Shown here: positions 1 to 64,000 of the stretch, piece after piece
Position numbering within the stretch: the first letter of the stretch is position 1
Layout of the letters: each line of letters begins with the position of its first letter
Origin: Selaginella moellendorffii
Taxonomy: Eukaryota; Plantae; Lycopodiophyta
Direction of reading: 5' to 3'
Assembly: GCF_000143415.4 (NCBI RefSeq)
Contig: NW_003314429.1
Coordinates: 141,193 to 205,192, forward strand
DNA: 64,000 bases
Made by a program: the position numbers and the translations under genes
Notes under the pieces: model-generated
Databases searched by the model: none
What the model saw: the letters and a program-made list of their open reading frames with translations, nothing else
What the model was told of the DNA's origin: nothing

Positions 1-2337
1 AGGAGAGGCTATGGCGCTTCCAGCACCAGCGACGAAGGAATGCAAGGAAGGACTTTCACAAAAACAAGCAGCAGTGGCTCAGAGGATAAAAGAATTCTCA
101 GCTGGAACAAGATCAAACAAGAGGAGGACAAGAGGAAAAAGGAGATGGTGCTGGAGCTCATTGCTGCATTGAAGGCGGCGAGCGGCTCAAAAGCGATCGA
201 GAGGGGAAGGCAGCTCCATGCCGCAGCGGTTGAGAGTGGCAACGGTTCCAACTTCTACGTTGCGAGCTCTCTCGTGAGCATGTACGCGAGATGTGGCTGC
301 ATGGGCGAGGCTCGCTCGGTGTTTGATGCCATGGAGCACCACGATGTGGTTCTCTGGACAGTGCTCATGCTCGGCTACTCCAAGAACGGCCATGGAGAAG
401 TGACTTTGGAGCTCTTCTCGCGGATGCTGCTCGTCGCAAGGCCGAATTCTCAGACGTTTCTGGCTGTGCTCAAGGGCCTTTCGAGCTTGGCTGCAAGGGA
501 GGAAGGCAGGAGATTCGGTGGAAAGGTGGTGAAGACAAGGACTCTGGAAAGAGTCATGGCTGTCCACTTGCAAGCCGAGGGATTTGGATGCGAGCTGGAT
601 AACTTTGTGGCGAGCTCGCTGGTGGACATTTATGCCAGGTGTGGGAGCATGAGGGATGCTCGCAGAGTTTTCGATCGAATGCCGAGCCACAACTTGGTGG
701 TCTGGACGGCATTGATCCTGGGCTATGCTACGAACGGGGAGAATGAGGTTGGCCTCAGGCTCTTCGCTCGGATGCTTGGCGAAGAAGAAGGACGCAGGAC
801 AGATTCGCAGGCTTTTGTTGCTGCGCTCAAAGCTTGCACGGGGCTGACGGACAGAGAGGTGGCAAACGACTCAGGTGTAAAGATCCAGTGCTTGGAGAAA
901 GGCATGGCTGTGCATCGTGAAGCTGCCAAGAGTGGAGTTGCAACGGAGATATTCGTGGGAAGTGTCCTGGTGGATACATACGCGAAGTGCGGAAGCATGG
1001 AGGACTCCCGCATCGTGTTTGAGAAGATGGTGGCTCAGGACGTGGTCTCGTGGACCGCTCTCCTGTTTGGCTACGCACAGAATGGCGAGAGCGAGCTGAC
1101 CCTTGGGATGTTTGAGAGAATGAAAGCCTCGGGGTGTGCACCGAATGCTCAGACGTTCGTGGCAGTTCTTCACGCGTGCACGAACTTGGCTCTGCGAGAG
1201 GACGGCATTGAAGAGGACGGCAAAGTCCTCAAGGTGAAAGCTCTGGAGAAAGGCATGGCTGTTCATCGGGAAGCTTTCAAGGCCGGGTTTGAGCCGGACA
1301 TCTGTGTGAGCAGCACGCTGGTGGATATGTACTCCAAGTGCGGCAGCGTCCTTCAGGCTCGCCGGGTGTTTGACAGGATGAAGCGCCACGATGTGGTGTC
1401 ATGGACAGCGCTCATACTCGGCTGTGCTCAAAACGACGAGGGAGATATGGCACTGGAGCTCTTCACAAAGATGAGGCTTGAAGAGAAACGTTGCCAGCCC
1501 GACGATCAGACGTTCGTTGCCGTGCTGAAGGCCTGCTCCACAGTTGCATCGCTCGAGTTTGGAAAGAAGATCCATGCAGATATATGCCGGTGTGGACTCG
1601 AGGCTGGCAGGCTTGTCACGAACTCGGTGGTGGATTTCTACGGCAAGTGCGGGAGCATGGTCGTGGCTCACCAGGTTTTCGATTCCGCTAGAACAAGAGC
1701 CCGGGATATAGTCTCGTGGAACTCGCTCATCACAGGCTACAGCCGCCACGGTGAAACCGACGCCGTCCTCGAGCTCTTTGCAAGGATGGTGGAAGAAGGC
1801 TTCCAACCGGATGGCATCACCACACTGGCGGTCTTGAACGCGTGCTGCCATGCCGGGCTGGTTGAAAGAGGGAGGAAGCTCTTCCAGGAGATGTGCTCCC
1901 GGAACGTGACGATGGAGCACTACCACGTCGTGGTGGACATGCTAGGCCGGGCAAACAAACTCCAGGAGGCGGTGGAGATGGCGAACTCGATGCCTTTCGC
2001 AGCGAATGTGGTGACATGGACCATCGTGCTGAGCTCGTGTCACAAGTGGAAGAGCTTGGAATTTGGAAGGCTGGCGTTTGAGGCACTGGTGAAGCTGGAT
2101 GAGAAGCAGGCTGCTACTTACGTTCTCATGGCCAACATCTATGGAAGCTTGGGCATGGTTGAGGAGAAAGCTAGAGTTCATGCGATGAGCAGGAAGATTG
2201 GCGCGTGGAAGAAGCCTGGATCAGTGGTAGTCAATCTCGATTCGTTTGTCAGTTGTGGTGATCATCCTCAAAAGGAAGAGGAAAAGAACTATTATCAAAC
2301 TTGTGACAGACATACTTGTAAAATAGAACTTCTATAA
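1..2337 (+). CDS. PLS-class pentatricopeptide repeat protein with E domain, no DYW (5'-partial)
   Basis: Repeated P-L-S motifs (LVDMYSKCGS..ARRVFDRM..DVVSWTALI.GY..NG; FVAVLKAC), an E region (HYHVVVDMLGRA...ATYVLMANIY) ending at KKPGS, and no HSE/CxxC/DYW. The frame is open from base 1; by comparison with copy B (ATG 29050) the start lies just upstream of the window. Confidence 0.95.
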   Translation, partial: RRGYGASSTSDEGMQGRTFTKTSSSGSEDKRILSWNKIKQEEDKRKKEMVLELIAALKAASGSKAIERGRQLHAAAVESGNGSNFYVASSLVSMYARCGCMGEARSVFDAMEHHDVVLWTVLMLGYSKNGHGEVTLELFSRMLLVARPNSQTFLAVLKGLSSLAAREEGRRFGGKVVKTRTLERVMAVHLQAEGFGCELDNFVASSLVDIYARCGSMRDARRVFDRMPSHNLVVWTALILGYATNGENEVGLRLFARMLGEEEGRRTDSQAFVAALKACTGLTDREVANDSGVKIQCLEKGMAVHREAAKSGVATEIFVGSVLVDTYAKCGSMEDSRIVFEKMVAQDVVSWTALLFGYAQNGESELTLGMFERMKASGCAPNAQTFVAVLHACTNLALREDGIEEDGKVLKVKALEKGMAVHREAFKAGFEPDICVSSTLVDMYSKCGSVLQARRVFDRMKRHDVVSWTALILGCAQNDEGDMALELFTKMRLEEKRCQPDDQTFVAVLKACSTVASLEFGKKIHADICRCGLEAGRLVTNSVVDFYGKCGSMVVAHQVFDSARTRARDIVSWNSLITGYSRHGETDAVLELFARMVEEGFQPDGITTLAVLNACCHAGLVERGRKLFQEMCSRNVTMEHYHVVVDMLGRANKLQEAVEMANSMPFAANVVTWTIVLSSCHKWKSLEFGRLAFEALVKLDEKQAATYVLMANIYGSLGMVEEKARVHAMSRKIGAWKKPGSVVVNLDSFVSCGDHPQKEEEKNYYQTCDRHTCKIELL

Positions 2338-2521
2338 ACTCACTCCATTTTGTATCAAACTTTCTTTTGGTAGGAAAGAGGTTAGAGTGAAGCTTTGGAA
2401 GTGAAAGAGAACAAACCTGGCGGATGGCATGACCCAATGACGTGCATCATGAATCAGCTAAACCTGTAAAGGTGACAATGTTAAACAAGTCATTTGATCA
2501 TACAAACCACGCAGGAGCCCC

Positions 2522-2530
2522 TATATAAAA
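2522..2530 (+). promoter_or_regulatory. TATA box of H1-A
   Basis: TATATAAAA ~65 bp upstream of ATG 2591. Copy B has TATTTAAA at the equivalent position (~31676). Confidence 0.6.
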
Positions 2531-2590
2531 GCCCCTGGTGATCAGGACTATGAATCAATCAGTGCTCCATATTTACAAAAGAGAGTGTCA

Positions 2591-2841
2591 ATGGCTTCCT
2601 CCACTCAGTTTGTTCTTGCATTCTTTCTAGTGGCAATAAGCCTTATCAACGTTGAATCCCAGGATTCAGAAAAATGTAGCGGGGGTACTACCGTCTGTTG
2701 CTCCAATATCGATTCTTCTAAAGATCTTGTTGATATCGATCTAGTTGCTCTTTTGGGATTCAAAAACTTCGCCTGCATACTCAATCAGGTTAAGTGTGAA
2801 ACACTGAAATCTGCTGCAAGGAGAAATGCAAAGCTATTTAG
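2591..2841 (+). pseudogene. Hydrophobin-like secreted 8-Cys protein H1-A, frameshifted
   Basis: Signal peptide followed by C-x6-CC-x24-C-x6-C. Restoring one A in the run at 2799-2801 gives ENTEI-CC-KEK-C-KAI-stop (TAG 2839-2841), matching the end of H1-B. Confidence 0.8.
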
Positions 2842-3097
2842 GCCAATCAAGCACCAAGAAACAAAAGCATAAATAAATTCCTCTTAAATCACTAAATCGA
2901 CAAAGCTTTCTTTCTCAATGTTTTTGACCTAGTGCGTTGGTATTGATATCAGCTATTTTAAACTCTGTCAGGCAACACTTTTTCTTCCCAGGAGCATTTT
3001 GGATTTAAAAGCTGCATTTATCGTTCATTACATAATGAGTCTGAACTCGCAGATATCCAAACACTCTTAGCTTCTAGTCAATGATCATAATTTCCCT

Positions 3098-6040
3098 TCA
3101 GCTAGATACTCCGCCACCGCCGCCACCGCCACCACAACCACCGCCGCCACCACCACCACCTCCTCCGCCACACCCGCCACCACCACCTCCGCCACACCCG
3201 CCACCACCACCTCCGCCACCTCCTCCACAACCTCCGCCTCCGCCTCCGCCTCCGCCACCTCCTGCTCCACCACATCCCCCACCTCCACTGATGCCACACC
3301 CGCCTCCACCAGCACCACCTCCGCCACAATACGAACCACCTCCATCATACCAGCACTGGCCATCACCGCCAAAACCATCACCACCACCAACATCATCGCC
3401 ACCGTCACCACCGTCGCCCCCGTGCTCTCCCCCGTGCTCTTCCCCGTGCTCTCCCCCGCCCTCTCCGCCTCCGTCCTTGCGGCGACGGCGATCAACTGTC
3501 ACAGCACCTGGTCAAGCAGCAATGTTCTTAGAATTTGCGTGCAAAGAAACTTGTTTCTCACCCCAATGATCTTGTTCTTCTTCTGAGATGATCACTCGTT
3601 TCCTCGTATTCGTCCACGAAGGAATGCCTTTGCCGAGCATATCCGACACGGACATGCTTATGGTTGCCAGCAAAAGAAGCACAAGCAGCACATCCTCATT
3701 GCGATCAATCTGAGACAAATCAAATCACAAAATTGGAGCTAAACTTCGATTAAAGTCTACCTGCATGCCACCAGACCGCCAGTTGAAAAGAGCTGTCGCC
3801 TTGCCTTGAGGAGCGTCTCTTGTGNNNNNNNNNNNNNNNNNNNNNNNNNNNNNNNNNNNNNNNNNNNNNNNNNNNNNNNNNNNNNNNNNNNNNNNNNNNN
3901 NNNNNNNNNNNNNNNNNNNNNNNNNNNNNNNNNNNNNNNNNCACTATATCAGAGAATCTGTACCACTATATATGCAGACTAACTCACCGGACAGTCGTGG
4001 GATTTCATTTCAACGCGGAGCTGTGGTTTCATGTTCCAGTGCTTATCCTTGACATCTCTGTTAACAGTTAAAATAGCCTTCCCGTTCATTAGAGACCATC
4101 TCCTAGACACTGAAGATGGTTTCTCTAGTTGCCATGCAGATCCTAGAATTCACCTGAGAAAACAAAGCAACACCATAAATCTTTTGCAAAACATGTCCAG
4201 AAGATGCTCATACCATTTACGGAGCCAGTGTTGTAAGAACCGTCGTATGTCCACCCTCCTTTGTGAACATGGATAACTTTATCGGTGTCGAGAATGCTCC
4301 TTAGCAAAAGCCCTCCACCCTTGTATCTAAAGCAAAAGTTGCCACATTAGTTCTAGAAAAAGTGGCTCAATTTGCAAACCTGCAACGGACGACGAAGGAT
4401 TCGTTTCTGGTGTGGTCGAAAACATTCCTTGTTATCCACATGCCTTCTCTGTGACTGTGGAGGCTGTGAGTGGCACAGTCGTCTCCCGTGTCTCTCACTC
4501 TCACGCTTCTGAAGAGATAAGGCGCAGTGACTGGAGGAGTAACGGAGATGTAAACCAGCACCGACACTTCTCGGTCCTTCTTTGTCTCCAGCAATGGAAA
4601 CCAGCCGCTGAGTGATTGCGTTTCCGAGCGGATGACAGTTTTCCATGGAATCAGGAGCAGGCCCACGGTTTTGGATATCAAAAAGCGCTTCTGTCGAACT
4701 GCGAGCACCAGCCCTTCGGTGGAGAGCTCAGCTGTTATGGTTGAGACTACGCTCCGATGAGAGGAAGCCTTCATTCGTTGGCTCTCGAGATTCAGATACT
4801 TTTGATGGTTTAACGAGCTTATCACGTAGTAGATGGTCCTATCGTCTGGCAAACCTCTGGTACCTCTTACGGAGAGATGAACCTGCATAAATCGAATCAG
4901 ATCAGACGAGATTGACAATAAATCTGCGAACTCCAATACCTGAATGGTCTTTCGCTCAGCCAAGTCATAGTCGTTTTCACTAGCGAGCCTGGCGAGCTTG
5001 GCTGGATCATAAGCAGGTGTTCCGGGAATGGATGCTGGTGGCTCCCCTCTATACATGCACCCTGCTTTCTCGTATGGAAGGCCATACGTGTCTTCCCACA
5101 TAGATCGAGTCTTTGTGAATCCATTGTCCAGTTTTCCTCCAGAATCTCGGTTGCTATCTGTGTCGTCATGCTCGAAGATCCTTCCCAGTACCTGTGTGAG
5201 ATCGTTGTGGTAGCTCACAGGGTGAAGCTGATGTGTATGCCATATTAAATCGATGTCGTAAGTGGGAACGAAAAATGTTGATGTGCCAGACTTGCGTACG
5301 AGATGGAGAAACGCCTTGTAACGTGCAACAGCAGCTACCAAGAAGCTCTCGTCCAGGTAATGCGGCTCAGAAACCTGCGTACTCAAAGTTAATTTGCTTC
5401 CAAGGAAAGATCGTCACTTGCCTGATAGTAGAAACTTTTCTGCCTGAGAGCTGCTTCTGCCAAATCATAAAAGATATTGGTTGGTCTTTCGGTATATCGC
5501 CTTGTTGAGTCTCCACCGTAAATGTCAAGAGTGTATGGTTCGTCTGGAAAATTCGAAGCCCATGTACTGGCGCTTTGTTGGAGATCATTTCTGTGCCTCG
5601 CCAAAGAAGGTCCGTCCACAATTTTACCGAACAATCTCTTACAGTCGTCAGCATATTGAACCTAGTCAGACACGTAACTTTAGTAGATTGAAGTGGACAG
5701 ACAATGAATAGCCACACTTACAGGATTCAAGCGATGGCAATGCCATATCCAGCCGCAGTCGAGTGGCGGGACAAAAGTCCCAGAAGAATTTGCTAACAGC
5801 GGAAGGCAGCAGTACTGGTACCTAGAATCCAAGAAGAAATCAGCAAACTAGATCAAACAAGTAAATATCTTACCTCTCAATTGCCCTTTCCAGAACAGGC
5901 CTCTCAAACAGCTTGAAATTGGCATGTACCAGCGAAAGGAACTCCAACTGTGATTTTGCAGCTGCTACCACATCCAGAGAGAGCGTAATTTCTTGAGCCT
6001 TGCGCCATTCATTCACTTGATTCACGGAAAGCGAAGCCAT
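3098..6040 (-). CDS. GRDP: Glycine-rich domain-containing protein (DUF1399 family), multi-exon, copy A
   Basis: ATG 6040. Exons encode LDVVAAAKSQLEFL, PPLDCGWIWHCHRLNP and VPTYDIDLIWHTHQLHP..EHDDTDSNR..KL, with a C-terminal (GGGC)n tail. Short introns include 5822-5873, 5375-5421 (GC-AG) and 4883-4939. Contains an N gap (3825-3941) and a 1-bp deletion near 4149 that may disrupt it. Confidence 0.88.
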
Positions 6041-6406
6041 TGTTGTAGTCTGTGAGTCGAGCACACTGCTTGGTCTGCTTAAATAAGCGGGAAGAAGCTG
6101 CCTGCTTTGACTCTTTGAAGGATGCGTAGAGAGTTCGGAAATTCGATGTGTCTTAGAGCTTTTGGATGTTCAGGCTAGTTTACGGCGACGGCCAATGATC
6201 TCGCAATCCACGCGGGGCTCGTAGAGAGTTTCAAGGTCAGTGTGTATCATTGACTGGCGTCGCAGGATCGTCGAACTTGCTTTTTTCGTCAAGTCGTCTT
6301 TACCAAGACTTTTTTTGTTACTGTGTCAAAGGATGTGCGTCCACGATAGCCTGAAACAAAACATAAAAAAAAAAAAAAATCAGTAGGAGAAGTTTCGACT
6401 GTACTT

Positions 6407-7236
6407 TCAAGGGAAATCCACGTCCTTTTGGGCCAAGAGAAGCTCAAAACGAGGAACGAGAAGTACTCTTCCATGTCCTTTAACACTCGCTACTTCGTGC
6501 CTGGGTTGAAAAAAAAACGGCACAAAATTAGAGAGACTGTCCTCAGCGAAGATCTTTCCTTCCCATGGAGGATGGATGGATACAACACATCCGACCTGTA
6601 CATCGGGAGAAAGGCTGTCGAAAATAGCGGTGGCAGCTTCAAAGGTCTCCAAAACCTCGCACTTTGTGGATGTGAGATGTGCCTCAGGCGACGATTTCTC
6701 GAGCACTCGTAAAGTGAGAGAACCATCTAAAGCAAGGAACCATGATCATGTCGAAGAGAACAAAACAGGGAAAGACATACCAGCTGGTTTCATGTCTGAG
6801 CTCAAGTGATTGTGGCGCCCTCCCAGTTGTGCCAAGAGCGCTTCAAACCTTTACGAATCAAAGAAACGTCAGATGTTAAGGACGGCATGGAAGAGCCACT
6901 GACTTAGACTTTGACGAGGTTTCTGCCGGAAGATCACCGCCGTCGCTGCTAAACTCTTGAAGCTCTTGCACAGAAAGCTTGGTCAAGGATGCATCCTAGA
7001 AAAACAATCAGTGAGAGGAGAAGAAAGAGAAGGGCCAGGCTATGTCTCGTTACCTCGGACGTGGTATCACTTTCGATCGGATCAAGGCTAGAATCCACCC
7101 TGGAAGAGAATGATCGCTAGAAATGAAGAATAGAATCACTGGAAATGCAGCTACCTCGTGCTTGCCTTGCGCCCAACATCGTCGTCGTCGTCGGCATCTG
7201 AGATTCCATCCTCCAGCTCCAGTGGCCGTCGCGGGC
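6407..7236 (-). pseudogene. Unknown multi-exon gene X, copy A (start codon deleted)
   Basis: Exons separated by ~55-bp GT-AG introns join in frame (ELEDGISDADDDDDVGRK / DASLTKLSVQELQEF / FEALLAQLGG / DGSLTLRVLEKS...VSIHPPW / HEVASVKG..DFP*). A 6-bp deletion at 7236/7237 relative to copy B removes the ATG, and an in-frame TAA lies just upstream. Confidence 0.55.
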
Positions 7237-9459
7237 TGCCCCGGGTTTAAACGAGAATATGGCGTGGCTGTTGTTTAAGTAGTTCTGACATATCATGAAC
7301 CGTTGGATGAATTCTAGCACATAGACTTTTATAGGTCGGCATGTTGTCTTTGTTCAGGTACACAGAAAGCATCAGCTCGTAGATGAGATGACACAGTTTG
7401 CGACGATTTTTCCTTGGTTTGAATGGATGTCAGGACAATCTTGGTGACCACAACCATGGCAGGCCAAAAGCCATTTGACCTACATTCCCAGGAAGGGAGA
7501 TGAAGTGATTGTAATGGTTAAATATATATGAACATTCCCCAATGTCCCATAGGGATTGTTAGTGTTGTCATCAAGAAACTAATCTAATGATGCATACCTA
7601 TTGCAGCCAACCACAACAAAAACATCAAGAGTGCAAACACCACTGCCCTCAACCTCCAGCCAAAGCTGACCATATGTAGGTGAGGTACTAGCCTTGGGGA
7701 TATCCTTGCTGTGATGCTTTATTTCTTGATCATGGAATTCTTGTATAAGTTCCTCCCTCCAAAATCTATTTTAATCCCTGTTGAAGCATAGTCACTACCG
7801 TGACTTGTGAAAGCAAGGAGTATATAAGTATTGTATCCCTATACATGTGTGTGTCTACTGTATATTCTGTCCTAACATGGTCTTAGAGGATTAAGGGCAA
7901 TTTGTAAGTGATGGGAAAGTATAGTGGATTTGAGGGATTTTTGTCTAATTGTTGAGAGGAAGCTGAAAAAGAAGAAGGTTCTTGGGTTACTCACTTGAAA
8001 GGAGCAGCCACCATCAAGGCTGAATGAAATAGATCATGGTTTAAGTAGGCTAAGTTGCCAAGTCATCCTAGACATATTCAAGCATCATCAGTCTTTGGAG
8101 GAATGGCCATATAACTAATAAGCTTACTAGACTATACAAATTTATAATTCTATATAGACTTTGAATTTAGTGAGTGTAACACATGTTTAATCCCATTACA
8201 GATAGCCAAGGGTATCCATGACATACTAGTTTGTTATGTTAATGTTGAGAAGGGAGCCTCTCAACAGCGGGAAAAACACTCTATCATACTCTAAAATCCA
8301 ATTCTCCATTGTTTGAATATTCTAGGGTATGGGCACAGGGGTATATTCCCCATTTTTTAGGGCAGAGAGTTCACAAAGAGATATTTTTATATTTTAGAGA
8401 ATCTTGCTCAACTCTAACCATCTAAAGAATGCATTAACTCTGTTGCACGTGAGAACGCAAGGCTTAAGTATTGGTGTAGACTCCAATATGATGTCCTGTG
8501 TTAACAACTGTTGTGAGGAAAAAAGACTAAAGAAAAATGAAGAAAAAAGAAGATGAAGAAAAAAGAAAGTGTAGAGTTCTGGAGTTAAAAGGAAACCATA
8601 TGGGAGAAGTTGACAAAAGAACTAGATACTAAAACAAAAAGAGATAAAATGGAGAAAAAACAAGTGAAAATAAGAGAAAACCTCTAAAAAAAACCTTAAA
8701 CCTCTAAAAAAAACAGCATGGAAGAACAGAGTCATCAAGGATGCATCCTAGAAAAAGACCTCATTACCTCGCACTCGATTTTGTTACGGTTTAAGGTTTA
8801 TTGGCAATCACTAGAATTCATGGTCGATGAAGTGAGTGACAAGCGTGGCCGCTGTGCTGTTGTTTGTACCAACATTCTCCTACTCACTTACAAGCACAGG
8901 AGCCATAAATCTTGGGATGTTGGCCAGGTTTTTAGCCTTCCAAACATTATTCTTTTATTGTATTTATGTTTTCGAAACATGAGAAAGTATAAATCAGCAG
9001 AGAAGGTTTGGATTTCGAGTCATGAGATGGTAGGCTTATCCCAGCCGAAAACTTCCGGGTAGTGGTTGCCTACATATATCCGATGCAAGTAAAAGTTTTT
9101 TTGAGTCTTCTTAGACAAACATATCTTTCTTTTTTAGTTTAGACTTTATTCTACTAAGGTTGAGTGGGGATTACAAATTTGAGTGGTTTCCAAAAACACA
9201 GGCAATGGGAAATTGCTACAACAAATAACGACGTACTATACTATTGGTTGATTTAACCGGTGAATTATCTCTTTTAGCCTTTTTCTTTCCCAACAGTATC
9301 AAAGAGGGTATTTGTAATGCATGTGATTATGGTACTGTCACCGTAGATCCTTGGAACCTTGGGGGATAAATAGGGATAAAATAGCCACTAAAGGCTCTCT
9401 CATTAAGCAATTACCCCTTTTTCAGTTGGTTTAAGGGGAGAGAGATAATGTGCGTTACA

Positions 9460-10490
9460 TGGTATCAAAGCAAATGGTATGGGTTCGATTCCCATTGATT
9501 AGTATTTACATTGATTAGTGGTTACTTAAAAGTTTAATATACCCTTGAGCAAGGTATTCCTACCCGAAATCATATGTATTGAGCATCCATGCATACGTCT
9601 TTCTTCTTGTGTGAAGTATCCACGGACAAAGGTATCCATCGTGTGCCGAAATCATATGTATTAAGCATCCATGTGTACATCTTTCCTTTTGTGTGAAGTA
9701 TCTACGGACGAAGGTATCCACCGCGTGACTACCACACACGGGTGTTACCTCACATGGAATAGCTAGTTTACACAATAGAAAGATTGGTGAAGTATCTATA
9801 GACGAAGGTATCCACCGTGTGACTACCACACACGGGTGTTACCTCATATGGAATAGCTAATTTATACAATAGAAAGATTGGTAGATTGGATTGAATTGGA
9901 GGTGTTAGTTTCCCTTGGCTCAATAGGGGTTATTAATCAAAAGTTACCAAGATACTGGATTGGTAGATTTAGTGCGGAAATGGAGTCAATAGTTACCCTC
10001 TTATGTGAAGTATCCATGGACGAAAGTATCCACCATGGGACTATGGTACATGTGACTACCACACACGAGTGTTGCCTATTGGATTGGATTGGAGGTGCTG
10101 GTTCCCCTTGGTTCAATAGAGGTTGTTAATCAAAAGTTACCAAGATACCGGATTGGTAGATTTAATGCAGAAATGGAGGTGTTAGCTTAGTAGAGGTTGT
10201 TAGTCAATAGTTACCCTCTTGTGTGAATTATCCATGGATGAAGGTATCCACCGTGGGATTACAGTACATATGACTACCACACACGGGTGTTGCCTCACAT
10301 GGAATAGCTTGTCTACACAATGGAAGGATTAGTAGATTGGATTGAATTAAAGGTGTTGGTTCTCCTTGGCTCAGTAAGGGTTGTTAATTAATAGTTACCA
10401 AGATACTAAATTCGTAGATTTAGTGTGGAAATGGAGGTGTTAATTCCCTTTAGCTCAGTAGAGGTTGTTAGTCAATAGTTACTAAAATAC
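9460..10490 (+). repeat. Degenerate tandem repeat array downstream of a tRNA-iMet-type PBS-like motif (probable LTR-element remnant)
   Basis: ...TTACA followed by TGGTATCAAAGC at 9460. Recurring modules GTGACTACCACACACGGGTGTT, GATTGGTAGATTGGATTG and CCCCTTGGCTCAATAGGGG. No second LTR found. Confidence 0.6.
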
Positions 10491-11071
10491 CAAAGAACCA
10501 CAAAGGCCCTTGGATGCCCAAATGCTTGATTTTGCTTTGGGACAAGATCATGGCATACCTACCTCAAGTGAGCAGTCGGAGTGGGGCAGGGAATAAGAAA
10601 ACTAAAAGATAATGGGAGGATAGATAGAAAGCCCACCTCTTTGTGCATACATATATATAATGAAATCAAAAGTAACTTTGTCAAATTGTCCAGTCTCAAA
10701 AATTTCAAATGGGGCTCTTCCATCCATTGGTTGTCCTTAGGAAAATGCACAGACACATTCAGTTTCCACAGCATCTTCAGCATTCACTGAGCAAAGCCAC
10801 TCAGATGAGGTGCACAAAATTTGTCTAAGAATCAAGTACAATCACTTGATCACCTATTCCAAAAGAATAAAAAACAGAAAAAAGAATGAAACAAGTACAA
10901 TTCGAGACATACTGCTCCAGTAAGTCTCTTAAGACATAAAGCATAAAGGATCATTCGTACTCTGCTGGGCACCTGGAGTATCTGAAGCCTGTCATGGGGA
11001 GAATAGTATGCATGACCCAGTAGCAACCTCAAATCTCTATAAATTTGCAAGTTTAGGGTTGTCATTTTAGA

Positions 11072-11944
11072 ATGGGGCGCAAGGATTTGGCGGAGCCTGG
11101 CACCGGATGGAAGCCCTTCCCGCCGCGTTTTGGGGAATGGATTGTGAACGTCGACAAGGTGAGGTCACACCTTGGTTTGAAGCATTCTTCTTCGTGGGTG
11201 AAGAAGCCTTTTGCGAGAATAGCAAAAGCTTGGTTGGGTTTGTCCGATTGGGATTTTGCTGTTGAGGAAGCTGCAGAGATTCTGGGAAGGGATGACCAGG
11301 GCAACAAGGCCGTCCTTATTGGGGAGGGCTTGTGTTGCCTCACAGTCGCAGAAGAAGAAGAAGTTCCCTCCACCAAGATTTACAAGGCTGGAGACAAGAT
11401 CAGGCTTGTGTTTCCTTTCCTCAAGGAAGGAAGGAAGGAGGTGGAGGGGATCATCCTTTCACCCGCGTGCACCGAGGGCCCAGGGACGATGGTGGCAGAC
11501 ATGGCGGTCAAGGCTTTCCCATCTTACTGCGTGGGGTTTGGAGATTGGGAGCCCAAGTTGTATCGGTCCACGCGGCTGGAGGTCAACACCCTCCAGGTTC
11601 TACTCCACTGCAATATGAGGGATGAGGTTGTGGCGAGGCTCGGCTACCCGGACAATGATCGTGTGAAGGCGTGGCCGGTGGATGTGAACGCTCCTGCCTC
11701 GCATGGAGATGCTGTTATCGCGTTCTCCTGCAACGAGTTTGGGCTGAGTGGCACCAGCCTTGCAATTGGGTCGCAAGGCACGTATACCACTTTCCCCTGG
11801 TTCGGGGCCATCCATGACAGGCTTCAGATACTCCAGGTGCCTGAGACTAGGGAGGCGTTGAAGGCATCTGGTTATCCGATCCCAGCAGAGTACGAAGGGA
11901 CCACATGGCGAGAGCCAGAAGTATTTGGTTTTGATAGTGACTAA
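11072..11944 (+). CDS. Intronless 290-aa protein of unknown function
   Basis: ATG-initiated, GC-richer than its flanks, globular-looking composition, AATAAA at ~11980. No family recognised. Confidence 0.65.
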   Translation: MGRKDLAEPGTGWKPFPPRFGEWIVNVDKVRSHLGLKHSSSWVKKPFARIAKAWLGLSDWDFAVEEAAEILGRDDQGNKAVLIGEGLCCLTVAEEEEVPSTKIYKAGDKIRLVFPFLKEGRKEVEGIILSPACTEGPGTMVADMAVKAFPSYCVGFGDWEPKLYRSTRLEVNTLQVLLHCNMRDEVVARLGYPDNDRVKAWPVDVNAPASHGDAVIAFSCNEFGLSGTSLAIGSQGTYTTFPWFGAIHDRLQILQVPETREALKASGYPIPAEYEGTTWREPEVFGFDSD

Positions 11945-14249
11945 ATCACACTAGGGGGTATGTGCATTCCTGGTTTTTACAATAAAGAATTAATTTTTAT
12001 GTACTTGGCGGGGAGCTGGCGGAGAAGCAGTGGCGGTTTCAACAGCAGCAGGATCAAGGTGTTAAGTTGCCAACAATTTCTCGGCAGGCACAAGACCAGG
12101 AGCTCTTGGGAGGAGCCTTCTTAGGTGGCGGAGCTTGTCAAGGTTCGCGGCAGCAAGTATCCAGGACTGCCAGATGTCCTTTCGTTCTTGTCATGTTGGT
12201 TGTGTTGTTTGAGCGGGTCAAGCTCACCATTCCCGGACGATCCGAGCATCACTGCCCACATAGCATGGGATTGATCGGTAGGTTTTTTCCTTCGCTTGGT
12301 AATCATCTCCGAATCGAAGCGTGGTTTTTCTCAATTGCAAACCTGGTGAGGACGACAATCCTTTTTTCCCCGCTGGCGTGTTTGCGTCCGGGAGTTTGCA
12401 CCACATCTGGTGGTAGCTTTTTGCGTGTGTCCTCTATGGGTCCTCTCTCTGTCCATGAATTGCACAAGATCCTGCAAGTTTTCCGAGTCTCTAAAAAAAC
12501 GTTTAAGTGGTGAATACTACCATATGCATCTTCTGGTGAATGGCGGGCAAGGACACAGTGAGGATAACCTTCGTCTTCTGGCAGGTATTCATGACGTGCA
12601 AACCTTCTTTCCTCATTGTAGATCTAAAACCAACAGCAAAGAGTGACGCCACAAATGATATCAAACATCAAACACCGATTGAGTGTTGTCTTAGTTCAGC
12701 CATTGAGGTGGATTAACCTGCTAATCTCCCACCATTCCCAAAATTAAGAGAAAATCCTTGAGAGGCGTTGCAGGCAGCTGGTTATCCAATCCCAGCAGAG
12801 TACGCTGAGAGGTTTTTGACCTCCTCAATAACCCATATTAGAATGTATATAAACAATACTGTAGCTTAAATTAATTTTCTATTTCTTTAACAGAAATTAC
12901 TATTATTAATATTATGGTTTGTTTGATCCGAGGGAGTTGGCTGAGAAGTGGCAGAACGATGCAGAAGAAGGAAGACCCCTGCTGGGCGGCTAGAGCAAGG
13001 TAGTCTCGGTTTTGCGTTATGAATTGCTTGCTTTGCTCCAGCAGAATGTCAAAAGCGTGGAGATTGAATATGTTCTAGACATATCTCCCTTCGGGCCATG
13101 GATTTGTGGAGTTCCAGCGGATTTTTGACAAATTCAATCGTCTAGAGGAAGAGGCAGGGACTTCCATTTTTAGAAGCTACAATTTTTGTGTTGCATTGGA
13201 TGAGATGATCTGCATTTCTCGGAACTCATAGGTAGTTTTTTCTCGGCTCTGAAATTATGCATGTCTCTGCAGGGAAAGCGGAAAAGTTGCCATTTCATTT
13301 GCTTCGACGGGAATTCCAAATACTCTACTGCCTGAAACATGCAAGGTTTGTGGACGTTTTCCTGCTTCATTCGCTTTCCTTTTGAGTACTTCACAGGTTT
13401 GAAGAGTAGCAGCAGAAAAGCAACATGGTTGCTGCGGTAAATGAAAGAAACTTACATGTTTTTTTGCGAATTGCCTAAGCTTTTACATACGTTTCCGAAG
13501 AAACGAAAGCGCAGGCCGAGAAAGATTCTCGCACAAAGAAAGTCGACTTCAAGTTTTGATGGAAATAGAAACTTATAAAAAATGGTTTTGGGAAGATATG
13601 GAGCTCCTCTGTTGCATAGCCCTTTGTTTCTTTCCAGGCCAACGAACCAAAGCCACCTGCTGAACTGACCGTGAACATTGTGCTGCATTTTGGAGAACTA
13701 CCTCCCAGGGCCTTGCAGCCATACACTGGCTTGGAGTTCATGATCCCTTTCTCAATCGAGGTTCCAGCTCCAGCTCCGGCTCCAGTCCCAAAGGAGGGTG
13801 TGGTACCGGTAAAGTGCCTAACTAAGCATTAGAGTACGTACGCAACTCGGACATTGATAGTGAGCAAACTGTGCAAGGATTGAAGCTTGCATGAAGTCCA
13901 GCGGCGGAGTATCAGCTTCACGACCCCAAAGAAGGTACTTGCCAGTTTCTTCTCGCTTTTGTGGTACTCGACTATTCCAGATGAGCTACTGGAGCTCCAA
14001 AACCAACCGAGAATTCTTAGTGCCAATTGCTTGGCAGTGTCTTGAGTTGCCAACAGTCACCGGCAAGGGAAAAAAAACTGAGAAAAGTGAGCCTCTAGCT
14101 GTAAACTCCCCAAGATTGGACTCCCGATACAACTGGAAGAATTCATATGGAAGTTTATGAGTGTCAAAAATCATAGATCATAAAGCTTACGAGTACGTTT
14201 TATATACTTTACAAAGTCTGGCTCGTTCTCTAATCCTTGTAATGTCTCC

Positions 14250-14406
14250 AGGACCCCAGCCGGTAATGAAACTCCCAATGCAATCAACCTTCAAAAGGCA
14301 AAACGTAGCGAACCAGATATCAGGCTATATCAGGACTCCAGCCGGTAATGAAACTCCCAATGCAATCAACCTTCAAAAGGCAAAACGTAGCGAACCAGAT
14401 ATCAGG
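14250..14406 (+). repeat. ~80-bp tandem duplication specific to copy A
   Basis: CCAGCCGGTAATGAAACTCCC...GAACCAGATATCAGG occurs twice here and once in B (~51575-51658). Confidence 0.9.
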
Positions 14407-16605
14407 CTGTCATTGACCTTCTTATGTATGTATGCTTACTGTTTTGTCTTTTTACAGGTTTTAAAGGAAAAGAAAGAAAGTGCTCAAGCAGAAATTTTTG
14501 TGGGAAATACTGGGGGTTGGCAAAAAGAGAGCCAAGTCAACGCAGTTGACTAAAGAATATTCTGTTACACTTAAAGAGTACTTTTTGAATATGCTAAGAA
14601 TATCCTTTTATAATGAAAATATTTCCTCATTATAATTATACTACAACTATAATTTATATTGTATATTATTTAATATCAGATATATTATTATAACTACAAT
14701 AATTTATATCTCAAATCTATACATATAGAAGAACTAATTTGCTTTCTTCTTCTCTCTCACCTTTTTTGTTTTTCTCTTTTCTTCTCTCATGCATGATTAT
14801 CAATGAGTTTTGATATGAAAGCTAACTTTTACTTAATGTGCATGTTATAATGTTTTGGATGCCTCTTCATAAACTTAGTTACAACCTTCATGTGGGGTGG
14901 CATATCATCAGGAACTTTCTTCATAATAATACACTAAATTATTGCATAATGCCAAGATCACAATCTAATCCAAAAGCATTATGACTATTGTGTCAAGCAA
15001 CAAATAAAAAGCCTCTATGCCACTAAAGAAATCAAGGATACAACCACCTTCACGGCAAAAGTGTTGCATAACCATGTTTGCTAAAGTTTTTGACTTTTGT
15101 GAAAGAGGTTGCCTATAAAGAATATTAAAAGTATTTTCTTGTTAAAAAAAATGACTTACTAAGTTTTGCATTCAATGTGATCTATGGCAATATTGGCTGA
15201 TTTATATTGGAAGAGAGTTGATGAAAAGTTCAAAAGCAAAGCCACTTTTTCTTTTGCTTTTATTGTCTTGGGGAATAATAACATTGAAATAACTTTGATC
15301 TATACTGCAAAATCAATTATTAATCAGGAAATAAAAGAACTTTAAACATACCTACTTCTTGCCTCTGAAGCCTGTTTGTGACTTTGGTATGTAGTCTTCA
15401 GTTAGGATAAAATGAGCTTGAGAAAACACTTCTGCCATCTCAACTATCTATCCAAAAAGTTAAATACCAACTGAAAGTCCCATAAAATTCTTTTGCAAGA
15501 GTAACACCAGAATAAAACTAAGTTGAATTATTATCATCATATTTCTGGAAAACTTATTTTAAATCCTTCTTCCTAGCTTGGATTTGAAATTCAAGCACTC
15601 ATGCTCATATCCCAATGGGAGAAATTTAGGTAAACTTCTTTATCTGAGGCTTATAGACTTTGCCTTGCAGCAGAGAATGGACATTAGATTCTTCTATCCA
15701 GCCTAACCCTAGTTATAATGCTTAAGAGAAGAAACAACTTATGCCTTTGCTTGAAGATTAACAATAGACAGAAATTTCATTTGTCCCATAGAGTTTACTC
15801 ATTCCTAATAGTAGCTAGCCTTTTGAGCTAGTCTTGGTAAAAAGTAGTATGAAATACTAGAGTGTTCCATCCATTGTAATTGTGGATGAAATCCCTAAAA
15901 TGTACCCAAAGAATGGTAGAACCAGCAATAAGTGCATCCATTTGGAGTGAGAAAACAATAAAATGAAGAGAAATGGAAACTTTAGTATATTGTTCTTTTG
16001 CAAACTTCATATCAGGATTTTTATTTCAGCAGGTATGCAACCCTCTGCTATTCTTGAATAAAGGCTCCCTATAGCCCTAGAAATGTGTGAAACAAAGAAA
16101 AAATTAAGACATTGAATAAGAAAGAAAAGAAGGATTAAATGCACATGTGCGCGCATGCACACACACACACACATATGGCAATCATGATCTTTTGTATATG
16201 CACAATCCTCTTAAGTGCTTTAAAATCAAATTGAAGTTTCAATATCTAAAATCAGTTTGACATGTGGGTTGGTGTTTAGAAGTCTTTATGGTCCGATTAT
16301 AAGCATATTTGAAAATAATATTCTGAAAATGGAAATATATGATGCTGCCAATAGCACTTTTAAATGAAGAAGTACTAAAGAAAAAGCAATATAAATATTT
16401 AACTTTTGTTAAACTAGTAGCAAAACATAATAAAAATAATAATTATAGATATATATTTTAGCATGGAAGGAAGAGTCAAATTGAAAACATGGTTAAATAT
16501 TATACACAAAATCATAAGTAAAAATAATGTTCATTCTTTATTAATAAGAAGTAAGTTTTTCACTAAATCTTATAGAGAACATAAATAATTTAGATGCAAC
16601 AGCAC

Positions 16606-16866
16606 TCTCAAGGGAAATTCACATCCTTTCAAGCTAAGAGAAGCTCAAAGACGAATAAAAAATACTCGTCCATGAGGATCATGAGGTGTCCTCCTAGCTG
16701 TCCCAAGACATATTGTGCTCAAATTGGAGTTCCATGCACCTGAGGAGTATAGCAATGGATCATATCAAATATAAGCTCTTGGAAGATGAGGATAGAATCA
16801 ACAAGGTTTAGTCTTAAGAGGGCATTTCAAACCTCTATAAAAAAGACAGCATGGAAGAGTCATTTA
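16606..16866 (-). pseudogene. Decayed relic of gene X
   Basis: TCAAGGGAAATTCACATCCTTT..AAGAGAAGCTCAAA resembles 6407-6449. TTCAAACCT..GACAGCATGGAAGAG resembles 6842-6895. Confidence 0.55.
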
Positions 16867-19800
16867 CAGAGTCATACTTAGTTTTGTTAGGGTTTAGGGT
16901 TTATTGGCGGCCATTCTCACGATGGAATTCATGGTCAACAAAGTGAGTGACAAGCATGGCTGCTATGCTATCATCTGTACCAACATTCTCCTACTCACTA
17001 GCCATAGATCTTAGGGGTGTTTAGCCTTCCAGGCAGGATACATGGTGGCTTACATCTATTCCAAAGGTAGGCTTATGGGGATCTTTCCCAATGACAATGA
17101 AGTTGCGAGACTGGGAATGTCAACCATGAGCATGTTGTGATCCAAGCTCGACCTTTTTTGCTTGACGGTATGATTTAAAACAAGAAAAAATAGAAGAACT
17201 TCTCGAAACCAATAACCATTCATTTTCAAGTAAGCATTTACGTTTTTCATCTTTCTCTCAGTCGTATCAAATTTTGGATCATCATCTTCCAGTCACTCAT
17301 GCAATAGGACCATTATCCACATCTTTTCTCACCTTCTTAGTGGTAGTATTTCAGCATCACTACCTTCAACCTAACAAGGCTTGAAGGATCCAAGATCCCA
17401 TTTTGCTATGATGGATCAAGAGTCTTGTGTCCAAGGATCATTGCCTTAATTTCTTNNNNNNNNNNNNNNNNNNNNNNNNNNNNNNNNNNNNNNNNNNNNN
17501 NNNNNNNNNNNNNNNNNNNNNNNNNNNNNNNNNNNNNNNNNNNNNNNNNNNNNNNGAAAATGACAGAGTAATTAAATTAGGTTGTTTCATAATAGACTAT
17601 TTATATTATAATTGTGTATGTGAGAATAACATTGTTGGCAACAAAGTGAGTTGTTACACAATATTCATAAATAAATATATAATAATTAAAAATATTTTTT
17701 AAAAATTAATTGAAATTTTTATTACAAAATAGTCGTTCAATAACATAATATAATGTCTCATTCTTGACCTGTTTTAATTTTTGAGGATGCTATGTGTCAT
17801 TAGAAACCCCATAAATTCCATCTATAATAACCAAATATTAAATAAAATTTACAAACCCAAACATATCCCCATTTATAATATCATTAATATAAAATAATTA
17901 TTGAAAAAAAGTATAAATTAAAAAAGTTACAAGAAAAATTACTTATAAAATGACCTATAGGACAATTTTCTTTGCTAGATATATTTTAACTAATTTATTT
18001 ATTTATAAAAGTTTTACAAATAATGTTCAATAATAAATTTATTAAGAAATATAATTATTGGTAGAATATATATATTATATATATAATATATATAACTATT
18101 ATGGTTTAATATAATTTTTTAAAAGTATTCTAGAAAATCTTCAATCATTTTTAAAATGTGTAACACTTATTAACTATAAGGAACATATAATACTCTTATA
18201 CTTACTTTCTTAACACTATATTTAATTTATCTTCCCACTAGCATGAAACTAATTCTATATCTATTAATGTTGGGAAAACTAAGTTTTACATGTTTAATTA
18301 TAAAAATAGAACTGAATATATTTAAATAAAATTCATTGTGAAATTTAGTTTTAATTGATTTCAATTTAGTTTTCCCAGAATTTTACATTTTATATATGAA
18401 ATTAAATGGCACTTTTATACTTTAATTACATTGAAAAATTTACAATTAAAAACTTTTTAATATATTTAGATAAAAAATTTTATGAATAGTTGATTGAACA
18501 AAGTAAATTAATAGTAAATATTTTGTGAATTTTTTTAATTAAATTTACTTTTAGTTATTTTATTAGTATAATTCTTCTTTTGTCAACTATTGGAAAAAAG
18601 ATGAACTAAAAAGTACTTTCTAATTATGTTTTAAATATATTTTATATTTAGTTATTTTTGTAAAATTCTAATTCTTCAAAATCTTAGCTCTAGATCTAAT
18701 AACAATGCAAGTACAATAAGTTAATTATCCTTTTGGAAAAGAACTAAGCTATATTAATTTAAATTATTATATCTTAAAAAATAACAAGTAATTAGCACTT
18801 TCTCTTTTTGACCCAAAATAAATAGAAATTTTAAAACATATTGTCAACATTCCAAGAAGAAGGAAATATGGTTATGAAAAAAAATGAAAAAAGGATAACT
18901 GAATTTATCCTCTATTTTTTATGTGAAAAAAAAGTTTGCACTATATATGATATCAAAGTTAATAGATGGGTTTTATTTGAGAAAAAAAAACTCCCAAGCA
19001 TACATCCAAGAAGTAAAAATATAGGAGCATGAAGTGACAATAAAATAATTCTAAAGCATCTAACATCCCACTAATATATAAACCAAAGTTAAATATAATT
19101 TAGTGCTATTTCAACATACATAATGTAAATATATAAATATTCCACCAACTAATATGGTATGGAGGTTAGGTTTATACCTAAGCTGAATATAAAACAAATA
19201 TAAACATCCCTAACAAGAAGCTAAACAATATTTCTAAACCCGATTTATCCCCTTATATGAAAGCATGCTTTGAGCCCAGTTCTAAGAGTGAGTCTCCAAG
19301 ATAATTATGAAATGTTACTAAATATAGATTGGTGTTAGATTATGAATCTAAAAATAATATCATCATGTTCAAAAAAATCTTTATATTCCATAGATATGCC
19401 TTATGAGTAAATTTAGACACTATCTATAAATATTCAATAGGATTAAAATAAGATTAGCATATAGCAAGAGTCTCTTAGTAGATATAGTAAGTTATTATGT
19501 AGTGATATTAAGGTACTAAAGCTCAATATGCAAGAGTTTTTATCATTAATTAATGAAAGATATAACAAAATAGAAATTCTTTATTAGGTTATGTTTATTT
19601 ACGTAATAACACAAAAAAATTCTATCTATATACTCGTCCAGTTTAAATACACTTGAAATGCCAGTTAACTCCACTAGCACAAAAGGGATTAATAAAGGGT
19701 TTAACATTACCAATCCCCTGCCTAAAGAAGAATATTTGGAATGACTTGTTAACAAAATTTTTTTGATACCCATAATTTTATTTACGACAATTAAAGTTTT

Positions 19801-20870
19801 TAAGATATATGTAAAGAGTTTACAATAGCCTTCAAAAAATATAACAATGAATAAGTAGTCAAGAAAATTTCTCACTAATATGAGAATCTATTTAAAGCAC
19901 TATTGAATTAGATATCACTTATCACAATATAGTCAAAAGGACCTTCAACTATTATAAATATACATTTGTTGTTAGAGAGAGTTACATGTATTTTACCACA
20001 AAAATTATAAAAGTACTTACCCAACAAGATATATCACTAATTGATTGTCATGCTGCTGTATCCTTTAGAGTTGCAAGATCTATTATACTTTTAAGACCAT
20101 AAATTTAAAACGTATATTAATTAATATTAATTATATTAAAGCATATCCAAAAAGTATAGCTTATCAAGCAAACCATCATAATATAAATTCTAGTAATTTC
20201 TCCACAAGATAGATGCTGTGCAAATAATGTGCTATATTATAGTTAAATATATTATCTTTAAGGTTAGTTTATGAAATGATTATTGCAGTTGAGTTGGATT
20301 CAAGTGGTCATTTAGTTCATGCTTATCCATGAACCTTTATCTTATATCTGGGGTATTACATTCATATTGGATAAGTATATGACTCGATGGCATATTTGAG
20401 GTCTATCTGGTATGATTTGTGTTGTGCAATTTTCTAATTTTTCTTTTCCTTTTGCTTTTATGGTGAAGGGTGGACAATTCTCTGCATCATGTAAAAATGT
20501 AAGGCTGTGGTATAAAGCAGAATTATGGGCAGATTGTCCTCCTAGCAAAAAATCAAGTTTCATAATTTTAAATGATCATATCTCAAATGGTAATGGACAA
20601 TTGAAACCTGGGGCTGGTTATTTTTTCTAGATGTAGACTCTTCAGGCTAATAGTAATGGATATCATTTTATCAAATGTAAAACAACAGTAGTAGTACTAC
20701 TGACCCAAAATGAACAACAGGACTTGGAGCATACTGTGAGAATTTTAAGAAGAAAGAAGAGTGGTTAACTATAAATCTTGATGAGTTCATTGAAAATAAT
20801 CAGGGTAAATTAAAGTGGGTGGTTGTATAATTACATAATATTTTAATTTGTTTTTTATGTTTCTAGGAGA

Positions 20871-21143
20871 TTAGATGGTGGTGCATGCCAGAACGTTGGT
20901 GGAGTCTGTCTGCTGGCAGCAAACAGGAGTCCCTCCGCACTCGCTACCCACATTTACCGCACAATTTGCAGCATTGACAGTCACAAGTGTACCAGGAGGT
21001 GCAGCAGGGAAATTCGAGCAGCAGTAAGAAGTGGAATCATTTCCACAAGTTTGGTTGCCCTGTCCCAAGGCAGGATTGAGAAAGAGAGCAGCACTCAGGG
21101 CCAAGAATGTGGCAATAAGCTTAATTGAAGAAGAAGAAGCCAT
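20871..21143 (-). CDS. Hydrophobin-like secreted 8-Cys protein H2-A (90 aa)
   Basis: ATG 21143, signal peptide (IKLIATFLALSAALFLNPALG), then C-x7-CC-x18-C-x7-C-x5-CC-x10-C-x3-stop. Intronless. Confidence 0.85.
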   Translation of the reverse strand: MASSSSIKLIATFLALSAALFLNPALGQGNQTCGNDSTSYCCSNFPAAPPGTLVTVNAANCAVNVGSECGGTPVCCQQTDSTNVLACTTI

Positions 21144-21715
21144 GGTTGTAAGAGCAGCTGAATGAGAATGGGTTTGTCTCTTTGGACGCTTAGAATTTAT
21201 TGAGTTAAGATTGTCCTTCTTCGAGGGTGTAAGTTGTATGATCGTCCTTTTGTTCATTCATGCAATTAACTAGAGATTCCCTAAACCTGATACACACGAA
21301 GCTCATGTGAGAGCTCCTAAAGTGGACCTTATACTGCCAACTTAATTATCTTCCAAGAACATTTGTAACTAATACAGCTAGTTTTGAAGCTTATAGAAAA
21401 GACTCAACTGTCAGTCAAGAAGGCCACATCTACCAAAAAATGTCAACAGGACGCCACAAAGAACTTAACTGGCCTATAGGGGTCAGCAGGACAATGTCTT
21501 TAAATTACAGCTCTGGATTCCGAGAGCTCAAAGCACCATCGAAACACAAGGTAACAATCCCAGCTCCTAGGGGAACCTAGAAAGAACAACCCAACAACTA
21601 TCACCACCCAATCATAGGAGTCTTAATGGAATTTGAAGAGTCAGTGAAGGGAATTCAGCAATTTTGTGGTTTTCTTTTCTCATGGGAACCTCCTTCTGGT
21701 TTTTGTTTAGAGCAT

Positions 21716-23536
21716 TGGAGAAGGGAGAAAAGACAAGTTCGGGGACTCAAGCTTAGGAAAGTAAACTTGAGAGGTTCAAGGTTAGGACTGTATTCCTAAC
21801 CTTGACGTGAGCAGTAGCGACTATAAAAGTAGGACTTAGAATGTTTTTAGATGGATCCCTAATACAAAATACATTGCAATACATCGTCATTCTACCTATC
21901 TCTTCGGCCCTTCACAACAATGACTTACTTACCCACCGCCTTCAAGGGATCAAAGGCGTGGGACTAGCACCTTCAAGCACGTTCATAGTCTCTACTTGGT
22001 TTGGCACAAGCAGGTAAGTGCACTCTTCTTGTAGTGTAGTTTTAGTTTTAGGGACTAGATTAGAATTGAATCTCCTAAGAAGATCTCGTGTGGACGTTTC
22101 CTCCCAGTCCAGAGATTCCAGGAGTTTTCACTGGTGACCACGGTGGGATACGGTGATGTGAAGAGCTCATGGAATAGAGCAGACCAAAACGCTCATTTTC
22201 CCCAAAACTTCAAGGAAAACGGACCAGAGATTCCAGGAGTTTTCACTGGCGACCACGGTGGGATAAGATAATTCAAGCTGAATTGCAAGCACAAGATCCA
22301 GAAACAATCAAAGAACACGACAAACAATCAAACAATCAAGAAACAAGAAGTTTTACCCAAGAGGAGCTGGCACCTGTTCAGCAGAAAGAAAAGTTTCATG
22401 TGGAAGAGCAAGCTGAAGCAAGGTTGAAGCAAAACCTGGTGGAAGATGAACAGCCTGATCAGATTGAGCAACCAGTAGAAGAAGACGAAGACCTACAGTG
22501 GATAAAGGAGTTTCAGACGCAGGAACTTGAGGTGGTGCTTCCGAAGTTTTATGAGCAGACGGAGCAGAAGAAAAATTCAGTGCCAAAGTTTGACGTGGAA
22601 CAAGCAGCAGCTGGTCAAGCTGGCTTGGAGCAGAAAGCTGTTGTGAAGAAGAAAGAAGAAGATGTTAGACAACAAAGAGGTGTAGAAGTTCAGAACCTTG
22701 TGGAGCAGCCATCAAGAGGAGCCGTATACCCAGGCCAAAGTTTGAACTTGAAGGTGGCTGGTGTGAAGTTGGTGAAGAGACGAGGAAGTGTGTTTCTCAG
22801 GTTCTGGTGGGACAGAGGCAAGCTGGTTTCATCCTTTGTAGCTCTGTAGGAGTAGAGGAAGTAAGTAGTAAAGCAGCAAAACTGAAAGCCGTCCAGGAGA
22901 AGTCGTGGCTGTTTCAAGTCGGATGTTTAAAGTTTTGAGAAGAGGTGTTTGTGCAACTGATCTCGGGAAGAAGCTGGTCAAATTCAGATCACAAGACTTT
23001 GAGGAAGCAGCTCAGACTTATGACGAGGAGGAAGAGGAGGAAGAACCGCATGAGGGAACTACCCACGATGCAGCGATGGAGTAGTGACTGCGGGACGCAG
23101 CACAAGGCAGTCGTGGGAGAGTGGAGAAGGGAGAAAAGACAAGTTCGGGGACTCAAGCTTAGGAAAGTAAACTTGAGAGGTTCAAGGTTAGGACTGTATT
23201 CCTAACCTTGACGTGAGCAGTAGCGACTATAAAAGTAGGACTTAGAATGTTTTTAGATGGATCCCTAATACAAAATACATTGCAATACATCGTCTTTCTG
23301 CCTATCTCTTCGACTCTTCACAGCAATGTCTTACTTACCCACCGCCTTCAAGGGATCAAAGGCGTGGGACTAGCACCTTCAAGCACGTTCATAGTCTCTA
23401 CTTGGTTTGGCACAAGCAGGTAAGTGCACTCTTCTTGTAGTGTAGTTTTAGTTTTAGGGACTAGATTAGAATTGAATCTCCTAGGAAGATCTCGTGTGGA
23501 CGTTTCCTCCCAGTCCAGAGATTCCAGGAGTTTTCA
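21716..23536 (+). mobile_element. Non-autonomous LTR retrotransposon (TRIM-like, 1.8 kb)
   Basis: 415-bp TG..CA LTRs at 21716-22130 and 23122-23536, 5-bp TSD AGCAT, PBS TGGTGACCACGGTGGGA (tRNA-Arg-like), short purine tract before the 3' LTR, no RT or integrase. Confidence 0.93.
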
Positions 23537-23652
23537 AGCATGATCTCTAGAAAACGAGTGAAGTGCCAGCCAGCGAGAAATGCAGCTGGACACGAATCAA
23601 CCTCCATTTTTGAGCCTGATATAATAGTATAGTGTTCTATATAATATTAGAC

Positions 23653-23716
23653 ATACATACATACATACATACATATACATATATACATATACATATACAT
23701 ACATACATATATATAT
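23653..23716. repeat. (TACA)n/(TA)n microsatellite
   Basis: Directly visible. Confidence 0.9.
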
Positions 23717-24057
23717 CATTTATATCAATATTATTTAAAATATTTATAAAACACTAATTAAATTTGTCCTATGTTTTAAAACTTTTATCAATGGGAATAA
23801 ACTAGATTTTCCTATTCCATTTAAATTTCTAAAATTCTCTAATGTGGTTAAAGTGAGTGCATGGAATATGGAAAGGGAATACAGAAATGTGCATATCAAT
23901 TAGCCCAAAAACCCTAGCTTATATACAAGAGCGAGTGGTCCGGATTGAAACCAATCCGACGGCTACCAAAATCCACTACGCTAATATTAGTATACGGCAT
24001 CGTAGCCGTACACTTGGCCCTCACATCATCCCCTCCTCTCGGAATAATGGAAGGCCG

Positions 24058-27000
24058 TCAGGGTTCTCTTGTAGATGGGCCGGGATCTGGAGGAACGTCA
24101 GGAGGAGGCATTGGTGGATCTGTAGACGGTATTAACTGCTCCTGATCCCTTTGTATGAAGCGTTTTAACCGCTGCACATGCACAATCTCCGGAGGATCGG
24201 CCTGCTGAACGTCATGCCGAACCTCATAAACTTGTGGTCCAACTTGCCGCAACACTCGATACGGTCCTTTCCACTGCGCAAGGAGCCCCTTAGATAAACC
24301 ACGTACCGTAAGATGGGGAAAACGGACTAATACCAAATCATCCACTTTGTACTCCGCAGGTGGACGATGATGGGAATTGTAGCGCCGTTGTTGTCCCACT
24401 TGTACGCGGCCTAAGTGTTCAGCAGACTCTGCTCGGACAAGTGGAAGAATGCTTGTCAAATATTGATCCCATGACCTAGCATCAGGAGCTCGTGGCAATC
24501 GCGAAGGTAAACCCAGCTCTGTTGGTAATATTGGATCATGACCATATAGAAGTTTATATGGTGAAGCACCAACAGAACTCTGCACCCCTGTGACATAGGC
24601 ATACCGAAGAGACGGCAAATAACCATCCCAATCCGAATGTTGAAAGTTCACATACTTCGCAATCATCCCTTTGAATGTCCGAACGAGCCGTTCCACCAGA
24701 CCGTCTGATTGTGGATGATAAGCACTCGTAAAAGTGTGGCGTATCCCCAACCGAGATGTCAAAACATGAAATACCTCAGCCATAAATGCAGGACCATTAT
24801 CCGAAAGAATCCGCTCTGGACAAGAATGCTGGAACACCACTCGATTGAGGAGGAAGTATCCAACAGCAGTTGCAGAGGCACTAGCAAGAGCACCAACTTC
24901 CACCCAATGAGTCAAGTAGTCAAAAGCAATAATAACATACTCATTGCCAGCAGTCGATCGCGGAAAAGGTCCCATAAGATCAAACGCCACCAACTCAAAC
25001 GGACGAGAAACTGCAATTGACTCCAACCGTCCTTCCGCAGCACAAGGGGGAGTATTACGAGCTTGGCACCAAACGCAGCTATGCACATACCGGATAATAT
25101 CACGTCGCATCTCTGGCCAATAGAAAGATCTGCGCAGCTTCTCGGTGACACGACGGTGTCCCATATGCCCACCTAGAATAGGAGAATCATGGTAGGCATG
25201 GAGAAACCGCGGAATAAACACCGAAGGCACCACCAGCCGTAAATGATCAGCAGGATCCGTCCCCACAAAATAAAGAAGGCCATCTTCAAGGCAATATTGA
25301 GAATGTAAATGCCGAAAAGGCAAGTCATCAGCAAGTGATGCAGGATTCTCAAACCCATCTTGAAGCCTTCGAATCCACGGCTCAATCTTTTGAGCCTCGC
25401 GAACCTCATCAAGAGAAGGTAGATCTTGCTCTACGCCCTGTGGACACTGAACGTCAAGGACAGCAACCGCCGACGGCACAGAATCCTCATCTAGAAAATC
25501 CACAGATGCTGGAACAACAGGTTCGTCAAAAACATGAGAAGTGAGTGGAGAAGGAAGAGGAGCTCGAGAAAGGGCATCAGCATCAGCCATAGAACTCCCT
25601 GGGCGATGAACAACATCGAAATCATATATCTGAAGCTTCAAAGCCCATCGAGCCGTACGACCAACCAGGTTCTTCCGCTTCAATAATGAAGTAACAGCAG
25701 CATGGTCACCTTCAAGTAACGTCCGAGAACCATGTAGATATGCATGAAGTTTCTCGAAACCCCAGACTGCTGCTAAACACTCCTTCTCCGTCGTGGAGTA
25801 GTTCATCTCCGCTGGTTGTAATGTACGGCTGATGTATGCAATGGGATGGCGTTGACCAGGCACACTCGAGCTCTCTTGCATCAACACACCTCCAAGACCA
25901 ATGTCAGAAGCATCCACGCGCAAAATAAAAAGGTCGAGTGTAGTTAGGATATGCCAAAATCGGAGGAGTCGTCAATAGCTCTTTGAGATTCACGAACGCC
26001 CGCTCACAATCGGGAGACCAGATGAAAGATGACGTTGATGACTTCAGCAACGCTCGCAATGGTGTAGTGCGATCGGAAAGATGATCCACAAAACGACCGA
26101 GATACTGCACCTTACCCAAAAAGCGCTGCACATCATTCACACACTTTGGAGTAGGGAACTTTAGAACAGCCACAAGTTTGTCAGGATCAACTTGCAAACC
26201 CTCACGAGAAATACGGTACCCAAGATAAGTTGTGTCCTTGGACCCAAACACGCACTTCGACTGCTTCAGCTTTAAACCAACGTCGCGTAGCCGATCCAAC
26301 ACTTTACAAACATCACGAACATGCTCCTCCCACGTCCCCTCCGAGTGGATCAAGACATCATCAATGAAGTTAGCCGTCACCTCCGGCATATCGCAAAGAA
26401 CCTCGTCTATCATCCGCTGAAAAGTTGCTGGAGCATTGTTCAAACCAAACGGCATCACCAAAAACTCGTACAAACCAAATGGTGTACGAAAAGCAGTCTT
26501 AGGAATATCTTCGTCAGCCATCGGTACTTGCCAATACCCAGAAGCAAGATCTAGCTTGGTGAACCAACGACTTTGCCCCAGACGATCCAAGAGATCAGCA
26601 GTGTGAGGAAGAGGGTACACGTCCGGGATCGTCACTTCATTTAACGGACGATAGTCGATGCAGAAACGAATACTCCCATCAGGCTTCGTCACAAGATGAG
26701 GTTCACATGCCCAAGGACTCCGCGACTTCCGAATAACACCCTTCTCCAACATCTCCTTGACGTTTGCACGTAAAATCTTGATCTCCTTGGGTGACCGACG
26801 ACGAACAGGAACCTTGATTGGACGAGCATCCCCAGTTGGAACGGGATGACGTGTGGCAATCTTGGCCCCAGACGATAGGTCAAACTCAAAGAGATCAGAA
26901 TACTCCTTCATGAGCTGGTCAACAGCTGCAACACAAAGATCATCGGAGGGATCGGAAAAGGGAAGAGCAGAACAAGATGGAAACACAAGAGGAAATAGTG

Positions 27001-27547
27001 GGGGAACAAAAGTAATGGAAGCAGAGGTAGAAGTAGAGGGACGAAGAGGTACGGAAGTGAGAGGAATGGATGAAACATAAGGAAGTATGAGACAAGGGGG
27101 AGAAGCCTCAAAGTCACACTTGGCATGATTGTGTTGCAACCAATCCATACCAAGAATGAGGTCAAAAGCTTGACTCGGCACCACCCGCAACGACTGCAAC
27201 TCAAGCTCGAGATCGCCCACACGCACAACCAGGTCTGCCTCATCTCATGCACATGCATGTGTACGGCCGTTGCCATAAAGAATGAAAACTGGATCCGCCG
27301 CACGACGCAAGTGTAGACGACAATGTGTGGCAACAGGTCGAGCAATAGAAGATAAACTCAAACCTGTATCAACCAACATGGAGAGAAGAATAGAAGACCT
27401 CTTGTTATAAAAACGAGCTTGGAAAGTAAACACTGGATGAACCGGTGCCGAGTGAACCCCTTGATGATACTCCCGAAAGAAAGATGGAGGGGTCACTAAC
27501 TTATTCGCGCAAGGTCCCTCCATTACTCGCGCGACTCCTCGTTTCCC
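24058..27547 (-). pseudogene. pol: pol of gypsy copy 1 (PR-RT-RNaseH-integrase), stop at ~27245 and frameshift at ~25927
   Basis: LVDTG and ILGMDWL (protease); RFCIDYRPLN, LDLASGYWQ, MPFGLNNAP, FIDD (RT); DASD..G.VL (RNase H); H..GHMG..CVWC, DLMGP, SDNG, YHPQSDGLVER (integrase); WKGPYRV (GPY/F module). Confidence 0.95.
27484..27547 (-). promoter_or_regulatory. -1 frameshift signal of gypsy copy 1
   Basis: Identical heptamer and stems to copy 2; differences only in the long loop. Confidence 0.85.
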
Positions 27548-28455
27548 GAATGCACCTCGGGATCCAAACCTTCCACCGCAGCAGCACCAACGGGACGTTG
27601 CTGACGCCAAGGTCTCCACCCAGGAAATGGAGGTCGCCAATCCGGAAAGCGCCGACAACGCCGATAAGTATGACCAACTTCATCACACGCCCAGCAACGA
27701 ACGTCACGGCCACGACCACGTCCTCGCCCTTGTCCTTGGACTCGAGTAGCAGCAGCATCAACCTCCATGGGAACAGGACCATCACTCATAGGAAGCGGAG
27801 CTGAAGGACGTGTAGCAAGAAGTGGAAGAGGCGACGTCTCATAACGTTGTGCCAAGTGAAGAGCATCGTCAAGAGTGGCAGGAGCAAGTGCATGCACAAG
27901 TCCGACAAGATCTTGACGAAGTGCTGGCCACAGCATTCCTAGCTTGATCCGCTCTGACATATTTGGCTCCGCACGAAGCAAAAGACTTCGGAAACGAACG
28001 CCAAATTGCATCACCGACTCAGATGGCTCTTGGCGAAGACGATGCAATTGTTGGAAGGCATCATCACAATCGTCGGCGTGTCCGAAGGCGCGTTTGAAGA
28101 CGTCCGGAAGAACACTCCAATCACCACGAGTAGCTGCGCTCAATCCATTGTACCACTGCAATGCCGTCCCTTGGAGACATGTGGGGAACTCACGCAAACG
28201 TCGAGTATCATCCCAAGAATGATATGTGGCAATCACCGTGAAGTGATCGAATCAATGGTACACATCATCCCCAGGATTCCCACGAAAGAACTCCGGCCGA
28301 ACGCGAGGATTGGCACCAAAAGCAGGAGGAGTTGTACCATGTGCCGTGAACGCCGCCATCAACTGAGTTTGGTTGTTCAATTACAAGCGCATAGCATCAA
28401 GCAATTGAACCAACTACTGCTCTAGAGTCAAAGGAGGAGATTGCGGATCGGCCAT
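27523..28455 (-). pseudogene. gag: gag of gypsy copy 1 (premature TAA near 28382)
   Basis: Colinear with intact gag 55668-56597. Retrotransposon-gag helix region (LQGTALQWY, LRQ..ESV..F) and CCHC knuckle CWACDEVGHTYRRC. Confidence 0.9.
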
Positions 28456-29049
28456 GAAAATGAATGAAAAAGAAAGAGCAAAAGAAGAGAAATGACAAAA
28501 AGCTGGAAAGAAATGGTAGATCTAGACAATGCAAAAAGCTAGATCTAAACCAAAATCCTAAAAGGAAAAAACAAAAGAAAGGAAATGGAAAAAGCTAGAT
28601 CTAGACAATGCAAAAGCTAGATCTAAACCGAAATCCCAAATCCAAGCACTCCCAGGGACAATCAAAGGTGCCCCTCACCTCCACCAATGTGAGTGCATGG
28701 AATATGGAAAGGGAATACAAAAATGTGCATATCAATTAGCCCAAAAACCCTAGCTTATATACAGAAGCGAGTGGTCCGGATTGAAACCAATCCGACGGCT
28801 ACCAAAATCCACTACGCTAATATTAGTATATGGCATCGTAGCTATACACTTGGCCCTCACAAATGGGAATAAACTAGATTTTCCTATTCCATTTAAATTT
28901 CTAAAATTCTCTAATGTGGTTAAAGTATAAATGTTGATGACTTCATTCAAAACGTTTTAACTATGCGTGTTTATAGGACTAGGGTTACAGAGCGATGGAG
29001 AAAGGTATGGGATTAGCGGGCCTAGCTCTTGCACATTCCCTCCCATGTC

Positions 29050-31430
29050 ATGGCTGTGGTGCCGGCGGCTCGCAATTCGCCGTTTTTCTCGAGAGAAAGC
29101 CACCGGGCGAGAGGCTATGGCGCTTCGAGCACCAGCGACGAAGGAATGCACGGAAGGACTTTCACAAAAACAAGCAGCAGTGGCTCAGAGGATCAAAAAA
29201 TTCTCAGCTGGAACAAGATCAAACAAGAGGAGGACAAGAGGAAAAAGGAGATGGTGCTGGAGCTCATTGCTGCATTGAAGGCGGCGAGCGGCTCAAGAGC
29301 GATCGAGAGGGGAAGGCAGCTCCATGCCGCAGCGGTTGAGAGTGGCAACGGTTCCAACTTCTACGTTGCGAGCTCTCTCGTGAGCATGTACGCGAGATGT
29401 GGCTGCATGGGCGAGGCTCGCTCGGTGTTTGATGCCAACCACGATGTGGTTCTCTGGACAGCGCTCATGCTCGGCTACTCCAAGAACGGCCAGGGAGAAG
29501 TGACTTTGGAGCTCTTCTCGCGGATGCTGCTCGTCGCAGGCCGAATTCTCAGACGTTTCTGGCTGTGCTCAAGGGCCTTTCGCGCTTGGCTGCCAGGGAG
29601 GAAGGCAGGAGATTCGGTGGAAAGGTGGTGAAGACAAGGACTCTGGAAAGAGTCATGGCTGTCCACTTGCAAGCCGAGGGATTTGGATACGAGCTGGATA
29701 ACTTTGTGGCGAGCTCGCTGGTGGACATTTATGCCAGGTGTGGGAGCATGAGGGATGCTCGCAGAGTTTTCGATCGAATGCCGAGCCACAACTTGGTGGT
29801 CTGGACGGCATTGATCCTGGGCTATGCTACGAACGGGGAGAATGAGGTTGGCCTCAGGCTCTTCGCTCGGATGCTTGGCGAAGAAGAAGGACGCAGGACA
29901 GATTCGCAGGCTTTTGTTGCTGCGCTCAAAGCTTGCACGGGGCTGACGGACAGAGAGGTGGCAAACGACTCAGGTGTAAAGATCCAGTGCTTGGAGAAAG
30001 GCATGGCTGTGCATCGTGAAGCTGCCAAGAGTGGAGTTGCAACGGAGATGTTCGTGGGAAGTGTCCTGGTGGATACATACGCGAAGTGCGGAAGCATGGA
30101 GGACTCCCGCATCGTGTTTGAGAAGATGGTGGCTCAGGACGTGGTCTCGTGGACCGCTCTCCTGTCACAGAATGGCGAGAGCGAGCTGACCCTTCGGATG
30201 TTTGAGAGAATGAAAGCCTCGGGATGTGCACCGAATGCTCAGACGTTCGTGGCAGTTCTTCACGCGTGCACGAACTTGGCTCTGCGAGAGGACAGCATTG
30301 AAGAGGACGGCAAAGTTCTCAAGGTGAAAGCTCTGGAGAAAGGCATGGCTGTTCATCGGGAAGCGTTCAAGGCCGGGTTTGAGCCGGACATCTGTGTGAG
30401 CAGCACGCTGGTGGATATGTACTCCAAGTGCGGCAGCGTCCTCCAGGCTCGCCGGGTGTTTGACAGGATGAAGCGCCACGATGTGGTGTCATGGACAGCG
30501 CTCATACTCGGCTGTGCTCAAAACGACGAGGGAGATATGGCACTGGAGCTCTTCACAAAGATGAGGCTTGAAGAGAAACGTTGCCAGCCCGACGATCAGA
30601 CGTTCGTTGCCGTGCTGAAGGCCTGCTCCACAGTTGCATCGCTCGAGTTTGGAAAGAAGATCCATGCAGATATATGCCGGTGTGGACTCGAGGCTGGCAG
30701 GCTTGTCACGAACTCGGTGGTGGATTTCTACGGCAAGTGCGGGAGCATGGTCGTGGCTCACCAGGTTTTCGATTCCGCTAGAACAAGAGCCCGGGATATA
30801 ATCTCGTGGAACTCGCTCATCACAGGCTACAGCCGCCACGGTGAAACCGACGCCGTCCTCGAGCTCTTTGCAAGGATGGTGGAAGAAGGCTTCCAACCGG
30901 ATGGCATCACCACACTGGCGGTCTTGAACGCGTGCTGCCATGCCGGGCTGGTTGAAAGAGGGAGGAAGCTCTTCCAGGAGATGTGCTCCCGGAAGGCTGC
31001 AAGCGTGACTATGGAGCACTACCACGTCATGGTGGACATGCTAGGCCGGGCAAACAAACTCCAGGAGGCGGTGGAGATGGCGGACTCGATGCCTTTCGCA
31101 GCGAATGTGGTGACTTGGACCATCGTGCTGAGCTCGTGTCACAAGTGGAAGAGCTTGGAATTTGGAAGGCTGGCGTTTGAGGCACTGGTGAAGCTGGATG
31201 AGAAGCAGGCTGCTACTTACGTTCTCATGGCCAACATCTATGGAAGCTTGGGCATGGTTGAGGAGAAAGCTAGAGTTCATGCGATGAGCAGGAAGATTGG
31301 CGCGTGGAAGAAGCCCGGATCAAAGCTATCCAGTGGTCAAATCAGTCTCGATTCGTTTGTCAATTGTGGTGATCATCCTCAAAAGGAAGATTCCCAAGAA
31401 AAACTTATGACTGACAGACTTGTAAATTAA
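29050..31430 (+). pseudogene. PLS-E PPR gene, copy B, frameshifted
   Basis: ATG 29050 with an Arg/Ser-rich presequence-like N-terminus. A 1-bp deletion at ~29538 (GTCGCAGG vs GTCGCAAGG in A) splits the ORF; small in-frame indels also present. Confidence 0.9.
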
Positions 31431-31714
31431 AAAGTCCTTGGCAACTGGCCATTTTGTGACACTCACACTCAAGCATCACCTTCAAACCTCTCATGCTTGC
31501 AGTGAAGCTTTGGAAGTAAACGATTGAAATGAGCTGGAACACTTCAACAAATGGAACACTGTCAGTCAAGTTGAGCTCGCGGATGGCATGACCAAATGGC
31601 GTGCATTCATGAATCAGCTAAAGCTGCAAAGGTGACAATGTTGAAGAAGTCATCTGATCATACAAGCCAGCCCTTATTTAAAGACCCTCTTAACTCCAGG
31701 AAAGGAACAGTGAA

Positions 31715-31978
31715 ATGGCTTCCTCTACTCAGCTTGTTCTTGCGTTCTTTGTCCTGGCAGCATGCCTTACGCACACTGCATCCGCAGAAACAGAAGTATG
31801 TAACAAGGGTACCACACTCTGTTGCAACGACATTGACGCTTCTGAAGGAATTCCTGTAGAGATTGACGCAGACATTCTCAAGTGCTTTAATGTTGTCGCT
31901 GTGAATCAGTGCTCCAACACTGTAGTCTGTTGCGAGGAGCAGAAAGCCGGGATCTTTGTTGGGTGTGTTGCTATATAG
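31715..31978 (+). CDS. Hydrophobin-like secreted 8-Cys protein H1-B (87 aa)
   Basis: Signal peptide (..HTASA/ET), then C-x6-CC-x19-C-x8-C-x5-CC-x10-C-x3-stop, within class I hydrophobin spacing. Intronless. Confidence 0.88.
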   Translation: MASSTQLVLAFFVLAACLTHTASAETEVCNKGTTLCCNDIDASEGIPVEIDADILKCFNVVAVNQCSNTVVCCEEQKAGIFVGCVAI

Positions 31979-32071
31979 GCAAAAGCGGCAAGAAACAAAA
32001 GCATAAAATCAATTTCTTTAAATAAATAAAGCTGTTTGTAATCAGGCAGAAAAAACACGATTTATAAACAT

Positions 32072-34966
32072 CTAAATACCCCCGCCGCCGCCGCCGCCGC
32101 CGGCCCCCCCGCCACCGCCACCACAACCACCGCCTCCACCACCTCCTCCTCCGCCACACCCACCACCTCCTCCTCCGCCACACCCACCACCACCGCCTCC
32201 GCCACCTCCTCCACAACCTCCTCCTCCCCCTCCGCCACCTCCTCCACAACCTCCTCCTCCCCCTCCGCCACCTCCTGCTCCACCACATCCCCCACCTCCG
32301 CTGATGCCACACCCGCCTCCGCCACCACCACCTCCACCACCTCCGTCATACCAGCACTGGCCATCACCGCAAAAACAATCATCACCGCAAAAACAATCAT
32401 CACCGCCACCGTCCCCGTCCTCTCCGCCTCCGCCTCCGTCCTTGCGGCGATCAACTGTCACAGCACCTGGTCAAGCAGCAATGTTCTTAGAATTTGCGTG
32501 CAAAGAAACTTGTTTCTCACCCCAATGATCTTCTTCTTCTTCTGAGACGATCACTCGTTTACTCGTCTTCGTCCACGAAGGAATGGCTTTGCCGAGCATA
32601 TCCGACACGGACATGCTTATGGTTGCCGATAAAAGAAGCACAAGCAGCACATCCTCATTGCGATCAATCTGAGACAAATCAAATCACAAAACTGGAAGTA
32701 AGTTTCGATTAAAGTCTACCTGCATGCCACCAGATCGCCAGTTGAAAAGAGCTGTCGCCTTGCCTTGAGGAGCGTCTCTTGTGAATCTTACCATTGTCAC
32801 AAACCACGCTTCCTGTCGCTCGGATGCACCAGGAACAGCAAATTCCAGGTGACGCCCCGAGAAGAGCATGATCTACAATCAAGTTTTCCAGAGAATCAGC
32901 CACTATATCAGAGAATCTGTACCACTATATATGCAGACTAACTCACCGGACAGTCGTGGGATTTCATTTCAACGCGGAGCTGTGGTTTCATGTTCCAGTG
33001 CTTATCCTTGACATCTCTGCTAACAGTTAAAGTAGCCTTCCCGTTCATTAGAGACCATCTCCTAGACACTGAAGATGGTTTCTCTAGTTGCCACGCAGAT
33101 CCTAGAATTTCACCTGAGAAAACAAAGCAACACTATAAATCTTTTGCAAAACATGTCCAGAAGATGCTCATACCATTTACGGAGCCAGTGTTGTAAGAAC
33201 CGTCGTATGTCCACCCTCCTTTGTGAACATGGATAACTTTATCGGTGTCGAGAATGCTCCTTAGCAAAAGCCCCCCACCCTTGTATCTAAAGCAAAAGTT
33301 GCCACATTAGTTCTAGAAAAAGTGGCTCAATTTGCAAACCTGCAACGGTGTGGTCGAAAACATTCCTTGTTATCCACATGCCTTCTCTGTGACTGTGGAG
33401 GCTGTGAGTGGCACAGTCGTCTCCCGTGTCTCTCACTCTCACGCTTCTGAAGAGATAAGGCGCAGTGACTGGAGGAGTAACGGAGATGTAAACCAGCACC
33501 GACACTTCTCGGTCCTTCTTTGTCTCCAGCAATGGAAACCAGCCGCTGAGTGATTGCGTTTCCGAGCGGATGACAGTTTTCCATGGAATCAGGAGCAGGC
33601 CCACGGTTTTGGATATCAAAAAGCGCTTCTGTCGAACTGCGAGCACCAGCCCTTCGGTGGAGAGTTCAGCTGTTATGGTTGAGACTACGCTCAGATGAGA
33701 GGAAGCCTTCCCTCGTTGGCTCTCGAGATTCAGATACTTTTGATGGTTTAACGAGCTTATCACGTAGTAGATGGTCCTATCGTCTGGCAAACCTCTGGTA
33801 CCTCTTACGGAGAGATGAACCTGCATAAATCGAATAGAATCGGATCAGACGAGATTGACAATAAGACTGCGAACTCCAATACCTGAATGGTCTTTCGCTC
33901 AGCCAAGTCATAATCGTTTTTACTAGCGAGCCTGGCGAGCTTGGCTGGATCATAAGCACGTGTTCCGGGAATGGATGCTGGTGGCTCCCCTCTATACATG
34001 CACCCTGCTTTCTCGTATGGAAGGCCATACGTGTCTTCCCACATAGATCGAGTCTTTGTGAATCCATTGTCCAGTTTTCCTCCGGAATCTCGGTTGCTAT
34101 CTGTGTCGTCATGCTCGAAGATCCTTCCCAGTACCTGTGTGAGATCGTTGTGGTAGCTCACAGGGTGAAGCTGATGTGTATGCCATATTAAATCGATGTC
34201 GTAAGTGGGAACGAAAAATGTTGATGTGCCAGACGTGCGTACGAGATGGAGAAACGCCTTGTAACGTGCAACAGCAGCTACCAAGAAGCTCTCGTCCAGG
34301 TAATGCGGCTCAGAAACCTGCGTACTCAAAGTTAATTTGCTTCCAAGGAAAGATCATCACTTGCCTGATAGTAGAAACTTTTCTGCCTGAGAGCTGCTTC
34401 TGCCAAGTCATAAAAGATATTGGTTGGTCTTTCGGTATATCGCGTAAATGTCAAGAGTGTATGGTTCGTCTGGAAAATTCGAAGCCCATGTACTGGCGCT
34501 TTGTTGGAGATCATTTGTGTGCCTCGCCAAAGAAGGTCCGTCCACAATTTTACCGAACAATCTCTTACAGTCGTCAGCATATTGAACCTAGTCAGACACG
34601 TAACTTTAGTAGATTGAAGTGGACAGATAATGAATAGCCACACTCACAGGATTCAAGCGATGGCAATGCCATATCCAGCCGCAGTCGAGTGGCGGGACAA
34701 AAGTCCCAGAAGAATTTGCTAGCAGCGGAAGGCAGCAGTACTGGTACCTAGAATCCAAGAAGAAATCAGCAAACTAGATCAAACAAGTAAATATCTCACC
34801 TCTCAATTGCCCTTTCCAGAACAGGCCTCTCAAACAGCTTGAAATTGGCATGTACCAGCGAAAGGAACTCCAACTGTGATTTTGCAGCTGCTACCACATC
34901 CAGAGAGAGCGTAATTTCTTGAGCCTTGAGCCAATCATTCACTTGATTCACGGAAAGCGAAGCCAT
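32072..34966 (-). pseudogene. GRDP: GRDP (DUF1399) gene, copy B, two exonic frameshifts
   Basis: Relative to A: a 17-bp deletion at ~34443 and a 22-bp deletion at ~33348, both in coding exons. Confidence 0.85.
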
Positions 34967-35335
34967 TGTTGTAGTCTGTGAGTCGAGCACATTGCTTGGT
35001 CTGCTTAAATAAGCGGGAAGAAGCTGCCTGCTTTGACTCTTCGAAGGATGCGTAGAGAGTTCGGAAATTCGATGTGTCTTAGAGCTTTTGGATGTTCAGG
35101 CTAGTTGACGGCGACGGCCAATGATCTCGCAATCCGGCTCGTAGAGAGTTTCAAGGTCAGTGTGTATCATTGACTGGCGTGGCAGGATCGTCGAACTTGC
35201 TTTTTTCGTCAAGTCGTCTTTACCAAGACTTTTTTTGTTACTGTGTCAAAGGACGTGCGTTCACGTTAGCCTGAAACAAAACATAAAAAAAAAAATAAAA
35301 AAAAAAAACCAGCAGGAGAAGTTTCGACTGTACTT

Positions 35336-36173
35336 TCAAGGGAAATCCACGTCCTTTTGGGCCAAGAGAAGCTCAAAACGAGGAACGAGAAGTTCTCTTC
35401 CATGTCCTTTAACACTCGCTACTTCGTGCCTGGGTTGAAAATAAAAACGGCACAAAATTAGAGAGACTGTCCTCAGCGAAGATCTTTCCTTCCCATGGAG
35501 GATGGATGGATACAACACATCCGACCTGTACATCGGGAGAAAGGCTGTCGAAAATAGCGGTGACAGCTTCGAAGGTCTCCAAAACCTCGCACTTTGTGGA
35601 TGTGAGATGTGCCTCAGGCGACGATTTCTCGAGCACTCGTACAGTGAGAGAACCATCTAAAGCAAGGAACCATGATCATGTCGAAGAGAACAAAACAGGG
35701 AAAGACATACCAGCTGGTTTCATGTCTGAGCTCAAGTGATTGTGGCGCCCTCCCAGTTGTGCCAAGAGTGCTTCAAACCTTTACGAATCAAAGAAACGTC
35801 AGATGTTAAGGACGGCATGGAAGAGCCACTGACTTAAACTTTGACGAGGTTTCTGCCGGAAGATCACCGCCGTCGCTGCTAAACTCTTGAAGCTCTTGCA
35901 CAGAAAGCTTGGTCAAGGATGCATCCTAGAAAAACAATCAATGAGAGGAGAAGAAAGAGAAGGGCCAGGCTATGTCTCGTTACCTCGGACGTGGTATCAC
36001 TATCGATCGGATCAAGGCTAGAATCCACCCTGGAAGAGAATGATCGCTAGAAATGAAGAATAGAATCACTGGAAATGCAGCTACCTCGTGCTTGCCTTGC
36101 GCCCAACATCGTCGTCGTCGTCGGCATCTGAGATTCCATCCTCCAGCTCCAGTGGCCGTCGCGGGCGCTTCAT
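35336..36173 (-). CDS. Unknown multi-exon gene X, copy B (retains ATG)
   Basis: ATG 36173 (MKRPRRPLELEDGISDADDDDD...). Same inferred exon structure as copy A, but the last intron donor reads GG rather than GT. Confidence 0.5.
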
Positions 36174-39100
36174 GCCCCGGGTTTAAACGAGAATATGGCG
36201 TGGCTGCTGTTTAAGTAGTTCTGACATATCATGAACCGTTGGATGAATTCTAGCACATAGACTTTTATAGGTCGGCATGTTGTCTTTGTTCAGGTACACA
36301 GAAAGCATCAGCTCGTAGATGAGATGACACAGTTTGCGACGATTTTTCCTTGGTTTGAATGGATGTCAGGACAATCTTGGTGACCACAACCATGGCAGGC
36401 CAAAAGCCATTTGACCTACATTCCCAGGAAGGGAAATGAAGGGATTGTAATGGTTAAATATATATGAACATTCCCCAATGTCCCATAGGGATTGTTAGTG
36501 TTGTCATCGGGAAACTAATCTAATGATGCATACCTATTGCAGCCAACCACAACAAAAACATCAAGAGTGCAAACACCACTGCCCTCAACCTCCAGCCAAA
36601 GCTGACCATATGTAGGTGATGTACTAGCCTTGGGGATATCCTTGCTGTGATGCTTTATTTCTTGATCATGGAATTCTTGTATAAGTTCCTCCCTCCAAAA
36701 TCTATTTGTCCTTATGAGAAATTGTTAATCCCTGTTGAAGCATAGTCACTACCGTGACTTGTGAAAGCAAGGAGTATATAAGTATTGTATCCCTATACAT
36801 GTGTGTGTCTACTGTATATTCTGTCCCAACATGGTCTTAGAGGATTAAGGGCAATTTGTAAGTGATGGGAAAGTATAGTGGATTTGAGGGATTTTTGTCT
36901 AATTGTTGAGAGGAAGCTGAAAAAGAAGAAGGTTCTTGGGTTACTCACTTGAAAGGAGCAGCCACCATCAAGGCTAAATGAAATAGATCATGGTTTAAGT
37001 AGGCTAAATTGCCAAGTCATCCTAGACATATTCAAGCATCATTAGTCTTTGGAGGAATGGCCATATAACCAATAAGCTTACTAGACTATACAAATTTATA
37101 ATTCTATATAGACTTTGAATTTAGCGAGTGTAACACATGTTTAATCCCATTACAGATAGCCAAGGGTATCCATGACATACTAGTTTGTTATGTTAATGTT
37201 GAGAAGGAAGCCTCTCAACAGCGGGAAAAACACTCTATCATACTCTAAAATCCAACTCTCTATTGTTTGAATATTCTAAGGGTATGGGCACAGGGGTATA
37301 TTCCCCATTTTTTAGGGCAGAGAGTTCACAAAGAGATATTTTTATATTTTAGAGAATCTTGCTCAACTCTAACCATCTAAAGAATGTGTTAACTCTGTTG
37401 CAGAGAACACAAGGCCTAAGTATTGGTGTAGACTCCAATATGATGCCTTGTGTTGACAACTGTTGTGAGGAAAAAAGACTAAAGAAAAACAAAGAAAAGA
37501 GAAGATGAAGAAAAAAGAAAGTGTAGAGTTCTAGAGTTAAAAGGAAACCATATGGGAGAAGTTGACAAAAGAACTAGATACTAAAACAAAAAGAGATAAA
37601 ATGGAGAAAAAACAAGTGAAAATAAGAGAAAACCTCTAAAAAAAACCTTAAACCTCTAAAAAAAACAGCATGGAAGAACAGAGTCATCAAGGATGCATCC
37701 TAGAAAAAGACCTCATTACCTCGCACTCGATTTTGTTACGGTTTAAGGTTTATTGGCAATCACTAGAATTCATGGTCGATGAAGTGAGTGACAAGCGTGG
37801 CCGCTGTGCTGTTGTTTGTACCAACATTCTCCTACTCACTTACAAGCACAGGAGCCATAAATCTTGGGATGTTGGCCAGGTTTTTAGCCTTCCAAACATT
37901 ATTCTTTTATTGTATTTATGTTTTCGAAACATGAGAAAGTATAAATCAGCAGAGAAGGTTTGGATTTCGAGTCATGAGATGGTAGGCTTATCCCAGCCGA
38001 AAACTTCCGGGTAGTGGTTGCCTATATATATCTGATGCAAGTAAAAGTTTTTTTGAGTCTTCTTAGACAAACATATCTTTCTTTTTTAGCTTAGACTTTA
38101 TTCTACTAAGGTTGAGTGGGGATTACAAATTCGAGTGGTTTCCAAAAACACAGGCAATGGGAAATTGCTACAGCAAATAGCGACATACTATATTATTGGT
38201 TAATCTAACTGGTGAATTATCTCTTTTAGCCTTTTTCTTTCCCAGCAGTATCAAGGAGGGTATTTGTAGTGCATGTAATTATGGGATGAAATTTGGATAT
38301 ACTGTCACCATGGATCCTTAGAACCTTGAGGGATAAATAGGGATAAAATAGGCACTAAGGGCTCTCTCATCAAGCAATCATCCCTTTTTCAGTTGGCTTA
38401 AGGGGAGAGAGATAAAGTGCATTACATGTGGTATCAAAGCAAATGGCATAGGTTCAATTCCCATTGATTAGTGGCTATTTATATTGATTAGTGGCTATTT
38501 AAAAGTATAATATACCCTTGAGCAAGGTATTCCTACCTGAAATCATATGTATTGAGCATCCATGCGTATGTCTTTCTTCACATCCACCGTATGACTACCA
38601 CATACGGGTGTTTCCTCACATGGAATAGTTTGTCTACACAATCGAAAGATTGGTAGATTGGATTGGATTGGAGGTGTTGGTTCCCCTTGGCTCAATAGGG
38701 GTTGTGAAGTATCCATGGACGAAAGTATCCACTCTGTGACTACCACACACGGGTGTTTCCTCACATGGACAAACTACAATCGAAAGATTGGTAGATTGGA
38801 TTGGATTGGAGGTGTTGGTTCCCCTTGGCTCAATAGGGGTTGTGAAGTATCCATGGACGAAAGTATCCACTCTGTGACTACCACACACGGGTGTTTCCTC
38901 ACATGGAATAGTTTGTCTACACAATGGAAAGATTGGTAGATTGGATTGGATTGAAGGTGCTGGTTCCCCTTGGCTCAATAGGGGTTGTGAAGTATCTATG
39001 GACAAAAGTATCCACTGTGTGACTACCACACACGGGTGTTACTTCACATGGAATAGCTTGTCTACACAATGGAAAGATTGGTAGATTGGAAAGATTGGTA

Positions 39101-40175
39101 GATTGGATTGAATTGGAGGTGTTAATTCCCCTTGGCTCAATAGGAGTTGTTAATCAAAAGTTACCAAGATACTGTAAGCGACTAAATTTTCCATTCTACT
39201 TTAGTCACTTAACCACACCTCCGACCACTTGGAGGAGTCTCATTCACAACCTCCATAAGTCCAATCCAGGACTTGGGACTTGCTAGCCCCGAGAATGGCA
39301 TCCATGCCACTCAACATTTGCACTTGGTCCAAGTGCTCCACGTGTCCGATCCCATGACCGACACTCAAAGGTACCACCGACATGCCAGCCCGTTACGCTA
39401 AGGCCATGCCCAATCACCTTTGCCACACTGGTAGTCCATTACCACTTGCATCACAGTCTTGGCTCTCCAAGACTAGGCAAACCATCCGTGAGTGGTCATC
39501 TGAGATCCACTCCTTAGCACCCTTAGGATGCCCACCGACAAGGGGAATAGCCTTCCCCAATATCCCTCTGTCAGTCCCCACTAAGTCCCTTTCTGCCCCT
39601 GGCCGTGTTTGCCAATACTGCCACTTGATCGAGACCCACAGGCCCGACCACTAAGTCCCACGGTCCTCTGGGACTTCCTCACCACACGACTGTGTCCTTG
39701 GTCACTACCCCAGAGGACTGCTCCTCTTCCTTTCCACAGTCTGGGCCTTTGGGGCAACATTTCGGAACACCGTGGCCTTACACGAGTCACCTGGGTACTC
39801 TCCTCGCCTTCTGCCCTTAGGTGCTCTAGCCATGGGCTTAGAGCGAGGTTCCGTTGAGCCACGCCTGGTATCCAAGTAGGTAGTGCCACCCACACTTGGA
39901 CTGGGAGCATCAGCCAGTCGATCTCCCGGGGGAACTAGAGCTGGCTCTTGAACACTTCACTAAGCTACCCCGCTTGTTGGTCCGTGTTCACTCTAGTCTT
40001 GGACTTCCCAATGGGCAGCTCATCACCCAACACTGGGTCCGGCCTTCCTGAGCCAAACTGGCCTTTCCTGGCCAAACTGGCTCCACTGCAGTCCTCCCCC
40101 TACTATACTTTTGGAGCTCACCAAACCCCCCAGGGTCTGGGAGACGAACGCTTTGGGCTTTCACCCTCTCAGGCT

Positions 40176-40738
40176 CCGGACTCGGACTCGGACTCGGACT
40201 CGAACTCGGACTCGGACTCGGACTCGGACTCGGGCTCGGACTCGGTCTCGGCCTCGGCCTCGGTCTCGGTCTCGGTCTCGGTCCCGATCTCGGTCTCGGT
40301 CTCGGTCTCAGTCTCGGTCCCGGTCTCGGTCTCGGTCCCGGTCTCGGTCTCGACTTCGGACTCCATCTCGGACTCCATCTCGGACTCCATCTCAGACTCC
40401 ATCTCGGACTCCATTTCGGGTCCATCTCGGGTCCACCTCGGACTCCATCTTGGACTCCATCTCGGACTCCATCTCGGGTCCATCTCGGACTCCACTTCGG
40501 ACTCCAACTCGGGTCCATCTCGGGTCCACCTCGGACTCCACTTCGGACTCCTTCTCGGACTCCATCTCGGGTCCATCTCAGACTCCACTTCGGACTCCAA
40601 CTCGGGTCCATCTCGGACTCCACTTCGGACTCCAACTCGGGTCCATCTCGGACTCCACTTCGGACTCCAACTCGGGTCCATCTCGGACTCCACCTCGGAC
40701 TCCATCTCGGACTCCATCTCGGACTCCATCTCGGACTC
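40176..40738. repeat. 6/12-bp minisatellite inside 3' LTR: (TCGGAC)n(TCGGTC)n(TCGGACTCCATC)n
   Basis: Directly visible; the equivalent array is at 46093-46622. Confidence 0.95.
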
Positions 40739-43700
40739 CCACGTGTCATGTGTTGGCCCTTTTGGGTCCCTTTTTGGAGCCTCGCCTTTTGCTCGCTTCG
40801 TGCTTGTTCCTCGAGCCCTTCGTTAGGAGTTCCACTCCCGCTCTCGACCTTTCAAGGCGGAGCTTTTGGCCCAAACGTGTTACACTCGTTTGGCTTTCGC
40901 TTCAGCCGCTACCACGTGGCACCCTTCCGGCTCCACTTTGGGGCATAGGGATTCTGTGTCTCACAACTCCACCACCCATAGACGAAGTTCGATGTCCTCA
41001 TCGAACGGTAAACCATTTTGTAAAGTAACACTCGCATGTGTTACCATTTCCATCCTTGACACCTAGCCAAGGTGTCAAACCATGCCTTCTCCATATTCGT
41101 CAATGGTTTGACATTGAAGGCTCACCATGCCTTTTGCATATGCCTCCATGGTTTGACACCAAAGGCTCACCATGCCTTGCCTATCCTCTAAGGAGGGTAG
41201 TCTCTCCAACTTAGAGACTGATTGGACCACATGTAGTGGTTCTCTCCTTTTATTGGTTTAGTTCTCGCTAAATCTCTTAGAGACCCTTCTCTAAGTCAAT
41301 CCCACTACTCCTTCTCGAGTAGTCTCAATTTCCATCTATGGAACGTTTGCACCTTGGAACTTTTACTATTTGCCTTCTGGAAGTCAATTTCCTAGGTGTC
41401 TCCAACACCTTGCATTGCACTTTTTGTGCAACTCCACTTCCCCATCTTAGGAAGTTCTTTACTTGAGGGCACCATCATCCTCTCTTCTATTTCGTGCCAC
41501 CTTGGGCACTAAGTTCCATTTATCATACTTTCTGCTAGGGCTGTCCATGGCCCTATCATTTGGCTACCTTACCGCTCCCTCCCTTGGAGCTTCCACTTTC
41601 GCCAAATCAGAGCAATTTGGAATCCATCCTTGGAAACACACTTCCTTTCCCGCAATTTGTTAGCGTCCAACACATTAGTGTTCCTCGCCTAACTTTGCCA
41701 CTTGGATTCCTTCCAAGGGATTCCACGGCCCTATCTTGGCCACTCATTTTTTGCTCCTATCCGTTGATTGTTGCACCAAGCAACACCGAATCTCTACCTC
41801 CCTCCTTGAGGTATTCTTTTGATTCCATAGCAAAGGCTCTGCTTTGCCAATACTAGGGTGTTCACCCCTAGTAAGTCTCTTTAGCATCTTCTGCTGTGGG
41901 CTTTATCCACGGCCCAACTTTGTGACCCTCCTATGGGTCTCTTTAGAGACTACTTTCCTTGGACACACTATGCCATCGCAATGACATAGCTCATTTCCCT
42001 AAGGTGCTTTACCCACTTGGTCACCTTGACCAAGCCACACCATCATCAATAGTTCAAATTAACACTTTGAACTAAGAACCTTATTCCTTAGCCCAAACAA
42101 GGACCTTGTCCTTATTTAGCCACAAGATTACCTAGTGATCTCACCTTGGCACCTTAATAGGTTTGCCAATAGGTACTAGGTCTTCAAGACCTTTAACTTG
42201 TTAACTACGACCCCGAGGGCATCCCCCACACTTGGCGGTGCGCCCAAGCCAGCCCTTCCGGCCAAGGGTCCATAGCAACTGAGACTGGGTGTCCCCATCT
42301 CATTCACCACGTCCTTGGTGCCACTTGCACCAAAGTGTTCAAGTTAGATATGCTGAGCCACACTAAGCAATCTAACCATGCATCACGACTCCGAGGCATC
42401 CCTCGCTTGGCGGTGTGCCCAAACCAGTCTCCCCATTGAGAGTCCATGACCACCGAAATATGAGTGTCCCCATATTCCAAACCATCACCACGCCCTAGTG
42501 ATTTGGAACTCGAACCCAAGCACTAGAGGGTCGGGACTCGAACCCAACCTCTGTATATGCATCTACGGACGGCATCACACTAGATGCCTGGCGTGACTCC
42601 CCACGCCGGTGCACCAACCTATCTTTAAAGCGCGCTACAGATCACAGCTTAGGAACCTAGTTCCTCCACACTACCAAGTCCTCTCACTTGACATGTCTGT
42701 GATCATGCATGGACTCCTCCATGCTCGGCCCCATGGCCCACCCTTTTTGAAGTTATCACATTCAACTAGGGTCTTTGTTCCCCCGACGTGCCAATCTCAC
42801 TTGGCAAGTCCTCCGACCATTGTAACATGGTTCCTGCATAAGCGTGAAAGTCCTTGACCATCGACTTTCGTTCAAAGCCCTCTCTTTGAACACTCGGGAA
42901 CTACTTCCCTAACCTTGATAACCTTGCCTCATGGCAAACTTCAAGACCACGCTTCTGCTGCACCACTTTGATTTCGCGCGTTCCATGAACCATTTACACT
43001 TGGCCTTTTTAGGTACTACGCTACCTAGAATCGTCTTTGGGAACCTTGAAGGAACTCTGTCCCTCAGCTTGCTAAGGCCTCCCCTTTCGCAAGCTTTATA
43101 GTTGTCATATAGTCTAACATGGACAATTCCATATTTTAGACTCTCCATGGCATCACAGTTGCTAGCAACAACATCCTCGAGCACCCTCTTGATTCTCCAC
43201 TCCCAACTTTCATAACCACTGTTGGATATGCCCTTTGATTTCTATGGTTCTGTTCCATCCCAATACTACTTACCTTTGGCTTCACACCTTTCCTTCGGTC
43301 ATTCTCCTCCAGACCAGGAGGATAGCTTTGCACTTTCTATCATGCCTTAGCAAGTATTCTTAGGGATGAACCTACCCAATAGCCCAGGGAGTGGTTCCTC
43401 AATCCGGGTATGCTCACCTTATAATCCCACACACTAGGATTACATTGTTGCTTATGGGCCTTTACATGCCCATCACTAGCCTTGCCAAAATTCCATTTTT
43501 GGCTTTGTCCAACTGGGGTAGACAGTCCTCTCCTGTCTCCGCAACCTTGGACATTTGGATAGCACCTTCTATCCATCATTCGCTAGGGACTTAGTCCCTT
43601 GGGCTTTATCCATTGCCCTCGCGACATCAAACACCACCTTCTGGTGTTCTAGAGTGTTCGGGTGTCCCCAAAAATGGCTTTCTTGACAATGAGTATTTCC

Positions 43701-46092
43701 TTTTATGACATTGACTTACTATATCGCAACATAAGCAACTTATCCCCCGTAAGGGTATATCCGACTTCCCTATGCTAGAAGTCTTGGGTAGCTACCTTCT
43801 ACCCGTTTAACCAATTATTTTGCACCTCTTGCTTAGTTGCCTCATAGTTGTCAAGTCCTACAACTCATTGCTTGGTGCTTGCACACCTCCATCATTATCT
43901 GGGTCACCGCACTCCAACTGCATGCTCTGCCGCTTAGGCTATGCCATTCCCATTTCCATTGGGATTCCTTTGGCAAGGGGTTCTCATGAACCCACCAACA
44001 TAGCCTCAAGGTATCACACCTAAGCACATTTGGTGTCTCCACACCATCGGCTCCACAAGCCTACCTCTATGACACTTCCCCTTTGTGTCTAAGTCTTTGC
44101 CAAGACCAACACCGCTCTTTCTCATGCCAACCATCCGTTAGCACTACACCATAGAGGTCACACACAACTTTGTGTCAAAGTTGTTTTCTTCTGGGAACAC
44201 CTTTCCCATAACTTTAGCATGGCACATTTTGCCATCGATGAGATACTCTCTGTTCTCATCCTTAGATCCTATGATCCCCCCCCATCCTTTGTGGGGTACA
44301 ACGCACCTCAGTCCAAATGCTTCCATCAGTCCTTTTAGGACCATCCCTTGACTCTACTTGAGTCGTCTAGCAGTTTTGGACTTGGTTAATCCACAGACCC
44401 GTAAGGTCCTACTTGTGAGGCACTAGCTCACTGGAATACACTTCTTGCATTCCTATCCTACTCAAAAGGACTATTTTCACAAGTGTTACTCCGACACTTG
44501 ATTTTGTTCTCTGGGGGCAACCTTTGCCCCTTAGGACTACTTGTCCATGTGATGAGAATACCAACTCATCCACTTAATACACCCCTAACTCCTTGGGTTC
44601 TTCTAGCATTTATTAGAGGTAGCCCCGGCTACCATTTCGAGGACTCGTGTCCTCATCCATACTTGACCTCTCACGGTCATCCATTCCGGTCTCATCTTCA
44701 TGAGCACCAGCCTCAACCATGTGAGGATAAACTTGTGACTCCTTTATTGTTTTTGGAGTCTCTATCTTCCCCGTGATCCCAACTATAGTTGTTTACCCCA
44801 ACTACATTAGCCCGTTTGCTGAGTCAAACGCTCATCCGGATCACCTCCTCAACTCAATGAGGAAAACCTTGCACTGTTCCCAAGATCCCAAAGTCGTTCC
44901 ATTATTGGCCCCTTTTTTATCCACCACCTTGTCTACAAGTTCACACATGAACTGTAATGGAGAGCCATGTCTTCCCGACCTGCTACTCCTCAAAGATAGG
45001 CCCACTTCTCGGACCTTCCGTTGCCAACACTAGTGGTGATATATTTGAGCACCAATAAAAGTCGGACTAAGGAATAGCTCCAATACCAAATTGTAAGCGA
45101 CTAAATTTTCCATTCTACTTTAGTCACTTAACCACACCTCCGACCACTTGGAGGAGTCTCATTCACAACCTCCATAAGTCCAATCCAGGACTTGGGACTT
45201 GCTAGCCCCGAGAATGGCATCCATGCCACTCAACATTTGCACTTGGTCCAAGTGCTCCACGTGTCCGATCCCATGACCGACACTCAAAGGTACCACCGAC
45301 ATGCCAGCCCGTTACGCTAAGGCCATGCCCAATCACCTTTGCCACACTGGTAGTCCATTACCACTTGCATCACAGTCTTGGCTCTCCAAGACTAGGCAAA
45401 CCATCCGTGAGTGGTCATCTGAGATCCACTCCTTAGCACCCTTAGGATGCCCACCGACAAGGGGAATAGCCTTCCCCAATATCCCTCTGTCAGTCCCCAC
45501 TAAGTCCCTTTCTGCCCCTGGCCGTGTTTGCCAATACTGCCACTTGATCGAGACCCACAGGCCCGACCACTAAGTCCCACGGTCCTCTAGGACTTCCTCA
45601 CCACACGACTGTGTCCTTGGTCACTACCCCAGAGGACTGCTCCTCTTCCTTTCCACAGTCTGGGCCTTTGGGGCAACATTTCGGAACACCGTGGCCTTAC
45701 ACGAGTCACCTGGGTACTCTCCTCGCCTTCTGCCCTTAGGTGCTCTAGCCATGGGCTTAGAGCGAGGTTCCGTTGAGCCACGCCTGGTATCCAAGTAGGT
45801 AGTGCCACCCACACTTGGACTGGGAGCATCGGCCAGTCGATCTCCCGGGGGAACTAGAGCCGGCTCTTGAACACTTCACCAAGCTACCCCGCTTGTTGGT
45901 CCGTGTTCACTCTAGTCTTGGACTTCCCAATGGGCAGCTCATCACCCAACACTGGGTCCGGCCTTCCTGGGCCAAACTGGCCTTTCCTGGCCAAATGGCT
46001 CCACTGCAATCCTCCCCCTACTATACTTTTGGAGCTCACCAAACCCCCCAGGGTCTGGGAGACGAACGCTTTGGGCTTTCACCCTCTCAGGC

Positions 46093-46211
46093 TCCGGACT
46101 CGGACTCAGACTCAGACTCGGACTCGGACTCGGACTCGGACTCGGACTCGGACTCGGACTCGGGCTCGGACTCGGTCTCGGCCTCGGCCTCGGTCTCGGT
46201 CTCGGTCCCGA

Positions 46212-46243
<32 letters not shown>

Positions 46244-46622
46244 CCGGTCTCGGTCTCGACTTTGGACTCCATCTCGGACTCCATCTCGGACTCCATCTCG
46301 GACTCCATCTCGGGTCCATCTCGGACTCCACCTCGGACTCCATCTCGGACTCCATCTCGGACTCCATCTCGGGTCCATCTCGGACTCCACTTCGGACTCC
46401 AACTCGGGTCCATCTCGGGTCCACCTCGGACTCCACTTCGGACTCCTTCTCGGACTCCATCTTGGGTCCATCTCGGACTCCACTTCGGACTCCAACTCGG
46501 GTCCATCTCGGACTCCACTTCGGACTCCAACTCGGGTCCATCTCGGACTCCACTTCGGACTCCAACTCGGGTCCATCTCGGACTCCACCTCGGACTCCAT
46601 CTCGGACTCCATCTCGGACTCC
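46093..46622. repeat. 6/12-bp minisatellite inside 5' LTR
   Basis: Same units as 40176-40738 with different copy numbers. Confidence 0.95.
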
Positions 46623-48386
46623 CACGTGTCATGTGTTGGCCCTTTTGGGTCCCTTTTTGGAGCCTCGCCTTTTGCTCGCTTCGTGCTCGTTCCTCGAGCC
46701 CTTCGTTAGGAGTTCCACTCCCGCTCTCGACCTTTCAAGGCGGAGCTTTTGGCCCAAACGTGTTACACTCGTTTGGCTTTCGCTTCAGCCACTACCACGT
46801 GGCACCCTTCCGGCTCCACTTTGGGGCATAGGGATTCTGTGTCTCACAGATACCGGATTGGTGGAAAGATTGGTAGATTGGATTGGATTAGAGGTGCTAG
46901 TTCCCCTTGGCTCAATAGGGGTTGTGAAGTATCCACGGACGAAGGTATCCACTGTGTGACTACCACACATGGGTGTTACCTCACATGCAATAGCTTGTCT
47001 ACACAATGGAAAAATTGGTAGATTGGATTGAATTGGAGGTGTTGGTTCCCCTTGGCTCAATAGGGGTTGTTAGTCAAAAGTTACCAAGATACCGGATTGG
47101 TAAATTTAGTGCAGAAATAGAGTCAATAGTTACTCTCTTGTGTAAAGTATCCACGGACGAAGGTATCTACCGTGGGACTACGGTACATGTGACTACCACA
47201 CATGGGTGTTGCCTATTGGATTGGATTGGAGGTGTTGGTTCCCTTTGGCTCAATAGGGGTTGTTAGTCAAAAGTTACCAAGATACCGGATTGGTAGATTT
47301 AATGTAGAAATGGAGGTGCTGGCTCAGTAGAGGTTGTTAGCTAATAGTTACCCACATGGAATAACTTGTCTACACAATGGAAGGATTGGTATATTGGATT
47401 GAATTAAAGGTGCTGGTTCCCCTTGGCTCAATAGGGGTTGTTAATCAAAAGTTACCAAGATACCGGATTGGTAGATTTAGTGCAGAAATGAAGGTGTTGG
47501 CTTAGTAGAGGTTGTTAGTCAATAATTACCCTCTTATGTGAACTATCCATGGACAAAGGTATTCATTGTGGGACTACGGTACATATGACTACCACACATG
47601 GGTGTTGCCTCACATGGAATAACTTGTCTACACAATGGAAGGATTAGTAGATTGGATTGAATTAAAGGTGCTGGTTCTCCTTGGCTCAGTAGAGGTTGTT
47701 AATCAATAGTTACCAAGATACTAGATTTGTAGATTTAGTGTGGAAATGGAGGTGTTAATTCCCTTTAGCTCAGTAGAAGTTGTTAGTCAATAGTTACTAA
47801 GATACCAAAGAACCACAAAGGCCCTTGGATGCCCAAATGCTCGATTTTGCTTTGGGACAAGATCATGGCATACCTACCTCAAGTGAGCAGTCGGAGTGGG
47901 GTAGGGAGTAAGAAAACTAAAAGATAATGGGAGGATAGATAGAAAGCCCACCTCTTTGTGCATACATATATATAGTGAAATCAAAAGTAACTTTGTCAAA
48001 TTGTCCAGTCTCAAAAATTTCAAATGGGGCTCTTCCATCCACTAGTTGTCCTTAGGAAAATGCACAAACACATTCAGTTTCCACAGCATCTTCAGCATTC
48101 ACTAAGCAAAGCCACTCAGATGAGGTGCACAAAATTTGTCTAAGAATCAAGTACAATCACTTGATCACCTATTCCAAAAGAATAAAAAACAGAAAAAAGA
48201 ATGAAACAAGTACAATTCGAGACATACTGCTCCAGTAAGTCTCTTAAGACATAAAGCATAAAGGATCATTTGTACTCTGCTGGGCACCTGGAGTATCTGA
48301 AGCCTGTCATGGGGAGAATAGTATGCATGACCCAGTAGCAACCTCAAATCTCTATAAATTTGCAAGTTTAGGGTTGTCATTTTAGA

Positions 48387-49254
48387 ATGGGGCGCAAGGA
48401 TTTGGCGGAGCCTGGCACCGGATGGAAGCCCTTCCCGCCGCGTTTTGGGGAATGGATTGTGAACGTCGACAAGGTGAGGTCACACCTTGGTTTGAAGCAT
48501 TCTTCTTCGTGGGTGAAGAAGCCTTTTGCGAGAATAGCAAAAGCTTGGTTGGGTTTGTCCGATTGGGATTTTGCTGTTGAGGAAGCTGCAGAGATTCTGG
48601 GAAGGGATGACCAGGGCAACAAGGCCGTCCTTATTGGGGAGGGCTTGTGTTGCCTCACAGTCGCAGAAGAAGAAGAAGTTCCCTCCACCAAGATTTACAA
48701 GGCTGGAGACAAGATCAGGCTTGTGTTTCCTTTCCTCAAGGAAGGAAGGAAGGAGGTGGAGGGGATCATCCTTTCACCCGCGTGCACCGAGAGCCCAGGG
48801 ACGATGGTGGCAGACATGGCGGTCAAGGCTTTCCCATCTTACTGCGTGGGGTGATTGGGAGCCCAAGTTGTATCGGTCCACGCGGCTGGAGGTCAACACC
48901 CTCCAGGTTCTACTCCACTGCAATATGAGGGATGAGGTTGTGGCGAGGCTCGGCTACCCGGACAATGATCGTGTGAAGGCGTGGCCGGTGGATGTGAACG
49001 CTCCTGCCTCGCATGGAGATGCTGTTATCGCGTTCTCCTGCAACGAGTTTGGGCTGAGTGGCACCAGCCTTGCAATTGGGTCGCAAGGCACGTATACCAC
49101 TTTCCCCTGGTTCGGGGTCATCCATGACAGGCTTCAGATACTCCAGGTGCCTGAGACTAGGGAGGCGTTGAAGGCATCTGGTTATCCGATCCCAGCAGAG
49201 TACGAAGGGACCACATGGCGAGAGCCAGAAGTATTTGGTTTTGATAGTGACTAA
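48387..49254 (+). pseudogene. 290-aa ORF, copy B, frameshifted
   Basis: A 5-bp deletion (TTGGA) at ~48851 relative to copy A creates TGA; otherwise near-identical. Confidence 0.75.
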
Positions 49255-49350
49255 ATCACACTAGGGGGTATGTGCATTCCTGGTTTTTACAATAAAGAAT
49301 TAATTTTTATGTACTTCGCGAGGAGCTGGCGGAGAAGCAGTGGCGGTTTA

Positions 49351-49732
49351 CAAACTCCCGGACGCAAACACGCCAGCGGGGAAAAAAGGATTGTCGTCCT
49401 CACCAGGTTTGCAATTGAGAAAAACCATGCTTCGATTCGGAGATGATTACCAAGCGAAGGAAAAAACCTAGCGATCAATCCCATGCTATGTGGGCAGTGA
49501 CGCTCGGATCGTCCGGGAATGGTGAGCTTGACCCGCTCAAACAACACGACCAACATGACAAGAACGAAAGGACATCTGGCAAGTCTCTGGCTCTTCGTCT
49601 GGCAGTCCTGGATACTTGCTGCCGCGAACCTTGACAAGCTCCGCCACCTAAGAAGGCTCCTCCCAAGAGCTCCTGGTCTTGTGCCTGCCGAGAAATTGTT
49701 GGCAACTTAACACCTTGATCCTGCTGCTGTTG
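49351..49732 (-). other. Inversion relative to copy A 12040-12398
   Basis: Reverse complement of the A segment plus 23 extra bp, with colinear flanks. Confidence 0.92.
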
Positions 49733-52700
49733 CACCACATCTGGTGGTAGCTTTTTGCGTGTGTCCTCTATGGGTCCTCTCTCTGTCCATGAATTGCACA
49801 AGATCCTGCAAGTTTTCCGAGTCTCTAAAAAAACGTTTAAGTGGTGAATACTACCATATGCATCTTCTGGTGAATGGCGGGCAAGGTTCTGGCAGGTATT
49901 CATGACGTGCAAACCTTCTTTCCTCATTGTAGATCTAAAACCAACAGCAAAGAGTGACGCCACAAATGATATCAAACATCAAACACCGATTGAGTGTTGT
50001 CTTAGTTCAGCCATTGAGGTGGATTAACCTGCTAATCTCCCACCATTCCCAAAATTAAGCGAAAATCCTTGAGAGGCGTTGCAGGCAGCTGGTTATCCAA
50101 TCCCAGCAGAGTACGAAGGGACCAGGTTGCTGAGAGGTTTTTGAGCTCCTCAATAACCCATATTAGAATGTATATAAACAATACTGTAGCTTAAATTAAT
50201 TTTCTATTTCTTTAACAGAAATTACTATTATTAATATTATGGTTTGTTTGATCCGAGGGAGTTGGCTGAGAAGTGGCAGAACGATGCAGAAGAAGGAAGA
50301 CCCCTGCTGGGCGGCTAGAGCAAGGTAGTCTCGGTTTTGCGTTATGAATTGCTTGCTTTGCTCCAGCAGAATGTCAAAAGCGTGGAGATTGAATATGTTC
50401 TAGACATATCTCCCTTCGGGCCATGGATTTGTGGAGTTCCAGCGGATTTTTGACAAATTCAATCGTCTAGAGGAAGAGGCAGGGACTTCCATTTTTAGAA
50501 GCTACAATTTTTGTGTTGCATTGGATGAGATGATCTGCATTTCTCGGAACTCATAGGTAGTTTTTTCTCGGCTCTGAAATTATGCATGTCTCTGCAGGGA
50601 AAGCGGAAAAGTTGCCATTTCATTTGCTTCGACGGGAATTCCAAATACTCTACTGCCTGAAACATGCAAGGTTTGTGGACGTTTTCCTGCTTCATTCGCT
50701 TTCCTTTTGAGTACTTCACAGGTTTGAAGAGTAGCAGCAGAAAAGCAACATGGTTGCTGCGGTAAATGAAAGAAACTTACATGTTTTTTTGCGAATTGCC
50801 TAAGCTTTTACATACGTTTCCGAAGAAACGAAAGCGCAGGCCGAGAAAGATTCTCGCACAAAGAAAGTCGACTTCAAGTTTTGATGGAAATAGAAACTTA
50901 TAAAAAATGGTTTTGGGAAGATATGGAGCTCCTCTGTTGCATAGCCCTTTGTTTCTTTCCAGGCCAACGAACCAAAGCCACCTGCTGAACTGACCGTGAA
51001 CATTGTGCTGCATTTTGGAGAACTACCTCCCAGGGCCTTGCAGCCATACACTGGCTTGGAGTTCATGATCCCTTTCTCAATCGAGGTTCCAGCTCCAGCT
51101 CCGGCTCCAGTCCCAAAGGAGGGTGTGGTACCGGTAAAGTGCCTAACTAAGCATTAGAGTACGTACGCAACTCGGACATTGATAGTGAGCAAACTGTGCA
51201 AGGATTGAAGCTTGCATGAAGTCCAGCGGCGGAGTATCAGCTTCACGACCCAAAGAAGGTACTTGCCAGTTTCTTCTCGCTTTTGTGGTACTCGACTATT
51301 CCAGATGAGCTTCTGGAGCTCCAAAACCAACCGAGAATTCTTAGTGCCAATTGCTTGGCAGTGTCTTGAGTTGCCAACAGTCACCGGCAAGGGAAAAAAA
51401 ACTGAGAAAAGTGAGCCTCTAGCTGTAAACTCCCCAAGATTGGACTCCCGATACAACTGGAAGAATTCATATGGAAGTTTATGAGTGTCAAAAATCATAG
51501 ATCATAAAGCTTACGAGTACGTTTTATATACTTTACAAAGTCTGGCTCGTTCTCTAATCCTTGTAATGTCTCCAGGACCCCAGCCGGTAATGAAACTCCC
51601 AATGCAATCAACCTTCAAAAGGCAAAACGTAGCGAACCAGATATCAGGCTATATCAGGTTGTCATTGACCTTCTTATGTATGTATGCTTACTGTTTTGTC
51701 TTTTTACAGGTTTTAAAGGAAAAGAAAGAAAGCGCTCAAGCAGAAATTTTTGTGGGAAATACTGGGGGTTGTCAACGCAGTTGACTAAAGAATATTCTGT
51801 TACACTTAAAGAGTACTTTTTGAATATGCTAAGAATATCCTTTTATAATGAAAATATTTCCTCATTATAATTATACTACAACTATACTTTATATTGTATA
51901 TTATTTAATATCAGATATATTATTATAACTACAATAATTTATATCTCAAATCTATATACAATCCATACATATAGAAGAACTAATTTGCTTTCTTCTTCTC
52001 TCTCACCTTTTTTGTTTTTCTCTCTTCTTCTCTCATACATGATTATCAATGAGTTTTGATATGAAAGCTAACTTTTACTTAATGTGCATGTTATAATGTT
52101 TTGGATGCCTCTCCATAAACTTAGTTACAACCTTCATGTGGGGTGGCATATCATCAGGAACTTTCTTCATAATAATACACTAAATTATTGCATAATGCCA
52201 AGATCACAATCTAATCCAAAAGCATTATGACTATTGTGTCAAGCAACAAATAAAAAGCCTCTATGCCACTAAAGAAATCAAGGATACAACCACCTTCACG
52301 GCAAAAGTGTTGCATAACCATGTTTGCTAAAGTTTTTGACTTTTGTGAAAGAGGTTGCCTATAAAGAATATTAAAAGTATTTTCTTGTTAAAAAAAATGA
52401 CTTACTAAGTTTTGCATTCAATGTGATCTATGGCAATATTGGCTGATTTATATTGGAAGAGAGTTGATGAAAAGTTCAAAAGCAAAGCCACTTTTTCTTT
52501 TGCTTTTATTGTCTTGGGGAATAATAACATTGAAATAACTTTGATCTATACTGCAAAATCAATTATTAATCAGGAAATAAAAGAACTTTAAACATACCTA
52601 CTTCTTGCCTCTAAAGCCTGTTTGTGACTCTGGTATGTAGTCTTCAATTAGGATAAAATGAGCTCGAGAAAACACTTCTGCCATCTCAACTATCTATCCA

Positions 52701-55667
52701 AAAAGTTAAATACCAACTGAAAGTCCCATAAAATTCTTTTGCAAGAGTAACACCAGAATAAAACTAAGTTGAATTATTATCATCATATTTCTGGAAAACT
52801 TATTTTAAATCCTTCTTCCTAGCTTGGATTTGAAATTCAAGCACTCATGCTCATATCCCAATGGGAGAAATTTAGGTAAACTTCTTTATCTGAGGCTTAT
52901 AGACTTTGCCTTGCAGCAGAGAATGGACATTAGATTCTTCTATCCAGCCTAACCCTAGTTATAATGCTTAAGAGAAGAAACAACTTATGCCTTTGCTTGA
53001 AGATTAACAATAGACAGAAATTTCATTTGTCCCATAGAGTTTACTCATTCCTAATAGTAGCTAGCCTTTTGAGCTAGTCTTGGTAAAAAGTAGTATGAAA
53101 TACTAGAGTGTTCCATCCATTGTAATTGTGGATGAAATCCCTAAAATGTACCCAAAGAATGGTGAACCAGCAATAAGTGCATCCATTTGGAGTGAGAAAA
53201 CAATAAAATGAAGAGAAATGGAAACTTTAGTATATTGTTCTTTTGCAAACTTCATATCAGGATTTTTATTTCAGCAGGTATGCAACCCTCTGCTATTCTT
53301 GAATAAAGGCTCCCTATAGCCCTAGAAATGTGTGAAACAAAGAAAAAATTAAGACATTGAATAAGAAAGAAAAGAAGGATTAAATGCACATGTGCGCGCA
53401 TGCACACACACACACACATATGGCAATCATGATCTTTTGTATATGCACAATCCTCTTAAGTGCTTTAAAATCAAATTGAAGTTTCAATATCTAAAATCAG
53501 TTTGACATGTGGGTTGGTGTTTAGAAGTCTTTATGGTCCGATTATAAGCATATTTGAAAATAATATTCTGAAAATGGAAATATATGATGCTGCCAATAGC
53601 ACTTTTAAATGAAGAAGTACTAAAGAAAAAGCAATATAAATATTTAACTTTTGTTAAACTAGTAGCAAAACATAATAAAAATAATAATTATAGATATATA
53701 TTTTAGCATGGAAGGAAGAGTCAAATTGAAAACATGGTTAAATATTATACACAAAATCATAAGTAAAAATAATGTTCATTCTTTATTAATAAGAAGTAAG
53801 TTTTTCACTAAATCTTATAGAGAACATAAATAATTTAGATGCAACAGCACTCTCAAGGGAAATTCACGTCCTTTCGAGCTAAGAGAAGCTCAAAGAGGAA
53901 TAAAAAATACTCGTCCATGAGGATCATGAGGTGTCCTCCTAGCTGTCCCAAGACATATTGTGCTCAAATTGGAGCTCCATGCACCTGAGGAGTATAGCGA
54001 TGGATCATATCAAATATAAGCTCTTGGAAGATGAGGATAGAATCAACAAGGTTTGGTCTTAAGAGGGCATTTCAAACCTCTATAAAAAAGACAGCATGGA
54101 AGAGTCATTTACAGAGTCATACTTAGTTTCGTTAGGGTTTAGGGTTTATTGGCGGCCATTCTCACGATGGAATTCATGGTCAACAAAGTGAGTGACAAGC
54201 ATGGCTGTTATGCTATCATCTGTACCAACATTCTCCTACTCACTAGCCATAGATCTTAGGGGTGTTTAGCCTTCTAGGCAGGATACATGGTGGCTTACAT
54301 CTATTCCAAAGGTAGGCTCATGGGGATCTTTCCCAACGACAATGAAGTTGCGAGACTGGGAATGTCAACCATGAGCATGTTGTGATCCAAGCTCGACCTT
54401 TTTTGCTTGACGGTGTGATTTAAAACAAGAAAAAATAGAAGAACTTCTCAAAACCAATAACCATTCATTTTCAAGTAAGCATTTACGTTTTTCATCTTTC
54501 TCTCAGTCATATCAAATTTTGGATCATCATCTTCCAGTCACTCATGCAATAGGACCATTATCCACATCCTTCCTCACCTTCTTAGTGGTAGTATTTCAGC
54601 ATCACTACCTTCAACCCAACAAGGCTTGAAGGATCCAAGATCCCATTTTGCTATGATGGATCAAGAGTCTTGTGTCCAAGGATCATTGCTTTAATTTCTT
54701 TTTTCAACCATGTGGACTCCAGAAGAATATCTTTGATGACTTTATTGAAAATGACAGAGTAATTAAATTAGGTTGTTTCATAATAGACTATTTATATTAT
54801 GATTGTGTATGTGAGAATAACATTGTTGGCAACAAAGTGAGTTGTTACACAATATTCATAAATAAATATATAATAATTAAAAATATTTTTTAAAAATTAA
54901 TTGAAATTTTTATTACAAAATAGTCGTTCAATAACATAATATGATGTCTCATTCTTGACCTGTTTTAATTTTTGAGGATGCTATGTGTCATTAGAAACCC
55001 CATAAATTCCATCTATAATAACCAAATATGAAATAAAATTTACAAACCCAAACATATCCTCATTTATAATATCATTAATATAAAATAATTATTGAAAAAA
55101 AGTATAAATTAAAAAAGTTACAAGAAAAATTACTTATAAAATGACCTATAGGACAATTTTCTTTGCTAGATATATTTTAACTAATTTATTTATTTATCAA
55201 AGTTTTACAAATAATGTTCAATAATAAATTTATTAAGAAAAATAATTATTGTTAGAATATATATTATATTGTGAGGGCCAAGTGTACGGCTACGATGCCG
55301 TATACTAATATTAGCATAGTGGATTTTGGTAGCTGTCGGATTGGTTTCAATCCGGACCACTCGCTCCTGTATATAAGCTAGGGTTTTTGGGCTAATTGAT
55401 ATGCACATTTCTATATTCCCTTTCCATATTCCATGCACTCACATTGGTGGAGGTGAGGGGCACCTTTGATTGTTCTTGAGGAGTGCTTGGATTTGGGATT
55501 TTGGTTTAGATCTAACTTTTGCATCGTCTAGATCTAGCTTTTTCCATTTCCTTTCTTTTGTTCTTTCTTTTGGTTTAGATCTAGCTTTTTGCGTTGTCTA
55601 GATCTACAATTTCCTTCTAGCTTTTTGTCATCTCTCTTCTTTTGCTCTTTCTTTTTCGCTCATCTTC

Positions 55668-56597
55668 ATGGCAGATCCGCAATCTCCTTTGACTCTAGAG
55701 CAGCAGTTGGTACAATTGCTTGATGCTATGCGCTTGCAATTGAACAACCAAACTCAGTTGATGGCGGCGTTCACGGCACGTGGTACAACTCCTCCTGCTC
55801 TTGGTGCTAATCCTCGCGTTCGGCCGGAGTTCTTTCGCGGGAATCCTGGGGATGATGTGTACCATTGGTTCGATCACTTCACGGTGATTGCCACATATCA
55901 TTCTTGGGATGATGCTCGACGTTTGCGTGAGTTTCCCACGTGTCTCCAAGGGACGGCGTTGCAGTGGTACAATGGTTTGAGCGCAGCCACTCGTGGGGAT
56001 TGGATTGTTCTCCCGGACGTCTTCAAACGCGCCTTCGGCCATGCCGATGATTGTGATGATGCTTTCCAACAATTGCATCGTCTTCGCCAAGGGCCATCTG
56101 AGTCGGTGATGCAATTTGGCGTTCGTTTCCGAAGTCTTTTGCTTCGTGCGGAGCCAAATATGTCGGAGCGGATCAAGCTAGGAATGTTGTGGCCAGCACT
56201 TCGTCAAGATCTTGTCAGACTCGTGCATGCACTTGCTCCTGCCACTCTTGACGATGCTCTTCGCTTGGCACAACGTTATGAGACGTCGCCTCTTCCACTT
56301 CTCGCTGCACGTCCTTCCGCTCCCCTTCCTATGGGTGATGGTCCTGTTCCAATGGAGGTTGATGCTGCTGCTGCTCGAGTCCAAGGACAAGCGCGAGGAC
56401 GTGGTCGTGGCCGTGATGTTCACTGCTGGGCATGTGATGAAGTTGGTCATACTTATCGGCGTTGCCGTCGTTTTCCGAATTGGCGACCTCCATTTCCTGG
56501 GTGGAGACCTTGGCGTCAGCAACGTCCCGTGGGTGCTGCTGCAGTGGAAGGTCTGGACACCAAGATGCATCCGGGAAACGAGGAGTCGCGCGAGTAA
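55668..56597 (+). CDS. gag: gag of gypsy copy 2 (intact, 309 aa)
   Basis: Open ATG-TAA ORF with retrotransposon-gag region, PVPMEVD and CCHC knuckle. Confidence 0.93.
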   Translation: MADPQSPLTLEQQLVQLLDAMRLQLNNQTQLMAAFTARGTTPPALGANPRVRPEFFRGNPGDDVYHWFDHFTVIATYHSWDDARRLREFPTCLQGTALQWYNGLSAATRGDWIVLPDVFKRAFGHADDCDDAFQQLHRLRQGPSESVMQFGVRFRSLLLRAEPNMSERIKLGMLWPALRQDLVRLVHALAPATLDDALRLAQRYETSPLPLLAARPSAPLPMGDGPVPMEVDAAAARVQGQARGRGRGRDVHCWACDEVGHTYRRCRRFPNWRPPFPGWRPWRQQRPVGAAAVEGLDTKMHPGNEESRE

Positions 56598-56636
56598 TGG
56601 AGGGACCTTGCGCGAATAAATCAGTGACCCCTCCAT
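56573..56636 (+). promoter_or_regulatory. -1 programmed ribosomal frameshift signal (G GGA AAC + H-type pseudoknot)
   Basis: Slippery heptamer 56573-56579 in gag phase, 6-nt spacer, stem 1 56586-94/56607-15, stem 2 56597-604/56629-36. pol is in the -1 frame. Confidence 0.85.
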
Positions 56637-59600
56637 CTTTCTTTCGGGAGTATCATCAAGGGGTTCACTCGGCACCGGTTCATCCCGTGTTTACTTTCCA
56701 AGCTCGTTTTTATAACAAGAGGTCTCCTATTATTCTCTCCGTGTTGGTTGATACAGGTTCGAGTTTATCTTCTATTGCTTGACCTGTTACCACACGTTTT
56801 CGTCTACACTTGCGTCGTGCGGCGGAACCAGTTTTCATTCTTTATGGCAACGGCCGTACACATGCATGTGCACGGGATGAGGTGGACCTGGTTGTGCGTG
56901 TGGGCGATCTCGAGCTTGAGTTTCAGTCGTTGCGGGTGGTGCCGAGTCAAGCTTTTGACCTCATTCTTGGTATGGATTGGTTGCAGCGCAATCATGCCAA
57001 GTGTGACTTTGAGGCTTCTCCCCCTTGTCTCATACTTCCTTATGTTTCATCCATTCTTCTCACTTCCATACCTCTTCGTCTCTCTACTTCTACCTCTGCT
57101 TCCATTACTTTTGTTCCCCCACTCTTTCCTTCTGTGTTTCCATCTTGTTCTGTTTTTCCCTTTTCCGATCCCTCCAACGATCTTTGTGTTGCAGCAGTTG
57201 ACCGGCTCATGAAGGAGTATTCTGATCTCTTTGAATTTGACCTATCGTCTGGGACCAAGATTGCCACACGTCATCCGATCCCAACTGGGGATGCTCGTCC
57301 AATCAAGGTTCCTGTTCGTCGTCGGTCACCTAAGGAGATCAAGATTTTACGAGCCAACGTCAAGGAAATGCTGCAGAAGGGTGTTATTCGGAAGTCGCGG
57401 AGTCCTTGAGCATGTGAACCTCATCTTGTGACGAAGCCTGATGGGAGTATTCGTTTCTGCATCGACTATCGCCCGTTAAACGAAGTGACAATCCCATATG
57501 TGTATCCTCTTCCTCACACTGCTGATCTCTTAGATCGTCTGGGGCGAAGTCGTTGGTTCACCAAGCTAGATCTTGCTTCTGGGTATTGGCAAGTACCGAT
57601 GGCCGAAGAAGATATTCCTAAGACTGCTTTTCGTACACCATTTGGTTTGTACGAGTTTTTGGTGATGCCGTTTGGTTTGAACAATGCTCCCGCAACTTTC
57701 CAGCGGATGATGGACGAGGTTCTTTGCGATATGCCGGAAGTGACTGCTGACTTCATTGATAATGTCTTGATCCACTCGGAGGGGACGTGGGAGGAGCACG
57801 TTCGTGATGTTTGTAAAGTGTTGGATCGGCTACGTGATGTTGGTTTAAAGCTGAAACGGTCAAAGTGCGTGTTTGGGTCCAAGGACACAACTTATCTTGG
57901 GTACCGTATTTCTCGTGAGGGTTTGCAAGTTGATCCTGACAAACTTGTGGCTGTTCTAAAGTTCCCTACTCCGAAATGTGTGAATGATGTGCAGCGCTTT
58001 TTGGGTAAGGTGCAGTATCTCGGTCGTTTTGTGGATCATCTTTCCGATCGCACTACACCATTGCGAGCGTTGCTGAAGTCATCAACGTCATCTTTCATCT
58101 GGTCTCCGGATTGTGAGCGGGCGTTCGTGGATCTCAAAGAGCTATTGACGACTCCTCCGGTTTTGGCATATCCTGACTACACTCGACCTTTTATTTTGCG
58201 CGTGGATGCTTCTGACATTGGTCTTGGAGGTGTGTTGATGCAAGAGAGCTCGAGTGTGCCTGGTCAGCGCCATCCCATTGCATACATAAGCCATACATTA
58301 CAACCAGCGGAGATGAACTACTCCACGACGGAGAAGGAGTGTTTAGCAGCAGTCTGGGGTTTCGAGAAACTTCATGCATATCTACATGGTTCTCGGACGT
58401 TACTTGAAGGTGACCATGCTGCTGTTACTTCATTATTGAAGCGGAAGAACCTAGTTGGTCGTACGGCTCGATGGGCTTTGAAGCTTCAGATATATGATTT
58501 CGATGTTGTTCATCGCCCAGGGAGTTCTATGGCTGATGCTGATGCCCTTTCTTGAGCTCCTCTTCCTTCTCCACTCACTTCTCATGTTTCTGACGAACCT
58601 GTTGTTTCAGCGTCTGTGGATTTTCTAGATGAGGATTCTGTGCCGTCAGCAGTTGCTGTCCTTGACGTTCAGTGTCCACAGGGCGCAGAGCAAGATCTAC
58701 CTTCTCTTGATGAGGTTCGCGAGGCTCAAAAGATTGAGCCGTGGATTCGAAGGCTTCGAGATGGGTTTGAGAATCTTGCATCACTTGCTGATGACTTGCC
58801 TTTCCGGCATTTACATTCTCAATATCTCCTTGAAGATGGCCTTCTTTATTTTGTGGGGACGGATCCTGATGATCATTTACGGTTGGTGGTGCCTTCGGTG
58901 TTTATTCCGCGGTTTCTCCATGCCTACCATGATTCTCCTGTTCTAGGTGGGCATATGGGACACCGTCGTGTCACCGAGAAGCTGCGCAGGTCTTTCTATT
59001 GGCTGGAGATGCGACGTGATATTATCCGGTATGTGCGTAGCTGCGTTTGGTGCCAAGCTCGTAATACTCCCCCTTGTGCTGCGGAAGGACGGTTGGAGTC
59101 AATTGCAGTTTCCCGTCCATTTGAGTTGGTGGCGTTTGATCTTATGGGACCTTTTCCACGATCGACTGCTGTCAATGAGTATGTTATTATTGCTTCTGAC
59201 TACTTGACTCGTTGGGTGGAAGTTGGTGCTCTTGCTAGCGCCTCTGCAACTGCTGTTAGATACTTCCTCCTCAATCGAGTGGTGTTCCAGCATTCTTGTC
59301 CAGAGCGGATTCTTTCGGATAATGGTCCTGCATTTATGGCTGAGGTATTTCATGTTTTGACATCTCGGTTGGGGATACGCCACACTTTTACGAGTGCTTA
59401 TCATCCACAATTAGACGGTCTGGTGGAACGGCTCGTTCGGACATTCAAAGGGATGATTGCGAAGTATGTGAACTTTCAGCATTCGGATTGGGATGGTTAT
59501 TTGCCGTTTCTTCGGTATGCCTATGTCACAGGGGTGCAGAGTTTTGTTGGTGCTTCACCATATAAACTTCTATATGGTCATGATCCAATATTACCAACGG

Positions 59601-60061
59601 AGTTGGGTTTACCTTCGCGATTGCCACGAGCTCCTAATGCTAGGTCATGGGATCAATATTTGACAAACATTCTTCCACTTGTCCGAGCAGAGTCTGCCGA
59701 ACACTTAGGCCGCGTACAAGTGGGACAACAACGGCGCTACAACTCCCATCATCGTCCACCTGCAAAGTACAAAGTGGATGATTTGGTGTTAGTCCGTTTT
59801 CCCCATCTTACGGTACGTGGTTTATCTAAGGGGCTCCTTGCGCAGTGGAAAGGACCGTATCGGGTGTTGCGGCAAGTTGGACCGCAAGTTTATGAGGTTC
59901 GGCATGACGTTCAGCAGGCCGATCCTTCGGAGATTGTGCATATGCAGCGGTTAAAACGCTTCATACAAAGGGATCAGGAGCAGTTAATACCGTCTACAGA
60001 TCCGCCGATGCCTCCTCCTGACGTTCCTCCAGATCCCGGCCCATCTACAAGAGAACCCTGA
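56573..60061 (+). pseudogene. pol: pol of gypsy copy 2 with three in-frame TGA stops
   Basis: Single frame interrupted at 56780, 57407 and 58553. The RT catalytic motif reads FIDN instead of FIDD. Confidence 0.95.
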
Positions 60062-63000
60062 CGGCCTTCCATTATTCCGAGAGGAGGGGATGATGTGAGG
60101 GCCAAGTGTACGGCTATGATGCCGTATACTAATATTAACGTAGTGGATTTTGGTAGCCGTCGGATTGATTTCAATCCGGACCACTCGCTCCTGTATATAA
60201 GCTAAGGTTTTTGGGCTAATTGATATGCACATTTCTGTATTCCCTTTCCATATTCCATGCACTCACAATATATATATAAAATATATATAACTATTATGGT
60301 TTAATATAATTTTTTAAAAGTATTCTAGAAAATCTTCAATCATTTTTAAAATGTGTAACACTTATTAACTATAAGGAACATATAATACTCTTATACTTAC
60401 TTTCTTAACACTATATTTAATTTATCTTCCCACTAGCATGAAACTAATTCTATATCTATTAATGTTGGGAAAACTAAGTTTTACATGTTTAATTATAAAA
60501 ATAGAACTGAATATATTTAAATAAAATTCATTGTGAAATTTAGTTTTAATTGATTTCAATTTAGTTTTCCCAGAATTTTACATTTTATATATGAAATTAA
60601 ATGGCACTTTTATACTTTAATTACATTGAAAAATTTACAATTAAAAACTTTTTAATATATTTAGATAAAAAATTTTATGAATAGTTTATTGAACAAAGTA
60701 AATTAATAGTAAATATTTTGTGAATTTTTTAAATTATATTTACTTTAAGTTATTTTATTAGTATAATTCTTCTTTTGTCAACTATTGGAAAAAAGATGAA
60801 CTAAAAAGTACTTTCTAATTATGTTTTAAATATATTTTATATTTAGTTATTTTTGTAAAATTCTAATTCTTCAAAATCTTAGCTCTAGATCTAATAACAA
60901 TGCAAGTACAATAAGTTAATTATCCTTTTAACAAAGAACTAAGCTATATTAATTTAAATTATTATATCTTAAAAAATAACAAGTAATTAGCACTTTCTCT
61001 TTTTGACCCAAAATCAATAGAAATTTTAAAACATATTGTCAACATTCCAAGAAGAAGGAAATATGGTTATGAAAAAAAATGAAAAAAGGATAACTGAATT
61101 TATCCTCCATTTTTTATGTGAAAAAAAAGTTTGCACTATATATGATATCAAAGTTAATAGATGGGTTTTATTTGAGAAAAAAAAACTCCCAAGCATACAT
61201 CCAAGAAGTAAAAATATAGGAGCATGAAGTGACAATAAAATAATTCTAAAGCATCTAACATCCCACTAATATATAAACCAAAGTTAAATATAATTTAGTG
61301 CTATTTCAACATACATAATGTAAATATATAAATATTCCACCAACTAATATGGTATGGAGGTTAGGTTTATACCTAAGCTGAATATAAAACAAATATAAAC
61401 ATCCCTAACAAGAAGCTAAACAATATTTCTAAACCCGATTTATCTTCTTATATGAAAGCATGCTTTGAGCCCAGTTCTAAGAGTGAGTCTCCAAGATAAT
61501 TATGAAATGTTACTAAATATAGATTGGTGTTAGATTATGAATCTAAAAATAATATCATCATGTTCAAAAAAATCTTTATATTCCATAGATATGCCTTATG
61601 AGTAAATTTAGACACTATCTATAAATATTCAATAGGATTAAAATAAGATTAGCATATAGCAAGAGTCTCTTAGTAGATATAGTAAGTTATTATGTAGTGA
61701 TATTAAGGTACTAAAGCTCAATATGCAAGAGTTTTTATCATTAACTAATGAAAGATATAACAAAATAGAAATTCTTTATTAGGTTATGTTTATTTACGTA
61801 ATAACACAAAAAAATTCTATCTATATACTCGTCCAGTTTAAATACACTTGAAATGCCAGTTAACTCCACTAGCACAAAAGGGATTAATAAAGGGTTTAAC
61901 ATTACCAATCCCCTGCCTAAAGAAGAATATTTGGAATGACTTGTTAACAAAAATTTTTTGATACCCATAATTTTATTTACGACAATTAAAGTTTTTAAGA
62001 TATATGTAAAGAGTTTACAATAGCCTTCAAAAAATATAACAATGAATAAGTAGTCAAGAAAATTTCTCACTAATATGAGAATCTATTTAAAGCACTATTG
62101 AATTAGATATCACTTATCACAATATAGTCAAAAGGACCTTCAACTATTATAAATATACATTTGTTGTTAGAGAGAGTTACATGTATTTTACCACAAAAAT
62201 TATAAAAGTACTTACCCAACAAAATATATCACTAATTGATTGTCATGCTGCTGTATCCTTTAGAGTTGCAAGATCTATTATACTTTTAAGACCATAAATT
62301 TAAAACGTATATTAATTAATATTAATTATATTAAAGCATATCCAAAAAGTATAGCTTATCAAGCAAACCATCATAATATATTTAACTTTAAATTCTAGTA
62401 ATTTCTCCACAAGATAGATGCTGTGCAAATAATGTGCTATATTATAGTTAAATATATTATCTTTAAGGTTAGTTTATGAAATGATTATTGCAGTTGAGTT
62501 GGATTCAAGTGGTCATTTAGTTCATGCTTATCCATGAACCTTTATCTTATATCTGGGGTATTACATTCATATTGGATAAGTATATGACTCGATGGCATAT
62601 TTGAGGTCTGTCTGGTATGATTTATGTTGTGCAATCTTCTAATTTTTCTTTTCCTTTTGCTTTTATGGTGAAGGGTGGACAATTCTCTGCATCATGTAAA
62701 AATGTAAGGCTGTGGTATAAAGCAGAATTATGGGCAGATTGTCCTCCTAGCAAAAAATCAAGTTTCATAATTTTAAATGATCATATCTCAAATGGTAATG
62801 GACAATTGAAACCTGGGGCTGGTTATTTTTTCTAGATGTAGACTCTTCAGGCTAATAGTAATGGATATCATTTTATCAAATGTAAAACAACAGTAGTAGT
62901 ACTACTGACCCAAAACGAACAACAGGACTTGGAGCATACTGTGAGAATTTTAAGAAGAAAGAAGAGTGGTCAACTATAAATCTTGATGAGTTCATTGAAA

Positions 63001-63075
63001 ATAATCAGGGTAAATTAAAGTGGGTGGTTGTATAATTACATAATATTTTAATTTGTTTTTTATGTTTCTAGGAGA

Positions 63076-63351
63076 TTAGATGGTGGTGCATGCCAGAACG
63101 TTGGTGGAGTCTGTCTGCTGGCAGCAAGCAGGAGTCCCTCCGCACTCGCTACCCACATTTACCCCACAATTTGCAGCATTGACAGTCACAAGTGTACCAG
63201 GAGGTGCAGCAGGGAAATTCGAGCAGCAGTAAGAAGTGGAATCATTTCCACAAGTTTGGTTGCCCTGTCCCAAGGCAGGATTGAGAAAGAGAGCAGCACT
63301 CAGGGCCAAGAATGTGGCAATAAGCTTAATTGAAGAAGAAGAAAAAGCCAT
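63076..63351 (-). CDS. Hydrophobin-like secreted 8-Cys protein H2-B (91 aa)
   Basis: ATG 63351. Differs from H2-A by one inserted Phe and two substitutions; all 8 Cys are kept. Confidence 0.85.
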   Translation of the reverse strand: MAFSSSSIKLIATFLALSAALFLNPALGQGNQTCGNDSTSYCCSNFPAAPPGTLVTVNAANCGVNVGSECGGTPACCQQTDSTNVLACTTI

Positions 63352-63794
63352 GATTGTAAGAGCAGCTGAATGAGAATGGGTTTGTCTCTTTGGACGCTTA
63401 GAATTTATTGAGTTAAGATTGTCCTTCTTCTTGTATGATCGTCCTTTCATTCAAGCAATTAACTAGAGATTCCCTAAACCTTTTTCTAGTGTTTGGGCTA
63501 CGTAGATCGTGAAATACGCCAGATTTCGGTAATGAGAATTCTCTGCATCGGCGTCGGAAAGGCCAGGAAGTCTCTCTTGGTTCGGCATATATACCACATT
63601 TCCTGTCTAGCTTGATACACACGAAGCTCATGTGAGAGCTCCTAAAGTGGACCTTATACTGCCAACTTAATTATTTTCCAAGAACATTTGTAACTAATAC
63701 AGCTAGTTTTGAAGCTTATAGAAAAGACTCAACTGTCAGTCAAGAAGGCCACATCTACCAAAAAATGTCAACAGGACGCCACAAAGTTTGGTAG

Positions 63795-63902
63795 TATACA
63801 TATATATATGTATACATATATATATATATATGTATACATATATATATATATATGTATACATATATATATATATATACATATATATATGTATATATACATA
63901 TA

Positions 63903-63949
<47 letters not shown>

Positions 63950-64000
63950 ATATATATATATACACACACATATATATATATATACACATATATATATATA
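63795..64000. repeat. (TA)n/(TATATG)n microsatellite
   Basis: Directly visible; it produces the YIYI/HIHI shadow ORFs. Confidence 0.95.

Follow-up and report, generated by a model that had tools for sequence, protein, structure and literature searches.

Our analysis centres on H2, a small gene in a 64,000-nucleotide stretch of Selaginella moellendorffii DNA (the window). In the reading we favour, H2 is an intact, probably expressed gene for a secreted paralogue of H1, a second small gene in the same window, and the family to which both belong most plausibly goes back to an old transfer from a fungus to a plant, followed by divergence; we put the probability of this reading at roughly one half. 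Under it, H2 would be a strongly diverged paralogue of H1 in a small, tandemly amplified family, whose best-supported affinity would be with the class I hydrophobins of fungi. By self-BLAST, the window holds two copies of one repeat unit, 96-98% identical, in each of which the gene order is a pentatricopeptide repeat (PPR) gene on the plus strand, H1 on the plus strand, a proline-rich open reading frame (ORF), a GRDP gene on the minus strand and, further on, H2 on the minus strand. The features of the window are as follows:

3..21288, no strand: unit copy A of the tandem segmental duplication (self-BLAST)
29109..63481, no strand: unit copy B, lengthened by insertions that include a Ty3/gypsy element at 55269-60266
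20871..21143, minus strand: coding sequence of H2-A, 90 codons plus stop, a continuous ORF without an intron
21063..21143, minus strand: predicted signal peptide of H2-A, residues 1-27, cleavage after ALG (rule-based)
20874..21062, minus strand: mature eight-cysteine domain of H2-A, 63 residues, with the sequons NQT and NDS
21195..21201, minus strand: TATA-like AATAAAT near H2-A, 52-58 nt upstream of the ATG, predicted from sequence only
63076..63351, minus strand: H2-B, the intact twin of H2-A, 91 codons plus stop
31715..31978, plus strand: H1-B, intact paralogue, 87 aa, just short of the cut-off of the Pfam family Hydrophobin
2591..2870, plus strand: H1-A, a diverged, frameshifted paralogue with its final CC...C...AI and stop in another frame
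29029-31430, 33287-34329 and 48387-49254: disrupted genes of unit B (PPR gene, GRDP exon and a 290-residue ORF)

An earlier, sequence-only reading of this DNA had described H2 as a signal peptide followed by the pattern C-x7-CC-x18-C-x7-C-x5-CC-x10-C and a final TTI. The recomputed ORF and spacing (5, 7, 0, 18, 7, 5, 0, 10, 3) confirm this description, as they do the two N-glycosylation sequons, both of which lie in the mature part, and the lack of an intron, since an assembled 333-nt contig, described below, is collinear with the continuous ORF. The signal peptide is a rule-based call: its n-, h- and c-regions fit, as does the -3/-1 rule (A at -3 and G at -1 before Q28), K8 supplies the basic residue, and the hydrophobic core of 14 residues averages 2.49 on the Kyte-Doolittle scale. 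The mature protein is acidic (pI 4.05), contains neither Lys nor Arg, and has a GRAVY of 0.02, with aliphatic or aromatic residues at 17 of its 63 positions; residues 22-36 form a moderately hydrophobic stretch, which it would take a structure to judge as a surface patch. The residues that follow the cysteine doublets are hydrophilic (mean Kyte-Doolittle values of -0.16 and -2.31). When all six reading frames of the window were scanned with a relaxed form of the hydrophobin cysteine pattern, it matched three times, at H2-A, H2-B and H1-B, against a mean of 0.005 matches per window expected by chance (200 block shuffles). The TATA-like element lies inside about 145 nt of upstream sequence that H2-A and H2-B have in common. 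A 128-aa version of the ORF, starting from an upstream ATG, was rejected because its extension differs between the two copies. Judged by these features, H2 is a real gene, hydrophobin-patterned, for a predicted secreted protein.

The kinship between H2 and H1 is apparent both inside and outside the cysteines. H1-B has the spacing 4, 6, 0, 19, 8, 5, 0, 10, 3 and a mature part of 63 residues, the same length as that of H2, and the two proteins have in common a MASS...-like start of the signal peptide as well as, just as had been reported before, the x5, x10 and x3 spacings and the terminal Ile. In a single BLASTP comparison they were about 29-30% identical (29%, E 3e-5). When the non-cysteine residues were permuted and the cysteines held in place, between 22 and 39 of 5000 shuffles reached the real semi-global score of 63; this score lies 3.2 SD above the cysteine-fixed mean (z 3.2, p about 0.005), so the resemblance between H1 and H2 goes beyond the scaffold, if only by a small margin.

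H1 itself has changed rapidly between the two units. H1-A and H1-B are 45% identical at the protein level, and H1-A carries a frameshift between C5 and the second CC, so that its end, CC-KEK-C-KAI-stop, lies in another frame. Across the H1 slot (2400-3100 in unit A, 31520-32075 in unit B), there is good conservation of the promoter region, signal peptide and 3' UTR, whereas the part that codes for the mature peptide is heavily diverged and carries indels, in units that are 96-98% identical elsewhere. H1 is rich in acidic residues. These comparisons support the view that H2 is one member of a clustered family, in which no fewer than three diverged types can be told apart: H2, H1-B and the broken H1-A.

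The tie of H2 to the fungal hydrophobins is suggestive only, and H1 is the stronger link. H1-B aligns with the Hydrophobin family (PF01185) over profile positions 1-79 of 79, at E 3.6e-4 and 21.6 bits, 1.4 bits under the cut-off of 23. H2 reaches 10.8 bits against the same cut-off and 12.0 bits against a cut-off of 27 for Eas (PF22354), and these two are the only Pfam families with E<10 for H2. The best match to H2 among 177,635 sequences of solved structures is the class I hydrophobin EAS of Neurospora crassa (2fmc), at E 0.009 for H2 alone and E 0.0022 with a profile of H1 and H2; the alignment has non-cysteine identities across C1-C7, and the hydrophobins 6e9m and MPG1 are also found in the top 20. 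Antibody heavy chains, which are plainly unrelated, reach E 0.0083 in the profile search through a GTLVTV...A motif, and since they score nearly as well as EAS, E-values near 0.01 do not discriminate here. In a protein-language-model search, the top neighbours of H2 were all hydrophobin clusters (scores 0.82-0.83), while mature H2 alone gave no usable match.

Searches of larger collections returned no relatives. An exhaustive phmmer search of H2 against 1.84 billion representative proteins found no true relative, and no hydrophobin at E<=0.001; its five matches were long tandem-repeat proteins (MBG-domain and similar), which we rejected as spurious because weak matches add up over repeats. A word-index protein search with H2 and H1 gave no scoring candidate, and a metagenome scan with back-translated H1 and H2 motifs yielded 139 pattern matches, none of which was confirmed. 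Exact look-ups of H2-A, H2-B, H2-C, the longer upstream-ATG versions and H1 in a collection of 15 billion proteins were likewise empty.

The predicted structures, made by AlphaFold2 from alignments of three or four sequences, contribute little. The H2 model is weak (pLDDT 63.7, pTM 0.45), with predicted strands that carry both doublets and C8, and the H1 model is unusable (pLDDT 44.8); with models of this quality, neither the same nor a different fold for H1 and H2 is shown. When the weak H2 model was compared with the PDB by Foldseek, HFBI, HFBII and EAS stood in the top five rows at non-significant values (E 0.9-3, TM below 0.4), the best row being HFBI (E 0.9, TM 0.39). Against 48,161 chains, VIA-align of the same model peaked at Z 2.1, with no hydrophobin reaching Z 2, and searching the ESM Atlas by shape returned only noise.

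Hydrophobins have been described as exclusive to filamentous fungi (PMC3020181, PMC2253510, PMC3364958), and in fungal genomes they have been defined operationally as small, secreted proteins with eight cysteines, including two doublets (PMC3020181). H2 resembles those of class I in several respects: its eight cysteines follow the order C-CC-C-C-CC-C with two doublets, it is small (90 aa, in a family of about 100 aa) with a predicted signal peptide, and it has both the x5 between C5 and C6 and the hydrophilic residues after the doublets that are traits of that class (PMC3020181). Its loops of 18 residues between C3 and C4 and 7 between C4 and C5 lie at the short edge; comparable fungal proteins, with a C3-C4 loop of 17 and C4-C5 loops of 7-12, have been listed (PMC3020181). 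H2 differs from class I hydrophobins in that its host is a vascular plant rather than a filamentous fungus, in scoring below the gathering thresholds of PF01185 and PF22354, and in being barely hydrophobic, acidic and intronless. Class II hydrophobins (PF06766; HFBI and HFBII of Trichoderma reesei, 2fz6 and 2pl6) have the same cysteine order as H2. However, their quoted spacing of 10, 11, 16, 8, 10 (PMC3020181) is unlike the 7, 18, 7, 5, 10 of H2, the residues after their doublets are hydrophobic where those of H2 are hydrophilic, and their structural matches to the H2 model are the non-significant ones given above (VIA-align Z below 2).

A serious rival, if on balance the less likely one, is that H2 and H1 alike are cysteine-rich secreted peptides peculiar to this plant lineage, perhaps with a signalling or antimicrobial task, whose layout converged on that of the hydrophobins with neither common descent nor a surface-coating role. 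The empty protein and metagenome searches would fit such a peptide, as would the sub-threshold hydrophobin family scores, the antibody matches at similar E-values, the acidic and weakly hydrophobic character of H2, and the failure of its weak model to superpose on hydrophobins. The behaviour of the H1 slot also points this way, as fast divergence of the mature part between conserved flanks is common in plant secreted peptide genes. Convergence of this kind would, however, have to account for the exact doublet-containing eight-cysteine pattern with class I spacing, for the end-to-end match of H1 to PF01185, and for the position of EAS as the top solved-structure match, with identities outside the cysteines. 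Nor does H2 have the layout of the plant eight-cysteine-motif (8CM) proteins. These, such as nsLTP, HyPRP and 2S albumin, are small and secreted, with eight cysteines in four disulfides, and H2 is likewise small, eight-cysteine and predicted to be secreted. Their motif, C...C...CC...CXC...C...C, contains a CXC, whereas H2 lacks a CXC and has two CC doublets, and neither an LTP-type nor any other 8CM or plant peptide family of Pfam was found for H2 even at E<10. What the data show directly is the gene with its copies, the plant host, the cysteine pattern, the features of the signal peptide and a similarity to H1 that exceeds the cysteines; the homology of H2 to fungal hydrophobins is inferred.

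Further copies of H2 were found outside the window. With members of the PPR cluster as anchors, four loci (L001 to L004) were fetched from the public v1 assembly GCA_000143415.2, and three of them hold an intact H2:

L002:3100-3372, scaffold GL377733.1: intact H2 copy that encodes the H2-A protein
L003:1217-1489, scaffold GL377733.1: intact H2 copy that encodes the H2-A protein
L001:8692-8967, scaffold GL377596.1: intact H2 copy that encodes a third variant (E to K, V to A, and an extra Phe)

Locus L003 is identical to the window across 1.3 kb, including the whole H2-A coding sequence. Within the window, the intact twin of H2-A and its three residue differences were both borne out: H2-B has an inserted Phe in the signal peptide and, in the mature part, an A to G and a V to A change. 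H2 is thus intact in all five loci examined, two in the window and three in v1, and none of its three protein variants has lost the frame, the signal peptide or any of the eight cysteines. As for H1, locus L004 (11868-12002, scaffold GL377705.1) has a partial copy of the H1-B type, residues 43-87 only, that ends in CFAI and adjoins a 286-residue PPR fragment. At L003:12061-12321 (GL377733.1) there is an intact H1-B ORF, covered by a 388-residue gene model on the opposite strand (12075-13930) without a Pfam family; this model looks like a mis-call on a proline-rich low-complexity stretch that hides H1.

The v1 annotation has no gene call at any of the H2 loci, and neither H2 nor H1 proteins occur among 153 billion recorded gene positions. 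Small ORFs are routinely skipped by annotation, so the lack of a gene call for H2 says little. Parts of the H2 stretch occur in 10 public runs, two of which, RNA by guess rather than by record, gave contigs. One of them yielded a 238-nt contig identical to H2-A. The other yielded the 333-nt contig, at a depth of 139 in a 25 Mb assembly, which contains the full coding sequence of a further H2 variant. Such a depth in so small an assembly is more what one would expect of cDNA than of genomic DNA. Because the contig ends fall on variant sites, they may reflect breaks in the assembly graph and not the ends of an mRNA. In raw reads of two S. moellendorffii RNA-seq runs, no H2 read was found in the 12% sampled, a sample that is no test of expression. 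Taken on these contigs, transcription of H2 is likely.

Selection among the recent copies is a different matter. Between H2-A and H2-B, 2 of 273 coding sites have changed, each time nonsynonymously; the 3' flank, with 6 changes in 890 sites, has diverged equally fast, so constraint is not evident among them. All three coding substitutions across the three H2 variants are nonsynonymous; these are too few changes for dN/dS to give a selection signal, and H1 and H2 are too diverged for an estimate. The sequence-only reading had also stressed that H2 is the only gene intact in both units, and at the level of ORFs this holds. Frameshifts or stops break up three genes of unit B, namely the PPR gene, the GRDP exon and the 290-residue ORF (the counterpart of ORF 11072), all of which are whole in unit A, so unit B is decaying apart from H1-B and H2-B; in unit A it is H1 that carries a frameshift. 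At the disruption rate of the neighbouring genes, about 0.7 per kb, chance alone would leave an ORF of 273 nt undamaged in about 8 of 10 cases, and the intactness of H2 in both units is therefore not evidence of selection. Of the proposal that H1 and H2 form an old, diversified, clustered family under constraint, the clustering and the diversification into at least three types stand, while the constraint is not borne out by the comparison of copies. The only sign of constraint is a long-term one: H1 and H2, at about 30% identity, have both retained the frame, the signal peptide and the eight cysteines since they split.

With selection this faint among the copies, one could suppose that H2 is an evolutionary relic, its ORF intact only because it is short and the duplications are young, with no functional protein and only incidental transcripts. 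The shared rate of coding sequence and 3' flank, the run of nonsynonymous changes and the high chance of intactness would all agree with a relic, as would the neighbouring H1-A, already broken, the absence of H2 from every annotation and from the recorded gene positions, and the empty RNA samples, for what a 12% sample is worth. We regard this as improbable, since the cysteines, signal peptide and frame persist in five loci and three variants and across the H1/H2 split, the depth-139 contig with its coding sequence comes from a transcriptome-sized assembly, and the missing gene calls carry little weight for an ORF of this size.

The window is plant nuclear DNA. H2 has as neighbours a PLS-class PPR gene with an E motif, a GRDP gene (both identified by Pfam) and Ty3/gypsy elements, and XP_024537307.1 of Selaginella moellendorffii matches the neighbouring PPR protein at 97% identity, across 99% of the length of the latter. 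The suggestion that H2 stems from fungal contamination or from an assembly chimera, for which one could cite that its closest affinities, though weak, are all to fungal families, is effectively refuted. H2 sits inside a plant repeat unit of 20-30 kb and is flanked on either side by PPR and GRDP genes and by plant retrotransposons, an arrangement that an independent assembly repeats on its scaffolds GL377596.1 and GL377733.1. The coding sequence has a GC content of 50% and a GC3 of 0.46, and no fungal protein comes near identity with it.

Several other features of the locus deserve a record. The Ty3/gypsy retrotransposon is present in two copies that are 95.7% identical, at 23853-28862 on the minus strand and 55269-60266 on the plus strand, and they lie at different sites and in opposite orientation in the two units; the copy at 23853-28862 has long gag, protease-RT and integrase ORFs. 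The similarity between units A and B stops about 145 nt upstream of the H2 start codon. Just upstream of H2-A, past this end of the shared unit, lies a direct repeat of 415 bp (21716-22130 and 23122-23536, 98% identical, 1.4 kb apart), which may represent the two LTRs of a small element that inserted beside the H2-A promoter. The units are otherwise collinear around a segment of about 380 bp whose orientation is reversed in one relative to the other (12040-12398 versus 49351-49732). Unit B also has long minisatellite-like arrays, degenerate Ser/Asp-rich and Gly-Leu-His, which occur twice, about 5.9 kb apart (39948-41028 and 45815-46959), with several frames open on both strands.

To return to H2 as a secreted member of a hydrophobin-like family, a possible course of events can be sketched. 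The signal peptide would direct the protein, acidic and open to N-glycosylation, into the secretory path. There its cysteines would pair as in hydrophobins (C1-C6, C2-C5, C3-C4 and C7-C8) and hold a small beta core. The secreted protein might then act at the cell wall or surface as an amphiphile or as a component of a coat. Of these steps, the classical role in a water-repellent coat is the least secure, given the marginal hydropathy of mature H2; near-neutral hydropathy combined with two glycosylation sites makes such a role doubtful. H1, with a GRAVY of 0.45 against 0.02, would be the better candidate for a water-repellent coat; it also differs from H2 in its PF01185 score (21.6 bits against 10.8) and in having no sequons.

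It is tempting to go further, although we do so only tentatively, and to propose that true hydrophobins of old fungal origin are present, expressed and diversified in a lineage of vascular plants, with H2 as a hydrophilic, glycosylated offshoot that serves a plant-specific function at the surface or in the wall. In the literature searched, we found no link between hydrophobins and Selaginella or the lycophytes. If these are true hydrophobins in a plant, the family would no longer be a purely fungal invention, and they would be one of the few clear examples in which a structural surface protein has passed from a fungus to a plant. A plant family that annotation has missed in every copy would also raise the question of how early land plants acquired surface-active proteins, and of how many genes for small secreted proteins are absent from plant gene sets. 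Within this picture H2 has a more limited value: it reveals a family that is diversified and present in several copies, not one insertion, and it marks how far the sequence can drift while the scaffold is kept.
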